A DNA stretch of 64,000 nt, from positions 17,352 to 81,351 of the forward strand of contig JAGXFQ010000020.1 of NCBI GenBank assembly GCA_024637145.1. The letters run 5' to 3'. A program made the position numbers and the translations under genes. The notes below the pieces were generated by a model that worked only from the letters and a program-made list of their open reading frames with translations, was not told where the DNA came from and ran no database searches. Below are positions 1 through 64,000 of the stretch, piece by piece (within the stretch, counting starts at the first letter, position 1; each line of letters starts with the position of its first letter). Origin of the DNA: Desulfobulbaceae bacterium. GTDB taxonomy: Bacteria > Desulfobacterota > Desulfobulbia > Desulfobulbales > SURF-16.

Positions 1-180
1 CTTATACCTTTTTCACAGGTCTTGGTCAATTTTTTTGTAAATTAGCTGGCTTTTTGGCCATACTCTTCTTATATTTCTCCCTTGTAAATTTCCCTCTTTG
101 CTGCGGCAACTAAACATTCTCTTTTCATTAATAATATAATTATTTCAACTATTTCAAGGTTACCCAACTTGTCTCTTGAC

Positions 181-1071
181 ATGGTTGCCATTTTTAGCCG
201 AGGTCGTATCCCAACTCTTATGCCCGACAATTCAACACCCGCCCCCCCCTCCCTTATCAGAAACATCCTCCACCTTCTCGGTCTCGCCGGCAGTAGTGAT
301 CCGGCCGGCGATCTGAGCACCGAACTCCAGGAACTCATTGAAGAAGGCGAAGAACACGGCCTGATCAGCAGCATTGAGGGGGAGATGCTCACCTCCATCT
401 TTGAATTCAGAGATACCCGGATCAAAGAGATCATGACCCCCGCCACCGAGATTATCTCGGCCCCCCTCACCTCATCGCCCTGCCATATCATTAAACTCAT
501 CACCAGATATGGTTTTTCCCGCATTCCGATCTATGACGATTCTCCGGACAAGATCGAAGGCTTTATCCATGCCAAGGATCTGCTGCGCTGCCCGGATACG
601 CCGCAGCTCACCGATATCGCCCCCCTGCTGACCCCGATGATCTTTGTCCACGAAAACGACAAGGTCATGGCCCTTCTCCAGGATTTCCAGGCCAACAACA
701 CCCACCTGGCCATTGTCACGGACGAATTCGGCGCCACCCGCGGCCTTGTTACCCTGGAGGATATTCTGGAGGAAATTGTCGGAGAAATCGCTGACGAGTC
801 GGACAAACCGGAAAACCTGTGGCGGGTGATTGACAACCAGACCGTGGTCACCAATGCCAAGATCGATATTGAGGATATTGAAGAATATTTCGACATTGAA
901 TTCCCGGAAGGGTCGTATGAATCCATCGGCGGCTTTATCATTAACCAGCACGGCCGCATCCCGGAACAAGGGGCCACTGTGGATTATCCGCCTCTCACCC
1001 TCACCGTACTCAAGGCGGATAAACGGCGGATCAAGATGGTGAAAATCCATACGGACCTCAAAAAAGAGTAA
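181..1071 (+). CDS. corC: CorC/HlyC-family transporter-associated protein (CBS pair + CorC_HlyC C-terminal domain)
   Basis: ORF 169..1071. It has a tandem CBS region (RIKEIMTPATEII, IEGFIHAKDLL) followed by the LEDILEEIVGEIADE / CorC_HlyC-type C-terminus. It lies directly upstream of lnt, as in the conserved ybeZYX-lnt neighbourhood. The start is uncertain (TTG 169, ATG 181 or ATG 220). Confidence 0.85.
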   Translation: MVAIFSRGRIPTLMPDNSTPAPPSLIRNILHLLGLAGSSDPAGDLSTELQELIEEGEEHGLISSIEGEMLTSIFEFRDTRIKEIMTPATEIISAPLTSSPCHIIKLITRYGFSRIPIYDDSPDKIEGFIHAKDLLRCPDTPQLTDIAPLLTPMIFVHENDKVMALLQDFQANNTHLAIVTDEFGATRGLVTLEDILEEIVGEIADESDKPENLWRVIDNQTVVTNAKIDIEDIEEYFDIEFPEGSYESIGGFIINQHGRIPEQGATVDYPPLTLTVLKADKRRIKMVKIHTDLKKE

Positions 1072-1218
1072 AACCGCCGCCTGCAACAAAACGGATCTCC
1101 CCTGCTCTTATCCGACCCGGCCCTTGCCGTTGTTCTGCGCCAAGGCCAAGAGGCGCCAGCTCCGCCGCCAGGGCCAAAGCCGCCTCCTTGCCGATGGGGC
1201 CACCAATTGGGACACTCT

Positions 1219-2730
1219 ATGTTAACCGCTCTTCTGCCCTTTATTTCCGTACTCCTGCTCTACCTTGCCTCCCCGGGGCCGGGCCTTGCCTTTCTGGCCT
1301 GGTTCGCCCTTGTGCCGCTTCTCCTTTTCTGCCACCGAAGTACGCCGGCTCAAGCAGCGCTGTGGGGCCTGATCAGCGGCACCCTCTACCACCTCCTGCT
1401 CATCTACTGGGTAACCATCTCCATGGAAACCTATGGCGGTCTGCCGCCCCAGCTCGCCTGGCCGGCTCTTTTCCTGCTGGCCCTCTATATGGCCCTCTAT
1501 TTCGCCCTTTTTTGTTTCCTGGTAAGCAAGACCAAAAAGAGGCTTTCTCTGCTCTGGTTTCCCCCTTTGCTCTGGGTGAGCCTCGACTATGGCCGCGGTC
1601 TTCTGCTCACCGGCTTTCCCTGGATGGATATGGGCTACAGCCAATATGGCTTCCCGCTGTTGATTCAGGGGGCCGATCTCACCGGCCATCATGGCATCAC
1701 CTTTATTCTGGTTCTGGCCAATGCCCTTCTTGCCCACTTTTTCCTCACCCGGGAAAGGGGCCACCAGAAAAAGCAGCAGCGGCTGGCCGCGGCTGCCCTT
1801 ATCCTCCTGAGCCTGACTTATTCGGGGATCCGGTTCTATCAGGTCAAAGCAGAGCTGCCCAGCCAGCCGGCACTCAAGGTCGCCGTGGTTCAGGCCAACA
1901 TTGAGCAGACCCTGAAATGGCAGGATGATCTCAAGGAAACAAACCTGGAGCGCTACCTGCAGCTTACCCGCGAGGCCCGTAAGGAGAACGCTGCCGAGCT
2001 GGTGATCTGGCCGGAGACCGCCCTCTCTTTTTACCCCAATATTGATCCCCTCATGGCCCGGGTGAAAAAAGAGACCGTCTTAAGCGCCCCCTACCACCTC
2101 CTTACCGGCGCCCCCTATGTGGTGCGCCGCCAGACAGAGTATGCCTACTACAACAGCGCCCTGCTGCTCACCCCACAGGGCAAGACTGAGATCTATTTCA
2201 AGCAGCACCTGGTGCCCTTTGGCGAGTATATCCCCCTGCGCTCCATCCTGCCCATCCCCAAGCCCCTTGTTGAAAGCATGGGGGATTTTTCCGCCGGCAC
2301 CTCCGGCGCCCCCCTGGACATGGGTGCCGCTCAAATCGGGGTGCTTATCTGCATTGAGGCGATCTACCCGGACCTGGCCCGCCGGGCAACGGCCCAGGGA
2401 GCGACTCTGCTTGCCAACATCACCAACGATGCCTGGTTTGGCAGGTCAAGCGCCCCTGCCCAGCATCTGGCCATGGCCATTTTCCGCACCATTGAAAACA
2501 GAAGGAGCATGGCCCGGGCCGCCAATACCGGCATTTCTGCCCTCATTCTGCCCACCGGCGAAATTGTGGACCACACCGGCCTTTTTGAACCGGGCTATCT
2601 GAGCGCCAGCCTGCCCCTGCTCTCCACTACCACCTTTTTCACCAGGATCGGTTTTGCCTTCCCCCTCCTCTGTGTCACCTACACCCTCTTTTTCCTGGCC
2701 CTGTTTTTTAAAAAAAGGCGGGAAAAGTAA
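1219..2730 (+). CDS. lnt: Apolipoprotein N-acyltransferase
   Basis: Multi-TM N-terminal half followed by a CN-hydrolase domain, with VIWPETA (Glu), FKQHLVPFGEYIP (Lys) and GVLICIEAIYP (Cys) contexts. The ORF opens at TTG 1207; the first ATG is at 1219. Confidence 0.9.
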   Translation: MLTALLPFISVLLLYLASPGPGLAFLAWFALVPLLLFCHRSTPAQAALWGLISGTLYHLLLIYWVTISMETYGGLPPQLAWPALFLLALYMALYFALFCFLVSKTKKRLSLLWFPPLLWVSLDYGRGLLLTGFPWMDMGYSQYGFPLLIQGADLTGHHGITFILVLANALLAHFFLTRERGHQKKQQRLAAAALILLSLTYSGIRFYQVKAELPSQPALKVAVVQANIEQTLKWQDDLKETNLERYLQLTREARKENAAELVIWPETALSFYPNIDPLMARVKKETVLSAPYHLLTGAPYVVRRQTEYAYYNSALLLTPQGKTEIYFKQHLVPFGEYIPLRSILPIPKPLVESMGDFSAGTSGAPLDMGAAQIGVLICIEAIYPDLARRATAQGATLLANITNDAWFGRSSAPAQHLAMAIFRTIENRRSMARAANTGISALILPTGEIVDHTGLFEPGYLSASLPLLSTTTFFTRIGFAFPLLCVTYTLFFLALFFKKRREK

Positions 2731-2859
2731 ATAATTGACGGACCAAGAGCGTTTTGGGTATATGATGCATTCATTATTCTCAGTGCGTGCGCAAAATTAT
2801 TCCTCCCCCTTACCAGCGCCGACACGGCCAAAAGGCTTGACCGGCAGGATCCAAAAGAC

Positions 2860-3964
2860 ATGTCAGCAGAACTTCAACAGAAACTTCAAGAGTACAAAGA
2901 CCTCCTCCTCTCTTTAAAGGTGCATCTTTGACTTAGCCGGCAAACAAAGAAAACTCGCCGAGCTTGAACACCAGACCGCGAATCCGGCTTTTTGGGATGA
3001 TCCGGACAAGGCCCGCCAGACCCAGATTGCTATTGGTCAGCTGCAGTACCCCATTGACAGCTGGCAGGCTTGTTACGATATTGTTGAAGATGGCGAGATT
3101 CTTCTGCAACTGGCCACAGAGGAAGAGGACGCGGACACGGAACAGGAGGCGGCCGAGGTCATCGCGGCCCTGGGCAAGCGGCTGGATGATTTTGAGCTGG
3201 AATGCATGTTCAGCGGTGAGCATGACAACAGCAATGCCATGCTCACCATTCATGCCGGGGCCGGCGGCACCGAGGCCCAGGACTGGACCGATATCCTGCT
3301 GCGCATGTATCTGCGCTGGAGCGAAAAGAAAAAATTTTCCGCCGACATTCTTGACCTCCAGCCCGGCGACGAGGCTGGGGTTAAAAGCGTCACGGTGATG
3401 ATCAGTGGCAAGTATGCTTACGGCTACCTCCGTTCCGAGATGGGCATCCACCGTCTGGTCCGCATCTCCCCCTTTGACGCCAGTGGTAGGCGCCACACCT
3501 CTTTTGCCTCGGTCTTTGTCTTTCCGGAGCTTGACGACGACATTGAAGTGGAGATTAACGACAAAGACATCCGGGTCGACACCTATCGGGCCAGCGGCGC
3601 CGGCGGCCAGCATATCAACAAGACAAGCTCGGCAATCCGCATTACCCACATCCCCACCAATATTGTGGTCCAGTGTCAGAATGAGCGTTCCCAGCATCGC
3701 AATAAGGATACAGCCATGAAGATGCTGAAGACCCGCCTCTATGAAAGGGAGCAGGGGCTGCAGCAGGAACAGCATGATGAAATCAGTGGCGAGAAAAAAG
3801 AGATCGCCTGGGGCAGTCAGATCCGCTCCTATGTCATGCAGCCCTATCGCCTGGTCAAGGACCACCGCACCAACCAGGAAAGCGGTAATGTCGATGCCGT
3901 CCTGGATGGCAACCTCTATCCCTTTATCAAGGCCTACCTCTTATGGCAGGGCAACCAGAAATAA
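2860..3964 (+). CDS. prfB: Peptide chain release factor 2, expressed through a programmed +1 frameshift
   Basis: Frame 0 runs from ATG 2860 to an in-frame TGA at 2929-2931 (MSAELQQKLQEYKDLLLSLKVHL). The +1 frame from 2930 is open and continues DLAGKQRKLAELEHQTANPAFWDDP through SGAGGQHINKTSSAIRITHIPT (GGQ motif) to the stop at 3964. ORF track entry 3206..3964 is the distal part of this same frame. Confidence 0.95.
2926..2932 (+). other. prfB +1 ribosomal frameshift site (CTT TGA C)
   Basis: The canonical RF2 autoregulatory slippery sequence CTT-TGA-C is at 2926..2932, preceded by the purine-rich AAAGGTG at 2916-2922. Frame arithmetic: (2926-2860) is divisible by 3, and 2930 is in frame with 3206. 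Confidence 0.85.
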
Positions 3965-5136
3965 AAGCATCGTCCTGTGCAAAATGCGGGGCCTGCACCC
4001 CTGTCTGCCCCGTTTTCCAGAGCACCGGCCGGGAATCGCACACCGCCCGCGGCAAACTTCATCTTTTTAAAGCAGGCGCTTCTTTTGACTCCGCCTATTT
4101 TAATGACCTGTTGGCCAAGTGTCTGCAATGCGGGGCCTGCGATGCGGCCTGCCCCCGCAACCTGAGGCCCAGCGAGGATATCCTTGCCTGGCGGGCCAGG
4201 CAGCCCTTTGGCCGTGACCCGCACGGCTTTGCTAAATTCCTGACCAAAAAAGTGCTGGCCACGCCCCTGCTCCAGGAAGGGGGCTCCAAGGCCCTGACCA
4301 CCCTCTTGGCCACGCTGCCCAAGGCGAGCGGCCTGCGAAAACGTCTTGATCTGCTGGCCCCGGCCCTGGCCGCCCCTCCTTCCCTGCCCGCTCTCCCCCA
4401 AAAAGGCAGCCCCCGGATTCTGGCCTATTTCCCCGGCTGTCTGGCCCAGCATCTTTATAAAGACATAACAAAGGCCACCACAATTCTGGCCGGCCACTGC
4501 GGCTTTGAACTCCACACTCCCGCTGCCCTCACCTGCTGCGGCCTGGCCTCCCATGTTTCCGGCTCTGAGCAAGAAGCAAAGGCCGCAGCCCGCAGAAACA
4601 TCAAGGCCTTTGCGGAGGGCGCTGCCGGCCCCATCCTCACCTCCTGCGCCTCCTGCACCAGTCATCTTAAGAGCTACCCGACACTCTTTACCGATGACCC
4701 GGAGATGCACGACAAGGCCGTGGCCTTTGCCAGTCGTATCCAGGAATTTTCCACCTTTTTCCTGGACCGGGAAGGGCTCTCCACCAGCAGCCCCGCTGAA
4801 ACCCTTTATTACCATGACCCCTGCCATCTCCGCTTTGGCCCCTGCCAGGTCACCAAAGAGCCGCGCCAGCTGCTTACCCAACTAAACGGCGCGCCGCCGC
4901 TCTCCCTGCCGGCCCAATGCTGCGGCCAGGGCGGCCTCTTTCACCTGACCAACCCTGATATTTCCCGGAACATTTTCAGCAGGGCCTTAGCCCCCCTGGC
5001 GGAACTTTCCCAGGGATTGGTGGTCACCACCTGTAGCGGCTGCCTCCTGCAATGGCAACAGGGCCTGGCCCGGGCCAAGAGTCCCTTAAGAGCAGAGCAT
5101 CTTGCCGTTTTCCTTGCCAAAATAATCAGAGATTGA
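3943..5136 (+). CDS. Fe-S oxidoreductase, GlcF/GlpC/HdrD-like (2x ferredoxin motif + 2x CCG domain)
   Basis: Two ferredoxin-type motifs (CAKCGACTPVCP and CLQCGACDAACP) are followed by two cysteine-rich CCG-type domains (LTCCGLASH, HDPCHL, AQCCGQGG). The start overlaps the prfB 3' end by 22 nt. Confidence 0.8.
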   Translation: MAGQPEIKASSCAKCGACTPVCPVFQSTGRESHTARGKLHLFKAGASFDSAYFNDLLAKCLQCGACDAACPRNLRPSEDILAWRARQPFGRDPHGFAKFLTKKVLATPLLQEGGSKALTTLLATLPKASGLRKRLDLLAPALAAPPSLPALPQKGSPRILAYFPGCLAQHLYKDITKATTILAGHCGFELHTPAALTCCGLASHVSGSEQEAKAAARRNIKAFAEGAAGPILTSCASCTSHLKSYPTLFTDDPEMHDKAVAFASRIQEFSTFFLDREGLSTSSPAETLYYHDPCHLRFGPCQVTKEPRQLLTQLNGAPPLSLPAQCCGQGGLFHLTNPDISRNIFSRALAPLAELSQGLVVTTCSGCLLQWQQGLARAKSPLRAEHLAVFLAKIIRD

Positions 5137-5174
5137 TATTTTGTATTTTCGTTTTTAAAAATTAAGGAGAGTCT

Positions 5175-6025
5175 ATGAAGAAACTACAGCGGTATGTTCT
5201 TGTCATCCTTGCTGCCCTCTGTTTTCCTGTGCCGGCCTTAGCGGCCATTGATTGGTCCGTTGACCAGACCATTGAGACCAAAACGGCCATCCGGGACATG
5301 GCAATATCCTTTGACGGCACCAGCCTCTTTGTCCTCACCCAGGCGGGCGAACTGGTCATGTACGATGCCGCCGGCACGTCCCAGGGCACCCTGAAAGTTG
5401 CCGGCGGCATGGACAGCGTCTATCTCAGCGGCTTTCAAAAGGCGGGGGTGCCTGAGCAACTCTTTGTCAGCAACTCGGCCACCGGCCAGATCCAGAAACT
5501 CTCCTTCAGCCTGGTGGCCCAGATCGACACCACCGGTAGCCCCTTCCTGGGCAACCCTGATGCCCCTGTGGCCGTGGTGGTGTTCAGCGATTTCCAATGA
5601 CCCCACTGCGCCCAAGCCGGGGCGTTACTCGAGCAGGTGCTCGAGCAGAATCCAGACACCGTTAAGATCATCTTCAAACATTTTCCCTTGAATTTTCATG
5701 CCCAGGCCCAGGAAGCGGCCCTGGCCTCTCTTGCCGCCCACAACCAGGGGAAATTCTGGCAGTATCACGACCTGCTCTTTGCAAACCATAAAACACTGGC
5801 CCCTGAGAGTTATGAGGCCTTTGCCGCCACCCTGGGCCTTGAGATGACGGCCTTCAACCGGGACCGCCGGAGCCCCCAGGCCCGCCAGCAGCTGATGGCG
5901 GATATCAAAAGCGGCAAAGAGGCCCATGTCACCGGCACCCCGGCCATCTTTGTCAATGGTCACCGCGTCCAGAACCGCAATATAGCGGACATCCAGGCGA
6001 TGATTGCTGCCGAAATCAAAAAAGA

Positions 6026-6029
<4 letters not shown>
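5175..6029 (+). CDS. Secreted DsbA/thioredoxin-fold thiol:disulfide oxidoreductase with in-frame UGA (selenocysteine) in a U-x-x-C redox motif
   Basis: ORFs 5175..5600 and 5637..6029 share one frame and are separated only by TGA 5598-5600. Read-through gives GNPDAPVAVVVFSDFQ-U-PHCAQAGALLEQVLEQNPDTVKIIFKHFPL...QGKFWQYHDLLF, a continuous DsbA-family (Thioredoxin_4-like) sequence with the TGA at the first Cys of CxxC. Signal peptide MKKLQRYVLVILAALCFPVPALA; SD AAGGAG upstream of ATG 5175. Confidence 0.75.
5608..5645 (+). promoter_or_regulatory. Candidate bacterial SECIS hairpin(s) downstream of UGA 5598
   Basis: Two adjacent hairpins are visible. The first is GCGCCC-aagccg-GGGCGU (5608-5625). 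The second is the perfect palindrome CTCGAGC-AGGT-GCTCGAG (5628-5645), whose apical loop contains GGU. They begin 8 and 28 nt after the UGA. Confidence 0.45.
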
Positions 6030-7024
<995 letters not shown>

Positions 7025-7033
7025 CCATTCATT

Positions 7034-8200
7034 ATGCCTGTCCTGCTGAACAATAAATACAGTGGCCCCTGCCAGGTCTGCCCTGCCCTCCTCATCCAGA
7101 AAGGCGAAGCACTTCTTTGCCTGGCCGGCCTGAAGGAGCACGAGCTCTCCCTGCTTCTTGTTGACGATCCGGCCATGCAGGAGCTCAACCGGCAGTGGCG
7201 CCACAAGGATAAGGCCACCAATGTCCTCTCCTTTCCCCAGGGCAGTGATGATTATTTTGAGCAGCACCCCATGCTGGGCGACATCGTCATTTCCATTACC
7301 ACTGCCGCTCATGAGGCCCGGGAGCAAGGGATATCCCTGCACCGGCAGCTGACCACCCTGCTGGTTCATGGTTTTGTCCACCTCCTGGGTTATGACCATG
7401 AACGTTCGGACCACGATGCCGAGGAGATGTTTGGCCTCGAACATCACTATTTACAAGCACTCGCAACAAGGAGAAAGAAGATGGTCAAACTCGCCATTAA
7501 TGTCGATCACGTGGCCACTCTGCGTCAGGCCCGCGGCATCAAAGAACCAGACCCGGTGACGGCCGCGGCCATTGCCGAGCTGGCCGGCGCCGTAGGCATC
7601 GTTGTTCATCTCCGGGAAGACCGGCGTCATATACAGGACCGCGACGTGGAGATTCTGCGCCAGACCGTGCAGACCAAGCTCAACCTGGAAATGGCAGCAG
7701 CCGAAGAGATTATCAAGATTGCCCTGGAGCTCAAACCGGACATGGTTACCCTGGTCCCGGAAAAACGGGCGGAGCTGACCACCGAGGGCGGCCTGGACGT
7801 GGTTGGCCAAAAGAGCAACCTCAAGAAGGTCATTGCCAGGCTAACCAAGAAAAAGATCCCGGTCAGCCTCTTTATTGATCCTGATTCCGCCCAGATTCAG
7901 GCCGCCAAAGAGGTGGGCGCCACCTTTGTGGAGATCCACACCGGCCGCTATGCCGATGCCACCAGCGACAGGGAGGAGGATCAGGAATTTGACCTCATTG
8001 CCGCGGCAGCAGAAGAGGCCTATGAGGCGGGCCTGCGGGTGAATGCCGGCCACGGCCTCAACTATGTGAATGCCGGCCGGGTGGCGGCCCTGCCCACCAT
8101 TGAGGAGCTTTCCATCGGTCATGCCATCATGGCCCGGGCGATCTTCGTGGGCCTTGATCAGGCAGTGCGCGAGATGATGGAGGTCTGCCGCTTCGCCTGA
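7034..8200 (+). CDS. Single ORF fusing endoribonuclease YbeY (N-terminal 149 codons) to pyridoxine 5'-phosphate synthase PdxJ (C-terminal 240 codons)
   Basis: The YbeY zinc motif [11 protein letters not shown] is in residues 1-149. A full-length PdxJ begins at [19 protein letters not shown] (ATG 7481, in frame) and includes HLREDRRHI and NAGHGLNY. There is no stop codon between the two parts. An SD AAGGAG at 7468-7473 would also allow independent pdxJ initiation at 7481. Confidence 0.85.
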
Positions 8201-8213
8201 GCCCCTTTAAAGA

Positions 8214-8261
8214 ACAAAAAAAAATCCAGCTCACCTTGATGGTGATCTGGATTTTTTTTTT
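8214..8261. terminator. Bidirectional rho-independent terminator between pdxJ and the FapA-like gene
   Basis: An A-run (8216-8224), a hairpin ATCCAGCTCACC-ttga-tGGTGAtCTGGAT (one mismatch) and a T-run (8252-8261) sit between convergent genes. Confidence 0.6.
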
Positions 8262-8287
8262 GGGAGGGAATCAAAAACAATCAGGAT

Positions 8288-9739
8288 CTACGAACCAAGA
8301 CCGATCGCCTCCCGTTCTGAGGGGGTCATGGCCCGCACATGAATGGCCTGCTTCTCCCGAACAAAGGCGATAATCACCCCCTCTTCCGGGCTGGTCAACA
8401 CCCGGCATATCTTGCCGATGGTGATCTGGACGCCGGCATAAACCTTGCCATAGACATAGACACTTTGGGTGGCCGCCTTTTCAATTTCCGCATCCAGCTT
8501 TTCTTCCAGCTCAGCCAGGTGATTATTGGCCGCCATGACCTTGGGCATCAGACCGTTGAGCTTTTTGAGTTTCAACTCGTTTTGGGGCGAAAAATCTTTG
8601 CCCTCTTTCTTTTTCATGGCGGACAGCGCACTGATATCCTTCAGCATCTCGGTAAGGCGCGGAGGCCAAATCCCCTTGGCCTCCTCAATTTTTTTCTTCT
8701 TCTGCTCAAGGCCGGGATTAAGCCCCACCACAATTTCGGTGAGAACCTCTGCATCAGAGCCCAGCTCCAAGGCATAGAGGGAACCGCCCAAGACATATCT
8801 GCCACCAATGAGGGCACCCTTGCCGCTTAAGGCCTTGAGGTCCTTTTCCACTTTCATATTGCCCTGCACCACAAAATCGGCGATGGATATGGTGCCCCGG
8901 CTCTCGATGGGGCCGGTGTTTTCGCAGAAATCCACATCCATATCGCCCCAGACCCGCACCGAGCACTCATCGCCAATGAGGCCGCCACGGATCTTCAGGT
9001 CAGTACCGGCGATGATTTCGGCGTTATTCACCCCTTCGCTGATGTCGATACTGCCCATGCATTTGACCCGAAAGCCGGGGAGTACGTGGCCCTTGATGAC
9101 CAGGTGCTTGCCGCTGAAGGTGATATTGCCGATACTCAGATCAACGTCGGAGTGGACAACATGCTCCTCATAGACAGCCGGCTTGCCCCCCTCCATCACA
9201 AACTTACCCTTGACCGTGGATGTGACCCGCAGGCCGTCCTCGCTCAGAGAAACACCGGGCCCGCATTTCATATGAACATCCTTGCCATCTCGGGCGGCAA
9301 TCTCCGCCCCCAGGACATTACGACCCGGAACCCCCGGGGTGGCTGGAATCTTTTCCAGAAGAAGCTGCCCTTCAGGGACATTAACGATATTGCCCAGCTC
9401 ACGAAACTCCCTCCGGACATTGCGGGCCTGCTCCTCATCTTTGGCCTGGACAACCGCAGGCCTGACCAGGGGCCGCACCTTGGCATTTTCACCATAGCGG
9501 GCCGGGGTACCGGCGGCGATCACCGCCTTGCCATCCTTCAGGGTGGGCATCCCCTCATGGAAGCCATGACAGACTCCGGCCGCCAGGGCGATGGCCTTCA
9601 CCTCCGGCCAGTCAGCAGGTTCCAGATCTGTCGCCTCCTGGAGCGCCAGGAGGAGATGGAGCTTATCCTTGGAGAGCTGCAAAAAATATTTGTTGTCACA
9701 GATTTTCTGGGGGTATGCCCCCAAGGTGATTTCAGCCAT
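8288..9739 (-). CDS. FapA-family (DUF342) protein
   Basis: 483 aa with the characteristic DUF342 beta-helical repeat region (GNITFSGKHLVIKGHVLPGFRVKCMGSIDISEGVNNAEIIAGTDLKIRGGLIG) and a C-terminal coiled-coil segment followed by VYVYGKVYAGVQITIG. Confidence 0.8.
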   Translation of the reverse strand: MAEITLGAYPQKICDNKYFLQLSKDKLHLLLALQEATDLEPADWPEVKAIALAAGVCHGFHEGMPTLKDGKAVIAAGTPARYGENAKVRPLVRPAVVQAKDEEQARNVRREFRELGNIVNVPEGQLLLEKIPATPGVPGRNVLGAEIAARDGKDVHMKCGPGVSLSEDGLRVTSTVKGKFVMEGGKPAVYEEHVVHSDVDLSIGNITFSGKHLVIKGHVLPGFRVKCMGSIDISEGVNNAEIIAGTDLKIRGGLIGDECSVRVWGDMDVDFCENTGPIESRGTISIADFVVQGNMKVEKDLKALSGKGALIGGRYVLGGSLYALELGSDAEVLTEIVVGLNPGLEQKKKKIEEAKGIWPPRLTEMLKDISALSAMKKKEGKDFSPQNELKLKKLNGLMPKVMAANNHLAELEEKLDAEIEKAATQSVYVYGKVYAGVQITIGKICRVLTSPEEGVIIAFVREKQAIHVRAMTPSEREAIGLGS

Positions 9740-9915
9740 TACACCAACCTAGATTCAATAAACTTTTTATAGATATTTCCCCGGCCGCCAAGATGGGTGC
9801 TGCCGCTTATCCCTCCTTGTCGGCAGCCGTGCCGATTTATTGATACTTTTTACCATCAATCCCTCCCCAGACCCGTGGCCCTCAGCCTCAGGGCTCGCTG
9901 CAGGCACCAGAAACG

Positions 9916-10914
9916 TCAGCCCGGCAGCATGCTCTTCTCCAGGGCCTTGATCTGCTCCACCTCGCCAAGGACAACAAGGGTGTCGCCCACTTCGATCAGG
10001 GTGGTGGGGGTGGGATTAAAAACTGAATCGCCGGCGCGGCGCTTGATCACAACCACAATGATGTTAAATTTTTTGCGGATCTCCGACTCCATGAGGCTTT
10101 TATCCACCAGGGCGGTGGCACTGGCGGTGACCACAATCTCTTCCAGACGCAGCCCAAGATTCGTGCCGCTGACGGCCAGGTCGATAAAGTCGGTGACCGT
10201 GGGCCGCAAAATGAGATTGGCCATGTGATAGGCCCCGATATAATAGGGGGAGATCACCTGATCGGCACCCGCCCTTTTGAGTTTCTCCTCGACCCGCTTA
10301 TCACCGCTGGAACGGGCCACGATATAGAGCCGCGGATTGAGGGAGCGGGCCGACAGAGAAATATAGACATTCTCGGCATCTGAAGAAACCACCCCCACCA
10401 GACCTTTGGCCCGGGCCACCCCGGCCTGAATGAGCATCTGGTCATCAGAGGCATCCCCCTTCAAGGCCATATACCCCAAGGCATTGATCTGCTCTATCTC
10501 ATCATCTTTTTTTTCAATGATCACAAACTGCTTACCGTTCTCCTGCAGGAGCCGGCAGATAACCTGACCAATGCGACCAAAGCCGCAGACCACGTAATGA
10601 TCTTTCATTTTTTCGAGTTTCTTTGACATATTCCTTTTTCCCAGAGCAGTCCTGATCCCTCCCGCCACGACACTTTCGGTGATCTCCCGAAACACGACCA
10701 TCACATAGCCGACACCAATCAGGATGAGAATCATGGTGAAATAACGACCAGCAGGAGTGAGATGGACCGTTTCGCCATACCCAACCGTGCTGACGGTAAT
10801 CATGGTCATATAAAGACCGTCATCAAAGGAGGCATCCTCAATGAGCATGTAGCCCACCGAGCCAAAGGTCAGGATGGCACACAGAACCAAAATAGAGATG
10901 ATCGTTTTTTTCAT
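9916..10914 (-). CDS. Two-TM K+ channel with RCK (TrkA-N/TrkA-C) gating domains
   Basis: Selectivity filter TVGYGE lies between two TM helices. It is followed by a Rossmann-type VVCGFGRIGQ (TrkA-N) and a C-terminal TrkA-C-like region. Confidence 0.9.
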   Translation of the reverse strand: MKKTIISILVLCAILTFGSVGYMLIEDASFDDGLYMTMITVSTVGYGETVHLTPAGRYFTMILILIGVGYVMVVFREITESVVAGGIRTALGKRNMSKKLEKMKDHYVVCGFGRIGQVICRLLQENGKQFVIIEKKDDEIEQINALGYMALKGDASDDQMLIQAGVARAKGLVGVVSSDAENVYISLSARSLNPRLYIVARSSGDKRVEEKLKRAGADQVISPYYIGAYHMANLILRPTVTDFIDLAVSGTNLGLRLEEIVVTASATALVDKSLMESEIRKKFNIIVVVIKRRAGDSVFNPTPTTLIEVGDTLVVLGEVEQIKALEKSMLPG

Positions 10915-11420
10915 AGGGGCCTTACAATATTTTCCCCGCCAACTCTTTCAGGAGTGGCCGCCGACAACAGACATAAGGGCAAAAAGAATGCGCATCTTTT
11001 GCTGATTATCAGCTGGGGAATGGTCACGTGGGCCAAGGGAGGGATCGACCTGCGGCGCTCCCTTTTTTATTGACCTGACCTGCTGTCAGCGGTAAAAAAA
11101 TCCAATAATTTCAACGGCACCTCATGATATATAGCAGAAAAAAACCATGATGCGGGGAATAAAGAACAAATAGCCTCTCCTTTGCAGCAATTTGTCTTCC
11201 TCTCGTCATAACATTGTACCTTTTTGGCCCGCCATAACATTTTCGGTGGCACTCCCCGACAACTTGCGATATATTTCAGCTATTTTTTAAATAGCAAATA
11301 GTTTTAACTATTTATTTGCGTTTTGTGTCGGTGACCCCGAGCGGCACCCCCCATGTAAAAAAGGCATTATTTCATTCTGAGATAATGGTATCCAATACCT
11401 ACTTGAGAAAGGAGCATATT

Positions 11421-12104
11421 ATGAACATCCTTATGTTTGGTCCAAACGGCAGTGGCAAGGGCACCCAGGGTGCCATCATCCAGGAAAAAATGGGCAATAT
11501 CGCCCATATCGAGTCTGGTGCTATTTTCCGCAAGAATATCGGCGGCGGCACCGAGCTGGGCATGAAGGCCAAAGAGTATATTGACCGCGGCGATCTTGTT
11601 CCCGATGACATCACTATCCCCATGATCCTCGACCGCCTCAAGGAAGATGACTGCAAAAACGGCTGGATTCTGGACGGCTTCCCCCGCAATAAGGTCCAGG
11701 CCGAGACCCTGGCCAAGGCCCTGAAAGAGGAAGGCATCAAGCTTGACTATGTGGTGGAGATTGTCCTGCCCCGCGAGGTTGCCAAGATACGCATCACCGG
11801 CCGTCGCCTCTGCGCCAACGACAACAACCATCCCAACCACATCGCTTTTGAGGCCATCAAACCGGTGGAGAAAGACGGCAAGCTGGTATGCCGGGTCTGC
11901 GGCGGCGACCTTTCCGCCCGCGCCGATGACCAGGATGAGGCTGCCATTGATAAGCGCCATGACATCTACTATGACGACAAAACAGGCACCATGGCCGCTG
12001 TCAACTTCTTCAAGAAGCTGGGCGGCGACACCAAGGTTATTTCCGTGGATGGCCAACCTTCCATCAAGGAAGTCACCGACAACATCCTGGCTGCCCTGAA
12101 ATAA
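11421..12104 (+). CDS. adk: Adenylate kinase
   Basis: P-loop GPNGSGKGTQ and a LID with metal-type ligands (CANDNNHPNH...CRVCGG). An SD AAAGGAG lies 6 nt upstream of ATG 11421. The N-terminal extension in the ORF track (from 11316) lacks homology. Confidence 0.95.
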   Translation: MNILMFGPNGSGKGTQGAIIQEKMGNIAHIESGAIFRKNIGGGTELGMKAKEYIDRGDLVPDDITIPMILDRLKEDDCKNGWILDGFPRNKVQAETLAKALKEEGIKLDYVVEIVLPREVAKIRITGRRLCANDNNHPNHIAFEAIKPVEKDGKLVCRVCGGDLSARADDQDEAAIDKRHDIYYDDKTGTMAAVNFFKKLGGDTKVISVDGQPSIKEVTDNILAALK

Positions 12105-12138
12105 GATTTCAGTCCAGCAGCACAAGATGGCGGCACCA

Positions 12139-12169
12139 AGGCCAGGGAGTTTCTCCCTGGCCTTTTTTT
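12139..12169 (+). terminator. Rho-independent terminator of adk
   Basis: Perfect hairpin AGGCCAGGGAG-tttc-TCCCTGGCCT followed by TTTTTT. Confidence 0.75.
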
Positions 12170-12492
12170 ATGGTTGATGACTGCGGCTGCCCTGGGGAAA
12201 CCATCACCAGAAGGCGGTGCGAGAGGAAATTGCTCAACATGGCCAGGGAAAAGATGCTATCCTTTTATAACTATCCAGCAGCACCCCATCTGCGTTGTCA
12301 TCAGCCTGCTTGTGGGCAGAGAGCACACTTCTCAGACCTCTTTCTCGCCTCTGGAGCAGTGCTGCACAGTTACAACTTGGTGGTTTTCGTCCGTTTCCGG
12401 CATTATTGTGGATAGGTACATCCTGTTAAGCCCGCATGGAGGAAGAAATGGTTCTTGCCCCTGCAAAAGGAAAAAGCCAAAAGGAGGATCAG

Positions 12493-12828
12493 ATGCCAGA
12501 TATTCCAGCCAAGCAATATACTAAAATGCAAGAACGTCATCCTAAATTCATGGCTGCCCTGGAAGAACTGGGCAAAGCTGCCAAGCAGGAGGGCCCCTTG
12601 GACGAAAAGACCGCCCAATTAATTCAACTGGCGGCAGCAGCGGCCAATCACTCGGAAGGAGCTGTCCACAGCCATACCAAAAGGGCCCTGACCGCCGGCG
12701 CCTCTTGTGCAGAAATTCATCAGGCGATTCTGCTGCTGACCAGTACGGTTGGCTTTCCCACCATGACAGCGGCACTCACCTGGGCGGATGATGTCATGGA
12801 GGGCTCAGCAGCGATCCAGCCCCGCTGA
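12493..12828 (+). CDS. Carboxymuconolactone decarboxylase (AhpD-like) family protein
   Basis: CMD-family helical pattern (HPKFMAALEELGKAA...LDEKTAQLIQLAAAAA...EIHQAILLLTSTVGFP). An SD AAGGAGG lies 5-6 nt upstream of ATG 12493. Confidence 0.75.
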   Translation: MPDIPAKQYTKMQERHPKFMAALEELGKAAKQEGPLDEKTAQLIQLAAAAANHSEGAVHSHTKRALTAGASCAEIHQAILLLTSTVGFPTMTAALTWADDVMEGSAAIQPR

Positions 12829-12848
12829 GCCCCCGCCACTGCCCGCCC

Positions 12849-13169
12849 TCAGATAGGCGGCACAATGGTGACCAGAATACGCATAGCCGTTTTTGCCCGC
12901 ACGCCATGAGGCTCCCGGATCTCCGCAACGAGGATGTCTCCCTCTTTGGCGACTATCTCCACATCTCCTGCGCCGAGAAAAAAGCCCTCCCCTTCGATCA
13001 CCTGGATCGACAGTTCCCCGTCAAGATCATGGGAGTGGACCGGAAAGGTGACCCCTGCCTCCAGGTTAAAATTGATGATTTTAAAAAACTCGGAATCTGC
13101 CACCAGAAAGAAGCGTTTCATGGCCCCGGGGGTAAATTCTCTTGTTTCATCCAGTTTTAAGACTTTCAT
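12849..13169 (-). CDS. Cupin-domain protein
   Basis: 106 aa with a cupin metal-site pattern (FPVHSHDLDGELSIQVIEGEG...GDILVAEIREPHGV). An SD GGAGA lies upstream of the ATG. Confidence 0.7.
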   Translation of the reverse strand: MKVLKLDETREFTPGAMKRFFLVADSEFFKIINFNLEAGVTFPVHSHDLDGELSIQVIEGEGFFLGAGDVEIVAKEGDILVAEIREPHGVRAKTAMRILVTIVPPI

Positions 13170-13201
13170 AATGTTCTCCGTTTTCGAGGTTATCTCCGAG
13201 T

Positions 13202-14437
13202 TCAGCTGGCGGCCAGGGCGCCCAGTCGGCGCAGAAGAGGGGGATGGGAATAGTGAAAAAAGACATAGGCAGGGTGCGGGGTGAGGTTGGAGAGGTTGTT
13301 GACGGAAAGCTTTTTCAAGGCCGAGGCCAGGGCCGCGGCCTCGAAATGGCGGGCGGCAAAACGGTCCGCCTCGTACTCATTGCGGCGCGACAAGCCGTTC
13401 ATACCCAGTCCCATGACCGTGACCAGCGGCGAATAGAGAAGAGCAAAACTGATCAGGGCCAGATGGAAGCTATGGATATCCGCCCCCAAGGCCTCTGAGA
13501 GCAGGGGGTTGGCAATAAACAGCGACAGAATATAGAGCATGATGCCGGTCTGGCAGAGGGCAAGGATGATACCCTTGGCGGTGTGTTTCTTCTGATAATG
13601 GCCGATCTCATGGGCCAGCACCGCCACCAGTTCCTTTACCTCCAGGTCGTTAATCAGGGTGTCATAGAGGACAATGCGCTTTTTGGCACCCAGTCCGGCA
13701 AAATAGGCATTGGCCTTGGTGGAGCGGCGGGAGCCGTCAATCACAAAGACATTATCCAGCTGAAAGCCGGCCTGGCCGGCAAAGGCCTCGATGGCATCCC
13801 GCAGCTCACCCTGCTCCAGGGGGGTCTGCTTATTAAAAAGCGGCACGATCAGGGTGGAGTAGAACATGGTCATCACAATCATGAAACCGCCCATCAATAT
13901 CCAGACATAGATCCAGAAATGGTCCTGGGTGATCTGGTAAAACCAGATCACTGCCCCCAGCAGAGGCCCACCCAGAAGAACGGTGAGCAGCCAGCCCTTC
14001 AGCTTGTCGGTGATAAAGGTGGCCGGGGTGGTCTGGTTAAAGGCAAAGCGTTCCTCAATAACAAAGGTGTCATAGAGGTCAAAGGGCAGAAAGAGAATTT
14101 CCGAGGCAAAAAAGAGCAGGCCAAAAAAGAGAAGGGAAACCAGCAACTCCGCCTCCACCAGACCCCGGGCAACCTGGTCGAGATAGGCAAAGCCGCCGGT
14201 GATAAGCAGGGCCAGGAGGATCACCACCTTCAGGCTGACCGTAACCAGATCAAAACGGCAGTTTGCCCTCTTGTACTCCTGGGACTGCTGATACTTCTCA
14301 GCGCTGTAAATGTCCTTGACCTCATCCGGCAGCCGGGTGGCAATACGCCGGCAGTTGACAAAGCTGAGCCCCCTTTCCAGGAGATAATCAGCAAGAACAA
14401 GGGCAATAATGACATAAAGGATGGTGGTGGCGCTCAT
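13202..14437 (-). CDS. M48-family (Ste24/HtpX-like) zinc metalloprotease, multi-TM
   Basis: HExxH motif HEIGHYQKKH, a downstream NEYEADRFA glutamate motif, and several TM helices in the Ste24-like arrangement. Confidence 0.9.
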   Translation of the reverse strand: MSATTILYVIIALVLADYLLERGLSFVNCRRIATRLPDEVKDIYSAEKYQQSQEYKRANCRFDLVTVSLKVVILLALLITGGFAYLDQVARGLVEAELLVSLLFFGLLFFASEILFLPFDLYDTFVIEERFAFNQTTPATFITDKLKGWLLTVLLGGPLLGAVIWFYQITQDHFWIYVWILMGGFMIVMTMFYSTLIVPLFNKQTPLEQGELRDAIEAFAGQAGFQLDNVFVIDGSRRSTKANAYFAGLGAKKRIVLYDTLINDLEVKELVAVLAHEIGHYQKKHTAKGIILALCQTGIMLYILSLFIANPLLSEALGADIHSFHLALISFALLYSPLVTVMGLGMNGLSRRNEYEADRFAARHFEAAALASALKKLSVNNLSNLTPHPAYVFFHYSHPPLLRRLGALAAS

Positions 14438-14626
14438 GGGTGCACGGCCTCTTTATTGGTGTAGGTTGTCGGCTGGTTTGGCCTGGCATAAGAAGATGGC
14501 GAGTGGCAACAGGGGCTAACTCTATACTTTTTTAACAAAGTAAGCAGGGACCTGCAACTTGCCGGAGAGGGTATGTTCCTGGCACCAGCCACTCAGGGCC
14601 AAGGCCTGAGTGGCTGGTGCCAAATA

Positions 14627-15517
14627 TCAAACTCCGGAATAGATCAACTCTATCCAGCGGTCGCCTTTGAAAAGCCCGTTGCCCCAGGTCTCCTCCAGAT
14701 CGGCCAGGGGTCTGGCGTCAATTGCCTGCTGGGCGCTTTTCCCCGCCGCTTTCAGCTTTGACAACCGTGCATGGGCCACACTGAGCATCTCTCTGTACCT
14801 CAGCAACTCCGCCTTATCCGCCAAAGGACCATGGCCCGGAACAATTTTAGTATCATTATCCGCCAGGGCCAAAATCCTGTCCACCCCTGTAATCATGCCC
14901 TTAAGGGTGCCGCCATGGTTGACATCAATAAAAGGGTAGAAGCCATTAAAGAACAGGTCGCCGGCGTGGATAACATTGGCCGCCGTAAAGAAGATAAAAC
15001 TATCGCCATCAGTATGGGCATGGGGCGCATGAATGACGCGGACCCTGTCGCCATTAAGATGAAAAGTGATGCCTTCGGCAAAGGTCACCACCGGTAAGCC
15101 CTCCCGGCTGACCGCAGCCCGTTTCATCTTAAACGCCTCAAGGAAAGAGCCTGCCTGCAGGCGCTCCCGCACATTATGGTGCGAGAATATCAAGGCGCCG
15201 CCCTGGCCCATATTTTCGTTACCCCCCGTGTGATCACCATGATAATGCGTGTTTATCAGAAATTCAGGGTACTCCCCACCAACTGAGTTGATGGCTTCTA
15301 TAATTTTTTCGGTGAGGGGGGCGTACTGATCGTCGATCAAAAAAGTTCCGTCCGCGCCCGTAAACAACCCGATATTGCCGCCTTCACCGGCCAGCATGTA
15401 TATCTGCGGGGTTACTTGCGCCGGGACGATCTTGACGTCGCCCGCCTGTAGGGGAGCAGTAAGCGCCAGGACCCCGGCAAGCAAGAGACCTGATAGAGCC
15501 ATCATTTTCTCAATCAT
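14627..15517 (-). CDS. Secreted MBL-fold metallo-hydrolase
   Basis: HYHGDHTGG (HxHxDH) motif with downstream His/Asp ligands. Signal peptide MIEKMMALSGLLLAGVLALTAPLQA. An SD GGAGG lies upstream of ATG 15517. The longer ORF-track start (15613) adds non-homologous sequence. Confidence 0.85.
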   Translation of the reverse strand: MIEKMMALSGLLLAGVLALTAPLQAGDVKIVPAQVTPQIYMLAGEGGNIGLFTGADGTFLIDDQYAPLTEKIIEAINSVGGEYPEFLINTHYHGDHTGGNENMGQGGALIFSHHNVRERLQAGSFLEAFKMKRAAVSREGLPVVTFAEGITFHLNGDRVRVIHAPHAHTDGDSFIFFTAANVIHAGDLFFNGFYPFIDVNHGGTLKGMITGVDRILALADNDTKIVPGHGPLADKAELLRYREMLSVAHARLSKLKAAGKSAQQAIDARPLADLEETWGNGLFKGDRWIELIYSGV

Positions 15518-15822
15518 TGCGAACCTCCTTCTGGAGTTAAAATGCCCATGTTGGCAACACCTGCTGCTTTTATGTATGCATACATAATAACGGATAAAAA
15601 AAGTGATTACCATCGAACTTCAGCAGCCTGGCGCACCTCCTGGGCAATTCTTTGAAATAGAGCTTTTTTTACGACACGTATGGGGACGCAGGGGAAGTGA
15701 GGGTGGACCAGGGTAACGGTTGTCACGCCTCTGGACTGCCGCGTCGCTTCGTCCTCGCAGGGACAAGGAGACAAAAAAGCCCTGTCCATATCAGGCACCA
15801 AAACCTTTGGGTCATTGCTTCC

Positions 15823-17667
15823 CTAAGCTGCCAGCCTCTTTACGCCATCTTCTTTTCTCCTTTCACCTCGAACCAGGCTGGTCAGAACCCGCACGCTGTC
15901 ACGCATATAGGCTGCTTGACCGTTGAGTTCTTCGGCGGCGCTGGCCGCTTCCTCGGCAGTAGCCGCATTCTGCTGGGTCACTCTATCTAGTTCACTGATG
16001 CCGATATTCACCTGACCGATACCGGTGGCCTGCTCCCTGGAGGCCACGGCGATCTCGGCCATGATGGCTGCGATAGCCGTGGTGCTTGCCGCCACTTTTT
16101 GAAAGGAGCCGTTGGTGGAGTGCACCAGCACAGAGCCGGCCCGCACTTTATCAACCGTACCTTCGATAAGGTCAGCAGTATTTCTGGCAGCCTTGGAGGC
16201 GCGCAGGGCAAGGTTGCGCACCTCGTCCGCCACCACGGCGAAACCGGCACCGGCCTCTCCAGCCCGGGCCGCCTCCACCGCAGCATTTAAGGCCAACAAG
16301 TTGGTCTGAAATGCAATTTCGTCGATGGTCTTAATGATCTTCGATGTTTCTTCACTGGCCCCGGTGATTTCGACCATGGAGTTGGTGAGCTGGACCATGG
16401 ACTCATTAGCCTGGGTGATGATCTGGCGCGCCTCCTCGGCCAGAGTGTCGGCTTGGGCGACATTGTCAGCGTTTTGCTGGGTCATGCTGGAGACCTCCTC
16501 CATGGAGGAGGCGGTCTGCTCAATGGCAGCCGCCTGATTGCTGGCGCCGTCCGCCACCGACTGACTGGCTGAGGCAACCTGAGACGAGGCTGAACTCACT
16601 TCTCCGGCGCCGCTGCTCAAGTCATGACTGATTGTCTCCAGGGCCTGGCTGATCCGCGTTGACAGCAGGGTGGCCAGGAAGAGACTGAACCCGATTACGC
16701 CCAAGCCGGTTATCGTGGTGAAAAGCAGCGCGTGGCGGGAGTCCTGCCTGATGTTTTCGGCCTGCTGCATGATCTGGTTTGCCACGCCGTTCTCAACCTC
16801 TTTCATCCGGTCAATCTTGCTGGTCATGGTGTCGAACCATTGCCGGGCCTCGATGCCATATCCTCCTTCAATCTCCTGATTCAATTTGGCCAATACGCTT
16901 TTTTCCATGCCGGCAACCAACAACACGGACGAATGGCGCATTTTTTCTTCATACAGATTTTTAACCAGGGGGTCGCTGAAAATAATGAAATTGCGCAACA
17001 GAGATGTCTGCTCCGCGAGAAGCTGGACAAAATTCCGGCGCATGCCGGGGCCGAAGGCATCCTTGGCAAAGGTATTGCTCAGCACCGCCCGTTCAATCCC
17101 CATGCGCTCCTTGGCTTCCACAAAATTATAATAGGCGACCAGCGCCTTCATGATACCTGCATCGGTGCTGATCCGGGCGATCTGAGGGATGGTGGCCAGG
17201 GCCTGATGAATTGTGTCACTGTAAAGTGCGATAGCCGCCGGGCCCGCAACCCCGAGTGTATCGATCTTCTGGCGCAGCGGCGGCAGCTCCTCCAGCCCGA
17301 CCAGGGCCAGTTGTAGTTTTTCATTGAGGGCGGCATCGTCCTTATGGACTTGGGCCAAGCTGAGATGCTTAACGAGTATTTGAATACGGCCATCGGTCAG
17401 GTCGCGCTGAGTGGATAATCTGCCCGCAAATTGCCGCCCTTGGCTGCCCAGGAACCCGGCGGTCATGCCCCGCTCTTTCTGGGCCTCATGGGCCACCTCG
17501 GTGATCATGCCGGCAATGGTGGCCAGCTCGGTGAGAATAATCGATTCCCGCAAGGTTCCGTAGCGCTCCAGGCCATTGCTGATGAGAACCCCGACGAGAA
17601 ACACCATCGGCACGGTGACGAGAAAACGCATCTGGTTTTTGATGGAAAGCTGACGGATAAACGACAT
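15823..17667 (-). CDS. Methyl-accepting chemotaxis protein with a periplasmic NIT (nitrate/nitrite-sensing)-type domain
   Basis: The highly conserved MCP signalling hairpin is present ([37 protein letters not shown]). The N-terminal sensor carries the NIT-type motif [21 protein letters not shown] between two TM segments. Start taken at MSFIRQL (ATG 17667). Confidence 0.9.
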
Positions 17668-18269
17668 GGGCAATGCCTCCGAAAAGAGTGGCGCCAGCCC
17701 GTGCCATAGAAAAAAACGGGCAGCTAAAAATTGAATATCATTAGCCATACTCCCCTATTTTTCCCAAGAATGAGTTGACTCAAGTCAAGTTAAGGGGATT
17801 CTTTTCAAGAAAAAAAACAGTCGCTTTTTACTTTTGAGACGAAAGCATCTCCTGTTCGCTTTTGCGAGGGGGCCTGGCTCTTCTTGATCGCAAGAACCTT
17901 TCCAAAACCCTGGTCGCCGGTTATCTTGGCCTTGAAGAGTTGGGCCATTCCTCCGGTGGGCTATCTTATTTCAGAAGAATATATGTGCCGAATTGGCGGG
18001 GAACTGTGAGCCATAAAAGATCAGGGACGTACATGGTGCACAGCGGCGCTACCTGCATCACTCAAGGCCCGAGCACAACAGCTATTGCCGACAATGGACA
18101 TTGCAGACATACCCGCTGCAAGCCATACAGGCCGGCATATCCTTGACGCTGTTTGTCTCTCGCCGCTCATTTGAGAAATCACCAGGTTTTTGGACTATTT
18201 TAAACAGGAGAGTACCATGCACCATTATAAAGGGACCCCTCTAATCCATATTAAAGTCGAGACCACAGG

Positions 18270-18539
18270 ATGGGCGGGATAATGTCTCAGGAAAACGCAG
18301 TGGGCAGGCACGAAGAAGGAATAGAGGTTCCGTACGAACAGATTGATCCAGATACCCTGCGCAATATGATTGAGGAGTTTGTGACCCGAGACGGCGCAGA
18401 CTGGGGTGATCCAGGCTGCAGGCTGGAGGATAAAATCACCCAGGTCCTGCAGCAGCTGAGAAACAACAAGGTGCAGATCGTTTTCGACCTCAAGTCAAAT
18501 ACGGCCAACATCGTTGTCCGCCAAGGGAAGCGTCCATAA
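18270..18539 (+). CDS. YheU-family (UPF0270) small protein
   Basis: IEVPYEQIDPDTLRNMIEEFVTRDGADWGD aligns with the E. coli YheU N-terminus ([28 protein letters not shown]). The start is ATG 18270 or ATG 18282. Confidence 0.7.
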   Translation: MGGIMSQENAVGRHEEGIEVPYEQIDPDTLRNMIEEFVTRDGADWGDPGCRLEDKITQVLQQLRNNKVQIVFDLKSNTANIVVRQGKRP

Positions 18540-18854
18540 GATTATAAATATCTTTTGGCAGTGGCTGGCTGGGGCTGTTTGTTTGCGGCCACTGTACCGA
18601 GTTACCACACGGATCCACACGGTTGAGCGCTGCTTCGCAAGTTCCCCGGGGACAGTGTCGGCGGCCACCTCAGCATGGCCATAATTCCAGACCCTGCCCC
18701 CTGGAATTCACGAGTTCAAATCCCGCCTGCTGCAACAACCAGCCAGGGGCACAAGGGCTTGCTACCAGCCCCCGTACCTCTGGGTGGTCAGGCAACAGGC
18801 TGCCCTCTTGCCACCAAAAACCGCAGCGTTGCTGGTGATCTTCAGCCCCGGCCC

Positions 18855-19253
18855 TTACAGATCAATCTCGCTGTCACCTATCAGCTCGAGACTCTTATCA
18901 ATCTGAAAACAGACCAGATGCTTGGGGCCCAGAGCCGCATCCTCCTCAGGGCTGAGGTTTCTCTTGGTCATCTGGGCCATCTGCCCTTCATCCTCCTCCT
19001 CCCGCACCTTTTTCAAAAAAAGGCGTACACCCCGATAGCCCTTGCCCTCCTCCCGGAACAGATAGGTGGCATGGGGATTTTCCTGGAGGTTGGCATAGGT
19101 CAGATGCTCGCGCATGATAAAGGCCAGACCACCGTCGTCCATCACGTGGGGAGAGGCATAGATAGCGGCATCCACCCTGCCGTCAGCAGCGGCGGTGGCC
19201 AGCACCCCTGTTCCTTTTTTTTGGGTAAAATAATCCTTCAAACTCATCATCAT
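18855..19253 (-). CDS. Pyridoxamine 5'-phosphate oxidase-like FMN-binding split-barrel protein
   Basis: 132 aa with a typical PNPOx-like pattern (GVLATAAADGRVDAAIYASPHV...HLTYANLQENPHATYLF...YRGVRLFL). Confidence 0.75.
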   Translation of the reverse strand: MMMSLKDYFTQKKGTGVLATAAADGRVDAAIYASPHVMDDGGLAFIMREHLTYANLQENPHATYLFREEGKGYRGVRLFLKKVREEEDEGQMAQMTKRNLSPEEDAALGPKHLVCFQIDKSLELIGDSEIDL

Positions 19254-19469
19254 CTCCTTTTTTGAAAAATCAGGGACATGCTCCTCTTGTTTTTCTGGCC
19301 GATCCGCGCCTTTGGCCGCACTGGTTGCGCCCCCCTTGAGCCCTCAGCGAGCCCCCTTCGACGGGGAGGTTGTCTTTTTAAAACGTACTTAACTCGAAAG
19401 CAGTGCCAGCCCTCAGCAAAACGGCCCTCCTCACTCTTCCCGGTTCCACTATCGGCGGGAAAAGAGGGG

Positions 19470-20585
19470 TTACCTCTTCTTCTTCCTTTCTTTTGCCTCT
19501 ATCACGCAGTAGATCCCACCTTCCTTAAGGCCCGGCTGAAAACAGCCGTTGCAGGAAATGCATTTGGCCGGGGAGAGATCACCTTGACGCCACCGTTGCG
19601 CCAGGTGCGGTTCCCGGATGAAGGGTCGGGCCATGGAAATATAATCCAGCCCTTCCTCCTTAACAGACTTTGCCGCCACCTCGTAGCTTCTGTAGCCGCC
19701 AACCACCAGCACCGGGCAGTTGACCGCTTTCTTGATCTGTTTAGCCAGGGCAAGATTATAGGCCTCCTGCTCTGGCTTCTCAATTTTGAGCCGCACCGGA
19801 GTTTTGTCCCCCGAGGCTGAGGTGCCGCCACTCACCTCAATGGCATCGATCCCTTCATTATCCAACATGGTCGCCGCATAGACCGCATCGTCCATACTCA
19901 GGCCGCCTTCGACAAAGTCGGCACCGTTGAGCTTGATCAACACGGGAAAATCGTCACCCACGGCCTGACGGACGGCCTGATAAACTTCATGGAGAAAGCG
20001 GCAGCGCTTGTCAAGAGTGCCTCCGTATGCATCCGTCCGCCTGTTGGTAAGAGGAGAGAGGAACTGATTGATCAAATAGCCATGGGCGCCATGCAGCTGG
20101 AGGGCATCGAAGCCGAAGGCTTGAGCCCGTCTTGCCGCCTCAGCAAAGGCCCCCACGATGTCGGCGATATCTTTTTTTGACATCTCCTGCGGAAGTTCTG
20201 GAAATTGCTCAACCTGCACGGCTGAGGGCGCCAGAGGTTGGCGGTGGGCGGTGGCTGTATCCGTCTGCCCCCCGGCATGCACCAATTGGACGCATATCTT
20301 CCCTTGCTGGTCATGTACCGCCTGAGTAAGGGCTTGCATTTCCTTGGCAAAATCGTCGGTGTGTATCCCCATCTTACCCGGGAGCTGTTTGCCCTCTGGC
20401 CGCACAAAGCTATAGCCCGTGATGATAAGGCCCACGCCGCCGCGGGCCAGATCCCCATACCAATCTGCCAGCTTGGCAGTGGGTCGGCCATCTGCCTCGC
20501 ACATTCCTTCCCAGGTAGCTGAGCGGACCAGGCGGTTGCGCATGGTCATGCCGTTGATGGTGGTTTGGTCGAATAAGGTCGCCAT
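19470..20585 (-). CDS. NADH:flavin oxidoreductase, Old Yellow Enzyme family
   Basis: OYE TIM-barrel signatures (NRLVRSATWEG, QLVHAGG, DALQLHGAHGYLINQFLSP, RRTDAYGG, VGGYRS). Start at MATLFDQ (ATG 20585). Confidence 0.9.
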   Translation of the reverse strand: MATLFDQTTINGMTMRNRLVRSATWEGMCEADGRPTAKLADWYGDLARGGVGLIITGYSFVRPEGKQLPGKMGIHTDDFAKEMQALTQAVHDQQGKICVQLVHAGGQTDTATAHRQPLAPSAVQVEQFPELPQEMSKKDIADIVGAFAEAARRAQAFGFDALQLHGAHGYLINQFLSPLTNRRTDAYGGTLDKRCRFLHEVYQAVRQAVGDDFPVLIKLNGADFVEGGLSMDDAVYAATMLDNEGIDAIEVSGGTSASGDKTPVRLKIEKPEQEAYNLALAKQIKKAVNCPVLVVGGYRSYEVAAKSVKEEGLDYISMARPFIREPHLAQRWRQGDLSPAKCISCNGCFQPGLKEGGIYCVIEAKERKKKR

Positions 20586-20923
20586 AGCAATTCTCCCGGT
20601 ATTTTTTTCTGGCAGCCCCAACGCCTCTGTCTCTGGTTGCGACTGTCAACATGGATAAAAAGGATCAGGATAAAAGGAAACGTTTCCCCGTCCCCCCCAT
20701 TCAGCCCCCCAGCAAGCAGGGAGCCCAAAAAGGGCAGAAACAAATGACAGCATCTCTGCGCAAAGCTCAGTTTCGGCAATTCCCCTTTGTCGACGACAGG
20801 CGAGCTGACCTGCGGCCAAGGGCTGTCAGGAGTGCCTTTTTGGTTCGTTTTTGACCCGGCAATAATGAACAAAGATTATCGCGGCAACCAAGATAAAAAA
20901 ACAGCCCTGGCTTCAGGGAACCC

Positions 20924-21052
20924 TTATTCTGCCAAGGTGGGCATCAACAAAGCACCAATAATGACACCGAGTAAGATCATCGCCATACCGCCGCGGGCCA
21001 CCAGATGAATGACCAGGGCCAGCAGGCCGAGGATGAGTTGAAATCTGCGCAT
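20924..21052 (-). CDS. Possible 42-aa hydrophobic small protein
   Basis: MRRFQLILGLLALVIHLVARGGMAMILLGVIIGALLMPTLAE. A G-rich SD-like run lies upstream, 13 nt downstream of the DUF374 stop. A weak hairpin plus T-run follows at about 20888-20915. There is no homology support. Confidence 0.3.
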   Translation of the reverse strand: MRRFQLILGLLALVIHLVARGGMAMILLGVIIGALLMPTLAE

Positions 21053-21065
21053 AATTGTTCCCCCC

Positions 21066-21746
21066 TCAGAGGTCTTCGTGATTCTTCTTACCAAAAGCCG
21101 CCCAGGCCGCTTCATAGGTTGCCGCCAGCCTCTCCTCCAGCAGGAGACGATACGCCTCCACCTCCTCACCATCAAGCCCCTTGGGCACCTGCAGCGGTTC
21201 CCCCACCACCCACACCATCCGGGCAAAGGGCAGGGGCAGTAGGGTCTTGTCCCAGCTGCTAAAGAGCTTATAGCGGCTGAAGGCCCAGTTCATGGGCACA
21301 ATGGGAATGCCGGCCCGGCCGGCGATGATGATGGAGCCGCCCTGCACCACCTGGGCCGGGCCCTGCGAGCCGTCCGCAATAATCACCGGACTCAAGCCCT
21401 GGCGCACGGCCTTTAAAAGACCCTTGATGGCCCCCACCCCTCCCTTGCTGCGGGAGCCCCGCACCGTGGTGATCCCCTTGGACTCCATGATGCGGGCGAT
21501 AAACTCGCCATCCTTGCTGGGGCTGACCATGGCCACCATGGGCAACCGGCCGCCGGAGAGGGAGGCATAGAGGACATTATAATGCCAGAAGGTGAGGATA
21601 AAGGGTTGGCCGGAATCCAGCAATTCCTGCCAGATCTCTTTGCCGTGCATCTCTTTGCGGCAACTGGTGATGACAAAACCCATCACTACTTTATAGACCA
21701 AGGGGGCCAGAAAAAGCAGCAGTTTATGTTGCCATTCTTTCTTCAC
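21066..21746 (-). CDS. DUF374 (lysophospholipid acyltransferase-like) protein
   Basis: A characteristic DUF374 core is present ([10 protein letters not shown]...[33 protein letters not shown]...[10 protein letters not shown]). The GTG start overlaps the uvrB stop. Confidence 0.85.
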
Positions 21747-23737
21747 AGCAGGGCAAGCTCCATCTCTTTGAGCATCTTGATCTCATCCCGCAGCTCGGCG
21801 GCCTTTTCAAAGGAGAGGATCTTGGCGGCCGCCTGCATCTCCTTCTCCTTGGCGATAATGGCCTTGCGCACCTGGGCCACGGAGCGGTAGATCACCTCTT
21901 CCTCAGCGGCCTTGGCCAGGGCGGGGGGCACCACTTCATAGGCACTGTCCATGGCGTTTTTAATGGCAGAGGATATGGTGGTGGGGGTGATGCCGTGTTT
22001 GTCGTTATGGGCCTGCTGGATGGCGCGCCTGCGGTTCGTCTCATCAATGGTGAACCGCATGGAGCGGGTTATCTGATCACCATAGAGAATGACCCGGCCG
22101 TGGACATTGCGGGCGGCCCGGCCGCAGGTCTGGATCAGGGCCCGCGCTGAGCGCAGAAACCCCTCCTTGTCGGCATCAAGCACTGCCACCAGGGTGACCT
22201 CGGGCAGATCAAGGCCTTCCCGGAGGAGATTGATACCCACCAGGACCTGATACGCCCCCTGCCGCAGCTCCCTGACCAGCTGCACCCGTTCCAGGGTCTT
22301 GATATCGGAATGGAGATAGCGGACCGCCACCCCCAGCTTTTCATAATAATCGGTGAGATCTTCGGCCATGCGCTTGGTGAGGGTGGTGACCAGCACGGCC
22401 TCCTTCTTCTCGGCCCGGGTGCGGATCTCGGCCAGCAGATCATCCACCTGATTCTTGGCCGGCCGCACCTCGATCTCCGGATCAAGGAGGCCGGTGGGTC
22501 TGATGACCTGCTCGACAACGTGGCCCTGGGCCCGATCCATCTCAAAATCACCGGGGGTGGCAGAGACATAGATGGCCTGATGAATGCGCTGATCAAACTC
22601 CTCGAATTTCAGGGGCCGGTTATCAAGGGCCGAGGGCAGGCGGAAGCCGAATTCGGTGAGGGTGGTTTTGCGGGCCCGGTCGCCATTGTACATGCCGCCG
22701 ATCTGGGGAATGGACATGTGCGACTCGTCCACAAAGAGCAGGAAATCCTCAGGCAGATAGTCGAGGAGGGTAGGCGGCGGCTCGCCGGGCTGACGGCCGG
22801 TGAGGTGGCGGCTGTAGTTTTCCACCCCGTTGCAATAGCCCAGCTCGCTGATCATCTCCAGATCAAAAAGGGTGCGCTGCTCCAGACGCTGGGCCTCCAC
22901 CAGCCTGTTGTGCTGCTGCAGGAACGCCAGCCGCTCCTTGAGCTCCGCCTTGATGGTCTGCATGGCCCGGTTCATGATCTCCCTGGAGGTGACGAAGTGG
23001 CTGGAGGGGAAGACCTTGATCTCCGCGAGTTCATCCATAATCACGCCCCGCAGAGGGTCAACCAGGGTGATGGCATCCACGGTGTCGCCGAAGAACTCCA
23101 CCCGCACCCCGAGCTCCTCCTCATAGGCCGGGAAGATCTCGATCACGTCCCCGCGGACCCGGAAGGTGCCCCGGTGAAAGGAGATGTCATTGCGTTCATA
23201 GAGCATGTGGACCAGGCGGCGCTGCACCTGGTCCATGGCATACTCCTCCCCTCTTTTAAGAAAGAGGTGCATGTTCTTGTACTCCTCCGGCGAGCCCAGG
23301 CCATAGATGCACGATACCGAGGCCACGATAATGACATCGCGGCGGGTGAGCAGCGAGCGGGTGGCGGAATGGCGCATCTTGTCAATGGCGTCATTGATGG
23401 CCGAATCCTTCTCGATATAGGTGTCCGACTGGGGGATGTAGGCCTCGGGCTGGTAATAGTCATAATAACTGACAAAATACTCCACCGCATTCTGGGGAAA
23501 GAGTTCCTTGAACTCGGCATAGAGCTGGGCAGCCAGGGTCTTGTTGTGGGCCATGACCAGGGCCGGCCGATCCGTGCCCGCAATGACCTGGGCCATGGTA
23601 TAGGTCTTGCCGGAGCCGGTCACCCCCAGCAGGACCTGATCCCGCACCCCGGCCAGCACTCCCTGGGTGAGGGCGGCAATGGCCCGCGGCTGATCGCCGG
23701 CCGGCTCGTAGGAACTGTTGATCTGAAAAAGTGTCAT
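21743..23737 (-). CDS. uvrB: Excinuclease ABC subunit B
   Basis: 664 aa with Walker [13 protein letters not shown], helicase motifs, and the C-terminal UVR domain ([21 protein letters not shown]). Confidence 0.97.
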
Positions 23738-23945
23738 CTTGCTTAGATAAAGGGAACCCAGGGAAAGTGCAAATCTCTTTTTGGGACACGCCCGCCTCGG
23801 CCTGGACCAAACAACGTTTTCTTTGGTGCTTACGCTGCAATTTCAGCTATGCCCCATGGATATTCCCGCAGCAGCGGCCCCGCCATCGCCAAAAGAGGCC
23901 TCGCTTTTTTATTTCTGCCGCGGAGCAGGGCCATGCAACATCGCC

Positions 23946-25721
23946 CTACTCCACGGCCATCTCCCTGAAGCCCCAGAAGGGGTAGTCGAGATGGTAGCGG
24001 GCCACCAGGCCGGGAGAATTCTCCCGGCTGGCCACCAGCCACAGGGAATTGACCCGGTTGGCGGTACGGCTGTCCACCGGGTCCCAGTCGGGCAGAAAGA
24101 CCAGGGCATTATCAGCAGTGTACTCAATATCGCCGGAGCCCTTGAACATGCCCATATGGGGCACACCGTCATAGCGCCCACCCTCCTGCCGGTTGAGCTC
24201 GGAGATGACCAGAAAGGCGACGTTATACTCGTCCCGGATCGACTCCATCTCCCGCAGCCAGGCGTCAATGCCGGTGCGGCGCTCCGAGAAATCCTTAAAG
24301 GGCAGCTTGTGCAGCGAGTCGATGACGATCACGGCGTCCTGGCGGTGGGTCTCGTGCCGCAGAAAATCAACATGGCGGCGCATGATCTCCGGGTTGAGCT
24401 GGCGGTCGTTGACCACCCGGAACCAGGACAGCATGGTGCGCAGCTCGTCTTGGGCCTGGCTGAAACGATGCTGGTCGTCGCCCTCCAGCTGGTCGTTAAA
24501 GCGGGCCACTGGCAGCCGGCTCAGACGGGCCATGGTCCGTTGGTAGATCTTCTGGCGGCCGTTCTCAAAATCATAATAGATCACCGGCACCTGGCTGGCC
24601 GCCATCTGGCTGGCCAGCTGGATGGCGAGACAGCTCTTGCCCGCCTTGGGCGCCCCACCGATGATATTGATGCCGTGGATACCGCCCAGCACCTCATCGA
24701 GACAGGGCATGCCGCTCTTTAAGGCCTGGTAGCCAGCACTCTGGCGCCGCTCCAGATTTTCCACAAAAAGGGTATATTCACGGCCGGGGGTGTTAAAGGG
24801 CGAAAAGGCCCGGGCCCCCCTGATCATTTTCTGCAGTTCCGCCCTGAAATTGTCGCCCTCCTGCTGGGCCATCCGGGCCAGACTGAAATCGCGCGGGGCC
24901 TGACCGGGCCATTTGAGGAGACGGGCCTTGAAGCCAAGCCGGCTGGCGAAAAGACGCGCCGACGCCTCTGATTCCGGCGTATGATTCACCACCATAAAAA
25001 GGGTCTCAACAGCGGCAAACCTTTGGCTGTCCAGGGCGGCCAGATCAACGGCCCGGGGTACGGCCACGCCGGGATAGCCCTGTTCCCGCAGGCAGAGGAG
25101 ATTCTCTTCGCCCTCCACCACAAAGAGGGCGCCCCCCTGGCAACGGCCGATATCCGCCAGGTTGAAGAGACGGAACTCCCCGGCTGCCAGCTCCTCTTCT
25201 CCGTACCAGAACTCTTCGCCGCTGCCCTGGGGGGCCAGACAATGGGCGGCATAGCAGCAGCCGTTTTCCTGGAAATAGGGATAGACAATATAGCGGCCGT
25301 TAAAACCGATCCGCAGCTCCTGGAGGACCGCAGGACCTACCCCGATCCGGCTGAAGCCTTCCCGCACCGCGCTGGTCATGCTGTTTTGGTACTTGAGGAT
25401 ATCCTGGTTGATATTTTTCAGGGGCCATTCAACATTGTGGACGTAAGGCTGCTGATCTGGATCATGACCGGGCACGGTGTCCGCCTCGAGCAAGCGCAGT
25501 CGGGCAAAATGGGGGGCAAAGCCACCGGCCACGCAGCGGCTCAGACAGCGGAAATAGCCGGCAAAAAACCCATCCTCATCTAAAAAGACCACCAGGGTCC
25601 CCGGCTCTTTGCGGCCCCGGCTCGCGCAAAAGGGACAGGGGGCCTTGAGCGTGGTGCCCTCAATAACCGCGCCAGGCAGATTGTCCTGATAAAAACGTGC
25701 TAATTTTTCATGCAATGCCAT
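23946..25721 (-). CDS. Zn-ribbon / TOPRIM-like / DnaB-C (RecA-fold) ATPase protein (primase-helicase-like architecture)
   Basis: N-terminal CPFC...(24 aa)...CLSRC zinc-ribbon candidate. Central TOPRIM-like segment (LFVVEGEENLLCLREQGYPGVAVP). C-terminal DnaB_C/AAA_25-like ATPase with Walker A GGAPKAGKS and Walker B AVIVIDSLH. An SD AAGGAG lies upstream of the ATG. Confidence 0.8.
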   Translation of the reverse strand: MALHEKLARFYQDNLPGAVIEGTTLKAPCPFCASRGRKEPGTLVVFLDEDGFFAGYFRCLSRCVAGGFAPHFARLRLLEADTVPGHDPDQQPYVHNVEWPLKNINQDILKYQNSMTSAVREGFSRIGVGPAVLQELRIGFNGRYIVYPYFQENGCCYAAHCLAPQGSGEEFWYGEEELAAGEFRLFNLADIGRCQGGALFVVEGEENLLCLREQGYPGVAVPRAVDLAALDSQRFAAVETLFMVVNHTPESEASARLFASRLGFKARLLKWPGQAPRDFSLARMAQQEGDNFRAELQKMIRGARAFSPFNTPGREYTLFVENLERRQSAGYQALKSGMPCLDEVLGGIHGINIIGGAPKAGKSCLAIQLASQMAASQVPVIYYDFENGRQKIYQRTMARLSRLPVARFNDQLEGDDQHRFSQAQDELRTMLSWFRVVNDRQLNPEIMRRHVDFLRHETHRQDAVIVIDSLHKLPFKDFSERRTGIDAWLREMESIRDEYNVAFLVISELNRQEGGRYDGVPHMGMFKGSGDIEYTADNALVFLPDWDPVDSRTANRVNSLWLVASRENSPGLVARYHLDYPFWGFREMAVE

Positions 25722-25830
25722 GCCAGGCGTCTCCTTGCTCTGCAGAGAGCACGTGTGCTTCTTCTCTTGTGGTCATCTATCCAGACCGGCTGCTTGCGGG
25801 GTATTTGCCGGCGCACCCCAGCCCTCTTTT

Positions 25831-26817
25831 TCAGAGGTGATGTTCATAGCCCTGGTACGATATCAGCCGTTTTTTACCATCTTCCCTCAAAAAGAGACCC
25901 TGGCCGCCGGTCATCCGCCCCAGGCAGCTTAATTGCAGATGCAACTCTTCCCTGACCTGCCGGGCCAGGGCCTCACCGCGGCCCGGGGCCACGGTATAGA
26001 GCAGCTCATAATCTTCGCCGCCGCTGAGCGCCCACTGGCGGGCATCATGGGAAAGAGACTCCCCGGCCCTTTGCGTGGCAGCAGAAAGAGGCAGGTTCCG
26101 GCCATCAACCTCCGCAGCCAGGCCGCTTGCCGTACAGATATGAGCCAGATCCGTGGCCAGGCCGTCGGAAAGATCCATCATGGCATGGACATGACCGGAG
26201 GCGGCCAGGAAACGGCCCAGGGCCAGGCGGGGCTGGGGGTTGAGATGGGCCTGGAGCAGCCCGGCAAACTCTGCAGGGACAGCTGCCCCCTTCTGGCAGA
26301 GGGCCAGACCGGCCGCCGCCTCCCCCAGGAAACCGCTGACCCACACCTCATCCCCCTGGCGGGCGGCGGCGCGATAACAGACCTCAGCCCCGGCCATCTC
26401 GCCCAGGAGGGTGATGGTGAAGGTCGGGCAGGGTGCAGTCACCGTATCACCGCCAATCAGGGCCACCCCGTGTTCCTGGAGCATCTCGACAAAGCCGTTC
26501 ATAAATTCCTGCAGGCCCTGCTCGGAAAGATCAGAGCTCAAGGCCGCTGACAGCAGGGCAAAGGTGGGCCTGCCGCCCATGGCGGCGATATCGCTGAGAT
26601 TGACGGCCGCGGCCTTGCGGCCCAGGAGATGGAGGGGGTGCCATTTCAGGTCAAAATGGACCCCTGAGACCAGGGTATCGGTGGTCACCAGCAGAACCTG
26701 CTCCTCATTTTTGCGGAGCACGGCGCAATCATCGCCAATGCCCATAACCAGGCCGGGAACCGGAGCCGCGGCCAGGGATGCCACTCCTTTGATAAATGCC
26801 AGCTCTGAACTGCTCAT
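25831..26817 (-). CDS. thiL: Thiamine-monophosphate kinase
   Basis: AIR-synthase-fold ThiL pattern (GIGDDCAVL, TTDTLVSGVHF, NLSDIAAMGG, GGDT, DLSDGL). ATG 26817 overlaps the upstream stop (ATGA). Confidence 0.9.
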   Translation of the reverse strand: MSSSELAFIKGVASLAAAPVPGLVMGIGDDCAVLRKNEEQVLLVTTDTLVSGVHFDLKWHPLHLLGRKAAAVNLSDIAAMGGRPTFALLSAALSSDLSEQGLQEFMNGFVEMLQEHGVALIGGDTVTAPCPTFTITLLGEMAGAEVCYRAAARQGDEVWVSGFLGEAAAGLALCQKGAAVPAEFAGLLQAHLNPQPRLALGRFLAASGHVHAMMDLSDGLATDLAHICTASGLAAEVDGRNLPLSAATQRAGESLSHDARQWALSGGEDYELLYTVAPGRGEALARQVREELHLQLSCLGRMTGGQGLFLREDGKKRLISYQGYEHHL

Positions 26818-28289
26818 TGCTCCCCCTTTTGGGCCAGCCCGCAAGCGCCCGCTCTTTCCTCAGGATAAAAGGTGGCGAGATGGTCGCTGAGCCTGGCCTT
26901 GATGGCTGCAGGAGAAGCGCAGGCCAACAGAGCCGCGGCCAGCGCCTCGGCCTGCCGGCAGTGGCTCTTGCGCACCATCTGCTTGACGGCCGGCATGGCC
27001 AGGGGAGACATACTGAGGCCATCCAGCCCCAGACCAAGGAGCAGCGGCAGCAGGTGGGGGTCAGCGGCCATCTCTCCGCAGAGATGCACCTCAATGCCGG
27101 CCTCATGACCCGCTTGCACCACCTGGGCAATCATGCGGAGCACCATGGGATGCAGGGGGGTGTAAAGAGAGGCCACCTGGTGGTTATCGCGGTCCACGGC
27201 CAGGAGATGCTGAATAAGATCATTGCTAGCAATGCTGAAGAAATCAACCTCCCGGGCCAGGCGATCGGTAAGGGCCACCACCCCGGGCACCGCCACCAGC
27301 ATGCCGATCTCCACATCATCACCTGCGGGCAGCCCCTGGCTCCGCAGCTCCTTACGCACCCGGGTCACCATCTCCTTGGCGGCAAGGAGCTCCTCCAGGG
27401 AGGTGATCATGGGAAAGATGAGGCGCAGGGTGCCAAAGCCGGCCGCCCGCAACAGGGCGCGGAGCTGGGTCTTAAAGAGCTGCGGTTCACGGAGAGAGAG
27501 ACGGATGGCCTTAAGACCCAGGGCAGGATTTTTTTCCAGGTAGTTTTGGTGCCCCTCCACCTCTTTGCCGCCGCCCAGATCAAGGGTGCGCACCGTCACC
27601 GGCATGGGGCTCATGCTGGTCAGGAGATGTTCATAAATAGCCAGCAGCAGCTCCTCAGAGGGGGGGCCTTCCGGGGTGAGATAATAAAATTCAGAACGGA
27701 AAAGCCCGATTCCGGCAGCGCCATGCTCCAGGGCCGGCTCAATCTCCTCAAGGGTCTGGATATTGGCCTCAATGGCCATCTTTCTGCCCTCTCTGGTCTC
27801 GGCCGGCAGATGGGCGAACAGCTTGCTCTGGCAGCTTTTCTGCAGCATCTGTTGCTGCAGCTTCTCATAGGCTGCAAGCTCCTTGCTGTCAGGATTGACC
27901 ACCACCCGGCCCCGACTACCGTCCACCACCAGGAAATCGCCACTGACCACCTGTTGGCAGATGCCCAGACAGCCCATCACCGCCGGGAACCCCACGCTCC
28001 TGCCCATAATGGCGCTGTGACCGGTGACCCCGCCCAGCTCCATGACAAAACCGCGCACCAGCTGCCGGTCCATGGCCAGAACATCCTGGGGCGGGAAATC
28101 ATGCCCCACCAGAATAACCGGTTCATCCTGAGGAAGAGTGCCGCCGTCCATCTCTGAGAGGGCCCCCGACCTGCGGGCCCCTCTGTCGTGCAGCTTGGCC
28201 AGAACAAGGGCCCGGCCCATGGCAAGGCCCGGGGAGGCGGCAAGGCCGTGCAGCTGTCGGGATGTTGGCGGGATCTGGTTTTTTTTCAT
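26814..28289 (-). CDS. PEP-utilising Enzyme-I homologue (PEP-protein phosphotransferase-like) lacking the HPr-binding helical subdomain
   Basis: The EI N-terminus (GLAASPGLAMGRALVL), the phospho-His swivel (GGVTGHSAIMGRSVGFPAVMG) and the PEP-utilizers_C barrel (LFRSEFYY, RTLDLGGGKE, FPMITSLEE, FFSIASNDLIQ, LCGEMAAD) are all present. Only about 22 residues link the first two elements, where E. coli EI has about 130. Confidence 0.85.
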   Translation of the reverse strand: MKKNQIPPTSRQLHGLAASPGLAMGRALVLAKLHDRGARRSGALSEMDGGTLPQDEPVILVGHDFPPQDVLAMDRQLVRGFVMELGGVTGHSAIMGRSVGFPAVMGCLGICQQVVSGDFLVVDGSRGRVVVNPDSKELAAYEKLQQQMLQKSCQSKLFAHLPAETREGRKMAIEANIQTLEEIEPALEHGAAGIGLFRSEFYYLTPEGPPSEELLLAIYEHLLTSMSPMPVTVRTLDLGGGKEVEGHQNYLEKNPALGLKAIRLSLREPQLFKTQLRALLRAAGFGTLRLIFPMITSLEELLAAKEMVTRVRKELRSQGLPAGDDVEIGMLVAVPGVVALTDRLAREVDFFSIASNDLIQHLLAVDRDNHQVASLYTPLHPMVLRMIAQVVQAGHEAGIEVHLCGEMAADPHLLPLLLGLGLDGLSMSPLAMPAVKQMVRKSHCRQAEALAAALLACASPAAIKARLSDHLATFYPEERAGACGLAQKGEQ

Positions 28290-28394
28290 ATTTTTTTAAA
28301 GTCCGCTGCCAGAGCAAGGGGCCGCGCGCCGCTCCTTTTACAAATCAGAGCGGCCATTGCCCAAAAAGCAGCGGGCCTGCCCTGAGGCAGAGCC

Positions 28395-28760
28395 TCATTT
28401 AACCAGCCGCAGAGAAGACTTCTCCCCCGTCTTTCTGCTCTTAGAGGGGGGCGGCACAAGGGCATCTGTATCAAAATCAACCGCTGCCACAAAACGTTTT
28501 TCGCCGCCCATGGTGAAGATCTCCTGCCCGGTAAACTGGGAGGTCCGCAGGGTCCAGGTCACCTTTTGCGGCGGCACACTGAGGATCTGCAGCGAGACAT
28601 GCCACCACTCGTCACGTTTTCCCTGGTCACGTTCGAAACCGGTGACCAGGGCGTAGACCAGGGAGTCTGGTTGTTTTGCTACCACCAGCACCAGATCACC
28701 GATGTCCGTGGTGGCCTTGAAACGGACTAATGTCTTTAATTCCTGGACAATGGCTTCCAT
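28395..28760 (-). CDS. Hypothetical protein (121 aa)
   Basis: MEAIVQELKTLVRFK... with an SD GGAGA upstream of ATG 28760. Codon usage looks coding, and the gene is co-directional with and 105 nt upstream of the EI-like gene. I recognise no family. Confidence 0.55.
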   Translation of the reverse strand: MEAIVQELKTLVRFKATTDIGDLVLVVAKQPDSLVYALVTGFERDQGKRDEWWHVSLQILSVPPQKVTWTLRTSQFTGQEIFTMGGEKRFVAAVDFDTDALVPPPSKSRKTGEKSSLRLVK

Positions 28761-29124
28761 ATTTTTCTCCGCAAAACTTGAGGGGGGACCATAAAAAAAA
28801 TCTCTCCGCCCGGCCCAAGAGCTGGTGCTGAGAAAGATACGCGCACCTTGCCAGAGTTTCACTGAAAACTCCAATTGTTTCCCTTTTGCCCTCCGCCTTT
28901 TTGGCTCCGGACGAGCGAAGGATGCGGCCGGTTACCCTCGGCTTTTCCTATCATTTTTTTTTGTTTTATTGTATTAACTTCATGCGGTGGGTAAAGATTA
29001 ATACTTTTACATGGTCCCTTCCTAAGAGTCTCCTGTGTTTTGGTGAGGGAAAAATCCCTTGCCGCCAAACCACGCCACCTCTCTTATTTCACAATCAATT
29101 TTTTATTTCCCGCCAATTTTTTTT

Positions 29125-29778
29125 ATGGAACTTTTTTTTCTTCTTGCTCCTCTTTTATGTATCGCCACCTTCAGCACTCCTGCTCCAGGCAAAGGCGATA
29201 ATACCGAGGATACCCCGGATGAGACGACCATCCTGGTCCGGGCGGTGCTGCAGGGAGATAAACAGGCCTTTAACCGGCTGGTCCTGCTCTACCAAAGCCG
29301 GATATACAACCTGGCCTTTAATTATGTAAAAAATGAAGAAGAGGCCAAAGATCTGGCCCAGGATGTCTTTGTCACCGCCTACAAGGCCCTTTCAAAGCTG
29401 CGCGATGACACCAAATTCGGCGCCTGGCTTTACCAGATAGGACTCAACCATTGTCGTAACCGTTATAAGCGGCTTAAAAGAAGCGGATATTTCAGCAATA
29501 CCTCGTTGGATGATGACAACTCATCCCTGCAGCTTACAGGGGGTGAATCCCCTGAAAAGGAGCTTGAACAACAACGGACCATCAAACTTGTTCAGGACAC
29601 CATCGCCACCATGAACGAGTCGGAAAAAGAGATCCTCCTGCTCCGGGATCTACAGGGCATGGCCTATGAAGAGATCAGTGAGATTTTAGATATTCCCCTG
29701 GGCACAGTGAAATCGAAATTAAGCCGGGCCCGGACCAGCTTGAAAAATAAATTAAAGCGTGTCTATCCTCAGCTCTAA
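29125..29778 (+). CDS. ECF-type RNA polymerase sigma-70 family factor
   Basis: Region 2 (FNRLVLLYQSRIYNLAFNYVKNEEEAKDLAQDVFVTAYKAL...GAWLYQIGLNHCRN) and region 4 HTH (EKEILLLRDLQGMAYEEISEILDIPLGTVKSKLSRAR). The start is uncertain (ATG 29059 or 29125). Confidence 0.85.
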   Translation: MELFFLLAPLLCIATFSTPAPGKGDNTEDTPDETTILVRAVLQGDKQAFNRLVLLYQSRIYNLAFNYVKNEEEAKDLAQDVFVTAYKALSKLRDDTKFGAWLYQIGLNHCRNRYKRLKRSGYFSNTSLDDDNSSLQLTGGESPEKELEQQRTIKLVQDTIATMNESEKEILLLRDLQGMAYEEISEILDIPLGTVKSKLSRARTSLKNKLKRVYPQL

Positions 29779-29861
29779 GAGAAAACCAAACAGGCCCCCC
29801 ATTATTAACGGCAGGATGTCTCTGCCCCGGGGAAAAAGAGAAATTCAGCCCATAAATTCTT

Positions 29862-30743
29862 ATGAATTGCCCTGACTGCCAAAACCAATTCTCCGATTTT
29901 ATTGATGCCGCCATCTCCCGCAATCAGGCGCGCAGCCTTAAAGAACATCTGGCAGCCTGCTCCGAGTGCGCTGCGGAATGGCAGCTTTTCCAGCAAACAA
30001 TACACACCCTGCACAGCTTTCCGGTCCAGAGGGTGGACGCCGATTTCCTCATTGGCATTAATAAAAAGCTCTCTGCTGAACCCTTTGCCAAACTGAAGGG
30101 CTGGCTTTCATTCATGCGCCTCCACAAACTCACCACCACCACCGCCCTGGCCACCCTGGCGGTGGGTGTGATCAGTGCCGCTGTTCTCCAACTCTCCCCC
30201 GTGGCCACTGACCAGAACCTGGCCCAGAAAAGCAGCGTTGACAAGAACATCGTCCAGGCCAGGGCTGTTGACCAGGAAGAGAGCACCTATTATCCCGGCA
30301 TCCCCTATCTGGCCCAGAATTCCTACCCGGAGCCCGCCCCCCTGCGGCAGACCGGCATCCAATTTACCCCAGTAAAACAGAGCGCCCCAGGCAGCGCTCA
30401 CTATCCCATGCTGGATCCCCGCAGCCCCCCCTCACCGGCCCGCTCTTCGTTTCTGCATCCATCCCTTTCCCAGCTCAAATCTCTTGCCCCTGATCTGGTT
30501 GTCACTGTCCATGCAAGCTCCCCGGCCCAACAACATACCCTGCTGAGTCAACTGACCAGCAACAGCACCTGGCAGACCCAGATCAGCGGCAATGCCCTGC
30601 TTGTCACCCTGCCCTGCAGCCAGATCAGCAGCTTCCAGGATCTCTTCGGCCCGGCCAAACCCCGCATCAATCCCCATCTCCTCGCCCGTCTCGGCAAAAA
30701 TGCCCCTTCAAGGCTTATCACGGTGGCGGTGGCTTTTCAGTAA
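29862..30743 (+). CDS. Anti-sigma factor with N-terminal zf-HC2 zinc finger and one TM segment
   Basis: MNCPDCQNQFSDFIDAAIS...LKEHLAACSECAAEW matches the H-x3-C-x2-C anti-sigma motif. A central TM (LTTTTALATLAVGVISAAVLQL) and position immediately downstream of the ECF sigma gene support the call. Confidence 0.75.
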   Translation: MNCPDCQNQFSDFIDAAISRNQARSLKEHLAACSECAAEWQLFQQTIHTLHSFPVQRVDADFLIGINKKLSAEPFAKLKGWLSFMRLHKLTTTTALATLAVGVISAAVLQLSPVATDQNLAQKSSVDKNIVQARAVDQEESTYYPGIPYLAQNSYPEPAPLRQTGIQFTPVKQSAPGSAHYPMLDPRSPPSPARSSFLHPSLSQLKSLAPDLVVTVHASSPAQQHTLLSQLTSNSTWQTQISGNALLVTLPCSQISSFQDLFGPAKPRINPHLLARLGKNAPSRLITVAVAFQ

Positions 30744-30896
30744 AACGGCATAATGAGGCCCCAGGTTTCCCCTGGCACACGCTCCTCCTTTATTTCTGCC
30801 ATGCCTGTTTGACATTCCTGACGATCCCTATAGACTAAAGAAACAGGGGCACTCTGCAAAAAACCCCTGAAATTATTATTACGCCTGGAAACGAAA

Positions 30897-30924
30897 GAAC
30901 TTTTTCTTTTTTCACCTGTCATAA
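30897..30924 (+). promoter_or_regulatory. Candidate ECF (sigma-E-like) promoter upstream of degP
   Basis: GAACTT (30897-30902), a 16-nt spacer, then TCATAA (30919-30924), about 60 nt upstream of the degP ATG. This resembles the ggAACtt-N16-TCnaA sigma-E consensus. Confidence 0.4.
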
Positions 30925-30984
30925 ACCTGATAAGCAAGGATCATCTTTTCTTCCATAACCCCCTAGCAAAGAGGCCTCAGAGAC

Positions 30985-32454
30985 ATGCGTACTTCCCTAT
31001 CCAACACCCTACCGGCTCCTGGTTTTTCCCCGGCCCTCTTTCTGGCCCTCTTTTTCCTTTTGACGGGCAGCCTGGTCAACCCGGCCCAGGCCGCCAGTCT
31101 GCCAAGCTTTGCCGACTTGGTTGAGACCCATGGCGACACCGTAGTCAACATCTACACCACCCAGACGGTAAAGGCCCCTTCTCTCCACCCTTTTGACTTT
31201 AAGGGCGCCCCAGACGAGCTCCCTGATCTTTTTGAATATTTTTTCGGGCGCCCCCACCCCAATGGCAATGGTCAGCCCAGTCCCCATGGCAACGGCCAAC
31301 CGCGGACCCAAACGCGGACCAGCCTCGGCTCCGGGGTTATCACCTCGGCAGACGGCTATATCCTCACCAACAACCATGTGATTGAAAATGCCGACCTGAT
31401 CCATATCCGTTTTGCCAACCGTAAGGAGTATGATGCCAAGATCATCGGTCGCGACAAGATGACGGATCTGGCTCTCATCAAGATCGAACCTGAAGGCAAG
31501 CTGCCCTTTGTCAAAATGGGCAATTCCGACACCCTGCGCGTCGGTGACTGGGTGGTGGCCATCGGCAATCCCTTTGGCTTTGAACAGACCGTGACAGCCG
31601 GTATTGTCAGCGGCAAGGGCCGGACCTTAGGGGGCGGCGCCTACGACAACTTCATCCAGACCGACGCCTCCATCAATCCCGGCAATTCCGGCGGCCCCTT
31701 GTTTAATCTTGACGGCGAGATGGTGGGCATCAACAGCGCCATCTATTCCCGTTCCGGCGGCAATATCGGCCTTGGCTTTGCCATCCCCATCAATATGGCC
31801 AAAAATGTCATGGCCCAGCTCCGCGAGAGCGGCACCGTAACCAGAGGGTGGCTGGGCGTCCGCATCCAGCCCGTGAACCAGGACATTGCCGACCAGTTTG
31901 GCCTGGAGCGACCCTACGGCGCCCTGGTGGGCCAGGTGGAAGAGGGGAGTCCAGCCGCCAAGGCCGGTATCCAGCAGGGCGATATTATCATCCGCTTTAA
32001 AGATAAAGAGATTGCAGAGATGACCATGCTCCCCACCCTGGTGTCCCAGACACCCGTAGGGGAAAAGGCCGAGGTCACCCTGTTTAGAAAGGGTAAGAAA
32101 AAGAGTATCAACGTCACCATCGGCAAACTCGAAACCGAGACCGCTGCCAGCGCTGAAGCAGAGGTGAAGACCGCCACTCTGGGTATGACGGTTCAGGAGT
32201 TGACTCCGGAACTGGCCGAGTCCCTGCAGATGGAACAGTCCACCGGCGTGCTGGTTACCAGCGTTGAAGGCGGCAGCCCGGCAGCCCTGGCCGGCCTCAG
32301 GCGCGGCGATGTCATCACCGAGATCAACCAGATTGAAGTCACGGACATGGAGACCTTTGCCAAGCTATTGGCCCAGAGCAAGGCCGACCAGAGAATCCTC
32401 CTCCTGGTCCAGCGCGGCGCCAGCAGCCGCTATGTGGTGCTCAAGACTAAATAG
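30985..32454 (+). CDS. degP: Periplasmic serine endoprotease DegP/DegQ/HtrA family (trypsin domain + 2 PDZ)
   Basis: Signal peptide; catalytic triad contexts (TNNHVI, DLALIK, GNSGGPLFN); two PDZ domains (GALVGQVEEGSPAAKAGIQQGDII and GVLVTSVEGGSPAALAGLRRGDVI). Confidence 0.93.
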   Translation: MRTSLSNTLPAPGFSPALFLALFFLLTGSLVNPAQAASLPSFADLVETHGDTVVNIYTTQTVKAPSLHPFDFKGAPDELPDLFEYFFGRPHPNGNGQPSPHGNGQPRTQTRTSLGSGVITSADGYILTNNHVIENADLIHIRFANRKEYDAKIIGRDKMTDLALIKIEPEGKLPFVKMGNSDTLRVGDWVVAIGNPFGFEQTVTAGIVSGKGRTLGGGAYDNFIQTDASINPGNSGGPLFNLDGEMVGINSAIYSRSGGNIGLGFAIPINMAKNVMAQLRESGTVTRGWLGVRIQPVNQDIADQFGLERPYGALVGQVEEGSPAAKAGIQQGDIIIRFKDKEIAEMTMLPTLVSQTPVGEKAEVTLFRKGKKKSINVTIGKLETETAASAEAEVKTATLGMTVQELTPELAESLQMEQSTGVLVTSVEGGSPAALAGLRRGDVITEINQIEVTDMETFAKLLAQSKADQRILLLVQRGASSRYVVLKTK

Positions 32455-32486
32455 AGTCTGCCCGGCAGAAGGTTTGCCAAAAAAAA

Positions 32487-32520
32487 GGCCGCTTCCCAGC
32501 TGGGAAGCGGCCTTTTTTTT
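32487..32520. terminator. Bidirectional rho-independent terminator between degP and trpF
   Basis: An A-run, a perfect hairpin GGCCGCTTCCCA-gc-TGGGAAGCGGCC, then TTTTTTTT, between convergent genes. Confidence 0.8.
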
Positions 32521-32533
32521 GACGATAGAGATT

Positions 32534-33178
32534 TCAGAGGCAACGATTATCGGCCTGGGCCACCTGCTGCAGAAGGGCGGCAATCTTCTCGGGATCTTTG
32601 CGACCGGGACTTACCTCAATACCGGAATTGACATCCACGGCAAAGGGGTGGACCTGATCGATGGCGGCACGCACATTGTCGACATTGAGACCGCCGGCCA
32701 GGATCAGGGGCCTGCGAGTGGGCAAGAGCTTCTCCACCAGGCTCCAGTCAAAGGAGAGACCGGAGCCCCCTGCCATTGCCGGGTGATAGGTATCCAGCAG
32801 AAAAGCGTCAACCACTTCAGCATAAGGCTCAAGCACATCAGGCCCCATACCTGCTCTGGCCTGGAAGGCCTTAATCACCCGGCAGGGCATCATCTGGCAA
32901 TACTCGGGCGGTTCCTGGCCATGGAGCTGCACCACAGTGAGTCCGCAGAAATTAACGATCTCACCCACCACCTCAGGATCTTCGTTCAGGAAGACACCCA
33001 CCGCATCAACAAAGGGCGGCATATCCGCGATGATTTCCCGGGCCCTTTCATGATCTATGGCCCGAGAGCTCTGCGGCACAAAAATAAATCCCAAGGCATC
33101 AACCCCGGCGGCAACTGCCTTTTCAACCTCAAAAAGGTCTGTCATGCCACAGATCTTAACCCGCGTTCGACCGGCCAT
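32534..33178 (-). CDS. trpF: Phosphoribosylanthranilate isomerase
   Basis: TrpF pattern (RVKICGMT, DALGFIF, SSRAI, VVQLHG, ILAGGLN). It is the last gene of the trp string. Confidence 0.9.
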   Translation of the reverse strand: MAGRTRVKICGMTDLFEVEKAVAAGVDALGFIFVPQSSRAIDHERAREIIADMPPFVDAVGVFLNEDPEVVGEIVNFCGLTVVQLHGQEPPEYCQMMPCRVIKAFQARAGMGPDVLEPYAEVVDAFLLDTYHPAMAGGSGLSFDWSLVEKLLPTRRPLILAGGLNVDNVRAAIDQVHPFAVDVNSGIEVSPGRKDPEKIAALLQQVAQADNRCL

Positions 33179-33288
33179 TGGCCCTCCTCCTTAATTAAGT
33201 AATCTCATGCCTGCGCAAGACGCCCGGCCAAGGCAGCACCCGGGATAATGGGCCAGCCACTACTTGCTGCCGCCCTTTTATCCCCACT

Positions 33289-34053
33289 TCAGCTTCGCCC
33301 CATCAAGTCGCGCAGAAAAACATCCCGGCCACCGGCGCGCATCAGGGACTCTCCCACCAGCACCGCGCAGATATCATGCTCAGCAAGTCGTCTGATATCA
33401 TCACCATCCCGGATGCCCGATTCACTCACCACCGGAATGTGGGCGGGAATCTCTTTTTTGAGACGCAGGGTGGTGTCCAGATCGACACTGAAGTCATTGA
33501 GGTTGCGGTTATTGATGCCGATCAAGGGGCTGTTGATGGCCAGGGCCCGCTCCAGCTCCCTCTCGTTATGGACCTCCACCAGCACGTCCATGCCCAGCTC
33601 CCGGGCCAGAGCCAGAAACTCCGCCATCTGGCTCTGGCTCAGGATGGCGGCAATGAGGAGAATGGCATCGGCACCGTGGGCCCGGGCCTCTTGGATCTGC
33701 ACCTGGTCAATGGTGAAATCCTTGCGCAGCACCGGCAGCCCCACGGCCTTACGCACCTGGGAGAGATAATCAAGATGACCCTGAAAAAAATTTTCATCCG
33801 TGAGTACCGATAAACACTGGGCCCCGCCGGCCTCATAGCGCCTGGCGATCTCCACTGGCCGGAAATCCTCGCAGATAACGCCCTTGGAGGGCGAGGCCTT
33901 CTTGGCTTCAGCGATGAGGGCGAGGCCGGCATAGGAGGTGAGGGCTTGCTGGAAACCCCGGGGCGGGTCCACCTCACCCGGGGGCCTGAGGCCACGCTTC
34001 TTCAGGGCCGCTACCTCACGTTTTTTCTGTGCAACAATGGTATCAAGAATCAT
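33289..34053 (-). CDS. trpC: Indole-3-glycerol-phosphate synthase
   Basis: MILDTIVAQKKREV...LIAEAKKASPSKGVI...LSVLTDENFFQG...LRKDFTIDQVQI...GINNRNL...SESGI. ATG 34053 overlaps the trpD 3' end. Confidence 0.92.
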   Translation of the reverse strand: MILDTIVAQKKREVAALKKRGLRPPGEVDPPRGFQQALTSYAGLALIAEAKKASPSKGVICEDFRPVEIARRYEAGGAQCLSVLTDENFFQGHLDYLSQVRKAVGLPVLRKDFTIDQVQIQEARAHGADAILLIAAILSQSQMAEFLALARELGMDVLVEVHNERELERALAINSPLIGINNRNLNDFSVDLDTTLRLKKEIPAHIPVVSESGIRDGDDIRRLAEHDICAVLVGESLMRAGGRDVFLRDLMGRS

Positions 34054-35083
34054 GCTCTGCCGCTCCCTTGGCGGAGAACGCCACCAGACTGTGCATCTTG
34101 GCAAGGGCGGCGCCGGAGACCACACTCTGACGGGCAAGTGCCACCCCGCCCTTCAGGTCAGCGGCCCGGCCGGCGGCCATGAGGGCCGCCCCGGCATTAA
34201 GGAGCACCGTGTCAAGACAGGGGCCGGGCTTGCCCTCCAGAATCTCCCGGAGTTGGATGGCGGAAAGGGCAGCAGTGGCGCCCCCCTTGATATCCTGGAG
34301 CGTGGCCCTGGTCAGCCCGACATCTTCCGGGCTGATGGTATAGGTGGAGACCTTGCCGTCCTGATAATCCGCCACCAGGGTGGAACCGCTGATGGTGATC
34401 TCATCTATATTGCCTGCGCCGCACACCACCAGGGCCCGTTTGACCCCGAAACGCCCCAGGACATGGGCCATAGTCTCCACCAGATCCGGGGTGAAGACGC
34501 CCAGCAGATAGACATTGGCCCTGGCCGGATTGGTGAGGGGACCCAGGATATTAAAGATAGTGCGGATGCCGATCTCCCGGCGGGGACCAATGGCGTATTT
34601 CATGGCGCCATGGAGCACAGGGGCGAACATGAAGCCGATGCCCACCTGGCGCACGGCAGCGCCGATGTCGGCCGCGTCCATGGCCAGATCAACGCCCAGG
34701 GCCTCCAGAACATCGGCGCTGCCGCAATGACTGGAGACGGAGCGGTTACCATGCTTGGCCACCGCCACCCCGGCCCCGGCCACCACAAAAGAAGCGGTGG
34801 TGGAGACATTAAAGGTGCCTGAGCAATCACCACCGGTACCGACGATATCCACCAGCACCTGGTCTTTGTCGCCGGCATCCACAAATGTGGCCTTTTCCCG
34901 CATGACCCGGGCGGCGCCGGTAATCTCATCAACGGTCTCCCCTTTGAGACGCAACCCGGTGATAAAGGCGCCGATCTGCGCATCAGTGGCATTGCCACTC
35001 ATGATCTCATCCATCACCTCCACCATCTCCGCCTCAGACAGATCCGCCCCGCTGACAATCTTGCCAATGGCTTCCTTTATCAT
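34043..35083 (-). CDS. trpD: Anthranilate phosphoribosyltransferase
   Basis: DIVGTGGDCSGTFNVST, KHGNRSVSS, NILGPLTNP. ATG 35083 has an SD AAGGTGAAGAG. The longer ORF-track N-terminus overlaps trpG and is non-homologous. Confidence 0.93.
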   Translation of the reverse strand: MIKEAIGKIVSGADLSEAEMVEVMDEIMSGNATDAQIGAFITGLRLKGETVDEITGAARVMREKATFVDAGDKDQVLVDIVGTGGDCSGTFNVSTTASFVVAGAGVAVAKHGNRSVSSHCGSADVLEALGVDLAMDAADIGAAVRQVGIGFMFAPVLHGAMKYAIGPRREIGIRTIFNILGPLTNPARANVYLLGVFTPDLVETMAHVLGRFGVKRALVVCGAGNIDEITISGSTLVADYQDGKVSTYTISPEDVGLTRATLQDIKGGATAALSAIQLREILEGKPGPCLDTVLLNAGAALMAAGRAADLKGGVALARQSVVSGAALAKMHSLVAFSAKGAAEHDS

Positions 35084-35154
35084 CTCTTCACCTTGTACGC
35101 TTTCTTGGTGCGTCCCTTTCCGACCTACCCAAAGGAACCTTCTGATTTGCTTAG

Positions 35155-35739
35155 TTACCGAACCATCTGCGGATAGTGGGCACTGACAAAATTCTTCAGC
35201 AACAGGACGCCGTCCGGGGTCATGATCGACTCGGGATGGAACTGCACCCCTTCCACCAGCAATTCTTTGTGCCGCAGGCCCATGAGCTCGCCCTGGTCGG
35301 TGCGGGCCGTGATCTCCAGACAAGCAGGCAGGTCATCCTCGGCCACCACCAGGGAATGGTAGCGCATGGCGGCAAAGGGCGACGGCAGCGAGGTGAAGAC
35401 CCCCTTGCCGTCATGGCTCACCGGACTGGTCTTGCCATGCATGACCCGCCCGGCCCGAATAACCCGACCGCCAAAGGCCTCGCCAATGGCCTGATGGCCC
35501 AGACAGACCCCCAGCAGGGGGATCTTGCCGGCAAAATAACGGATGGCCTCCACCGAAATGCCGGCCTGCCCCGGGGAACAGGGCCCCGGCGAAATCAGCA
35601 ACCGGTCCGGCCGCAGTCCCTCAATAAAGGAGATATCCACCTGGTCATTGCGAAAGACCTTGATCTCCTCGCCAAAGGAACCAATGGTCTGGACAATATT
35701 ATAGGTAAATGAATCGTAGTTATCGATGATGACAATCAT
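35155..35739 (-). CDS. trpG: Anthranilate synthase component II (glutamine amidotransferase)
   Basis: Class-I GATase triad contexts LLGVCLGHQAIG (Cys) and VQFHPES (His/Glu). Confidence 0.93.
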   Translation of the reverse strand: MIVIIDNYDSFTYNIVQTIGSFGEEIKVFRNDQVDISFIEGLRPDRLLISPGPCSPGQAGISVEAIRYFAGKIPLLGVCLGHQAIGEAFGGRVIRAGRVMHGKTSPVSHDGKGVFTSLPSPFAAMRYHSLVVAEDDLPACLEITARTDQGELMGLRHKELLVEGVQFHPESIMTPDGVLLLKNFVSAHYPQMVR

Positions 35740-35847
35740 GCTTGTCTTGCTCCTGCTTAACCAAGAAAAAGGGCGGCCTCAAAAAGGGGGGGGGAAAGAT
35801 CCAGCGGCGACCTATGGGTTCCGGCCCGCCTCGGGCTTTACCAAAAG

Positions 35848-37332
35848 TCATATGCCCTTTTCGGCCAATTCCACGGCCCGGCGCACTCCCCGTAATTTAT
35901 TCAAGGTTTCCTGATATTCCATCTCCGGATCAGAGTCCGCCACCACACCGGCACCGGCCTGGACCCACAGATCCTTGCCATGCATGATAAAGGTGCGGAT
36001 GGTGATACTGAAATCCATATTGCCGGAAAACCCAAAATAACCCACTGCCCCGGCGTAGGGGCCGCGCCGCTCAGGTTCCAGCTCCTCAATAATCTCCATG
36101 GCCCGCACCTTGGGGGCGCCGCTCACCGTGCCGGCCGGGAAACAGGCCCGCAGCACATCAAACTGATCATACCCTTCAGCGAGCTCGCCCCGGACACCGG
36201 AGACGATATGCATGACATGGCTGTAGCGCTCAACAACCATCAATTCATAGGTTTCAATTGTCCCGTACCTGGCCACCCGCCCCAGATCATTACGCCCCAG
36301 ATCCACCAGCATGAGATGCTCGGCACACTCCTTGGGGTCAGCCAGCAGTTCCTGCTCCAGGGCCAGATCCTCCTGGCGGTTCTTGCCCCGCGGTCTGGTG
36401 CCGGCAATGGGTCGCACCTCAACCTTCTTCTCCTCAAGGCGGACCAGAATTTCCGGGGAAGAGCCGATCTGGATAACATCCCCCATCCTGACATAAAAAA
36501 GATAGGGACTGGGATTCACATGGCGCAAGGCCCGGTAGAGAAGAAAAGGCGGGATAGCCGTCTTGGTATGGAAACGCTGGGAAAGCACGACCTGGATGAT
36601 GTCCCCGGCCATGATATATTCCTTGGCCTTGGCCACCATCTGCCGGAAGGCCTCCGGCTCCATATTGGCAGTAAATTCATGGGAGGCAAAGGGACCATCG
36701 CCCTCCACCACGTCATGGGGCAGCGGAGAGGATTTGAGGCTGGCAATCACGGTATCAATATCAGCAAGGGCCTGCTGATAGACGCGGTCAAGATCGGCAT
36801 TCTCCGCCACCCTGACGCAGTTGACCACGCTCAAGGTCTGCTTGAGATTGTCAAAGATAAGGATAAACCTGGGCACCATGAAGGAGCTTTCCGGCAGATC
36901 GGCCAGGGGCGGATTTTTCTCGGGCAGACGCTCCATGAAGCGCACCATTTCATAGCCGAGATACCCCACAGCCCCCCCAAAAAAGCGGGGCAGGAAATCA
37001 GTGTCGGTACAGGCCTTAAAAGATGCCAGCAGCTTTTTGAGCTCCGCCAGGGGGTCGCCGCTCAAGGCAGTAAGGTCATCACCCCGGCGCACCTTGATCT
37101 GGCTGCCCCGGCTCTCAAAGGTCAGCAGCGGGTCATAGCCCACAAAGGAATAGCGGCCCCAGGTTTCCCCCCCCTCCAGACTCTCCAGTAAAAAGGCGTG
37201 GGACTCGTTGCCGGCCAGCTTGGCAAAGACCGTCAGCGGCGTATCAAGATCAGCGACAATTTCCCGGCAGACCGGGATGAGTCCCGCTTCCAGGGCCAAT
37301 TGCCTGAAATCTTCCAATCCTGGCTTATACAT
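35848..37332 (-). CDS. trpE: Anthranilate synthase component I
   Basis: Chorismate-binding domain motifs (LLESLEGGE, IAGTRPRG, CFPAGTVSGAPKVRAMEIIEELE, GPYAGAVGYF). Confidence 0.95.
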   Translation of the reverse strand: MYKPGLEDFRQLALEAGLIPVCREIVADLDTPLTVFAKLAGNESHAFLLESLEGGETWGRYSFVGYDPLLTFESRGSQIKVRRGDDLTALSGDPLAELKKLLASFKACTDTDFLPRFFGGAVGYLGYEMVRFMERLPEKNPPLADLPESSFMVPRFILIFDNLKQTLSVVNCVRVAENADLDRVYQQALADIDTVIASLKSSPLPHDVVEGDGPFASHEFTANMEPEAFRQMVAKAKEYIMAGDIIQVVLSQRFHTKTAIPPFLLYRALRHVNPSPYLFYVRMGDVIQIGSSPEILVRLEEKKVEVRPIAGTRPRGKNRQEDLALEQELLADPKECAEHLMLVDLGRNDLGRVARYGTIETYELMVVERYSHVMHIVSGVRGELAEGYDQFDVLRACFPAGTVSGAPKVRAMEIIEELEPERRGPYAGAVGYFGFSGNMDFSITIRTFIMHGKDLWVQAGAGVVADSDPEMEYQETLNKLRGVRRAVELAEKGI

Positions 37333-37522
37333 TTTTTTGGTATCCTCTTGCTACGTAAGGCCTGGCCCAGAGCGGGTCACATCTGCGGCAGCGTCGCCAA
37401 GCCCGGGCCTGCAAAGATGTCGAGACACATCAACCCCGGCACCCCTGCCACGGCTGCGCGTCGGCATTTTTTTTGACTTTTGCCGGGCCAACAGACTCAG
37501 AACCCGGAGAAGAAGCGTCACA

Positions 37523-37570
37523 CAAAAAAAAGCCACAGAGCCGCAATGACGGTTCCGTGGCTTTTTTTTT
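37523..37570 (-). terminator. Rho-independent terminator downstream of rpsT (symmetrical A/T runs)
   Basis: Hairpin AGCCAC...GTGGCT (37531-37561) is flanked by an A-run (37523-37530) and a T-run (37562-37570). Read on the minus strand it is a hairpin followed by U8. Confidence 0.7.
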
Positions 37571-37757
37571 ACAGAAGAGGGGCTGCACTCCTGGTTCCCG
37601 GGGAAATGGATCTCCGGGGCAATAAGGGCACAAAGATCAACGACCTTGTCGCTATGTGGTCACCACCTGTCTTGCCCTGAAGTTCCATGATTGCCATGCC
37701 GCGGCGACAGGCGCCGCTCAAACCCCGTCTCTACAATTTCCTGCTGGGACTAAACAA

Positions 37758-38033
37758 TTAGGCTGCGCTGGCGACAAAGATATTAACCCGTTTGGTGAGG
37801 CGAGATACCTTACGCGAGGCATTTTCTTTCTTCAAGGTCCCCTTGGAGGCCGCCTTCATGATAACCGGAACCGCCTCTTTTAAGGCCACCTGGGCATTAT
37901 CCACTGAATTTTCGGCAATGGCGGTATCAATGCGCTTGATAAAGGTCTTCATCTTGGTACGGATGGCACGGTTACGGGCCCGGCGAACTGCATTCTGCTT
38001 GGTTCTCTTGATTGCTGATTTGTGATTAGCCAC
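37758..38033 (-). CDS. rpsT: 30S ribosomal protein S20
   Basis: MANHKSAIKRTKQNAVRRARNRAIRTKMKTFIKRI is a canonical S20 N-terminus. Confidence 0.95.
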   Translation of the reverse strand: MANHKSAIKRTKQNAVRRARNRAIRTKMKTFIKRIDTAIAENSVDNAQVALKEAVPVIMKAASKGTLKKENASRKVSRLTKRVNIFVASAA

Positions 38034-38558
38034 TATTTTTCCTCGTTGTCAAAAACGTCTGTTGAAGAACCCTGCAAAAAAAGACCTCCCCTCTTTCGAG
38101 TTTAATGGGGATGGGCGATGCCTCCGGACAAGATCCAGGCTTTTTTACAGAGTCGTTATTTTTAATATGTATCCCTATCTGGCAGCCCCCTGAAAACAGG
38201 AATAGTCGTCAGCGGAGACGCACCAAACACGTACATATAAATAAATTTTATCAGGGTGTCAAGATTGTCGACGGGCCAAAAAAAAACCGCCGCCGTAAAT
38301 ATCACGTAACATATTGTTTTTACATAAAAACAACTACAAAACCTTTTCCACGGCCCACCAGAAAACGAAAACCAGAGAGCAACCCTGGCCCCCATGGACC
38401 CCGCCAGCTCCGGCAGAACGGCTTGCCCCTGGAAAACTTTCTCCATTTTTCTCATGGATAAACCTCTTTAATCTCGCAAAGTTGCCATATCTTTTATAGT
38501 ATAAAAAAATATGATCTTCTTGAGCCGAGAGACACAACCCCTGACTTCTTTTTCCTAA

Positions 38559-39368
38559 ATGACAGAAAGCCTCTACCATTTTTTCCAATCATATCGAATT
38601 CTTTTTGATCTGGCAGACATCTTTATTGTCTCCTTTATCATCTACCGGGTCATCCTGCTGATCAGGGGCACCCGTGCCGTGCAGATGGTGGCCGGGATCT
38701 TTGTTCTGGTCATTGTCTATTTTGTGGCCCGCGAACTCCAGCTCCTCACCCTCTACTGGCTGCTGGGTCGTTTCTTGAGCTCCATCCTGCTGATCATCAT
38801 CATTATCTTTCAACGTGACATCCGTCGTGCCCTCACCCAGATGGGCCAGACCCCTTTTTCCACCAGTCCGGGCGAAGATGAAAGCCAGTCCCTGGACGAG
38901 GTCATTGGCGCTGGCGACTATTTATCCAAGCGCAGGATCGGTGCCCTCATGGTTATTGAACGGGAAACCGGTCTCCGCGACTATATGGAATCAGCAGTGA
39001 TCCTGGATGCCAAGCTGAGCAAAGAGCTCCTTATCAGTCTCTTTCTGCCCGCCTCCCCCCTCCATGACGGCGGGGTCATGGTCCGCAAGGGCCGGATATT
39101 AAATGCCCGCTGCGTGCTGCCGCTTACCAAGAACCCTTACATCAGCCGCTCCCTGGGCACCCGCCACCGGGCTGCCATTGGTCTTTCCGAGGAAACAGAC
39201 GCCGTGGTCATTGTTGTCTCCGAGGAAACCGGAGCCATCTCCCTGGTCATGCATGGCGGCATTACCAGTGACCTTGACATTACCTCCCTGCGCAACCGCC
39301 TGGAAGCAATCTTTGTCCCCAAGGAATTCCAGAGGAATATATGGAAAAACTGGTTAAACAGAGCCTGA
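38559..39368 (+). CDS. cdaA: Membrane-bound diadenylate cyclase CdaA
   Basis: Three N-terminal TM helices plus a DAC domain (RRIGALMVIERETGL, PLHDGGVMV, GTRHRAAIGLSEETDAVVIVVSEETG). Confidence 0.9.
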   Translation: MTESLYHFFQSYRILFDLADIFIVSFIIYRVILLIRGTRAVQMVAGIFVLVIVYFVARELQLLTLYWLLGRFLSSILLIIIIIFQRDIRRALTQMGQTPFSTSPGEDESQSLDEVIGAGDYLSKRRIGALMVIERETGLRDYMESAVILDAKLSKELLISLFLPASPLHDGGVMVRKGRILNARCVLPLTKNPYISRSLGTRHRAAIGLSEETDAVVIVVSEETGAISLVMHGGITSDLDITSLRNRLEAIFVPKEFQRNIWKNWLNRA

Positions 39369-40306
39369 ACCGGCTATTTGGCTCCTGGAAATGGCCAAAA
39401 AACTGGGTTCTCAAGCTTCTCAGTCTTTTTTTCGCCGTTTTTATGTGGTATTTCGTCGCCGGCGAGGACAATGTCGACATGACGGTAAGGGTGCCGGTGG
39501 AGGTCATCAACCTGCCCCAAGACCTGATTATTACCAATGAGTATAAAAGGGAGCTTGAGGTTACGGTGAGCGGCTCGCGCGGCCTTATCCGCAACCTGGC
39601 CGGCGATGTTTCCCGCACCGTGGACCTTTCCAATGCCACCCCCGGGCCGGTGGTGATAAAAAACGACCCCAAGTCAATTCCGGTGCCCTGGGGAGTCAAG
39701 GTGCTGCGGGCAAAACCCTCTGAGTTTATCCTGCAGCTCGACAAGCTTATTGAAAAGAGACTGCCCATCCATGCCGTTACCAGCGGCCAGGTACCTGAAG
39801 GCTATTCCCTGGTTGCCGTCCTCCTGGAACCGGCGGAAATCACCATCACGGCCCCCAAGAGCATCATCGGCACCGAGAGCCTGATCAACACCCTGCCCAT
39901 TGACATCAGTGGCTTAAAAGGCCCCACCATCACCCACACCTCCCTAGACCTGGCCCCGGAAATTTCCGAACTCATCGGCCACCCCGTGGTCACGGCCAGT
40001 ATCCTCATCGAGGAAAAGCAGGTCCTGCGGGTGGTAAAAAATATCCCGGTGGTGGTAGCCGAAGGGAATACAATACCCTTGCTGCAGATTTCCCCCAGCA
40101 CCGTGACGGTCCACTCTGCCATCCCCTCTTCCGTGGCGCAGAAGAGCGATGATTACCGAGCGCTCTTCACCGCCCTGATAAGCATTACCGACCTCCAGGT
40201 CGGCACCCATACCGTCAAGGTGAGGGTCAAGACGGCGGCGGGGGTCAAGATCCTTGAGGTGGAACCCACCGAGGTGTCGGTGACAGTCCCCCCTGCCGGC
40301 CAGTAG
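39341..40306 (+). CDS. cdaR: CdaA regulatory protein CdaR (YbbR-domain repeats)
   Basis: N-terminal TM anchor followed by repeated YbbR-like beta modules. It overlaps the cdaA 3' end and precedes glmM, as in the conserved cdaA-cdaR-glmM operon. Confidence 0.8.
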   Translation: MEKLVKQSLNRLFGSWKWPKNWVLKLLSLFFAVFMWYFVAGEDNVDMTVRVPVEVINLPQDLIITNEYKRELEVTVSGSRGLIRNLAGDVSRTVDLSNATPGPVVIKNDPKSIPVPWGVKVLRAKPSEFILQLDKLIEKRLPIHAVTSGQVPEGYSLVAVLLEPAEITITAPKSIIGTESLINTLPIDISGLKGPTITHTSLDLAPEISELIGHPVVTASILIEEKQVLRVVKNIPVVVAEGNTIPLLQISPSTVTVHSAIPSSVAQKSDDYRALFTALISITDLQVGTHTVKVRVKTAAGVKILEVEPTEVSVTVPPAGQ

Positions 40307-40351
40307 ACGTCTCTCTTTTTCCTTTTCCACAACCCTGTCACAGGTTTTTTC

Positions 40352-41704
40352 ATGCGTAAATTATTCGGCACAGACGGTATCAGAGGGGTGGCCAATATCC
40401 ACCCCATGACCACAGAGATCGCCATGCAGATTGGCAGGGGCATTGCCTTTCAGGTCAGGGATATGCGCAAGAGCCATCGCATCGTCATCGGCAAAGATAC
40501 CCGCATCTCCGGTTATATGCTGGAAAACGCCCTGGCCGCCGGTATCTGCTCCATGGGGGTGGATGTCATGCTGCTTGGCCCCATGCCCACTCCGGGCATA
40601 GCCTTTATCACCACCAGCATGCGGGCTGATGCCGGAGTGGTCATTTCCGCCTCCCACAACCCCTTTCAGGACAACGGCATCAAAATCTTCTCCAGGGACG
40701 GCTTTAAACTGCCCGACCAGAAAGAAGCGGACATCGAGGAGCTCATCTTTTCGCAGAAGATGGAGGCCCTGCGGCCGGTGGCTGAAGATGTGGGCAAGGC
40801 CTTCCGCATTGATGATGCCCGGGGCCGCTATATCGTCTTTCTGAAAAATACCTTTCCCAAACAGTACAGCCTGGACAGTTTCCACATCGTGCTGGACTGT
40901 GCCCACGGCGCCACCTACGGTGTGGCCCCCCATGTTTTCGAAGAGCTGGGCGCCAAGGTCACCGCCATCGGCGTTGAACCGGACGGCAAGAATATCAACA
41001 AGGAGTGCGGCGCCCTCCACCCTGAGGTGATGGCTGCCAAAGTCAGAGAAGTGGGGGCAGATATCGGTATTGCCCTGGATGGGGACGGCGACCGCCTCAT
41101 CGTCTGCGACGAGAAGGGCACAATTGTTGATGGCGACCACATCATGGCCATCTGTGCCAAGGATCTTCTGACCATCAAGAAGCTCAACAAAAAAACCCTG
41201 GTCACCACGGTGATGAGCAATATGGGCCTTGAGATCGCCATGGCCAGAATGGGTGGCAAGATGGTGCGGACAGCAGTGGGCGACCGCTATGTGGTGGAGG
41301 AGATGCGCAGAAACAACTACTCCTTTGGCGGCGAACAATCGGGCCACCTCATTTTCCTTGACCACAGCACCACAGGTGACGGCATCATGGCTGCCCTGCA
41401 GCTGCTGGCCATCATGATCAAACAGAACAAACCGATCTCAGAGCTGGCCACGGTGATGGACTCTTTCCCCCAGGTCCTGAAAAATGTCCGGACGGCCCAG
41501 AAGATGAATCTCGACCTGGTACCCGGCTTTAATCAGGCCATGGCCGACATGGAGAAAAAACTGGCCGGCGAGGGCCGGATTCTGGTCCGCCATTCCGGAA
41601 CCGAACCGGTGGTCCGGGTCATGCTTGAGGGCAAGGATCAAGAAATCATCGAGGCCATGGCAGACGAACTATGCGATCTGATCCGCCAGGCGGACGTCTC
41701 CTGA
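40352..41704 (+). CDS. glmM: Phosphoglucosamine mutase
   Basis: [12 protein letters not shown], active-site loop [13 protein letters not shown], metal site ALDGDGDR, and GGEQSGH. Confidence 0.95.
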
Positions 41705-41807
41705 GGCGGCAGGCGGGACCCTCTCTTTAAAACATTTTGCCACGGCAGACCGGAGGAAAAAAATTTGTTTTCCGTAGATGCCGTGGCCACAACAAGGCTT
41801 TGCCACC

Positions 41808-42548
41808 ATGAAAATACGTCTCGACAAATTACTGGTGGCGCGCGGCCTGGCGGAAACCAGGCATAAGGCCCAGGCCGTCATCGGCAGCGGCCAGGTCCTG
41901 GTGGCGGGCCAGATAATGGACAAGGCCGGCAGCCAGGTGGATGACGGCCTGGAAATCACCATCAAGGGCAAAACCTGCCCCTTTGTCAGTCGGGGCGGCC
42001 TGAAACTGGCCAAGGGCCTTGATTTCTTTCACCTTGACCCCGGCGGCCTCATCTGCGCTGATATCGGCGCCTCCACCGGCGGCTTCACCGACTGTCTCCT
42101 GCAAAACAAGGCCGCCCTGGTTTATGCGGTGGATGTGGGCTACGGCCAGCTCGACTGGAAGTTACGGCAAGACCCCAGGGTGGTGGTCCTGGAAAGAACC
42201 AATGCCCGCTATCTCAGCCGGGAGGCTATTCCCCAGCCCCTTGACCTGGCGGTTATTGATGCGGCCTTTATCTCCATCAGGCTTCTCATTCCCGCCCTCA
42301 TCCCCCTCTTTGCCCCCAAGCCGGTGAGCATCCTCTCCCTCATCAAACCCCAATTCGAAGTGGGTAAGGGCAAAGTGGGCAAGGGCGGCGTGGTCAGCGA
42401 CCCAGCCCTCCATGACGAGGTGGTGGAATCCATCAAGAAATTCATTGCCGGCCTAGGCCTTGGCCATGAAGGGGTGACAGAATCTCCCATCCTGGGTCCC
42501 AAGGGCAATAAGGAGTTTCTCATCCATATTATAAGTAAGAACGGCTAA
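41808..42548 (+). CDS. tlyA: TlyA-family rRNA 2'-O-methyltransferase (S4 + FtsJ-like domains)
   Basis: MKIRLDKLLVARGLAETRHKAQAVI (S4 domain), SRGGLKL, and the SAM motif DIGASTGGFTD. Confidence 0.9.
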   Translation: MKIRLDKLLVARGLAETRHKAQAVIGSGQVLVAGQIMDKAGSQVDDGLEITIKGKTCPFVSRGGLKLAKGLDFFHLDPGGLICADIGASTGGFTDCLLQNKAALVYAVDVGYGQLDWKLRQDPRVVVLERTNARYLSREAIPQPLDLAVIDAAFISIRLLIPALIPLFAPKPVSILSLIKPQFEVGKGKVGKGGVVSDPALHDEVVESIKKFIAGLGLGHEGVTESPILGPKGNKEFLIHIISKNG

Positions 42549-42654
42549 CCCCGGCCAACACGGGTTCTTTGCCGCACCTCATCCCCTTCCAGTAAAAAGG
42601 GGAACAAAATCAGCGAAATATCCTCTTATCTTTTACATATCATTAAAAGAGGCT

Positions 42655-42686
42655 CCGCCGTCATTGCCTGAGACGGTGGTTTCTGG
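42655..42686 (+). terminator. Possible terminator after tlyA
   Basis: Hairpin CCGCCGTC-attgcctga-GACGGTGG (one G-U pair) followed by TTTCT. The U-tract is weak. Confidence 0.35.
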
Positions 42687-42795
42687 CGTCTTGACTTGCG
42701 GGATTTGGAATGCTATTTTAAAAAAATATTGCCGCTGTCAATCTCCCTGTAAAGTTCACCCTGAATTCTCATTTATGACGGAGCTGCCCACCATC

Positions 42796-43257
42796 ATGAA
42801 ATTTTGCAAAAAAGTATCGCCCCTTCCCCTTGCTCTCCTTCTTGCCCTGGCCATCTCTGCCCTGGCCGGGACCACCCAGGCGGCTGAATATGTCACCGTT
42901 ATCAAGGACGGGGTCAATGTCCGCTCAGCCCCTTCCACATCTGCCGAGGTCCACTGGGAGGTATTTAAGAATTTCCCCCTCAAGGTCATTGGCCGCAAGG
43001 GCAACTGGGTCAACACCGAAGATTTCGAGGGCGATACCGGCTGGATCTATGAACCCCTCCTCCAGGAAAAGCGCCAGGTCATTATCAGGGTTAAAAAGGC
43101 CAATCTCAGAGTAGGGCCGGGCCAAAATTACGAGATATCTGCCTCAGCCCTCTACGGGGTGGTCTTCACCCCGGGCCGCACAGATGGCGAATGGCTCCAG
43201 GTGACCCATATGGATGGCACCCGGGCCTGGGTCCATCAATCTCTGGTCTGGCCGTAA
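42796..43257 (+). CDS. Secreted protein with two bacterial SH3 (SH3_3) domains
   Basis: Signal peptide MKFCKKVSPLPLALLLALAISALAGTTQA, then two repeats of the V-NVRSAPS...W / L-RVGPG...W SH3b pattern. A possible TTGACT-N17-TATTTT promoter lies at 42691-42719. Confidence 0.7.
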   Translation: MKFCKKVSPLPLALLLALAISALAGTTQAAEYVTVIKDGVNVRSAPSTSAEVHWEVFKNFPLKVIGRKGNWVNTEDFEGDTGWIYEPLLQEKRQVIIRVKKANLRVGPGQNYEISASALYGVVFTPGRTDGEWLQVTHMDGTRAWVHQSLVWP

Positions 43258-43340
43258 CCTCATCATCCACCAACTCCCGGAACAATCCCCGCTGCAGAAT
43301 ACTTTATCCTTGCGCAACAGGATAGTTGAACCATAAACTT

Positions 43341-43859
43341 ATGGGCATGAAGAATACTCCCCCTCCCATCATCCTTCTGGTGGCCATGGCCGAAAATCGG
43401 GTCATCGGCAAGAACGGCTCCATCCCCTGGCACATCCCAGAGGAAGTTGCCCACTTTAAACGGACCACCATGGGCCACGCCCTGGTCATGGGCCGCAAGA
43501 CCTATGATTCCATTGGTCGCCCTTTACCGGGCCGCACCAATATCGTCATCAGCAACCAGCCCGATCTTGTTATTGAGGGGTGCAGGATGGCCGCCAGTCT
43601 GGCTGAAGCCTTTGATATCGCCAAGGAACTTCACGAAAAAATATTTGTCATCGGCGGCGGCGAGATCTTCGAACAGTGCATGATGATGGCCGACAGCATC
43701 TATCTCTCCATCATCCACCGCGCGGTTGACGGGGATGTCTTTTTCCCCCCCTTCTCCAAGACAGAATTCATAAAGACCTTTTCCGAAGAGGTAGAGGCGA
43801 CAGAACCCTACACCTTTGAGATTTACGAACGCCACGTGGCGCTCAATACCCCTGCATAA
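43341..43859 (+). CDS. folA: Dihydrofolate reductase
   Basis: IILLVAMAENRVIGKNGSIPWHIPEEVAHFKRTTMGHALVMGRKTYDSIGRPLPGRTNIVIS is a classic DHFR sequence. The start is ATG 43341 or 43347. Confidence 0.9.
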   Translation: MGMKNTPPPIILLVAMAENRVIGKNGSIPWHIPEEVAHFKRTTMGHALVMGRKTYDSIGRPLPGRTNIVISNQPDLVIEGCRMAASLAEAFDIAKELHEKIFVIGGGEIFEQCMMMADSIYLSIIHRAVDGDVFFPPFSKTEFIKTFSEEVEATEPYTFEIYERHVALNTPA

Positions 43860-43982
43860 ATTGCCGTTCAGGTCAGCCAAAGCCTCTGGAAGTTGCCTGG
43901 TCCACCTTTTCCCGCCCACAATCCAGGCCCCTCCCCCAGCCCTGGATGTTTTTTCTCTGCAATTCCAAGGATCCTCTCCCCC

Positions 43983-44222
43983 ATGTGCCTGGCTATTCCC
44001 GGAAAAATCATTGAGACATCAAGAGAAACCGGCCTGAAAATGGGCCGTATCGACTATGGCGGCACCATCAACAGGGCCTGCCTTGAATATGTCCCTGATG
44101 CCGCGGCTGGCCAATACGTCCTGGTCCATGCAGGCTTTGCCATCACTGTGCTTGACGAGGAGGAGGCAAAAAAATCCCTGGCCGCCTGGCAGGAACTGCA
44201 GGAGAAAGTCGCTTCCCTGTGA
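43983..44222 (+). CDS. hypC: Hydrogenase maturation chaperone HypC/HybG family, copy 1
   Basis: MCLAIPGKII with the essential N-terminal Cys2. 79 aa and intact. 57 of 79 residues are identical to the second hypC at 50290 by my manual alignment. Confidence 0.85.
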   Translation: MCLAIPGKIIETSRETGLKMGRIDYGGTINRACLEYVPDAAAGQYVLVHAGFAITVLDEEEAKKSLAAWQELQEKVASL

Positions 44223-44457
44223 AATATCTCTTTGAATTCCGTGAGCCCGGCCTGGCCAAGGCCCTGCTGAAGGCCATTGCTGCCACGGTGATGCGGCCCT
44301 GGACCTTGATGGAGGTAGTGTGGCGGCCAGACCCCTGCCATTGTCCGCAGCAGCCGGGATCAGCTCCTGCCCCGCAGCCTGCAGCTGGTGCACGGCCCGG
44401 GCTGTCCGGTCTGCGTGACGCCGGTTTCTTTCATGGATAAAACCATGGCCCTGGCCG
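44219..44457 (+). pseudogene. hypD 5' fragment (frameshifted, truncated)
   Basis: MKYLFEFREPGLAKALLKAIAATVMRPWTLMEV parallels HypD MKYLTEFRDPAPAKALLTGIHSTVTRPWTLMEV. A 1-nt insertion at about 44317-44322 shifts the frame. In the shifted frame it continues GGQTPAIVRS...LVHGPGCPVCVTPVSFMDK, and the hypD homology ends at about 44457. Confidence 0.8.
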
Positions 44458-44628
44458 ACAACATCTACATCTCCGTCATCCACCGTGCTGTTGCACGGTA
44501 ACATCTTCTTCCTCACCTTCTCAGAGGCAGAATTCATCAAGACCTCTTCAGAGTACGTCGAGGCCTCAGAGCCCTATGCCCTTGAAATATATGAACGACC
44601 TTTGACAGGCGCTGAAAAATACATTTGA
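44454..44628 (+). pseudogene. folA 3' fragment fused to the hypD fragment (frameshift and stop)
   Basis: ADNIYISVIHRAV, then (after a 1-nt indel) IFFLTFSEAEFIKTSSEYVEASEPYALEIYER. This parallels the FolA C-terminus ADSIYLSIIHRAVDGDVFFPPFSKTEFIKTFSEEVEATEPYTFEIYER (43686-43840). Confidence 0.75.
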
Positions 44629-44652
44629 CAGCTATCCACCCTGTGTTATAAA
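44625..44652 (+). promoter_or_regulatory. Candidate sigma-70 promoter of the hydrogenase operon
   Basis: TTGACA (44625-44630), a 16-nt spacer, then TATAAA (44647-44652), about 65 nt upstream of the small-subunit start. Confidence 0.45.
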
Positions 44653-44717
44653 AAATTCTAGGTAATATTACTCACCTGGACCCGCTGGGGCCGATCTCTT
44701 ATTTTTCCACTATTGCG

Positions 44718-45833
44718 ATGAGGGAGACAATGTCAGACAGAGATGCGACCATTGCCAGACTCGGCATCAACCGCCGTGACTTCATGAAATTCTGCACAGC
44801 GACAGCGACGGCCATGGGACTGTCAACCTCCTTTGCCCCCCGGATTGCCGCCGCCATCACCTCGCCCCGGCGGCCTCCGGTTATCTGGCTCCATGGTCAG
44901 GAGTGTACAGGCTGTACCGAGACCCTGCTGCGTCCCTCCCACCCCACCCTTGACCACCTCATCCTCGACCTCATCTCCCTCGACTATCACGAAACCCTCT
45001 GCGCCGGCGCCGGCCATCAGGCCGAGCATTTTCTTGCAGAGTCGGTCAGGAAAAACCAGGGTAAATTCATCCTGGTCATTGAGGGTGCTGTGCCGGTCAA
45101 GGATGGCGGCATCTACTGCCAGGTGGGGGGCACACCCTTTGTCGACACGGTCAAGGCGCTCGGCGCCCAGGCGGCGGCCGTGATTGCCATCGGCTCCTGC
45201 GCCTCGTGGGGCGGCATCCAATCAGCACCTCCCAATCCCACCGGCGCCACCGGCGTACCCAGCGTCCTCAAGGACAAAACCGTGATCACCATTCCCGGCT
45301 GCCCGCCCCACCCCCAGAATTTCCTCTCCACCGTCATCCATTTTCTGACCTTTAATAAATTACCAGCCCTGGACGACAAGGGCCGTCCCCTCTTTGCCTA
45401 TGGCCGCCTCATCCATGAAAACTGTGAACGGCGCCCCCATTTTGACGCCGGTCGTTTCGCCACAATCTTCGGCGATGAAGGACATCGCCAGGGCTACTGT
45501 CTCTTCAAGCTGGGCTGCAAAGGTCCCATCACCCATGCCAACTGCCCGAGCCTGCACTTTTGCGAGGTGGGCTCCGGCGCCTGGCCGGTAGGCACCGGCC
45601 ACCCCTGCTTCGGCTGTACCGAACAGGCTGTAGGCTTCCGCATCCCTCAATTCACCCAGGCCCATATCAGCAATCCCACCCCGGCTGCCCAGCAACCCCC
45701 GGTGGAACAGGAAAAAGAAAGCGGCCTGACTACCGGCGGAGTTGCCTTGGCCGGCGCTGCCGTTGGTGTAGCAGCAGGTGCTTCCATGATGGCCGGCAAA
45801 AAGGCGGCAGACAGAAAGGATGACGGAGAATAG
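44718..45833 (+). CDS. hybO: [NiFe] hydrogenase small subunit, Tat-exported, C-terminal membrane anchor
   Basis: Twin-arginine motif INRRDFMKF; Fe-S Cys ligand pattern (ECTGCTES-like QECTGCTETLL, GSCASWGG, PGCPP, CxxxxxxGxCxxxGC). It is the first gene of a small-HybA-HybB-large-protease order. An alternative start is ATG 44730. Confidence 0.93.
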   Translation: MRETMSDRDATIARLGINRRDFMKFCTATATAMGLSTSFAPRIAAAITSPRRPPVIWLHGQECTGCTETLLRPSHPTLDHLILDLISLDYHETLCAGAGHQAEHFLAESVRKNQGKFILVIEGAVPVKDGGIYCQVGGTPFVDTVKALGAQAAAVIAIGSCASWGGIQSAPPNPTGATGVPSVLKDKTVITIPGCPPHPQNFLSTVIHFLTFNKLPALDDKGRPLFAYGRLIHENCERRPHFDAGRFATIFGDEGHRQGYCLFKLGCKGPITHANCPSLHFCEVGSGAWPVGTGHPCFGCTEQAVGFRIPQFTQAHISNPTPAAQQPPVEQEKESGLTTGGVALAGAAVGVAAGASMMAGKKAADRKDDGE

Positions 45834-45836
45834 GGC

Positions 45837-46796
45837 ATGGCAATCACCAGACGAAATCTCTTAAAGGCCTCGGTCTGCGGTGGAACGCTGCTGGCCTGCG
45901 GCAGCTCCGCTCAGGCCGCCAGAAGGGTGGAAATGGCCCCGGGAGCCTTGGGCATGCTCTACGACTCCACCCTCTGCATTGGTTGCCAGGTCTGCATGGT
46001 TGGCTGCAAAAAAGCCAACAACATGAAGCCTGACCCAGCCGACAACAACCCCTCCTGGGACAACCCCCGCGACCTCTCCTCCCGCACCCTTACAGTTATT
46101 AAGAAATTTGAAGAGGGCAGCGGCCGTCGACCCAACCAGGAGAAGGACGGTTTCGCCTATATCAAACAGAACTGTATGCACTGCGCCGACCCGTCCTGCG
46201 TCTCAGCCTGTCCGGTCTCAGCCTTGACCAAGGACAACAAAACCGGCATTGTCTCCTATAACAAAAAGGCCTGCATTGGCTGTCGCTACTGCCAGATTTC
46301 CTGCCCCTACAACATCCCCAAATTCCAATGGGACAACCCTCTGCCCCAGATTGTCAAATGCCAACTTTGCAGTCATCTCATTGCCAAAGGCGGCATTGCC
46401 GCCTGTTGTGCTGCCTGCCCCACCGGCGCCTCCCTCTTTGGCCCTGTGGAACTCCTCCAACAGGAGGCCAAAAAACGCCTGCTATACACCCCTGGGGAGG
46501 TCTACGAATTCCCTCTCCACGATATCAGTACCGGCAAAACAGTCTCTCACCAATCAGCACAATACATTGATCATATCTATGGTGAAAAAGAGCTGGGCGG
46601 CAGTCAGGTCATGATGCTTAGCGCCGTAGATTTCCAGAAGCTGGGGATGACGAAACTGCCGGACGAGTCCTACGCCAGCATAACAGAAAATATCCAGCAT
46701 ACCCTTTACAAGGGCATGCTCCTGCCCATTGCCCTGCTTGGCGGCCTTGTCTATTTCGTTAAGAAAAATGCGGAGAACCATCACAATGACGAGTGA
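45837..46796 (+). CDS. hybA: Hydrogenase-2-type Fe-S electron-transfer subunit HybA (4x [4Fe-4S], Tat signal, C-terminal TM)
   Basis: Tat motif ITRRNLLKA; ferredoxin Cys clusters (CIGCQVCMVGC, CMHCADPSCVSACP, CIGCRYCQISCP, CQLCSH...CCAACP); hydrophobic C-terminus. Confidence 0.9.
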   Translation: MAITRRNLLKASVCGGTLLACGSSAQAARRVEMAPGALGMLYDSTLCIGCQVCMVGCKKANNMKPDPADNNPSWDNPRDLSSRTLTVIKKFEEGSGRRPNQEKDGFAYIKQNCMHCADPSCVSACPVSALTKDNKTGIVSYNKKACIGCRYCQISCPYNIPKFQWDNPLPQIVKCQLCSHLIAKGGIAACCAACPTGASLFGPVELLQQEAKKRLLYTPGEVYEFPLHDISTGKTVSHQSAQYIDHIYGEKELGGSQVMMLSAVDFQKLGMTKLPDESYASITENIQHTLYKGMLLPIALLGGLVYFVKKNAENHHNDE

Positions 46797-47937
46797 GAAC
46801 GCAAAGCCTCTGGGCTCAAAAATCTTAAGCTGGCAATTTCTTGTTCTCCTGGGCATTTTCTGCCTCAGTGTCTTTTTTATCGCCAAACGCTTTATGTTTG
46901 GACTGGGCGCAGTCACCAACATGAATGATGGCTACCCTTTCGGGATCTGGATTACCATTGACGTGGTGATAGGCACCGCCTTTGCCTGCGGCGGTTACAC
47001 CATGGCCCTGCTGGTCTACGTGGCAAACAAAGGTAAATACCACCCCTTGGTTCGGCCGGCGCTGATGGCCTCGGTGTTCGGCTACACCCTGGCTGGCGTC
47101 TCCGTGTTCATCGATATTGGCCGCTACTGGCAGATGTACAATATGTTCCTGCCCAAATTTATCAACCTGAACTCGGTCATGTTCGAGGTCGGTCTTTGCA
47201 TCGCCACCTATACCCTGGTGCTGTGGATTGAAATTTCCCCCGTCTTTCTTGAAAAATTCGGTGCCAAAAAGGCGAAAAAGACCTTGAACAACGTTCTCTT
47301 TTTCTTTATTGCCCTAGGAGTTCTGCTCCCCACCATGCACCAATCCTCCCTGGGAACCCTCATGGTCATTGTCGGTTACAAGCTTTCACCACTCTGGCAG
47401 ACCAATTTTCTCCCCCTGCTCTTCCTGCTCTCTGCTATTTCCATGGGATACGGGGTGGTCATTTTTGAGGGCACCATTGCCAACAACGAGTTCAATACCC
47501 CTAAAGAAACGCGCATCATGAGCCAGGTTGCCTATGTAATGAATATCTCCTTAGCCATCTTTCTGGTTATCCGTTTTGGCGACCTTCTCCTGCGCGGTGC
47601 CCTGCCTTTGGCCTTCAAGGGTAATCTGGTCAGCAATATGTTCCTCCTGGAAAATGCTCTGCTCATTACGGCGGCCATCCTCCTCTTTTCAACAAAAATA
47701 CGGGCCACCGCCTTTGGCCAGTATACCGGCGCGGTGCTCCTTTTGGCTGGCTCAGCTCTGTTCCGCTACAACACCTATATCATCGGCTTTAATCCTGGCA
47801 CCGGCCACCATTATTTCCCGGCCGTGGGTGAGATCATGATTACCCTGGGCATCATCTCTTTTGAGCTCATGGCTTACTTAATATTTATTAAAACCCTGCC
47901 GGTTCTGCCCTCCCGATCCAAGGTAACAGCAGGCTAA
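46786..47937 (+). CDS. hybB: Hydrogenase membrane subunit HybB (NrfD/PsrC-like, quinone-interacting)
   Basis: About 10 TM helices, no Cys clusters, positioned between hybA and the large subunit. ATG 46786 overlaps the hybA stop. Confidence 0.88.
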   Translation: MTSENAKPLGSKILSWQFLVLLGIFCLSVFFIAKRFMFGLGAVTNMNDGYPFGIWITIDVVIGTAFACGGYTMALLVYVANKGKYHPLVRPALMASVFGYTLAGVSVFIDIGRYWQMYNMFLPKFINLNSVMFEVGLCIATYTLVLWIEISPVFLEKFGAKKAKKTLNNVLFFFIALGVLLPTMHQSSLGTLMVIVGYKLSPLWQTNFLPLLFLLSAISMGYGVVIFEGTIANNEFNTPKETRIMSQVAYVMNISLAIFLVIRFGDLLLRGALPLAFKGNLVSNMFLLENALLITAAILLFSTKIRATAFGQYTGAVLLLAGSALFRYNTYIIGFNPGTGHHYFPAVGEIMITLGIISFELMAYLIFIKTLPVLPSRSKVTAG

Positions 47938-48004
47938 TTTTTTGAACAAGATACCTCCGCATTATTAATCGCCTACACGGCATGCAGCCCTCAGGAGTCT
48001 TTCC

Positions 48005-49708
48005 ATGGCTAAACGAATAGTCGTTGACCCCATTACCAGAATTGAAGGCCATTTACGCATCGAGTGCGAAATCGACAAGGGCCATGTCAGCAAGGCCTGG
48101 TCATCCGGCACCATGTGGCGCGGTATCGAGCTCATTCTCCAGGGCAAAGACCCACGGGAAGCCTGGCTCTATACCCAGCGCATCTGCGGGGTCTGCACCA
48201 CGGTGCATGCCATAGCCTCGGTGCGGGCCGTGGAGAACGCCCTGGGCCTTGAGGTGCCGATGAATGCCCAGCATATCCGCAACATCATCATCGCCGCCCA
48301 CGGCATCTTTGACCATATCGTCCACTTCTACCACCTCTCCGCCCTCGACTGGGTCGATATCGTCTCCGCCACCAAGGCCGACGCCAAGGCCACCGCCGCC
48401 CTGGCCGCTAAACTGTCGCCCTGGCCCAATAATTCGGCCCAGGAGTTCAAGAACGTTCAGGATCGCCTCAAGAAGTTTGTCGCCACCGGCCAGCTCGGTG
48501 TCTTTGCCAGTGGCTACTGGGGCCACCCGGCCATGAAGCTGACCCCGGAGGTCAATCTGCTGGCGACGGCCCATTATTTCCAGGCCCTTGACTACCAGCG
48601 CAAGATCAACAAGGTGGTGGCCATCCTGGGCAGCAAGACCCCCCACATCCAGAACCTGGCCGTCGGCGGTGTGGCCAACCCCATCAACCCGGACAGCCAG
48701 TCCACTCTGACCGTGGAGCGTCTCTACTACATCAAGACCCTGATCGACGAGGTTGGCGATTTTATCAAAAATGTCTATCAGATCGATGTCGCTGCCATCG
48801 GCGGGTTTTATGCCGACTGGACCGGCTACGGCGCCGGTGTGACCAACTACCTGTCGGTACCCGAATTCCCCCAGGATACCAAGGGGGAATCCTTTGCCCT
48901 GCCCGGCGGCTACATCCCCAACAAGGATCTTGGTGCCTTTCAGGCCATCAGCACCTTTAACGATTCCTATTTCAGCGACAACGTCAAGGAAAGCCATAAG
49001 CACGCCTATTATAAGGGCGACGCCAACCTCCATCCCTGGCAGGGTGAAACCGATCCAGACTTTACCGGCTTCCAGGACGACGGCAAATACTCTTGGGTCA
49101 AGGCCCCGACCTTCCAGGGCAAGCCGGCCCAGGTCGGCCCCCTGGCCAATGTCCTGGCCATGTATGTCGCCGGCCATAAGCCCACCATCGACTATACCAG
49201 CAAGGTCCTGGAGCTGGCCGGTTCCATTGCCGGCAGCAAGCTCGGCCTCGATGTCCTGCACTCTACCATCGGCCGCCATGCCGCCAGGGCCGTGCGCGCC
49301 GGCGTCCTCCACGACACCGTGGTCGCCGAGTGGGACGCCCTGATTGCCAATATCGACAGGGGTGACTATGCGACCTTCAACGAACCGGTCTTCCCCAAGG
49401 GCGAGATCCAGGGGGTCGGCTTCCACGAGGCCCCCCGGGGCGTGCTCTCCCATTGGGTGGTCATCGAAGACGGCAAGATCAAGAACTACCAGTGCGTGGT
49501 ACCGTCGACCTGGAATGCCGGGCCCCGCAACGACAAGGATGAACTAGGGCCCTATGAGGCCTCGCTGCTCGGCAATCCGGTGGCCGACCCGGAAAATCCC
49601 CTGGAAGTGCTGCGCACCATCCACTCCTTTGATCCCTGTCTGGCCTGCGCCATCCATCTCTTTGACCCCAAGCGCAACGAGCTCGTCAAGGTCCGTACCA
49701 ATGTCTGA
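48005..49708 (+). CDS. hybC: [NiFe] hydrogenase large subunit
   Basis: N-terminal PITRIEGHLRIE and the Ni-Fe ligand motif QRICGVCTTVH. The C-terminal DPCLACAIH is followed by a 16-aa extension (LFDPKRNELVKVRTNV) of the type removed by the maturation protease. All four ligands are Cys, so this is not a NiFeSe enzyme. Confidence 0.95.
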   Translation: MAKRIVVDPITRIEGHLRIECEIDKGHVSKAWSSGTMWRGIELILQGKDPREAWLYTQRICGVCTTVHAIASVRAVENALGLEVPMNAQHIRNIIIAAHGIFDHIVHFYHLSALDWVDIVSATKADAKATAALAAKLSPWPNNSAQEFKNVQDRLKKFVATGQLGVFASGYWGHPAMKLTPEVNLLATAHYFQALDYQRKINKVVAILGSKTPHIQNLAVGGVANPINPDSQSTLTVERLYYIKTLIDEVGDFIKNVYQIDVAAIGGFYADWTGYGAGVTNYLSVPEFPQDTKGESFALPGGYIPNKDLGAFQAISTFNDSYFSDNVKESHKHAYYKGDANLHPWQGETDPDFTGFQDDGKYSWVKAPTFQGKPAQVGPLANVLAMYVAGHKPTIDYTSKVLELAGSIAGSKLGLDVLHSTIGRHAARAVRAGVLHDTVVAEWDALIANIDRGDYATFNEPVFPKGEIQGVGFHEAPRGVLSHWVVIEDGKIKNYQCVVPSTWNAGPRNDKDELGPYEASLLGNPVADPENPLEVLRTIHSFDPCLACAIHLFDPKRNELVKVRTNV

Positions 49709-50204
49709 GCCGACTATTCTTGTGCTGGGGGTGGGCAATATCCTCCTCGGTGACGAGGGGGCCGGGGTCAAGGTGGTCGATCTCCTTGAGGAGCGCTACC
49801 GCTTCAGCGATCAGGTCGAGTTTGTTGACGGCGGCACCGCCGGACTCGAACTCCTCTCCTGCCTGGACGATAAGCAGCATGTCATCATTATTGACGCCAT
49901 CCTCGGTGCGGAACCGCCCGGCACCATCAAAAAGATGGTCCTGGACAATGCCCCCGCTTTTTTTCAGAACCGCATCTCCCCCCACCAGCTTGGCCTTGCC
50001 GAGATGCTGTCCTGCGCCGCCATGACCGACAGCCTTCCCGACCATATCAGCCTGTACGGCATCATCCCCGAATCCCTGGAGACCGGCCTGGAGCTCACCC
50101 AGACAGTGGCCGCAGCGGTGGAGAAAATCAGCCGCCAGGTCCTTGACGATCTCCAGATCCTGGGGGTCGAAATCGCCAAACGCCAGCAGAGAGTTTCGGC
50201 CTGA
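49701..50204 (+). CDS. hybD: Hydrogenase maturation endopeptidase (HybD/HyaD family)
   Basis: ILVLGVGNILLGDEGAGVKVVDLL..., with FVDGGTAG and IIIDAI motifs. ATG 49701 overlaps the large-subunit stop. Confidence 0.9.
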   Translation: MSEPTILVLGVGNILLGDEGAGVKVVDLLEERYRFSDQVEFVDGGTAGLELLSCLDDKQHVIIIDAILGAEPPGTIKKMVLDNAPAFFQNRISPHQLGLAEMLSCAAMTDSLPDHISLYGIIPESLETGLELTQTVAAAVEKISRQVLDDLQILGVEIAKRQQRVSA

Positions 50205-50289
50205 GCGCTTAAGAAGTTTGACCTTTCCCTGCCATTACAGGTAATCTGGTCCTCTGAGTATCCCCCTACAATTTAACACCTCATCCCCT

Positions 50290-50529
50290 ATGTGCCTGGC
50301 CGTTCCTGGAAAAATTATTGAGATCTTTGAAGAGGCCAGCCTGAAGATGGGTCGTCTCGACTATGGCGGCACCATCAACAAGGCCTGCCTGGAGTATATT
50401 CCCGAGGCCAAGGTTGGCCTCTATGCCCTGGTTCACGCCGGCTTTGCCATTTCACTGCTCGACGAGGAAGAGGCCCAAAAATCCCTGGCTGCCTGGCAGG
50501 AGCTCGAGGAAAAGATGGGGGCCCGGTGA
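50290..50529 (+). CDS. hypC: Hydrogenase maturation chaperone HypC, copy 2
   Basis: MCLAVPGKIIEI... 79 aa. Its stop overlaps the hypD GTG start (GTGA). Confidence 0.9.
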   Translation: MCLAVPGKIIEIFEEASLKMGRLDYGGTINKACLEYIPEAKVGLYALVHAGFAISLLDEEEAQKSLAAWQELEEKMGAR

Positions 50530-51617
50530 AATATCTCACTGAATTCCGCGACCCGGCCCCAGCCAAGGCCCTGCTGACCGGAATCCACAGCACCGTGACC
50601 AGGCCCTGGACCCTGATGGAGGTCTGCGGCGGCCAGACCCATGCCATTGTCAGAAGCGGCCTAGACCAGCTTCTGCCTGCCTCCCTCCACCTGGTCCATG
50701 GCCCGGGCTGCCCGGTGTGCGTCACCCCCATTTCCTTTATTGATAAGGCCATCAACCTGGCCGGCCGGCCGGAGATTATTCTCACCACCTTCGGCGATAT
50801 GATGCGGGTGCCGGGCAGTGCCGGCAACCTCCTTGATGCCAAGGGCCAGGGGGCGGATGTCCGCATGGTCTATTCGGTGCTGGAGGCCGTCAGTCTGGCC
50901 CAGGACAATCCCCAGCAGCAGATCGTCTTTTTCGGGGTCGGCTTTGAGACCACGGCACCGGGTAACGCCATGGCCATCCTCCAGGCCCAGAGGCTCGGCC
51001 TGGAGAACTTCACCATCCTGGCCTGCCACGTCCTGGTGCCGCCGGCCCTGCGGGCCCTGCTCGACAACCCGGCAAACAAGGTAGACGGCTATCTGGCCGC
51101 GGGCCATGTCTGCACGGTGATGGGCCTTGCGGAGTATCAAGACATTGTTGATCACTATAAGGTGCCCATCATTGCCACCGGCCTCGAGCCGGTGGATATC
51201 CTGGCCGGCATCCTGGCCGCCGTCAACCAGCTTGAGAGGGGAGAGTCGCGCCTGGAAAACGAGTATAAACGCTCGGTAACCGCCACCGGCAACCTTCAGG
51301 CCCGAGAAACCATTGACCAGGTCTTTCGGCGCTGCGACCGGACCTGGCGCGGCATCGGTCTCCTGCCCCGGAGCGGCCTGGCCATCCGGCCACAGTTTGC
51401 CGCCTTTGATGCCGAGCAGAAATTCCAGCCCCGGGCCGCCCCAGAGACCGACAACGGCTGCCTGGCCGGCCAGGTTCTTCAAGGGCTGCTTAAACCACCA
51501 GACTGTCCCTTTTTCGGCACGCGCTGCAAACCGGAACACCCCTTCGGCGCCCCCATGGTTTCCGGCGAAGGGGCCTGTGCCGCCTATTACAGGTATCAGG
51601 GACTAAGGTCCGGTTGA
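50526..51617 (+). CDS. hypD: Hydrogenase maturation protein HypD
   Basis: EVCGGQTHAIV, HGPGCPVCVTP, FFGVGFETTAP and GEGACAAYY motifs. Confidence 0.95.
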   Translation: MKYLTEFRDPAPAKALLTGIHSTVTRPWTLMEVCGGQTHAIVRSGLDQLLPASLHLVHGPGCPVCVTPISFIDKAINLAGRPEIILTTFGDMMRVPGSAGNLLDAKGQGADVRMVYSVLEAVSLAQDNPQQQIVFFGVGFETTAPGNAMAILQAQRLGLENFTILACHVLVPPALRALLDNPANKVDGYLAAGHVCTVMGLAEYQDIVDHYKVPIIATGLEPVDILAGILAAVNQLERGESRLENEYKRSVTATGNLQARETIDQVFRRCDRTWRGIGLLPRSGLAIRPQFAAFDAEQKFQPRAAPETDNGCLAGQVLQGLLKPPDCPFFGTRCKPEHPFGAPMVSGEGACAAYYRYQGLRSG

Positions 51618-51792
51618 ATGACGCATGTCGCATTTTGAAGTGTCAACGGCAACGTTATTGCCGCCGGCGCGAAAATGACTCCAAAAAAGATCGCGAGGAT
51701 GGCAGCAACCTCCTCAGCAGATTATGGCTCAACTTCTGCGGTTTAAAATTCCTTATTCAACATTCGTCATTCACCACCGTGGTTCAGACAAA

Positions 51793-52836
51793 ATGAAAAA
51801 TGAGATAAAAGACTTCCCTGACGCCCTGGCAAAAGAGGCCATCACCCTGGCCCACGGCAGCGGCGGCAAATTTTCCGCTGAACTCATAGAGCGCTGCATG
51901 CTGCCCCGCTTTGGCAACGAACACCTTAACCGCCTGGAAGATCAGGCTATTTTGGCCATGGGCAGCGGCCGAATCGCTTTTTCCACCGACTCCTATGTGG
52001 TCTCCCCCCTCTTCTTCCCGGGCGGCGACATCGGCGAGCTGGCCGTCAACGGCACGGTGAATGACGTGGCCATGGCCGGGGCCAGGCCCCTCTATCTGAG
52101 CCTGGCCCTTATCCTGGAAGAGGGTCTGCCCTTTGCCGATCTGGAGCGGATCCTTGACTCCATCAAAAGGGCGGCCGACGAGGCCGGGGTGGTCATTGTC
52201 ACCGGCGACACCAAGGTGGTGGAACGAGGAAGCTGCGACAAAATCTTCATCAACACCAGCGGCATCGGCATCGTGGCCGACCATGTCCGCCTGGGGGCCG
52301 ATCAGATCCAGGCGGGTGACAAGATCATCATCTCCGGCACCCTGGCTGATCACGGCATGACCATTCTTACCGCCCGCCACCAGCTCTCCCTTGAAAATGC
52401 AGTACAGAGCGACACCGCGCCCCTGGCCGATCTGGTCCAGACCATGCTGGCGGCGGCCCCCAACCTCCATGCCCTGCGTGACCCCACCCGGGGGGGCGTG
52501 GCCATGACCTTGAATGAATTTGCCCAGCAGACCGGGCTCGGCTTCAACTTGAGGGAAGAGGCCCTACCCGTTAATAATGCCGTGCGCTGCGTCTGTGAGA
52601 TTCTGGGGATTGATCCCCTCTATGTGGCCAATGAGGGCAAACTGATCGGGGTGGTCAGCCCGGATGAGGCGGACAGCCTGCTTGCTGCCATGCAGGGCCA
52701 CCCGCGGGGCGAGAAGGCGGCGATCATCGGCACGGTGGGCAAAGAAAATCCCGGCCTGGTCACCCTGACCACCACCCTGGGGGCCAGCCGGGTGGTGGAT
52801 ATGCCGGTGGCCGAACAGCTGCCGCGCATCTGCTGA
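51793..52836 (+). CDS. hypE: Hydrogenase maturation protein HypE
   Basis: LAHGSGGK, AIR-synthase-like fold motifs, and the diagnostic C-terminal PRIC. ATG 51793 chosen; the ORF-track start at 51724 adds non-homologous residues. Confidence 0.93.
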   Translation: MKNEIKDFPDALAKEAITLAHGSGGKFSAELIERCMLPRFGNEHLNRLEDQAILAMGSGRIAFSTDSYVVSPLFFPGGDIGELAVNGTVNDVAMAGARPLYLSLALILEEGLPFADLERILDSIKRAADEAGVVIVTGDTKVVERGSCDKIFINTSGIGIVADHVRLGADQIQAGDKIIISGTLADHGMTILTARHQLSLENAVQSDTAPLADLVQTMLAAAPNLHALRDPTRGGVAMTLNEFAQQTGLGFNLREEALPVNNAVRCVCEILGIDPLYVANEGKLIGVVSPDEADSLLAAMQGHPRGEKAAIIGTVGKENPGLVTLTTTLGASRVVDMPVAEQLPRIC

Positions 52837-52844
52837 AATAAAAG

Positions 52845-53216
52845 CTACTGCAGGGCAGCCAGCGAGCGCAGCAAAACCGCCAGCGCCCCTGCCAGCTCAT
52901 GGAGCAGCCCCTTTATCTCCTTGCCACCTTTTCCCTGGGCAATGGCCTTCTCCACGGCCAGACAGGCCTGAGGCACGGCAGTGGCACCAATACTGGCAGA
53001 GGCCCCTTTCAAGGTATGGGCCGCCATACGGAGGCCCTGTAGATCGCCCTTGCTGAGCAATGCCGCCATTTCCGCGGCCTTCGCCCTGTTCTTTATGGCG
53101 AATTTAAGGAGAATAGGTCGCAACATCTCTGCGGAAATGCCTGTCCGCTCCATGGTTTCGGCAAGATCGATTCCTGGTAATTGTGGTGGCAGCGCCTGGT
53201 CTTCAGATATCTTCAT
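52845..53216 (-). CDS. Stand-alone histidine phosphotransfer (Hpt) domain protein
   Basis: Hpt signature around the phospho-His (LRMAAHTLKGASASIGA) in a roughly 120-aa helical protein. ATG 53216 is 1 nt after the helicase stop, with an SD GGAGG at 53226-53230. Confidence 0.8.
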   Translation of the reverse strand: MKISEDQALPPQLPGIDLAETMERTGISAEMLRPILLKFAIKNRAKAAEMAALLSKGDLQGLRMAAHTLKGASASIGATAVPQACLAVEKAIAQGKGGKEIKGLLHELAGALAVLLRSLAALQ

Positions 53217-53217
53217 C

Positions 53218-56160
53218 TTAACCAACCTCCGGCCCCCTGCCGGGAAGGGCCAGGGTCAACGGGCAGCGCACGGTGTGGCCCGCCTTGTTTTGAAAAAGAA
53301 GATAGTTGTTGTTAAGGGCAAAGAGGAAGAGATCACGGGTGATCTCCACATCCTGGCGGCAATAGGTGATGATCTTGTCGATCCTCCCCTCCTTATACCA
53401 TTTGAGGGCCTGGAGACCGTCAGCGCTTTTTTGATGGCCCAGGGTCATGGTGGCCAAACGGTCCAGACTGAGGCGATAGCCCAGACGGCCCTTGACCTCT
53501 TCCAGGAGATCGATGGTGGGCAGGAGATGGAGCCTGGCATTGCCATAGGCTGACAAGACCATATTATCAAAGCGTTTATTGTTGAATCCCACCACCAGGT
53601 CCCGGCCACAAAGATAGTCGAGAAGCTCCACCATTTCCCCCTCCCGGAAGATCAGGAAATCATCAAGCTCGCCGTCATAGACCACGGCCACCGATACCCC
53701 CATGCGCTCAGCCCGATGCCAGCCCCCCACCTCGGCAGCGGAACGCTGGGTCTCCACATCAAACACCGCCCACTTGCGGGGCAGAAGAGGAGGCACCGCC
53801 GGGGACTCCTGGGTGGCGGACATTGCCCGGCTCTCCTTCTTCTGCACCTCCAGGCGCGGCTGGTCACCGGCCAGCAGGTCTTCCAGGACAAGACGGGCCG
53901 CCTCCTTGTCAATGGGCCGGTTGCCGGAGCCGCATTTGGGCGAGTGGACACAGGAGGGGCAGCCCGTTTCGCAGGGACAGGAGTCGATGGCTGTATGGGC
54001 GGCCATAAGCAGCTCGTCAAGGCGGCCAAACGCCTCCCGACAGAGACCGATGCCGCCGGGGCAGCCGTCATAGATGAAGATGGCGGATCCCTGCAGCTGG
54101 GGGTGGAAGGGATAAGAGATGCCGCCGATATCATTGCGATCACAGAGCACCATAAGGGGAAAGACGCCGATCACGGCATGCTCCACGGCATGGATGCCCC
54201 CCATGAAATGGACCTTCTGCGCCTGCAGGCGGGCCTCAAGGGCACTGGGGATCTCAAACCAGAGGCCATGGGTCTCAAAGACCTGGGGCGGCAGATCCAG
54301 GCTCTGGGTACTGAAGGTCTTCTGACCGCGGATGAGCTTGCGCTGAAAACCGGTGACCTGATCCGTGACCTTGAGCCGGCCGAAGCAGGCCTTGATATTG
54401 CGCACCTGTATCTCAGAAAAAACCTCCAGGATCTCGGTCTCTTTGGTGGCCAGGGCCCGGGTGAAATAATGGGCATCCTTGCGCCGCACCAGGACCTGGC
54501 TGCCTTCCAGATCAAGCTCCACCACCTCCCAGGTCTGGCCGTGATGGAGATAGAGGGCGCCGGGATGGCATTCCTTGCAGCAGCGGCCCGCATCAATATC
54601 GCCCAGCCGCTGGTTATCATCCATCTTCCTGATCACCAGGGGCTGGCCGCTGCCCCGTAGTTCCACCTGGCGGTGGGGATATTTCCGGACCGTGAAATAT
54701 CGTTTGCCGTTTTTCGCCTGCAGGAGCTGGCCCGTGGCGCAGAGTGACGCCACGGCCTTGTGCACCGCCGGGCTGGCCAGCAGGGGTTCATCCCTGTGCA
54801 GGGGCGACTCGGCGGCGGCGCAGAGCAGGTGGCGGGCGGAGATCTCCTCATTGTCCGGATTAAGAACTGCCGATTCCACCTTTCTCTGAAAAAACTGCTC
54901 GGGGTTCTTGAGGAAATAGTGGTCCAGGGCGTCTTCCTGGCCCACCATGATAATCAGGCTTTCCTGCTGCCGTCTGCCCACCCGGCCGCCGCGCTGCCAG
55001 GTGGACATGATGGAGCCTGGATAGCCCACCATGATGCAAATATCCAGGGAGCCGATATCAATGCCCAGCTCCAGGGCCGAGGTGGTCACCACCCCGTAGA
55101 GCTCGCCGCTGGCCAGCTGCTGCTCGATCTGCCGGCGCTCCTCCGGCAGAAAACCGGCCCGATAGGCGGTGAGCTTCTCCTGCAGCTCCCCCAGCCTCTG
55201 GCCGGTCCACAGGGCAACCAGCTCGGTGATCTTGCGCGACTGGGTATAGACGATGGTGCGCAGGCCCCGCTTTAAGGCCGCCTCCAGCAGCTGACTGGCA
55301 GCATGAGCTGCCCCGTCCCAGGGATCAAAAAAAAGGAAATGGCTCGGGGCCCGGGGGGCGCCGCTTGTGGTCACCACCTGCGGGGGGCGACCGATGAGGT
55401 GCTCACCCAGCTCGGCCGGATTGCCGATGGTGGCCGAAAAGAGCAGAAACTGCGGATTGCTGCCGTAGAGGGCGCAGATGCGGCGCAGGCGCCGGAGCAC
55501 CCAGGCCATGTGGGAGCCGAAGACGCCGCGATAGGAGTGGACCTCGTCAATGACCACATGGGTCAGATTGCTGAAAAATTCGGCCCACTTCTCATGGTAG
55601 CCCAGGAAGGAGAGATGGAGCATCTCCGGGTTGGAGATGATGATGTTGGCCGGATTTTCGCGCAGCTTCTTGCGCCGATAGCTTGAGGTATCGCCATCGC
55701 ACACCGCAGCCGTAAAACTTCTGCCAACCGGCAGCTGGGGGGCCATGGCTTCCAGGCGCCGGAGCTGGTCCTGGGCCAGGGCCTTTAAGGGGAAGAGATA
55801 AAGGGCCCGGCTAGCCGGCTCTGCCATGATCTTTTCCAGCACCGGCATGGTATAGATCAGGCTCTTACCGCTGGCCGTGGGGGTGGCCACCAGGAGATCC
55901 TCGCCCTGGCGGATAAGGTCCATGGCCCGGGCCTGATGGCTGTAGAGCCGCTCCGCCCCTTCCCGGGCCATGATCCGGCGCAGCTCAGCAGGCAGGGGCC
56001 GGGCCAGTTCGGCATAGCACGCCTCCTGGCCGGCCAGAAACTCGTGGTGGACCACCTGGGGCCCGAAACGGCTGGAGCCCTTGAGGGCGGCCAGATATTC
56101 GACGACATTTTGGGGGCTGACTGAAGGCATCTCCACCTGAGCATCTGAGAGGAAGGACAA
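53218..56160 (-). CDS. MrfA/YprA-like DExH helicase with DUF1998 zinc cluster, fused to a C-terminal DEDD-type (RNase-H-fold, MrfB/YprB-like) exonuclease
   Basis: Helicase motifs: LYSHQ, ATPTASGKSLIY, VVIDEVHSYRG, FSAT, WQRGGRVGRR. DUF1998 Cys cluster: CPCETGCPSCVHSPKCG. The last roughly 185 aa carry the exonuclease motifs FDVET, VGFNNKRFDN and YCRQDVEITRD. The start is TTG 56160 or ATG 56130. Confidence 0.9.
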   Translation of the reverse strand: MSFLSDAQVEMPSVSPQNVVEYLAALKGSSRFGPQVVHHEFLAGQEACYAELARPLPAELRRIMAREGAERLYSHQARAMDLIRQGEDLLVATPTASGKSLIYTMPVLEKIMAEPASRALYLFPLKALAQDQLRRLEAMAPQLPVGRSFTAAVCDGDTSSYRRKKLRENPANIIISNPEMLHLSFLGYHEKWAEFFSNLTHVVIDEVHSYRGVFGSHMAWVLRRLRRICALYGSNPQFLLFSATIGNPAELGEHLIGRPPQVVTTSGAPRAPSHFLFFDPWDGAAHAASQLLEAALKRGLRTIVYTQSRKITELVALWTGQRLGELQEKLTAYRAGFLPEERRQIEQQLASGELYGVVTTSALELGIDIGSLDICIMVGYPGSIMSTWQRGGRVGRRQQESLIIMVGQEDALDHYFLKNPEQFFQRKVESAVLNPDNEEISARHLLCAAAESPLHRDEPLLASPAVHKAVASLCATGQLLQAKNGKRYFTVRKYPHRQVELRGSGQPLVIRKMDDNQRLGDIDAGRCCKECHPGALYLHHGQTWEVVELDLEGSQVLVRRKDAHYFTRALATKETEILEVFSEIQVRNIKACFGRLKVTDQVTGFQRKLIRGQKTFSTQSLDLPPQVFETHGLWFEIPSALEARLQAQKVHFMGGIHAVEHAVIGVFPLMVLCDRNDIGGISYPFHPQLQGSAIFIYDGCPGGIGLCREAFGRLDELLMAAHTAIDSCPCETGCPSCVHSPKCGSGNRPIDKEAARLVLEDLLAGDQPRLEVQKKESRAMSATQESPAVPPLLPRKWAVFDVETQRSAAEVGGWHRAERMGVSVAVVYDGELDDFLIFREGEMVELLDYLCGRDLVVGFNNKRFDNMVLSAYGNARLHLLPTIDLLEEVKGRLGYRLSLDRLATMTLGHQKSADGLQALKWYKEGRIDKIITYCRQDVEITRDLFLFALNNNYLLFQNKAGHTVRCPLTLALPGRGPEVG

Positions 56161-56503
56161 ACTAGCTCTTTACCACATCCCTCATGGGGAGCATAGATGG
56201 TGCGCAGCCAAAAAAAGCGGCTCTTTTTTCCCCTGGCCCGGCAAGGTTATAGCCCTGATCCATAAAAAGATGAACAATAGCACCGTGTTCAGCTCCTCGG
56301 CAGCTGGCCCGCCTTGCCAAAGGTGGCAGCAAAATAAAATTTTGCTCAAAAAGACAAAAAAAGAGCAAGCGGCCGTCTGCCTTGGCAGTGGCCCCTCTTG
56401 AGATAAGGAGAACAGGTTTTTTTCCAGGCCATATCAGGTATGATAGATCATGACAGATGCCCCAACCAGATTGCCGCCAACAACCTCAAGCCCCCACAAG
56501 ACC

Positions 56504-58162
56504 ATGAAAGCAGCTGAACTCTTTGTCAAATGCCTGGAAAATGAGGGCGTGGAATATATCTTCGGAGTGCCCGGGGAGGAAAATGCCCATTTCATGATAG
56601 CCCTGGAGGATTCGCCCATCACCTTTGTGATGTGTCGCCACGAGCAGGGTGCGGCCTTTATCGCCGATGCCTACGGCCGCCTCACCGGTCGACCCGGGGT
56701 CTGCCTGGGCACCCTGGGCCCCGGCGCCACCAATCTGGTGACGGGGGTGGCCGATGCCAATATGGACAGGGTGCCGCTCATCGTCCTCACCGGCCAGGCC
56801 GACAGCCGCCGCCAGCACAAGGAGAGCCATCAGAACATGGATGTGGTGGCCATGTTCACCCCCATCACCAAATGGGCCAAGGCCATTATCCATTCCGCAA
56901 ATATTCCGGAGGTGGTGCGCAAGGCCTTTAAACTGGCCATCATGGAAAAACCAGGGGCCTGCCATATTGAACTGGCCGACGATATCGCCGCCTTTGAGAC
57001 CAGCGGTATGCCCCTGCCCCTTGAAAACCCGCAGCGGCCGGTACCGGCCGCCAACCTCATTGATGAGGCGGTGGCGATGATCAAGGCCGCCAAAAAACCA
57101 GTGATCCTGGCCGGCAACGGCACCATCCGCCTGCGGGCCTCTGAGGCCCTGCGCCTCTTCACCGAACTAACCCACATCCCGGTGACCAACACCTTCATGG
57201 GCAAGGGCGCGGTGAGCCGCCACTCCGAGCATTGCCTCTTCACCATCGGCCTGCAGTCCCAGGACCACATCCTCTGCAGCCTGCAGCAGGCCGATCTGGT
57301 CATCACCCTGGGCTACGACACCGTGGAATACGCCCCCCATCTCTGGAGCCGCCATTTCAGTGACAAGGAAGGTCGGAAGATTATCCACATTGACAGCCTG
57401 CCGGCCGAATCCGATGCCTATTACCAGGTGGATCTGGAGATCATCGGCGATGTGGCCCAGACCCTGGTCATGCTGAACCGGGAATTCAGAGGATATATCC
57501 CCCAGATCAACAGGGAGTATAGCCGCACCATCCGCAGCCGCCAGCTGGAAGACTTCATGACCCACAAGGATGATGACACCAGGGGTACCATCCGGCCCCA
57601 GAAGATCCTCTGGGACGTGCGCCAGGTCATGGGCCAGGCGGACATCCTCCTGTCTGATGTGGGGGCCCACAAGATGTGGATTGCCCGCTACTACCAGTGT
57701 GACGAACCCAACACCTGCCTCATCTCCAACGGTTTCTGCTCCATGGGCTTTGCCCTGCCCGCTGCCATTGGCGCCAAGATCGTCCACCCCGAGCGCAAGG
57801 TGCTGGCCATCTGCGGGGATGGCGGTTTTCTGATGAATGTCCAGGAACTGGAGACGGCGCGGCGCATCGGCGCCAATATCGTGGTGATGATCTGGGATGA
57901 CCAGGGCTACGGCCTCATTGAGTGGAAGCAGCAGAACACCTTTGGCCGCCACACGGATCTCAAGTTCGGCAATCCCGACTTTATCAAGCTGGCCGAGGCC
58001 TTTGGCTGCAAGGGCATGCGGGTGGAAAACAGCATTGACCTCCAGGGTGCCCTGCACGAGGCCTTTCAACAGGAGGTGCCGGTGCTGCTCTCGGTGGCCG
58101 TGGATTACCGGGAGAACCTCAAACTCACCCAGCGCCTGGGCAATATCGCCTGCCCCATCTAG
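56504..58162 (+). CDS. Thiamine-diphosphate enzyme, acetolactate synthase (AlsS/IlvB large subunit)-like
   Basis: N-terminal TPP-Pyr domain (AELFVKCLENEGVEYIFGVPGEEN), a central domain, and the C-terminal TPP-binding motif ICGDGGFLMNVQELETA. No small-subunit gene lies adjacent. Confidence 0.88.
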   Translation: MKAAELFVKCLENEGVEYIFGVPGEENAHFMIALEDSPITFVMCRHEQGAAFIADAYGRLTGRPGVCLGTLGPGATNLVTGVADANMDRVPLIVLTGQADSRRQHKESHQNMDVVAMFTPITKWAKAIIHSANIPEVVRKAFKLAIMEKPGACHIELADDIAAFETSGMPLPLENPQRPVPAANLIDEAVAMIKAAKKPVILAGNGTIRLRASEALRLFTELTHIPVTNTFMGKGAVSRHSEHCLFTIGLQSQDHILCSLQQADLVITLGYDTVEYAPHLWSRHFSDKEGRKIIHIDSLPAESDAYYQVDLEIIGDVAQTLVMLNREFRGYIPQINREYSRTIRSRQLEDFMTHKDDDTRGTIRPQKILWDVRQVMGQADILLSDVGAHKMWIARYYQCDEPNTCLISNGFCSMGFALPAAIGAKIVHPERKVLAICGDGGFLMNVQELETARRIGANIVVMIWDDQGYGLIEWKQQNTFGRHTDLKFGNPDFIKLAEAFGCKGMRVENSIDLQGALHEAFQQEVPVLLSVAVDYRENLKLTQRLGNIACPI

Positions 58163-58512
58163 CAACCCCTCTGCCAGACAGCGGCCCGTGCGGAGCCGGC
58201 GGCAAAATCAGACCAGGAAAATGAGGCTGCCAGAGCTCGAAATGCCCCTGGGCATCCACCAGGGGAGATCACAAGGTGCTTCTTGGGCAGGGTGCGCTTT
58301 TTTTCACCTCCAGGGGAAATGACGCCTTGGCTCAATCTGGAGGCGCTCCCTTTGCACGCAGGCTGTTAAGCCCTAATAAACTCTTTTAGAGCCCAGGATG
58401 GGGAAAAAACCGCGGCCGCCCTGACGCGAATCTCCTTGTGGCGCGGTACCGCCTCTGTTAATAAGCCTCTTCTGGATCTTCCTTTCCATAACCTGCTCGG
58501 CCATGAGGATGT

Positions 58513-59154
58513 ATGAAGAAAATTGCCTGCAGACGGTGCGGAACATGCTGCCTCAAGGGCGGCCCTGTTCTGCATGGCCCTGATCTGACCCTGATCGGCC
58601 AAAAGATCATCCGGCCCGACCAACTGGTGGTGATCAGAGCAGGGGAACCGGCCTATAACCCTGGCCCGGATGCGGTGGAGCCCGCCGCCTGCGAGATGCT
58701 GAAGATCCAGGGAAAAGGGAGCAGCTGGGAATGTCTCTTTTACAACAGCGCCGCCAGGGGGTGCACCATCCATGACAATCGTCCCCTGGAATGCCGGCTC
58801 CTGCAATGCCGGGATACCACGGCCATCCTGGCCATCACCGGCCAAGACTGCCTGACCCGTCAGGACCTTATCAAGGCTGATGACCCTGTCATGGCCTATA
58901 TCCAGGCTTTTGAGCAATGCTCCTGGCCGAAAATCAACACCCTGCTGCTGCTGCTCAGTCCGGAATCCATCCAGGAGGCGGAACAGATGCTCGGCATTGA
59001 TCTGCGCCTGCGCCAAGAGGCGCTCAGCCGCCTGCACTTCAGCCTGGCCCAGGAATTCTTTTATTTCGGGAGGCCTTTGTTCCAGTCATGGAACCATGCC
59101 GCCGTCAAGCTTACCTGGGATGACAACAACATACCGCGGCTCAAGCGTTGCTGA
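58513..59154 (+). CDS. YkgJ-family (CxxCxxCC) zinc/iron-chelating cysteine-cluster protein
   Basis: CRRCGTCCLKGGP...CLFYN...GCTIHDNRPLECRLLQC matches the UPF0153/YkgJ Cys pattern. Confidence 0.75.
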   Translation: MKKIACRRCGTCCLKGGPVLHGPDLTLIGQKIIRPDQLVVIRAGEPAYNPGPDAVEPAACEMLKIQGKGSSWECLFYNSAARGCTIHDNRPLECRLLQCRDTTAILAITGQDCLTRQDLIKADDPVMAYIQAFEQCSWPKINTLLLLLSPESIQEAEQMLGIDLRLRQEALSRLHFSLAQEFFYFGRPLFQSWNHAAVKLTWDDNNIPRLKRC

Positions 59155-59237
59155 AGACCCAAAAAGCAGACCAGGCCGCGGATCTGGGGTAGCCGGAATA
59201 GCAACAGCATCCGCCGCAGTCCGGAAAGGCTGCTCAC

Positions 59238-59867
59238 CTAGCCGACAATCACCTTATTGCTCAACTCATTGGTGTTATCATCCTTAATGGGAAAATGAGC
59301 GGCCAGCACCTCACCCACCCGGCGAATCTCCTGGCAGAGGATGGGTGCCACCTTGCCCTCCTTGACGCCCTGGGCCACCAGTTTGGCAAAGTCCTGAAGC
59401 TCAGCCGGACTTATCTTGCCGTAGATGCCGGAATCAGCCAGCACCCAGACCCGATGCTCCAGAAGGGAGATAAAAAAGAGGACACCCGTATCGTCTCTGG
59501 TCTTATAGAGGCCTTTTTCATAAAAGGCCTGCAGGGCCTGTTCTTGAACCCTGCTCTCCAAGCGCTGCCCAGAGGCCAGCAAGCGGATGAGGAAGGGTAG
59601 AAAAGGGCTGAGCATCCCCACCCCTAGGGCCAGCAGAAGGGCTGTGGGCAGAAAGGCCCACAGGGATTCGTTGAAAAAGAGCTCTGTTATGACCAGGGCC
59701 AAGCCGCTGCCCAGGATGATGCCGGCCAGGATCTGGGCCTCAGGATAGCTGTCGCTCTGATCCACCACCATCACGGCCACCTCGCCAGCGGTCTTGGTTT
59801 CCACTTCACCGATGGCCGCCTCAATGGCGCCTTTATCCTGCTCAGAAAAAAAATCCTCGGCCTTCAT
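59238..59867 (-). CDS. TPM-domain membrane protein (third gene of the lemA-TPM-TPM unit)
   Basis: MKAEDFFSEQDKGAIEAAIGEVETKTAGEVAVMVV, then two TM helices and a C-terminal soluble part. ATG 59867 is 1 nt from the upstream stop. The long Pro/Ala/Trp-rich N-terminal extension in the ORF track is an out-of-frame overlap artefact. Confidence 0.75.
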   Translation of the reverse strand: MKAEDFFSEQDKGAIEAAIGEVETKTAGEVAVMVVDQSDSYPEAQILAGIILGSGLALVITELFFNESLWAFLPTALLLALGVGMLSPFLPFLIRLLASGQRLESRVQEQALQAFYEKGLYKTRDDTGVLFFISLLEHRVWVLADSGIYGKISPAELQDFAKLVAQGVKEGKVAPILCQEIRRVGEVLAAHFPIKDDNTNELSNKVIVG

Positions 59868-59868
59868 A

Positions 59869-60780
59869 TCACCATCCCCCTGAGGCGCCGCCGCCTCCGA
59901 AACCACCACCGCCAAAGCCGCCGAAACCGCTGCCGCCACTGAAACCACCGCCACGCCCCATGCCGCCGCCATAGCCGCCATAGCCGCCGTGCGAGGCACG
60001 GCCACTGCCCATGACCGCCAGGATAAAGGGCAGGAGCAGACCGGCCAGGGCGCCCAGAGGCAGGAAAAAAAGCAGCAGCACCAGGCCCACCGCGGGCAAA
60101 CCGGCCCACACCACAAAGGGGAAAAGCAGAGTGCCGGCAATGACCCCGGCCCGGCGCGAGGCCCCGCCCACAAAGGCGACAAAGATGGCGGCCAGGAAGA
60201 GATAGGTCGCCACCGGCGGCGGGCCTTCAGACCGGCCATCGCCCTGGCCGGAACCAGGAGCAACGGCAAATTCGCCCCGGACGGTCTGGACAATGGCCAC
60301 GATGCCGGCTTGAAACCCCTCATCAAAACGGGACTGCTTAAAGCGAGGGGTAATAATCTGGTCAATGATCCGCCCGGCCTGCAGGTCCGTCATCACCCCT
60401 TCCAGGCCACGGCCCACCTCAATGCGGACCTGGCGCTCCTCTTTGGCAACCAGGAGAAGCAGACCGTTATCCTGCCCCTTCTGCCCCACCTTCCAGCTCT
60501 CCACCGTCCGGATGCCAAAACCCTCGATATCCTCACCCTCCAGGGAAGGGATGGTCAAAATGGCGATCTGGGTGGAGTCGGACTGCTCAATGGCCTGCAG
60601 GACCTGGATGAGCTGCTGCTCGGTGGCCGGCGAGATCATATCGGCCAGGTCCGTGATGTAGCCGCTATGAGCCGGCACCTCCAGGGCCCTGGCCGGGCCA
60701 CCCATGCCGAACCAGAGCAGGCCGGTCAGCAGCAGAAATGCCAGCAGCTGTTTTTTCGAGAGGGCAAATTGCACGATCAT
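59869..60780 (-). CDS. TPM-domain (YgcG-like) protein with signal peptide, TM region and Gly-rich tail
   Basis: TPM fold pattern (GYITDLADMISPATEQQLIQVLQAIEQSDSTQIAILTIPSL...NGLLLLVAKEERQVRIEVGRGLEG). C-terminal GGYGGYGGGMGRGGGFSGGSGFGGFGGGGFGGGGASGGW. Confidence 0.85.
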   Translation of the reverse strand: MIVQFALSKKQLLAFLLLTGLLWFGMGGPARALEVPAHSGYITDLADMISPATEQQLIQVLQAIEQSDSTQIAILTIPSLEGEDIEGFGIRTVESWKVGQKGQDNGLLLLVAKEERQVRIEVGRGLEGVMTDLQAGRIIDQIITPRFKQSRFDEGFQAGIVAIVQTVRGEFAVAPGSGQGDGRSEGPPPVATYLFLAAIFVAFVGGASRRAGVIAGTLLFPFVVWAGLPAVGLVLLLFFLPLGALAGLLLPFILAVMGSGRASHGGYGGYGGGMGRGGGFSGGSGFGGFGGGGFGGGGASGGW

Positions 60781-60792
60781 TCTCCTTCCTGA

Positions 60793-61374
60793 TCAGAACT
60801 GGACAGCGGGCGCTGTTTCGGCCCCTGCTTCGGCCTTGAATGGTTCACGGCGCGGCAGGTTGAGCAGGAAATTATTGGTCAGATTATTGGGGAAAGTGCG
60901 GATGGAGCTATTAAAGATCCGCACCGCCTCATTATAGCGCACCCGCGCCACATTGATCCGGTTCTCCGTGCCCTCCAGCTGGTGCTGGAGATCCGCAAAA
61001 TTCTGATTGGCCTTTAAATCAGGATATTTCTCCACCACCACCATCAGGCGCGACAGGGCCGAGCTGAGGCCACCCTGGGCACTTTGGAACTGGGCCATGG
61101 CCTGGGGATCATTGATAACATCAGCCCCCAGTTTCACCTGGCTCACCTTGGAGCGGGCCTCCACCACAGCGGTGAGGGTTTCTTTTTCATGGCCGGCATA
61201 GGCCTTGACCGTTTCCACCAGATTAGGGATCAGATCAGCCCGCCGCTGGTAGGCGGCCTCCACATTACCCCAGGCGGCAATCACGGCCTCATCATTTTTC
61301 TGAATACTATTATAGCCGCAGCCGGAAAGACTCAACAACAAAACCAGCAACAACAACCCTATTTTCTGATGCAT
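60793..61374 (-). CDS. lemA: LemA-family lipoprotein
   Basis: Lipobox LSLSGC; LemA core ([37 protein letters not shown]...[19 protein letters not shown]). An SD AAGGAG lies upstream of ATG 61374. Confidence 0.9.
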
Positions 61375-61927
61375 GAAAATGCTCCTTTGAACGTTTAAGT
61401 GACCAAAGCCAAATGCGTATCCCCTCTCCATCTCAAGGCGCTCTTCAGCAGCCGAAACCGAGATTAAGCGCTGCTCAGCAGGTGTCTTGACCTTAAAAAA
61501 GAAAGTCCAATCTATCAAGATCAGGGGCACATGACAATGGGATTTGCGCATCATCATCAACAAGAACTTCTTTATTCTAAAAATCATACCCTGCGGTTTC
61601 TCTCTAAACGCTCCCGGGACCATCAACTCCCCTTTTTTTTGTGCTTGGCGGCACGCCAGGAGGAATCACCCAAAAAAGGGGCCCCTGTTCTAAGGCAAGA
61701 GCAGCCTGTGAACGGCGATGCTTCTCCTTCTCTCTTTATATAATGAATAAAAAAATCTCCCCTGGTGGCCGGCAAGAAATGCTCCCCCTTGTACATCTCC
61801 ACAAAAGGCTGCTAAAATCTGGGAGTCCCTTGCGCTCTTGGCAGCCGCGTTTTTTGTAAGCAATCTCAGGGCGCCAGCAGCCTTTTTCAGCTCATGCACC
61901 TATCCAGAGAGAACCCCGGGAGCCGTC

Positions 61928-63358
61928 ATGCCGAAAATCTATCCCTATTACCTGGCCAATGAGGCCGTTTTTGCCAATGAGGATCTTGCTGTTGTTGATA
62001 AATTCAGCGGCCAGGTGGCATACAAGGTGGCCATGGCCGATGAGGCCGCCATTGATCAGGCCATTGGCCAGGCCGTGGCCGCGGAAAAAGCCATGGCTGC
62101 CATGCCCGCCTGGCAGCGCCAGGAGATCCTGGCCCATTGCGTGAGCCGCTTTCAAGAACGGGCCGAAGAACTGGCCCAGGCCCTCTGTGTGGAGGCGGGC
62201 AAGCCCATCAAGGACAGCCGCGGCGAGGTCGGCCGCCTCATTGAGACCTTTAAAATAGCCGCTGAAGAGGCGGTGCGTTTCGGCGGCGAGTACATGGCCC
62301 TGGACCGCTCTCCCCGCACCACGGGCTACACCGCCATGACTAAACGGGTGCCGGTGGGGGCCTGCTCCTTTATCTCCCCCTTCAATTTTCCCCTCAATCT
62401 GGCGGCCCACAAGGTGGCGCCGGCCATTGCCGCCGGCTGCCCCTTTGTCCTCAAACCAGCCAGCCTCACCCCCATCGGGGCGCTGATCATCGGCGAGACC
62501 CTGGCCGAGTGCGACCTGCCCAGGGGCGCCTTTTCCATCCTGCCGTGCCGGCGGGAAGGGGCCCGCCTCTTTACAGAAGATGCGCGCCTCAAGCTGCTCT
62601 CCTTCACCGGTTCACCCCAGGTGGGCTGGGCCTTAAAGGCCCGGGCCGGCAAGAAGAAGGTGGTGCTTGAGCTGGGCGGCAATGCCGCCTGTCTGGTGGA
62701 TGCGGACGCCGACCTGGATGATGCCGTGGAGCGCATCATCATCGGCGCCTTTTACCAGTCGGGCCAGAGCTGCATCGGGGTGCAGCGCATCCTGGTCCAT
62801 GAAAAAATCTATGCAGCCTTCCGCACCAAACTGGTGGCGGCCACCCAGGCGCTGATCATGGGCGACCCCGGCAAGGAGGAGACCTTTATCGGCCCCATGA
62901 TCTCGGCAAAGGAGGCCGGCCGCCTGGAGGGGTGGATCAATGCTGCCCTGGCCCATGGCGCCACCCTCCTCTGCGGCGGCAAGCGCGAAGGGGCACTGCT
63001 GGAGGCGACCCTCCTGGAAAAGGTGGCCAGGGAAGAAGATATCTGCCGCCTGGAGGCCTTCGGGCCGGTGGCTGTGCTGTCGAAATTCAGCGATTTCAAG
63101 CAGGCTTTGGCCGAGATCAACGACAGCCTCTTTGGTCTGCAGGCCGGCATCTTCACCCGCGATATCCACAAGGCCCAGCTGGCCTGGGACACCCTGGAGG
63201 TGGGCGGCGTCATCATCGGCGACATCCCCTCCTGGCGGGCCGACCAGATGCCCTACGGCGGCGTCAAGGATTCGGGCCTGGGCCGCGAGGGCATCCGCTA
63301 CGCCATGGAGGACATGAGTGAGATCAGGCTGCTGGTGGTGCGCCGGCTGCCGGTATGA
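61928..63358 (+). CDS. NAD(P)-dependent aldehyde dehydrogenase family protein (GapN/lactaldehyde-DH-like)
   Basis: ALDH motifs: FPLNLAAHKVAPAIAAGC, catalytic Glu in VVLELGGNA, catalytic Cys in FYQSGQSCIGVQR, and EAFGPV. Confidence 0.92.
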   Translation: MPKIYPYYLANEAVFANEDLAVVDKFSGQVAYKVAMADEAAIDQAIGQAVAAEKAMAAMPAWQRQEILAHCVSRFQERAEELAQALCVEAGKPIKDSRGEVGRLIETFKIAAEEAVRFGGEYMALDRSPRTTGYTAMTKRVPVGACSFISPFNFPLNLAAHKVAPAIAAGCPFVLKPASLTPIGALIIGETLAECDLPRGAFSILPCRREGARLFTEDARLKLLSFTGSPQVGWALKARAGKKKVVLELGGNAACLVDADADLDDAVERIIIGAFYQSGQSCIGVQRILVHEKIYAAFRTKLVAATQALIMGDPGKEETFIGPMISAKEAGRLEGWINAALAHGATLLCGGKREGALLEATLLEKVAREEDICRLEAFGPVAVLSKFSDFKQALAEINDSLFGLQAGIFTRDIHKAQLAWDTLEVGGVIIGDIPSWRADQMPYGGVKDSGLGREGIRYAMEDMSEIRLLVVRRLPV

Positions 63359-63633
63359 TTGTATCCTCTTTTTGGTGCCGCCTCGTTAACGTGGCTCACC
63401 CATGTCCAGCTCAGACAAGCCCTGCAGGAGCGGCCATAGACCTTTTGGGCCAAAACAGCAGCATTGGGGGCAGACCATCTCCCGGCCGGGCTCCCCCGAG
63501 CCAGGGGGGAGCTCCCACTCATGTTGCCAATCATGACCTCGGAATTTCCGCTGCCTGGGTCAGAAGATATCTTTTTTTTCCAAGGCGGGCCGGGGTGGCC
63601 TGGCAAAATTCAACCTCAGGGCTTAAGCTCCTG

Positions 63634-63879
63634 TTATCTGGTTTTTTCTGCCGCGGTATTTATGCTTACATAGCCGCTGCCATGACAGAGGGGGCATTCT
63701 ATTTCGGGCGTACATTGACAATCCTCAAAGCCGTCCATAACCTTGGTGCCGCGCCACTCACTGTCGCAGACACAGGTACCAGGGATAACTTTCTTGCCGG
63801 CACATTCCGGGCATATCTTTTTCTTGTCGCTCAAGGCTGCATCCTCCCTTTCGTAAAATGAGTTTTCGTCTTCCGCCAA
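63634..63879 (-). CDS. Small Cys-rich protein with DnaJ-type CxxCxGxG-like zinc-knuckle motifs
   Basis: 81 aa with CPECAGKK...CVCD...CQC...CPLCHGSG. No family recognised beyond the zinc-ribbon pattern. Confidence 0.5.
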   Translation of the reverse strand: MAEDENSFYEREDAALSDKKKICPECAGKKVIPGTCVCDSEWRGTKVMDGFEDCQCTPEIECPLCHGSGYVSINTAAEKTR

Positions 63880-64000
63880 ACCGGGTCGCCTAATCCGCTA
63901 TCCCCTTTCTGCAGAAAAAAAATCAGCCCACCTCTCCCTCTTTAAGTCTTTGGGCAAGTTTTTTGGCCTGCAATCCCGCCTGCTTAACAACCTCCTCTGA

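Follow-up and report, generated by a model that had tools for sequence, protein, structure and literature searches.

A naturally shortened Enzyme I without its HPr-docking subdomain, retained beside thiL in a Desulfurivibrionaceae lineage that has lost the adjacent ptsH

In this study, we analysed a short Enzyme I (EI) gene in a 64-kb window (the whole stretch of DNA considered here) from an uncultured sulfur bacterium and conclude that its product is probably a retained PEP/pyruvate-binding EI core that is independent of HPr and no longer a PTS enzyme. Few multidomain enzymes have been studied as thoroughly as EI, which has also been proposed as an antibiotic target. Its docking surface for HPr is specifically the alpha-subdomain, as seen in EIN-HPr complex structures; to our knowledge, this subdomain is regarded as existing solely for HPr docking. 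Our comparison with related genomes shows that ptsH was deleted in this Desulfurivibrionaceae lineage and that about 105 codons were deleted in frame, which took out almost exactly the HPr-docking helical subdomain of EI and left its linkers fused into a floppy loop. The features of the locus are collected in Table 1.

Table 1. Features of the short EI locus, in window coordinates
Feature	Position	Strand	Basis
thiL (thiamine-phosphate kinase)	25831..26817	-	TIGR01379, 316 bits
Short Enzyme I (EI), 491 aa	26814..28289	-	ORF call, Pfam, NCBIfam, phmmer, AlphaFold
PEP-binding barrel (PF02896), aa 155-443	26961..27827	-	Pfam, alignment
Swivelling His domain (PF00391), aa 54-145	27855..28130	-	Pfam; dN/dS 0.18
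Disordered loop of ~22 residues, aa 32-53, replacing the alpha-subdomain	28131..28196	-	Alignments; pLDDT <50 at aa 33-51
N-terminal beta-strands of the alpha/beta (His) subdomain, aa 10-31, equivalent to EI 2-23	28197..28262	-	Weak phmmer match; strands 11-29 with pLDDT >90
Spacer, 105 nt, where relatives have ptsH	28290..28394	-	No ORF
u121, 121-aa protein, first gene of the operon	28395..28760	-	No Pfam or NCBIfam match
Candidate operon promoter upstream of u121, sigma-70-like (TTTACC-16-TACAAT)	28968..28995	-	Consensus match only

A first-pass annotation, made from the sequence alone, had described a 491-aa ORF that keeps the N-terminal strand of EI, the phospho-His swivel and the TIM barrel with its LCGEMAAD context, and domain matches and motifs agree with it: PF00391 matches residues 55-127 (69 bits), PF02896 matches the barrel with 325.5 bits, and the protein carries GLAASPGLAMGRALVL, GGVTGHSAI (including His91, codon CAC at 28017-28019, which aligns with E. 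coli EI His189) and LCGEMA (including Cys404). The domain-level model TIGR01417 aligns through its positions 152-560 with residues 55-463 and scores 409, its cut-off being 341.7; with NF008382, the equivalog model for full-length PtsI, the score of 371 falls well short of the cut-off of 824, and PF05524, the alpha-helical HPr-binding subdomain (about residues 33-142 in E. coli), has no Pfam match in the 491 residues. Against the EI chains of the PDB, phmmer aligns residues 54-461 with EI 153-560 and, weakly, residues 10-31 with EI 2-23, and because these blocks align on either side, some 22 residues stand in place of EI 24-152, close to the 22 or so that the annotation had placed at EI 21-152. 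The two inter-subdomain linkers of EIN span residues 19-32 and 143-156 (PMC8295985), and the gap runs almost exactly from one to the other, in keeping with the proposed absence of the HPr-docking alpha-subdomain. Residues 32-53 are the fused remains of linkers 1 and 2 and, judged by alignment, mark the point at which about 105 aa present in the 596-aa relatives were deleted in frame.

The AlphaFold model (pLDDT 88, pTM 0.89), confident everywhere but in the loop, has confident strands at residues 11-29 and disorder at residues 33-51, and it superposes at 1.6 A on closed E. coli EI (2HWG); its barrel superposes at 1.3 A on crystal structures of isolated EIC constructs (PDB 2XZ7, 2BG5, 6VU0), which were truncated in the laboratory and have no EIN at all, whereas the natural short EI keeps the His subdomain and linker. 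The His domain, linker helix and PEP-binding barrel have stayed intact and foldable, and formal alignment and structure prediction together uphold the loss of the alpha-subdomain, with no intact EIN-alpha in the protein. That so clean a gap reflects an error of assembly or gene calling is barely credible. Such errors do occur, as five other apparently short EIs were rejected because the gene call was truncated at the N-terminus or the sequence was a fragment at the end of a contig (P0012, P0055, P0090 and the two proven truncated calls P0247 and P0312), but the same 491-aa in-frame gene is present in three assemblies, with the N-terminal strands upstream of the junction conserved in each: the window, the Logan assembly SRR13628065, whose contig is identical to the window gene, and the MAG Uz-K9-06, which has ~94.5% nucleotide identity and was the sole relative recovered from the GTDB representatives searched.

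The gene neighbourhood tells where the short gene comes from. The locus order is u120, ptsH, full-length ptsI and thiL in L002, L013, L017 and Thiovibrio L015, and in all four of these full-length relatives ptsH occupies the position of the spacer; in the window and in the syntenic locus L001, the order is u121, spacer (105 and 95 nt, respectively), short EI and thiL, within the same flanks (ECF sigma, DegP, DnaB_C-like, UvrB and DUF374). The short EI gene is a direct syntenic descendant of the canonical ptsI in an ancestral u120-ptsH-ptsI-thiL operon. Besides the window, a ptsH-less short ptsI with the in-frame deletion of about 105 aa is found in one MAG of 92% identity, and the syntenic ptsH is missing at all five short-EI loci examined (window, L001, L004, L005 and L016). 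The first-pass annotation had found no HPr, EIIA or EIIB/C gene in the window, and no PTS component was detected in the 64 kb by Pfam (run on 50 ORFs outside ~19-37 kb, with the precomputed Pfam matches of the syntenic L001 covering ~17-38 kb), by HPr tblastn or by an HPr HMM with a positive control; the description of this EI as orphaned from its PTS partners holds even more strongly than the window revealed, given that the relatives carry ptsH in the very gap where it is missing here.

Could the protein still work in a PTS, phosphorylating an HPr or NPr encoded elsewhere through a non-canonical contact with its His domain? The TIGR01417 score above cut-off would fit such a role, and the HPr search was confined to the readable sequence (64 kb plus related loci of about +/-10 kb); a protein-index search with HPr, itself insensitive, returned 13 close relatives, none from short-EI genomes. 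We nevertheless regard continued PTS work as very improbable, since HPr binds to EIN (PMC8295985), no syntenic ptsH is left wherever the short EI locus was examined, and the presence and absence of EI and HPr are strongly correlated across bacteria (PMC2405797).

The substitution pattern indicates that the remnant has not drifted freely. Between the window and L001, 42 nonsynonymous and 39 synonymous changes give a dN/dS of 0.34, a value that comes from 81 substitutions in one genome pair and is inflated by the short divergence; it departs from neutrality (binomial p = 6e-6), and there is no indel in the 1473 nt of EI, with a spacer that differs in length. The EI ratio is above that of the neighbouring genes, nine of which were compared (odds ratio 1.86, p = 0.012), and the relaxation is uneven: the barrel has a dN/dS of 0.29 compared to 0.07 in a full-length pair, the His domain 0.18 compared to 0.16, and the C-terminal tail ~0.9 compared to 0.18-0.29 for the folded domains. 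In a relative-rate test (46 versus 18 unique changes), the window EI evolves ~2.5-fold faster. Among 82 near-invariant positions, defined as at least 97% conserved among 111 full-length EIs, nine are changed in the window protein and its twin, including E431A, D339G, G452A and Y459H, compared to none or one in the eight nearest full-length EIs. The remnant is thus kept by purifying selection, with relaxed constraint, a remodelled active site and the Mg2+ ligand Glu431 lost.

Part of this pattern would also be expected of a vestige without a function of its own, whose reading frame persists only through its place between the operon promoter and the essential thiL, since a nonsense or frameshift mutation would be polar on thiL or uncouple its translation. 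The EI stop overlaps the thiL start (ATGA), as the annotation had already seen and the sequence confirms, and a Shine-Dalgarno-like GGGGGAG ahead of thiL sits inside the EI tail; moreover, the raised dN/dS and accelerated evolution, the changed catalytic residues and the loss of ptsH all suit a decaying gene, and the probability of stop-free survival by chance over 81 substitutions is 0.13. A vestige, however, predicts a dN/dS near 1, which only the tail approaches. In Desulfocapsa, thiL directly follows u120, so outright removal of the EI gene is viable, and an analogous remnant in a sister clade (see below) has been kept across ~40% amino-acid divergence with a dN/dS of 0.17-0.20 and invariant substrate-site residues. 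On balance, we consider a functionless vestige quite unlikely, and a retained EI core remains our preferred reading.

Seven of the eight conserved barrel active-site residues are present, as equivalents of Arg296, Arg332, Lys340 (Lys242), Asn454, Asp455, Arg465 and Cys502 (Cys404, codon 27078-27080); the missing one is Glu431, replaced by Ala333 (GCG, 27291-27293), a change that the twin of the window protein has as well. Gly241 (27567-27569) stands in the place of Asp339. Glu431 and Asp455 are the two carboxylate ligands of Mg2+ in EI (PMC7836100), and from structure and conservation we infer that E431A lowers activity. The first-pass annotation expected the protein to autophosphorylate from PEP, which the replacement of Glu431, together with eight further near-invariant changes, makes doubtful. 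It had also raised a different phospho-acceptor or a regulatory role, and either is possible. The retained His91 with its GGxTxH signature and the low dN/dS of the His domain, unchanged relative to full-length EI, could mean that phosphotransfer is still in use. On the annotation's view, the protein would be an active PEP-dependent autokinase whose His91 passes the phosphoryl group to a new, non-HPr acceptor, be it a protein or a small molecule. The seven retained active-site residues and a predicted model in the closed, autophosphorylation-competent arrangement would be compatible with this. Yet one of two Mg2+ ligands is gone, the other eight changes are grouped around the active-site segment 429-459, the operon offers no candidate acceptor (the sole His of u121 is not conserved, and the partner of u121 is thiL), and the independently derived sister clade dropped the His entirely and remains conserved. 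An active autokinase therefore seems unlikely to us.

The sister clade comprises EIs of about 462-485 aa (~465) from Desulfobulbaceae-type MAGs (P0027, P0029, P0039, P0053, P0063, P0066 and P0241), for which no description was found in the literature. Its members share 44-48% identity with the window protein and lie in the same locus (u120, short EI, thiL), likewise without ptsH and the alpha-subdomain, and both lineages are altered at E276, D339 and T453 (hypergeometric p = 0.016). They differ in that the sister clade lacks His189 (replaced by Pro, Ser or Gly) and Lys340 and keeps Glu431, along with Arg296, Arg332, Asn454, Arg465 and Cys502, whereas the window protein, which falls outside this His-less clade (the P0241 group), keeps His91 and Lys242 and has Ala in place of Glu431. 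The dN/dS of the sister clade, a sign of strong purifying selection, equals that of full-length pairs of the same divergence, and its core is conserved about as well as ThiL. In neighbour-joining trees with a simple distance, 100% of 300 bootstraps place the window/L001 pair with eight full-length EIs, and 0 of 300 place it with the other short clade; the deletion breakpoints differ too, with 23 residues left in the short pair compared to 11-14 in the sister clade. This separate placement and the different breakpoints mean that the alpha-subdomain was lost twice, independently.

We favour a role without phosphotransfer because this independent, His-less sister clade is strongly conserved. Under our preferred reading, the protein would no longer work as a PTS enzyme; the EI core would most likely serve, independently of HPr, as a PEP/pyruvate binder in a regulatory, sensing or other non-relay role, with its phosphotransfer capacity weakened or being abandoned, and the window lineage would represent an earlier stage of the path that the sister clade took independently, up to the loss of the phospho-His. 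We propose only tentatively that the EI core, made up of the His-domain scaffold and the PEP-binding barrel, has a conserved function that needs neither HPr nor, eventually, the phospho-His; candidates are the sensing of PEP, pyruvate or 2-oxoglutarate, or a new His-independent reaction, possibly linked to u120-thiL. Such a hidden function, if true, would explain why two lineages without a relay trimmed EI instead of deleting it, and selection on the remnant hints at a second, partner-independent job of EI. With the syntenic ptsH and exactly the HPr-docking subdomain gone twice and the rest under selection, these lineages provide a natural test of EI modularity, and the double loss supports the modular view of EIN.

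Comparison with known systems sets the short EI apart from each of them. It shares the phospho-His domain, linker helix and PEP barrel with its catalytic Cys with PtsI (E. coli EI; PDB 2HWG, 2KX9) at 36% identity, compared to 61-66% with its nearest full-length relatives, and it occupies the same chromosomal locus as the 596-613-aa syntenic PtsI of related Thermodesulfobacteriota MAGs (P0002-P0009). Unlike PtsI, it lacks PF05524, an adjacent ptsH and Glu431, has the eight other near-invariant changes and shows faster, relaxed evolution. EI-Ntr (PtsP) also has the EI-type His domain and barrel but adds an N-terminal GAF and an NPr-binding subdomain, both missing here (NF008283 score of 303 bits compared to a cut-off of 583; no GAF domain by Pfam). 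PEP synthase and pyruvate phosphate dikinase combine a swivelling His domain with a PEP/pyruvate barrel, and the short EI is exactly that minimal module; it lacks their N-terminal ATP-grasp nucleotide-binding domain, the second docking site of the His domain, and it scores 119-172 on their HMMs compared to cut-offs of 598-843, with weaker fold matches. The protein thus scores below the cut-offs of the PtsP, PpsA and PPDK families among which the annotation had left its classification to be settled. That a regulatory protein of the PTS can outlast the loss of a whole domain in nature is known from alpha-proteobacteria and Coxiella, whose HPr kinase is C-terminal-only (PMC2405797), although the protein and the domain are different ones. 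We also considered whether DhaM offers an example of an EI His domain that lacks the alpha-subdomain and rejected it, since its model aligns with residues 26-236 of full-length P0004, which takes in the entire EIN. In a full-text literature search, we came upon no natural EI described as lacking the alpha-subdomain, nor any account of the HPr-independent role of the EI core that our data indicate.

These remnants also matter for annotation. Whether or not they contain the His, automated pipelines name them "phosphoenolpyruvate--protein phosphotransferase", and because the domain-level HMM passes its cut-off, a PTS can be called too readily in Desulfobulbales genomes. The series from full-length EI to forms without the alpha-subdomain and then without both the alpha-subdomain and the His offers ready constructs for work on how the domains of EI close and how pseudoenzymes evolve.

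The co-directional 121-aa gene that the annotation had placed 105 nt upstream and assigned to no recognised family is confirmed in both respects. It encodes a conserved, Desulfobulbales-specific protein, u121, with a predicted fold of a helix and a small beta-barrel that has no PDB match below E = 0.1. Its co-occurrence, which the annotation had proposed to check against the EI variant, is with thiL: in Desulfocapsa, a u121 homologue overlaps thiL without intervening pts genes. The conserved partner of u121 is thus thiL and not EI, making it a thiL-associated Desulfobulbales orphan rather than part of the PTS. The idea that u121 replaces HPr as phosphocarrier or is a partner of EI was rejected on account of this pairing, of its predicted fold and of its only His, which is Asn in L002. 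The 105-nt spacer holds no significant ptsH remnant, its local and chained alignments with the L002 ptsH region scoring no better than shuffled sequences (p = 0.08-0.36), and a resemblance to the His15 motif within it was likewise rejected as not significant. A consensus scan of the coding strand found no terminator between u121 and EI. The spacer is structured as RNA (z -2.6), and the sigma-70-like match upstream of u121 is a candidate promoter for the operon.

The 491-aa ORF carries the mobile phospho-His domain (PF00391, residues 55-127) and the PEP-binding domain (PF02896, residues 155-443), as the first-pass annotation had recognized, whereas PF05524 (PEP-utilisers_N) was not found in it by Pfam scan and its match to the NCBIfam Enzyme I (EI) model TIGR01417 begins at model position 152. 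In phmmer alignments to solved EI structures, residues 54-461 correspond to EI 153-560 and residues 10-31, weakly, to EI 2-23; aligned to E. coli PtsI, about 22 residues (32-53) replace PtsI residues 24-152, in agreement with the original manual alignment. Because this gap fits the published linker boundaries of EIN (linker 1, residues 19-32; linker 2, residues 143-156; alpha-subdomain in between; PMC8295985), the lost segment matches the alpha-subdomain almost exactly, with both linkers joined. The structure prediction that had been proposed upholds this absence: the AlphaFold2 model, with 118 sequences as input, is confident (pLDDT 88, pTM 0.89), predicts strands with confidence at residues 11-29, limits disorder to residues 33-51, where the subdomain would lie, and fits onto E. 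coli EI in its closed, phosphorylated form (2HWG) at 1.6 Å over 420 columns.

Features of the short EI locus, related loci and other window ORFs
Feature	Location	Strand	Description
Short EI	window 26814..28289	-	491-aa ORF
u121	window 28395-28760	-	Pfam-less family; relative at L010:8001-8384
Spacer	window 28290-28394		former ptsH site
P0029	L004:2548-3936		sister-clade short EI, ~465 aa
P0066	L005:1376-2782		sister-clade short EI, ~465 aa
P0241	L016:6957-8366		sister-clade short EI, ~465 aa
ptsH	L017:429-692		intact, between u122 and ptsI
DnaB_C/AAA_25 protein	window 23946-25721	-	591 aa
YbeY/PdxJ ORF	window 7034-8200	+	388 aa
Hpt-domain protein	window 52845-53225	-	126 aa
DEAD/MrfA-type helicase	window 53218-56160	-	980 aa

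The window protein has one database twin, P0001 (491 aa, 92% identical), from Desulfurivibrionaceae MAG Uz-K9-06; the next-best matches (61-66% identity over the alignment) are all 596-613 aa long and all contain PF05524. At one such full-length locus, L002, the order is ECF sigma factor, u119 (the counterpart of u121), ptsH, full-length ptsI, thiL, DnaB_C-like, UvrB and DUF374, with ptsH encoding an 89-aa product with a GLHARPA motif; the u120-ptsH-ptsI order recurs in L013, L017 and, farther away, the complete Thiovibrio sp. JS02 genome (L015). The window and the twin's locus (L001) are flanked by the same genes but lack ptsH and have a short ptsI. Since the relatives' syntenic loci keep both genes intact, the window lineage lost the HPr gene at this locus together with the HPr-docking subdomain of EI. 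A survey of PTS evolution found EI and HPr presence to be tightly correlated (PMC2405797).

The reported absence of PTS proteins from the 64-kb window was confirmed by Pfam scans of the 50 ORFs outside ~19-37 kb, by the Pfam annotation already computed for the syntenic part of L001 (~17-38 kb), and by HPr tblastn and HMM searches that included a positive control. No ptsH relic with statistical support was detected in the 105-nt spacer between EI and u121, a gap whose length had been given correctly. The folding of this spacer (−49.2 kcal/mol, z −2.6) is more stable than that of shuffled sequence; the spacer has no terminator or promoter consensus on its coding strand, and differs by indels from the 95-nt L001 spacer. 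For L017, the source index lacks a gene call for ptsH and carries a ptsI call extended upstream (613 instead of 596 aa), so that a precomputed annotation without a called HPr is not proof that HPr is absent.

Seven more proteins of 462-485 aa lack PF05524 (P0027, P0029, P0039, P0053, P0063, P0066 and P0241), and all three of the sister-clade loci read (P0029, P0066, P0241) have the order u120, short EI, thiL, with no HPr. When 1.84 billion cluster representatives were searched by profile, the only genuine short forms among the best 150 matches listed fall in these two clusters; two other short matches were rejected as truncated gene calls. In bootstrapped neighbor-joining (distance-based) trees of the shared region, the sister group is recovered as monophyletic, and the window pair joins the eight full-length proteins, in 100% of replicates; in none does the pair join the other short group. 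Support for the 16-taxon clade as a whole is 91%. The breakpoints also differ: in the window protein, 23 residues separate the N-terminal strands from the His domain, part of them homologous to linker 1 of full-length relatives, compared to 11-14 in the sister group. Given these separate placements and breakpoints, it is parsimonious to assume that the alpha-subdomain was deleted twice, independently. In the sister group, His189 is replaced by Pro, Ser or Gly and Lys340 is lost, and Arg296, Arg332, Glu431, Asn454, Arg465 and Cys502 are invariant. Its dN/dS (0.17-0.20) matches that of equally diverged full-length pairs, and its core shows roughly the conservation of ThiL from those genomes; judged by such conservation the group is clearly functional, and it has the look of a conserved pseudoenzyme derived from EI.

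Of 82 columns at least 97% conserved among 111 full-length EIs, the window EI is changed at nine, compared to 0-1 in the eight full-length EIs closest to it. Among these substitutions are Glu431 to Ala, Asp339 to Gly, Gly452 to Ala and Tyr459 to His; in EI the catalytic Mg2+ is coordinated by Glu431 together with Asp455 (PMC7836100). Both lineages changed E276, D339 and T453 (six of six sister-clade members; p = 0.016), which suggests a common shift in constraint after loss of HPr and the alpha-subdomain.

Selection on the window gene was estimated from a single pair of close genomes, those of the window and of L001 (dS 0.11), whose EI genes differ by 42 nonsynonymous and 39 synonymous changes (dN/dS 0.34, far below neutrality; binomial p = 6e-6) and by no indels in 1473 nt, while the adjoining spacer varies in length. 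This dN/dS exceeds that of nine neighboring genes (0.07-0.32; odds ratio 1.86, p = 0.012). The full-length pair L002/L017 has 0.14 overall and 0.07 in the barrel, compared to 0.29 in the window pair's barrel, whereas the His domain is unchanged (0.18 versus 0.16); the window lineage has evolved ~2.5-fold faster (46 versus 18 unique changes). These substitution patterns show purifying but relaxed selection.

HPr docks on EI through the alpha-subdomain, and because this is gone, the window protein should be unable to serve HPr. With the domain anatomy, ptsH co-loss, independent recurrence and active-site substitutions demonstrated, we consider it probable that the protein is a retained, HPr-independent EI core, impaired in PEP-dependent autophosphorylation because a Mg2+ ligand is lost. 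Selection would keep a folded, probably dimeric, PEP/pyruvate-binding core whose role would lie outside phospho-relay. The earlier proposal that the autokinase is still active and passes its phosphate to a new acceptor is, given that same lost ligand, unlikely. Its sequence and fold make the protein an EI, but it lacks the HPr-binding subdomain, a complete catalytic set and an adjacent partner gene, and for these reasons we class it as a derived EI variant rather than a working PtsI. Both short forms pass the TIGR01417 cut-off (409 bits for the window protein, 393-398 for the His-less clade) and so bear the database name phosphoenolpyruvate--protein phosphotransferase. Full-text literature searches turned up no account of a natural EI that lacks the alpha-subdomain.

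The ATGA overlap of the EI stop with the thiL start (TIGR01379, 316 bits) is real, and an ORF without function could be retained for thiL expression alone. This is improbable: it is contradicted by the domain-level dN/dS, by the sister clade, and by Desulfocapsa, where a direct u120-thiL junction is viable. As first described, u121 has no recognized Pfam or NCBIfam family, nor does any of the 665 homologues retrieved have a Pfam family; wherever a source names its organism, the genome is of Desulfobulbales type or an unclassified deltaproteobacterial one. Conservation of u121 is higher than that of EI (81% versus 69% identity to L002). In Desulfocapsa sulfexigens the homologue directly overlaps thiL, so that, by gene order, thiL and not EI is its conserved partner. 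The ptsH-ptsI pair, on the same comparison, lies inside an operon of u120 and thiL in some members of the order; the family always lies just upstream of thiL, directly or with ptsH-ptsI between. The predicted u121 fold comprises an N-terminal helix, a small beta-barrel and a disordered tail with a conserved LRxVK at its end; the model has no PDB fold match, and the protein has no conserved His.

Directly 3' of thiL, and syntenic in L001, L002, L004, L014 and L016, lies the DnaB_C/AAA_25 gene, a conserved, uncharacterized helicase-like neighbor with an N-terminal Cys-rich motif. Elsewhere in the window, one ORF combines a YbeY endoribonuclease domain (residues 34-142) with a PdxJ domain (residues 152-384) and looks like a ybeY-pdxJ gene fusion. 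The Hpt-domain protein belongs to two-component phosphotransfer, with no relation to HPr, and its ORF overlaps the start of the DEAD/MrfA-type helicase gene, whose product has an RNase H-like domain at its C terminus.

Follow-up and report, generated by a model that had tools for sequence, protein, structure and literature searches.

Two diverged alleles of one locus side by side in front of a Hyd-2-type hydrogenase operon: a probable recombination scar

Introduction

In the 64,000-nt stretch of DNA analysed here (the window), the hybOABCD operon of a [NiFe] hydrogenase is preceded by folA, an additional hypC and two gene fragments, one from the 5' part of hypD and one from the 3' end of folA, which are fused directly to each other. 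How did pieces of these two genes come to lie together in front of the operon? The first-pass annotation of this DNA had read the arrangement as the footprint of an old tandem duplication of the segment running from the folA 3' end to the hypD 5' part. The features that it listed were all found at or near the coordinates given, with similarities far above chance. With regard to their origin, the region is very probably a recombination scar, at which two versions of the locus, about 20-25% diverged and belonging to different lineages, were joined at a short shared string. All sequences used for comparison are metagenome assemblies (MAGs and contigs, designated by L-numbers), among them the MAGs L002 (Uz-K9-06) and L092 (GCA_041556375.1).

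Architecture of the region in front of the hyb operon

The features are given below with their window coordinates; type 1 designates the allele carried by contigs L007-L009, and type X the L092-like one.

43347-43859, + strand: intact folA (dihydrofolate reductase), type-1 allele; alternative starts at 43326 and 43341; NCBIfam dihydrofolate reductase models match with E 1e-40 to 1e-43
43687-43845, + strand: folA 3' segment paralogous to the relic; 77.4% identity to 44452-44597
43846-43899, + strand: filler, including the new folA stop (43857-43859); common to L002, L008 and L009
43900-43982, + strand: degraded remnant of the canonical hybD-hypC intergenic element, identified by alignment
43983-44222, + strand: hypC' (HypC1), intact 79-codon ORF, type-1 allele; TIGR00074, 79.5 bits
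44219-44457, + strand: hypD 5' fragment, type-1 allele, HypD residues 1-79, with a +1 frameshift near 44317; tblastn, two frames
44443-44457, strand not applicable: recombination joint (probable), patch CCATGGCCCTGGCCG; exact overlap TGGCCG at 44452-44457
44452-44628, + strand: folA 3' relic, type-X (L092-like) allele, assigned by identity to L092 folA
44625-44717, + strand: folA-hybO spacer, probably ancestral, with the promoter-like TTGACA-N16-TATAAA (44625-44652); collinear with L003, L004 and L005
44718-50204, + strand: hybO-hybA-hybB-hybC-hybD, Hyd-2-type uptake [NiFe] hydrogenase and maturation protease; NCBIfam, E 1e-54 to 1e-263
45653-47995, + strand: secondary replacement patch (hybO 3' end, hybA, hybB), L005-like; cumulative site-pattern analysis for breakpoints
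50290-50529, + strand: hypC2, canonical type-X copy; TIGR00074, 74.5 bits
50526-51617, + strand: intact hypD; the fragment at 44219-44457 pairs with its 5' 238 nt; blastn and tblastn

When 43860-44720 was compared with the whole window by blastn, two repeats were recovered and, besides these, no match better than E 0.05. The stretch 43973-44457 resembles 50279-50763, covering hypC and the 5' part of hypD (77.0% over 486 nt, E 5e-103), and 44452-44597 resembles 43687-43831 in the 3' part of folA (77.4% over 146 nt, E 2e-26), which bears out the identity of about three-quarters previously judged by eye. The two HypC proteins share the 57 identical residues counted before, over 78 aligned positions. 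Both matches include the 6 nt TGGCCG at 44452-44457, the short shared string on which the hypD/folA joint had indeed been placed, and the joint fuses codon 79 of type-1 hypD to approximately codon 114 of type-X folA.

The state of the individual genes is also as annotated. The folA gene ending at 43859 and the second hypC are intact; both HypC-family genes score above the TIGR00074 cutoff of 48 bits, and the hypC' product starts with MCLAIPGK, i.e., with the Met-Cys expected for the HypC/HybG/HupF family. The frameshift in the hypD fragment results from a 1-nt insertion located immediately 5' of the CGGQTH motif; compared with the intact hypD of L008, the fragment is 93.2% identical and has one inserted A. 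In the folA relic, a TAA stop (44499-44501) arises from the insertion of one nucleotide at 44494, the original stop is now TAC, and the relic ORF ends at the TGA of 44626-44628.

Two alleles on either side of the joint

Left of the joint, the block formed by folA, the spacer, hypC' and the hypD 5' part is 92-93% identical to the metagenome contigs L007-L009: L008 and L009 align collinearly over 43352-44457 (92% identity), and the match to L007 extends over 43448-44457 (about 92.5%, leaving aside deletions peculiar to the L007 folA). These contigs lack the hyb operon and have the order folA, short spacer, hypC, hypD, with a hypD that is intact past the position of the joint (for L007, the frame stays open over at least 299 aa, and for L008 over at least 160 aa). 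All known examples of the type-1 allele are on contigs of up to 2.2 kb. The intact folA of the window is 92-94% identical at the nucleotide level to that of L002, L007-L009 and L095, and 76-81% to that of canonical relatives; its homology to canonical folA genes stops near 43845, the last codons being new. L095, found in the FolA search, is a fourth close lineage, whose contig ends 4 nt past the folA stop.

Of the canonical hybD-hypC intergenic element, about 85 nt survive in the type-1 spacer: 43900-43982 aligns with TTGACCTTTCCCTGCC...CAGGTAATCT...ATG of window copy 2, L005, L091, L092 and L094, and its promoter-like hexamers are gone. Since this element belongs between hybD and hypC, type 1 is a derivative of a hyb-carrying locus by deletion, and the 54-nt filler at 43846-43899, for which the window and nine related loci gave no source match, is what was left by the deletion that took hybOABCD out. 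A metagenome scan with the type-1 HypD of L007 gave only distant HypD genes (52-60%) and no type-1 relatives, because the back-translated motifs employed were universally conserved ones; in a protein-database search with type-1 HypD, no full-length type-1 HypD was found, and the best match had 81% identity.

Right of the joint, the sequence is of the X type (85-91% to L092), and the two types are about 77% alike. The folA relic is 85.5% identical to L092 folA versus 74.2% to the window's own folA; with six other folA genes it shares 70-75.5%, and with the L002 relic 88%. At discriminating sites, it sides with L092 folA rather than with window folA by 25 to 6 (sign test, p 0.0009), and a further sign test gave 22 to 5. 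The spacer and hyb genes into which the relic continues are likewise L092-like (85-91%, versus about 81% to L005, L091 and L010).

These affinities bear directly on the duplication reading, according to which the genome's own folA 3'-hypD 5' segment was doubled in situ at TGGCCG, with subsequent loss of hybOABCD from the upstream copy and divergence of the two copies to about 77%. Segment end joined to segment start at a microhomology is exactly the topology that such a duplication yields, both repeat pairs are equally about 77% identical, and hybOABCD is indeed lost from the upstream unit. The reading is nevertheless very improbable, since neither copy has the other as its nearest relative: the relic goes with L092, and copy 1 goes with L007-L009, agreeing with L008 rather than with copy 2 at 86 versus 8 sites (p 1e-17). 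Further, a type-1 allele exists that shares the hyb deletion and the filler and has its hypD intact, something that a duplication truncating hypD cannot yield. The converse idea, that L007-L009 represent a collapse of the composite, was rejected. After a repeat collapse, the 3' part of hypD should resemble that of the window at more than 92%, whereas L007, which is type 1 up to the joint, has beyond it no special affinity to window hypD (44 versus 46 sites), the identities observed being 79-87%. A later overwriting of a true duplicate by L092-like DNA was also discarded, as the first L092-type bases lie no more than about 14 nt from the joint and no homologous anchor is present to its left. 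What stands of the earlier proposal is thus a novel hypD-5'/folA-3' joint at a microhomology, and what falls is the duplication of the genome's own DNA.

A purely intragenomic origin can also be envisaged, in which a second, diverged hypCD cluster was copied beside folA by ectopic or illegitimate recombination, with no transfer between lineages. Two HypC paralogues are common in organisms with [NiFe] hydrogenases, for instance HypC and HybG of E. coli, and a divergence of about 23% would suit old paralogues. We consider this highly unlikely, because it leaves unexplained a folA relic that is L092-like and not self-like, and because in L008 and L009 the type-1 hypCD directly follows the same folA; moreover, the 64-kb window holds no further hypCD match.

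Age of the joint

The joint is present in two diverged genomes, the second being MAG L002, in which about 22 nt of hypD are left and the relic has diverged by 12%. Since the same joint is found there with a diverged relic, the event is older than the split between the window and L002, and the joint is old and hardly an assembly artefact. A chimera of reads from co-occurring type-1 and canonical strains, which the assembler would have linked at the shared string, might have been suspected in a metagenome contig with a 15-nt near-repeat at the joint, all the more so as the sole second contig with an identical joint, the Logan contig L001, possibly stems from the window's own sample. Yet, an overlap of 6-15 nt is far below assembler k-mer sizes, the independent L002 (5-12% diverged) has both the joint and a 498-nt deletion of its own, and both fragments bear pseudogene lesions, as expected of a real old junction, which makes such a chimera extremely improbable.

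The hyb operon and its promoter

The order and content of hybOABCD are established by matches to NF007779, NF008134, NF008133, NF007778 and NF007777, together with the Tat signal model TIGR01409; the operon codes successively for the small subunit with its Tat signal, the HybA ferredoxin, the HybB membrane subunit, the large subunit and the HybD protease. The 5' part of hybO, hybC and hybD are 85-90% identical to L092 versus about 81% to other relatives. The hybAB patch at 45653-47995, by comparison, shares 88.5% with L005 but 70% with L002 and L092. That the operon, otherwise L002/L092-like, holds an L005-like patch shows that exchange between such diverged alleles occurs at this locus.

A sigma-70-like promoter had been proposed for hybO at 44625-44652, overlapping the stop codon of the relic, and TTGACA-N16-TATAAA is present there. 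It was not called in the consensus promoter scan, because its second hexamer lacks the final T that the scanner requires. The relic and the spacer are collinear with the arrangement from the folA end to hybO in the canonical L003, L004 and L005 (TTGACA, TAGGTA, TTGCGATGAGGGAGACAATG), where TTGACA also directly follows the folA stop. The position of this putative hyb promoter, assigned from the conserved TTGACA and downstream motifs only, therefore seems ancestral, directly after folA, and would not have been made by the rearrangement.

Proposed recombination event

The parents of the scar would have been alleles of one chromosomal locus in different lineages of Desulfurivibrionaceae-like bacteria. 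The type-1 parent would already have lost hybOABCD and retained folA, a short spacer, hypC and hypD, while the type-X parent, with MAG L092 as its nearest known relative, would have possessed the arrangement typical of the family, with folA, the hyb promoter, hybOABCD, hypC, hypD and hypE. One illegitimate crossover would then have taken place in the 16-nt patch CCATGGnnCTGGCCG, where the parental types agree at 13-14 positions, with 6 bp exact: at the joint, GCCATGGACCTGGCCG of type-1 hypD, followed by GCCGG, lines up with TCCCTGGCCCTGGCCG of L092 folA, followed by ACAGC. The second crossover, integrating the linear fragment, would have been homologous and located in a shared flank. An illegitimate and a homologous crossover together would amount to homology-facilitated illegitimate recombination (HFIR). 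The product would carry an intact folA of type 1, an intact hypD of type X and a complete hyb operon behind its ancestral promoter, and trapped in between would be an extra hypC together with the two defunct gene fragments. Frameshifts in both fragments, a relaxed hypC' and, in the L002 lineage, the 498-nt hypC' deletion would be signs of later decay.

Such an event may have run in either of two directions, which come out about even: the hydrogenase operon was restored to a genome that had lost hyb, or a type-1 fragment entered a genome with hyb and took the place of most of that genome's folA. The earlier suggestion that hybOABCD had been lost from the upstream copy or gained in the downstream one holds in part: the upstream unit, with its retained element of about 85 nt, does descend from a locus that lost hyb, and a gain in the downstream copy comes near to one of these directions. 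In its full form, this loss-and-regain scenario, to which we give somewhat less than an even chance, is that a lineage that had kept hypCDE re-acquired a promoter-equipped hybOABCD-hypC-hypD from a relative about 20% diverged in a single event, the composite then being inherited by at least two species-level lineages.

On the left, no boundary marking the anchor crossover was found as far as 42658, where L007 ends, still window-like. On the right, the L092-likeness of the intact hypD (about 90%) ends near 51050, and L007-likeness is not resumed by 51431; L091 and L092 are equally distant from the window in the flank on that side. With the homologous anchor located on neither side, either direction needs one more mosaic boundary. 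Calibration of the flanks by outgroup distance, intended to identify the native allele, gave no usable signal, because all lineages radiate star-like at about 80% identity.

Relation to known systems

HFIR with joints of 3-10 bp has been shown experimentally in three transformable bacteria, as described in PMC6382021, which cites de Vries & Wackernagel 2002, Prudhomme et al. 2002 and Meier & Wackernagel 2003. The cases in Acinetobacter baylyi, Streptococcus pneumoniae and Pseudomonas stutzeri resemble the present one in the microhomology at the joint (3-10 bp according to PMC6382021, 6 bp exact here), in the foreign, diverged DNA adjoining it, in the part of a resident gene left as a truncated relic, and in the essential function kept by an incoming intact copy. 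Unlike them, the event proposed here is deduced from a scar that arose in nature in the genomes of uncultured bacteria. Its 'foreign' DNA, moreover, is another, diverged version of the locus itself, and the outcome consequently looks like a tandem duplication. Indeed, tandem duplication between sister chromosomes likewise fuses segment end to segment start at a microhomology and leaves duplicated gene fragments flanking a complete operon. True copies, however, start out identical and are mutual closest relatives, whereas here each copy is much closer to another lineage, and the upstream allele, with its hypD intact, is also found on its own. The scar adds a case to a process already known; as a footprint of gene exchange it is ordinary, if unusually clear, and it presents no new kind of gene, RNA or mechanism.

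This region gives a base-pair view of how a hydrogenase locus is reshuffled among related uncultured Desulfurivibrionaceae-like bacteria: alleles 20-30% apart appear to be swapped in kilobase blocks, in one exchange via a 6-bp microhomology and not via homology. It also calls for caution in annotation and evolutionary inference, since what seems an old tandem duplication may be the alleles of two lineages side by side. Should the loss-and-regain scenario be true, this would be a rare natural case of HFIR, resolved to the base pair, that restored a respiratory module in uncultured sulfur-cycle bacteria.

The additional hypC and its fate

With the Hyd-2 operon of E. coli (hybOABCDEFG, with HybG versus HypC), the locus shares the order and content of hybOABCD and the presence of two HypC-family genes. 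It differs in lacking hybE and hybF, with hypCDE directly following hybD, and in the nature of its second HypC gene, which would be a xenologous allele trapped by recombination, dispensable as seen from its deletion in L002, and not a specialised paralogue. At the nucleotide level, hypC' is 93.8% identical to its L007/L008 counterparts versus 77.9% to hypC2.

The two copies had been taken for diverged paralogues that flank the structural genes. Two HypC-family genes are indeed present, but the idea of a working pair is weakened by the changes in hypC'. On its window branch, 6-7 replacements at otherwise invariant positions stand against 2-3 synonymous changes; these counts, small as they are, do not fit an omega of 0.12 (p 0.006-0.007) and fit an omega of 1. 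For hypC2, dN/dS is 0.12 versus L002, L092 and L005, as would be expected of a gene under normal purifying selection. Judged from these patterns, hypC' is probably a decaying passenger under relaxed constraint and not a specialised chaperone; in L002, it has been removed altogether by the 498-nt deletion.

Organisation of the folA–hyb region

The hydrogenase genes of the window are of the ordinary Hyd-2 type, and the region around them is organised as follows.

Upstream of folA: tlyA, then a gene coding for an SH3-domain protein
43347–43859: folA, after the SH3-domain gene
123 nt: spacer between folA and hypC'
43983–44222: hypC', intact, 79 codons
44219–44457: 5' fragment of hypD
44452–44628: relic of the folA 3' end
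Between the relic and hybO: spacer with TTGACA-N16-TATAAA
After this promoter-like spacer: hybO, hybA, hybB, hybC, hybD, hypC (hypC2), hypD and hypE, in that order
After hypE, opposite strand: Hpt gene and helicase gene

When 43860–44720 was compared with the whole window by blastn, 43973–44457 matched 50279–50763 (77.0% identity, E = 5e-103) and 44452–44597 matched 43687–43831 (77.4%, E = 2e-26), with no third significant match (all others E ≥ 0.05). The two matches overlap by TGGCCG (44452–44457). The hypD fragment carries one inserted base at about 44317, directly before the CGGQTH motif, and an inserted C at 44494 of the relic creates a TAA stop at 44499, while both HypC copies pass TIGR00074. 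These repeats, joint and lesions bear out in every particular what the first-pass annotation had described, namely, an intact second hypC followed by a frameshifted hypD fragment fused to a degraded folA end.

Two local features were also noticed. The end of the relic holds two copies of TTTGACAG with a spacing of 24 nt (44601–44608 and 44625–44632); through this small local duplication (44601–44632), the conserved TTGACA gained a second one upstream of it. Just upstream of folA, a window-specific divergent or indel patch (about 43260–43340) lies in the SH3–folA spacer, where the close lineage L095 shares only about 80% identity with the window but 93% with the sister MAG L002.

Related loci and ancestral gene order

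Related loci were gathered from Desulfurivibrionaceae and Desulfobulbaceae MAGs through a FolA-seeded scan of species-representative genomes and look-ups of homologous proteins. The family-typical order, SH3, folA, hybOABCD, hypC, hypD, hypE, and Hpt and helicase on the minus strand, is present in L005, L010, L091, L092 and L093, and L004 has part of it. In these canonical loci, TTGACA lies within a few bases of the folA stop and is followed by conserved TAGGTA and TTGCGATGAGGGAGACAATG motifs, then hybO. The relic and its downstream spacer reproduce exactly this layout, which places the relic in its ancestral context; the rearrangement therefore did not make the position of the hyb promoter.

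Several loci depart from the typical arrangement. In L003 (MAG014), the entire hybOABCD-hypCD cluster is deleted between conserved flanks, leaving only a hypE 3' fragment (residues ~270–348; L003:10495–10822) directly after folA. In L004 (16230–20501), hypCDE are missing after hybD and a gene of about 1050 codons is found there instead, and in L005 (2454–7324) an insertion of about 5 kb separates tlyA from the SH3 gene.

The closest MAG is L002 (FolA 94%, HybC 98.6%). Its folA is followed by the same spacer start and then by ATGGATAAAGCCGTGGATCTGGCC, the last ~22 nt of the hypD fragment, which leads directly into a folA relic 88% identical to that of the window. L002 thus has this hypD–folA joint by inheritance, and afterwards lost 498 nt (window 43935–44432), a stretch that holds hypC' and the greater part of the hypD fragment. 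An assembly artefact is ruled out by this shared joint with its later loss.

Two alleles meet at the joint

The search with HypC' returned proteins at 89% and 87% identity, closer than the HypC2 of the window itself (73%). The metagenome contigs that encode them, L008 and L009, run collinear with 43352–44457 of the window at 92%. This stretch takes in folA, the spacer, hypC' and the 5' region of hypD, and collinearity ends exactly at the joint. From 43448 onwards, the block is also matched by a third contig, L007, at about 92.5% if its own folA deletions are set aside. Past the joint, L007 and L008 have no hyb operon; hypD instead continues uninterrupted, open for at least 299 and at least 160 residues, respectively. 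The L007 hypD beyond this point is 79–87% identical to the window hypD without special affinity to it (44 vs 46 sites), and so did not arise by recombination between the two copies in the window. The right-hand 85 nt of the spacer in this hyb-less allele (type 1) align to the conserved hybD–hypC intergenic element of canonical loci. By the retention of this element, type 1 is a canonical locus after hyb loss, lacking the last folA codons through the hybD stop; a 54-nt filler was left at the deletion site, and a search of the window and nine related loci found no source for it.

With regard to L007, its folA (413–993) has two deletions relative to the window, one taking out ~163 nt at the start and the other 74 nt at the stop, and retains DHFR profile positions 29–134 only. 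L008 and L009 have hypC 99–100% identical to that of L007 and intact folA. The L007 folA is either one strain's pseudogene or a mis-assembly.

On the other side of the joint, the relic shares 85.5% identity with the folA 3' end of L092, where the gene is intact, compared with 74.2% to the window's own folA and 70–75.5% to six other folA genes (sign tests 25:6 and 22:5 in favour of L092). The spacer, hybO 5' part, hybC, hybD and hypC2–hypD 5' region are likewise L092-like (85–91%, vs ~81% to L005, L091 and L010); in hypE and in the genes for the helicase and the TPP enzyme, the window is equally distant from L091 and L092. The relic is thus part of a block of this canonical type (X), extending from the joint to about 51050. 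Within it, ~45653–47995 (hybO 3' end, hybA, hybB) is L005-like (88.5%), and its identity falls to ~70% against L002 and L092, themselves 87% identical to each other. This kilobase-scale replacement between diverged alleles, confined to the window lineage, shows a locus prone to such exchange. L002 (11990–14070) and L092 (1905–3991) share a hybA/hybB type with 28–30% DNA divergence from L005, L010, L091 and the window, so that the electron-transfer subunits circulate in the family as two deeply diverged alleles.

Proposed mechanism and direction of the exchange

Aligned at the joint (slash), type-1 hypD reads GATAAAGCCATGGACCTGGCCG/GCCGGCC, L092 folA CAATCCCTGGCCCTGGCCG/ACAGCATCTACC, and the window GATAAAACCATGGCCCTGGCCG/ACAACATCTACA; the parental types agree at 13–14 of 16 positions across CCATGGnnCTGGCCG. 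Type-1-specific bases stand immediately to the left, and X-specific bases start within ~14 nt to the right. Such abutting allele-specific bases are the mark of one illegitimate crossover, placed in a short stretch where the two alleles are similar by chance. In the simplest account, two diverged alleles of one locus, hyb-less type 1 and canonical type X, would have recombined by this illegitimate crossover at microhomology and a second, homologous one in a shared flank, a pair that constitutes homology-facilitated illegitimate recombination. This process has been documented experimentally with joints of 3–10 bp, as reported in PMC6382021 and references therein, and the structure of the window fits it in the two features examined, the microhomology joint and the different lineages on its two sides.

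The tandem duplication of the genome's own segment proposed at first has the same appearance, but fails its defining test, as the copies are not each other's nearest relatives: 86 discriminating sites of the upstream hypC'–hypD unit side with L008 and 8 with the downstream copy, and the relic gives 25:6. From that proposal, the loss of hybOABCD from the upstream unit survives, given the hybD–hypC element in its spacer, whereas its origin as a duplicate does not, the copies being different alleles.

As to direction, two histories yield the same product and are given about even weight. A hyb-less type-1 genome may have gained the X block; restoration of an uptake hydrogenase offers a selective rationale, and the route takes one step provided that type 1 is native in the close clade of the window, L002, L007–L009 and L095, all of which have type-1 folA. 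Conversely, a canonical X-type genome may have taken up a type-1 fragment that took the place of upstream DNA and of two thirds of its folA; in favour of this, identity between the window and L007 falls exactly at the joint and has not risen again by 51431, although L092-likeness already ends at ~51050. Each requires one extra mosaic boundary. The process is a known one, of which the locus gives a natural example that is new and well resolved; it would be a somewhat more interesting case if loss followed by regain were shown.

Fate of hypC'

Nine other hypC genes served to polarise the changes in hypC'. On the window branch, there are replacements at 6–7 otherwise invariant positions (I12T, A16T, V42A, A46V, S55T, G77A and possibly residue 63) and only 2–3 synonymous changes. 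These counts, although small, are incompatible with the dN/dS of 0.12 usual in the family (p ~0.007) and compatible with neutrality, and Fisher tests against background counts gave p of 0.02–0.03. Furthermore, type 1 has only a degraded form (window 43900–43935) of the promoter-like element that canonical loci carry ahead of hypC, and the plus strand between folA and hypC' showed no terminator-like site, so any hypC' expression would be read-through from folA. Relaxed constraint, the degraded element and the deletion in L002, which shows that hypC' is dispensable, lead us to regard it as best seen as a decaying passenger, and the earlier suggestion of two functional, diverged hypC paralogues is weakened. 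In the hybD–hypC spacer (window 50205–50289; L005, L091, L092, L094), the conserved promoter-like element TTGACCTTTCCCTGCC-ATTACAGGTAATCT suggests a putative internal promoter for hypCDE.

Follow-up and report, generated by a model that had tools for sequence, protein, structure and literature searches.

The locus at 52845-56160 of the window, by which is meant the whole 64,000-nt stretch of DNA that was analysed, raises the question of whether a DNA helicase fused to an exonuclease and a phosphotransfer (Hpt) protein encoded one nucleotide downstream form a common functional unit. The analyses favoured, with a probability of about 0.78, a repair helicase-exonuclease next to which the Hpt gene is an unrelated and recently attached phosphorelay neighbour.

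The position of the fusion gene (53218..56160, minus strand, as are all features below unless stated) was determined from the list of open reading frames, the Pfam domains, the database protein P0001 and the match to the structure 6znp. The open reading frame comprises 980 amino acids when counted from the TTG at 56160, while P0001, which is 100% identical, is annotated with 970 amino acids from the ATG at 56130; the start is therefore ambiguous, and the ATG is probably the true one. Pfam searches of this large ORF revealed DEAD (8.5e-34; aa 74-248), Helicase_C (4e-13; aa 292-397), WHD_HRQ1 (8.5e-10), MZB/DUF1998 (6e-24) and RNase_H_2 (3e-5, 24.5 bits against a cut-off of 22) domains. The SF2 DExH helicase core, consisting of RecA1 and RecA2 (approximately aa 74-397; 54970..55941), carries the Walker A motif ATPTASGKS (T93-S100), DEVH (D205/E206/H208), SAT (S242-T244) and QRGGRVGRR (Q389-R396), whose residues are invariant in 16 homologues. 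It is followed by a winged-helix domain (aa 434-503; 54652..54861; WHD_HRQ1, 40 bits against a cut-off of 27) and by the MrfA Zn-binding domain (MZB/DUF1998; aa 659-738; 53947..54186), in which the four-cysteine cluster C728, C730, C734 and C737 is invariant in the homologue alignment. The first-pass annotation of a helicase, a DUF1998 four-cysteine cluster and a DEDDy exonuclease within one 980-aa frame was hence confirmed by Pfam and by its motifs, all of which are present and invariant among 16-26 homologues. The linker before the exonuclease (approximately aa 764-795; 53776..53871) showed no alignment consensus and, instead of the Pro/Ser-rich stretch of about 45 residues described previously, is variable, approximately 30-35 aa long and not markedly Pro/Ser-rich. 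The first 20 or so residues of the exonuclease domain model had a pLDDT of 53-71, and the linker between the MZB and exonuclease domains is probably flexible.

The best match among solved structures was YprA/MrfA of Bacillus subtilis (6znp, E 4.3e-154), with fusion residues 19-740 aligned to MrfA residues 8-732. MrfA (PDB 6ZNP/6ZNQ/6ZNS) can be aligned along the entire helicase (E 4e-154) and has the same order of N-terminal region, RecA1, RecA2, winged helix and OB-CON-MZB with four cysteines, whereas the protein of the window contains an additional 215 aa or so (linker and exonuclease) at its C-terminus. Against the TIGR03817 model it scored 722 bits, below the model cut-off of 874.

The C-terminal region (aa 796-980; 53221..53775) was assigned as a DEDDy 3'-5' exonuclease domain by RNase_H_2, AF2 and Foldseek, and the candidate catalytic residues D801, E803, D865, Y933 and D937 are invariant in both fused and stand-alone homologues. 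The domain also matches PF13482, which we take to be the YprB RNase-H-like family, above its cut-off. The expectation that this region would model as an exonuclease was borne out by a confident AF2 model (pLDDT 90.9) and by Foldseek, whose best matches (E 5e-7, probability 1.0) fell on proofreading exonuclease domains, those of family-B and T7 DNA polymerases, 4flu being included among the matches. Like MrfB (YprB) of B. subtilis (PDB 8UN9), the domain is a DEDD 3'-5' exonuclease tied to an MrfA helicase, and for both the closest resemblance is to proofreading exonuclease domains from archaeal family-B polymerases (PMC11194089). However, MrfB is a separate DEDDh protein (His258) with a long N-terminal insertion and three C-terminal TPR repeats, whereas the domain of the window is of the DEDDy type (Tyr933), is covalently fused and has neither TPR repeats nor the insertion. 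Neither phmmer nor a 19-sequence profile gave a match to the MrfB core of 8UN9 at E values up to 10. At the sequence level the domain thus appears only loosely MrfB-like: the earlier proposal of a fused MrfB partner stands as regards the DEDDy exonuclease, but the name is overstated given the tyrosine in place of histidine, the missing TPR domain and the lack of a sequence match to the solved MrfB core.

The small downstream gene (52845..53216) encodes a stand-alone Hpt protein of 123 aa containing HTLKGASASIGA and identified by Pfam Hpt (1.5e-10), AF2 and Foldseek. The phospho-accepting His67 lies in HTLKG (codon 53018-53016) and is conserved in the six genomes that carry the gene. The AF2 model is a helical bundle (pLDDT 91.7), for which Foldseek gave HptB of Pseudomonas aeruginosa (7c1i; TM 0.73/0.78) as best match, followed by other Hpt proteins. 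The protein resembles the stand-alone HptB (PDB 7C1I), YPD1, ShpA and plant AHPs, and shares with HptB a single-domain helical bundle of approximately 115-125 aa with an HxxKG phospho-histidine motif, although sequence identity between the two is only about 23%. The dN/dS ratio was 0.10-0.33 among four orthologues. The gene is a real and selected one that encodes a canonical single-domain Hpt protein.

Direct reading of the junction with the helicase gene (53214..53230; ccGGAGGttggtTAAgATG) gave GGAGG at 53230-53226, the stop codon TAA at 53220-53218, a single G and the ATG at 53216-53214, exactly as annotated in the first pass, with the GGAGG located within the helicase coding tail. This 1-nt junction, which occurs only in the window and in L081, a sibling with 97% identity, together with the internal Shine-Dalgarno sequence, implies that helicase and Hpt would be co-expressed in these two genomes. 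One-nucleotide gaps between co-directional bacterial genes are common and not statistically remarkable. The absence of phosphorelay partners in the window held at the sensitivity applied: phmmer searches of the six-frame ORFs with CheY, Spo0F, the PhoB receiver and EnvZ gave no hit at E <0.1, and Pfam scans of 20 window ORFs detected no kinase or receiver domain. In multistep phosphorelays it is usual for a stand-alone Hpt to have no kinase gene within 64 kb, and the term "orphan" carries little weight, since hybrid kinases are usually encoded elsewhere. An NIT-MCP chemoreceptor gene is present in the window at 15823-17748.

The distribution of the Hpt gene bears on the proposal that the pair is a signal-gated repair or surveillance unit, in which the Hpt would relay a phosphorelay signal that switches the activity or recruitment of the helicase-exonuclease. 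Consistent with such a unit, six related genomes (the window, L081, L092, L086, L090 and L082; helicase at least 81% identical) have the two genes side by side and in the same direction, whatever lies further downstream and with or without a hydrogenase cluster, which L090 lacks; this persistence is some evidence of a linkage beyond chance, and the 1-nt junction with its internal Shine-Dalgarno and the purifying selection on the Hpt point the same way. However, the Hpt is absent at L091 (placed within the carriers by the helicase tree), at L088, an 80% relative, and beside the helicase in all 80 more distant fusion loci. The spacers of the six carriers measured 1, 1, 219, 118, 173 and 137 nt, so that 118-219 nt part the two genes in four of them. 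In three of these four carriers the spacers are AT-rich (GC 0.36-0.43, against 0.55-0.64 for the locus) and have in common an 18-nt promoter-like element, TTAACNNTTTGATTTTAA, which occurs in these spacers only and nowhere in the window. Sigma-70-like hexamers in the L082 and L092 spacers and a terminator-like hairpin in that of L086 are weak matches, with numbers near those of shuffled sequence. Hpt identity among the window/L081, L082 and L086 lineages was 49-55%, compared to 81-84% for the helicase, and the non-synonymous rate of the Hpt was approximately 3.5 times that of the helicase. Moreover, Pfam revealed no receiver, kinase or phospho-acceptor domain in the helicase-exonuclease, and no paper connecting DUF1998 with Hpt was found in the literature searched. 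A conserved linkage, on which the first-pass annotation had made its signal-gated unit depend, did not survive this survey, as the Hpt is not conserved beyond a narrow clade and was lost within it. A signal-gated unit is accordingly improbable; judged from these loci, the Hpt is a recent and patchy neighbour in a handful of close relatives and not a conserved partner.

The preferred reading, a repair enzyme with an unrelated Hpt neighbour, can be set out as follows. MrfA of B. subtilis, an SF2 helicase of 3'-to-5' polarity that carries an OB-CON-MZB canopy, has an exonuclease partner. The large gene would encode a housekeeping DNA-repair enzyme of the MrfA/YprA family, in which a DEDDy exonuclease is tethered via a flexible linker; judging from its B. 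subtilis homologue MrfA, the helicase probably unwinds the damaged strand, and the tethered exonuclease would degrade the released single strand. This role is extrapolated from a Firmicute, and distant homologues did not cross-complement according to Burby and Simmons (bioRxiv 10.1101/426304). The most likely role of the Hpt is to pass phosphate between response regulators and hybrid histidine kinases whose genes lie at other sites in the genome. The Hpt gene would have come to lie behind the helicase in a single narrow, Desulfurivibrionaceae-like clade, where it normally sits behind its own spacer; the loss of this spacer in the window lineage would have brought its start against the helicase stop, and its transcription and translation are presumably now shared with the helicase. 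The coupling is a recent local rearrangement and not evidence of a helicase-phosphorelay module.

The fusion itself, not known to the first-pass annotation as a described form, has already been reported and is a standard architecture in sulfate-reducing Desulfobacterota. MrfA fused to MrfB homologues is mentioned by Burby and Simmons (bioRxiv 10.1101/426304) and in a 2025 survey of the YprA family (bioRxiv 10.1101/2025.09.15.676423); these fusions of a repair-branch YprA helicase and an MrfB-type exonuclease are of the same kind as that of the window. Neither paper contains biochemistry on any fusion or mentions Hpt or two-component genes close to one; the terms "Hpt", "histidine" and "two-component" gave no hit. 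Human WRN (RecQ with a DEDD exonuclease) and Staphylococcus aureus DinG (N-terminal DEDD exonuclease with an SF2 helicase; PMC12345164) likewise join an SF2 helicase and a DnaQ-superfamily 3'-5' exonuclease in one polypeptide, but they belong to other helicase families, carry the exonuclease N-terminally and are not homologous as fusions. The fused architecture was found in at least 120 protein clusters, the best 120 all being 862-1086 aa long with a query coverage of 87-99%. A relative is encoded in 598 of the 600 genome stretches scanned, and the 80 loci kept, from species-level genomes, match approximately residues 18-970 except for a few cut at contig ends. By these sequence matches the protein of the window is one of hundreds of such fusions.

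An anti-phage core related to DISARM, Druantia or ARMADA, rather than a repair enzyme, would be suggested by the PADLOC models BrxHI, DruE, DpdF/J and DrmA, which match the helicase core. These matches are confined to the generic SF2 core (BrxHI, aa 61-564; DruE, fragments), whereas repair-type MrfA is by far the best match and covers the whole helicase. No methyltransferase, PLD nuclease, DrmB or Dru partner lies near the gene, and the 2025 survey (10.1101/2025.09.15.676423) places MrfB-associated or -fused helicases in the repair branch. Synteny around the fusion is also conserved across 80 species-level genomes, which sets it apart from mobile defence islands, and a defensive role is distinctly improbable. 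The neighbours of the fusion gene are a TPP enzyme, hyp/hydrogenase genes, DHFR and an SH3 protein. Across Desulfobacterota, what lies downstream is in most cases an unrelated gene in convergent orientation; the ancestral downstream neighbours are a convergent SH3 protein (23/80 loci) and DHFR, both of which are in the window at 42664-43859.

In the window the downstream neighbour beyond the Hpt is hypE (51724..52836, plus strand; Pfam AIRS and AIRS_C), the convergent last gene of a [NiFe] hydrogenase/hyp cluster, whose stop lies 8 nt from that of the Hpt. The Hpt could on this basis belong functionally to the cluster, for instance within a two-component circuit that senses hydrogen, as it lies between helicase and hypE in the window and in L081, L082 and L086, where the convergent arrangement is repeated, with stops 5-8 nt apart. 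Against this, the Hpt of L090 follows the helicase with no hydrogenase cluster present (DHFR, SH3 and MCP genes lie downstream instead), hypE adjoins the helicase without an Hpt in L088 and L091, and the Hpt is on the strand opposite to the hyp genes. Membership of the hydrogenase cluster is highly improbable, and hypE is context outside the fusion and the Hpt. The chance that errors of assembly or sequencing created the fusion or the tight junction is practically negligible: although the source is probably a metagenome-assembled contig (P0001 comes from one of 98.6 kb), no support for an artefact was found, the full-length fused ORF recurs in over 120 independent clusters of proteins and in 80 genomes, complete chromosomes included, and the 1-nt junction recurs in the independent assembly L081 at 97% protein identity.

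The fusion gene occupies a frame of 980 amino acids on the minus strand of the window (53218-56160), in which Pfam searches placed a DEAD domain at residues 74-248 (8.5e-34), a Helicase_C domain at residues 292-397 (4e-13), a WHD_HRQ1 domain at residues 434-503 (8.5e-10), an MZB/DUF1998 domain at residues 659-738 (6e-24) and an RNase_H_2 domain (PF13482) at residues 844-944 (24.5 bits against a cut-off of 22). These domains, together with every motif that had been quoted, bear out the first-pass annotation in its description of a single open reading frame joining a DExH helicase, a four-cysteine cluster and an exonuclease. The linker, put there at about 45 Pro/Ser-rich residues, is instead a variable stretch of about 30-35 residues. 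An identical protein in the database is annotated as 970 amino acids, with an ATG start at 56130. The small ORF containing the gene of the 123-aa histidine phosphotransfer (Hpt) protein spans 52845-53225 in the ORF list of the window, and the minus-strand junction between helicase and Hpt reads ...ccGGAGGttggtTAAgATGaag. Direct reading of this sequence located GGAGG at 53230-53226, the helicase stop TAA at 53220-53218, one G, and the Hpt ATG at 53216-53214, in agreement with the earlier observation that the two genes are 1 nt apart and that the GGAGG lies inside the helicase.

Alignment of 16 homologues revealed that Walker A, DExH, SAT and motif VI of the SF2 core are invariant, as are C728, C730, C734 and C737 in alignments of both 16 and 26 homologues. 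According to Pfam, a winged-helix domain precedes the C-terminal MZB/DUF1998 domain, which carries the four-cysteine zinc cluster. The best solved relative was YprA/MrfA of Bacillus subtilis (6znp_A; E 4.3e-154), in which residues 8-732 of 751 aligned with residues 19-740 of the fusion protein; with a profile search the E-value was 1.5e-194. On the strength of this end-to-end alignment, the fusion helicase genuinely belongs to the MrfA/YprA family of Roske et al. (PMC7797055). The NCBIfam model TIGR03817 (DECH_helic, hypothetical equivalog) matched residues 37-763 with 722.2 bits, under its curated cut-off of 874.1, thus indicating a related subfamily outside that equivalog. Distant MrfA homologues fail to complement B. 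subtilis (Burby and Simmons, bioRxiv 10.1101/426304).

Modelled with AlphaFold2 (pLDDT 90.9), the C-terminal 210 residues of the fusion protein form an exonuclease core with a short beta hairpin and nothing more. The best PDB matches of this model in Foldseek were the 3'-5' proofreading domains of family-B polymerases (5mdn, Tgo, KOD and 4flu) and T7 DNA polymerase, with E-values down to 5e-7 against the polymerase proofreading domains and a probability of 1.0. By model and matches, the C-terminal domain thus does model as a DEDDy-type member of the DEDD exonucleases, as had been proposed, and the residues D801, E803, D865, Y933 and D937 were invariant in the alignments of 16 and 26 homologues.

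The further proposal, that this domain is the MrfB partner of the helicase, stood only in part. MrfB, the core of which was solved as 8UN9, was described as a DEDDh exonuclease (His258) that carries three TPR repeats at its C-terminus and a long N-terminal insertion (Manthei et al., PMC11194089). The window domain shares with MrfB/YprB the DEDD (DnaQ-superfamily) core, in which D801, E803, D865 and D937 are invariant, and both resemble the exonuclease domains of archaeal PolB; the window domain also passes PF13482. Association with an MrfA helicase is likewise common to both, although here the exonuclease is covalently fused, as it is in more than 120 homologous clusters. However, the fifth catalytic residue, His258 in MrfB, is Tyr933 in the window domain: motif III reads Y933-C-R-Q-D937 without a nearby His, and fused as well as stand-alone homologues all keep the Tyr. 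The window domain has neither the long N-terminal insertion nor the TPR repeats of MrfB, and Pfam gave no TPR match in the fusion protein, which stops about 40 residues past motif III. In addition, 8UN9 was not recovered at E up to 10 from the PDB sequences, either by single-sequence phmmer or by a 19-sequence profile, and a profile search with the full-length fusion returned helicases alone among its best 60 matches.

When 1.84 billion representatives were scored with the domain, 2299 relatives came within an E-value limit of 0.001; they include fused forms of 920-1180 amino acids as well as complete stand-alone proteins of 178-260 amino acids that keep the five catalytic residues at 35-48% identity. 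A stand-alone DEDDy exonuclease of 191 amino acids, 47% identical to the fused domain, was observed in locus L093 (3537-4112; also in L094 and L095), where it overlaps an upstream DUF2400 gene and a downstream glutamine amidotransferase gene; no helicase is nearby, which indicates that the module also exists outside MrfA. The window exonuclease is a compact DEDDy module and not a straightforward MrfB orthologue. Since the module is DEDDy, lacks TPR repeats, shows no detectable similarity to 8UN9 and has stand-alone forms, annotations as "MrfB-fused" may lump separate recruitments of different exonucleases. By homology, the helicase would load on single-stranded DNA and move 3' to 5' beneath the OB-CON-MZB canopy, while the tethered DEDDy exonuclease would degrade the 3' end of the unwound strand, with the flexible linker possibly taking the place of the non-covalent contact between MrfA and MrfB.

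The helicase-exonuclease fusion is the standard form in Desulfobacterota. The best 120 relatives in the protein database (59-100% identity) were all 862-1086 amino acids long and covered 87-99% of the query, and 598 related stretches turned up when one genome per species was scanned. The 80 loci that were retained come from Desulfobulbales, Desulfobacterales and Desulfovibrionales, complete chromosomes among them, and match residues of about 18-970, except for a few truncated by contig ends. The fusion had been taken as undescribed, a view that has to be abandoned: the literature already mentions such fusions and hundreds of Desulfobacterota genomes carry one, so that the window adds one further example, with little gained. 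A contig binned as "Promethearchaeota archaeon" (L004, JAIWHJ010000007.1) also encodes a helicase-exonuclease, 61% identical to that of the window; this contig is probably mis-binned Desulfobacterota.

The fusion could alternatively be a component of anti-phage defence (DISARM, Druantia or ARMADA), and PADLOC did return matches to BrxHI, DruE, DpdF/J and DrmA. These were confined, however, to the generic SF2 helicase core, and the defence partners (DrmB/DrmC/methylase, DruA-D/H, BrxHII with PglX, Vsr or PLD nuclease domains) are not nearby; the actual neighbours of the helicase in the window are a TPP enzyme, a CxxCxxCC protein, the Hpt and the hyp/hydrogenase genes. Moreover, the fusion locus is syntenic across many species, and a survey puts MrfB-linked helicases in the repair branch (bioRxiv 10.1101/2025.09.15.676423), all of which makes a defence role unlikely.

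The Hpt gene (52845-53216, minus strand) is real. Its product matched PF01627 with 41.6 bits against a cut-off of 24.6 (E 1.5e-10), and the AlphaFold2 model is an all-helical bundle (pLDDT 91.7) whose best Foldseek match was HptB of Pseudomonas aeruginosa (7c1i; TM 0.73/0.78); the other top matches were Hpt domains of hybrid kinases, plant AHPs and YPD1, all of them Hpt proteins or domains. The orthologues all retain H67, K70 and G71, His67 in the HxLKG motif being kept in 6/6, and dN/dS ranged from 0.10 to 0.33. The Hpt proteins are 49-55% identical between lineages with helicases that are 81-84% identical, and a word-indexed search for the wider family found only three relatives. The statement that the window holds no histidine kinase or receiver ORF proved right for both searches made: phmmer, with a sensitivity below that of Pfam, found none with CheY, Spo0F, PhoB and EnvZ as queries, and neither did Pfam scans of 20 window ORFs. 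The sole signalling-type genes seen in these scans encode a methyl-accepting chemotaxis protein with a NIT (nitrate/nitrite-sensing) domain (15823-17748, minus strand) and a FapA protein (8288-9739, minus strand). For stand-alone Hpt proteins the hybrid kinases are generally encoded elsewhere, and thus the "orphan" status of the window Hpt says little about its function. Most likely, this Hpt works in an unrelated phosphorelay, and in the window strain it appears to be simply co-expressed with the helicase.

Comparison of related loci revealed that six close genomes carry Hpt downstream of the helicase. The gap after the helicase stop is 1 nt in the window and in its closest sibling, L081 (helicase 97% identical to that of the window), and it is 219 nt in L092 (86%), 118 nt in L086 (84%), 173 nt in L090 (83%) and 137 nt in L082 (81%), so that translational coupling, restricted to the window and L081, is not kept among the carriers. 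Hpt is absent from L091 (helicase 85% identical), which is nested within the carrier clade of the helicase tree, and from L088 (80%), where 148 and 67 nt, respectively, separate the helicase from a convergent hypE; it is also absent beside the helicase of L001. Searches with HMMs built from four, later six, orthologues found no Hpt within 6 kb on either side of the helicase in any of the 80 genome loci, the sole match being a weak one (E 0.008) to a 362-aa ORF located 2.7 kb away in L061. In other loci, the ten co-directional ORFs beginning immediately behind the helicase gave Rrf2, CxxCxxCC, TatA or nothing in Pfam, and no Hpt. Among the loci compared, Hpt beside the helicase is therefore limited to these six genomes, and the comparative evidence is against a helicase-phosphorelay module. 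The first-pass annotation read the domains correctly, but neither the novelty nor the module it put forward is supported.

The most parsimonious course is that an independently expressed Hpt was gained once downstream of the helicase and then lost once (L091); in the lineage of the window and L081 the spacer was apparently lost later, and the Hpt start now abuts the helicase stop. Three of the spacers are AT-rich, with a GC content of 0.36-0.43 compared to 0.55-0.64 for the locus. An 18-nt AT-rich element, TTAACNNTTTGATTTTAA, is common to the three AT-rich spacer regions (L082, 7873-7890; L086, 8932-8949; L092, 5489-5506) and also occurs in L083-L085 and L087; it is located upstream of Hpt, at the helicase stop or immediately beyond it. 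It lies within the spacer in L082 and overlaps the last codons of the helicase in L086 and L092, and this differing position relative to the helicase codons points to conservation at the DNA level. With three mismatches allowed, the element was found neither in the window nor elsewhere among the 95 loci. The element may serve as promoter for Hpt or as a binding site for a regulator; sigma-70-like hexamers overlap it in L082 and L092, and a hairpin followed by a T-run comes after the helicase in L086, all as weak consensus matches. In the window, promoter and terminator scans gave weak signals near shuffle expectation, and an Rfam scan found nothing. The locus illustrates the recent origin of an operon-like junction, likely by loss of a promoter-bearing spacer, and a single tight gene junction is poor ground for reading function.

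A different interpretation would have Hpt recruited as a true accessory of the MrfA-exonuclease in a small Desulfurivibrionaceae-like clade, for example in phosphorelay-linked repair or nucleic-acid surveillance, with spacer loss reflecting selection for stoichiometric co-expression and the exonuclease being no MrfB orthologue but a DEDDy module that was recruited independently. Regulation of the enzyme by Hpt would, if true, constitute a new link between phosphorelay and DNA repair; the comparative evidence points the other way, and we regard this interpretation as highly improbable. An assembly artefact was rejected, since over 120 protein clusters and 80 genomes contain the fused ORF, and L081 repeats the 1-nt junction.

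Genomic context analyses further showed that a Hyb-type [NiFe] hydrogenase and maturation cluster (44718-52836, plus strand) lies between the DHFR/SH3/TlyA genes (41778-43859) and Hpt/helicase, and encodes a small subunit, an Fe-S protein, an NrfD-like protein, a large subunit, HycI and HypC/D/E. The cluster looks like an insertion, because the downstream neighbour of the helicase is a directly convergent SH3-domain protein gene in 23 of the 80 loci and DHFR in L001 and L090, while the window homologues of SH3 and DHFR, at 42664-43859, are parted from the helicase by the cluster. Arrival of Hpt together with this cluster was discarded, as L090 has Hpt without it. In L081, hypE (8381-9413) was called as two ORFs, AIRS_C of 159 and AIRS of 196 amino acids, which suggests a frameshift or a pseudogene; the window hypE is intact (370 amino acids).

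On the other side of the helicase, three Hpt carriers have a cassette that is divergent from the helicase and separates it from the TPP enzyme (L082, 1346-4703; L086, 2222-5860; L092, 554-2432). It contains an HTH_3 (XRE-type) protein of 311-316 amino acids, a VWA protein and two or three small ORFs without annotation. The VWA gene is present in L082 and L086; the L092 contig stops before that position. The window and L081 are without this cassette. Elsewhere in the window, a 388-aa ORF (7034-8200, plus strand) combines a YbeY domain (residues 34-142, 2e-34) with a complete PdxJ (residues 152-384, 1.6e-101) and looks like a YbeY-PdxJ gene fusion. Other DNA-metabolism genes are located about 30 kb from the helicase (21743-25721), where UvrB (21743-23737, minus strand) adjoins a 591-aa protein (23946-25721, minus strand) with a DnaB_C/AAA_25 ATPase domain and a Cys-rich N-terminus.
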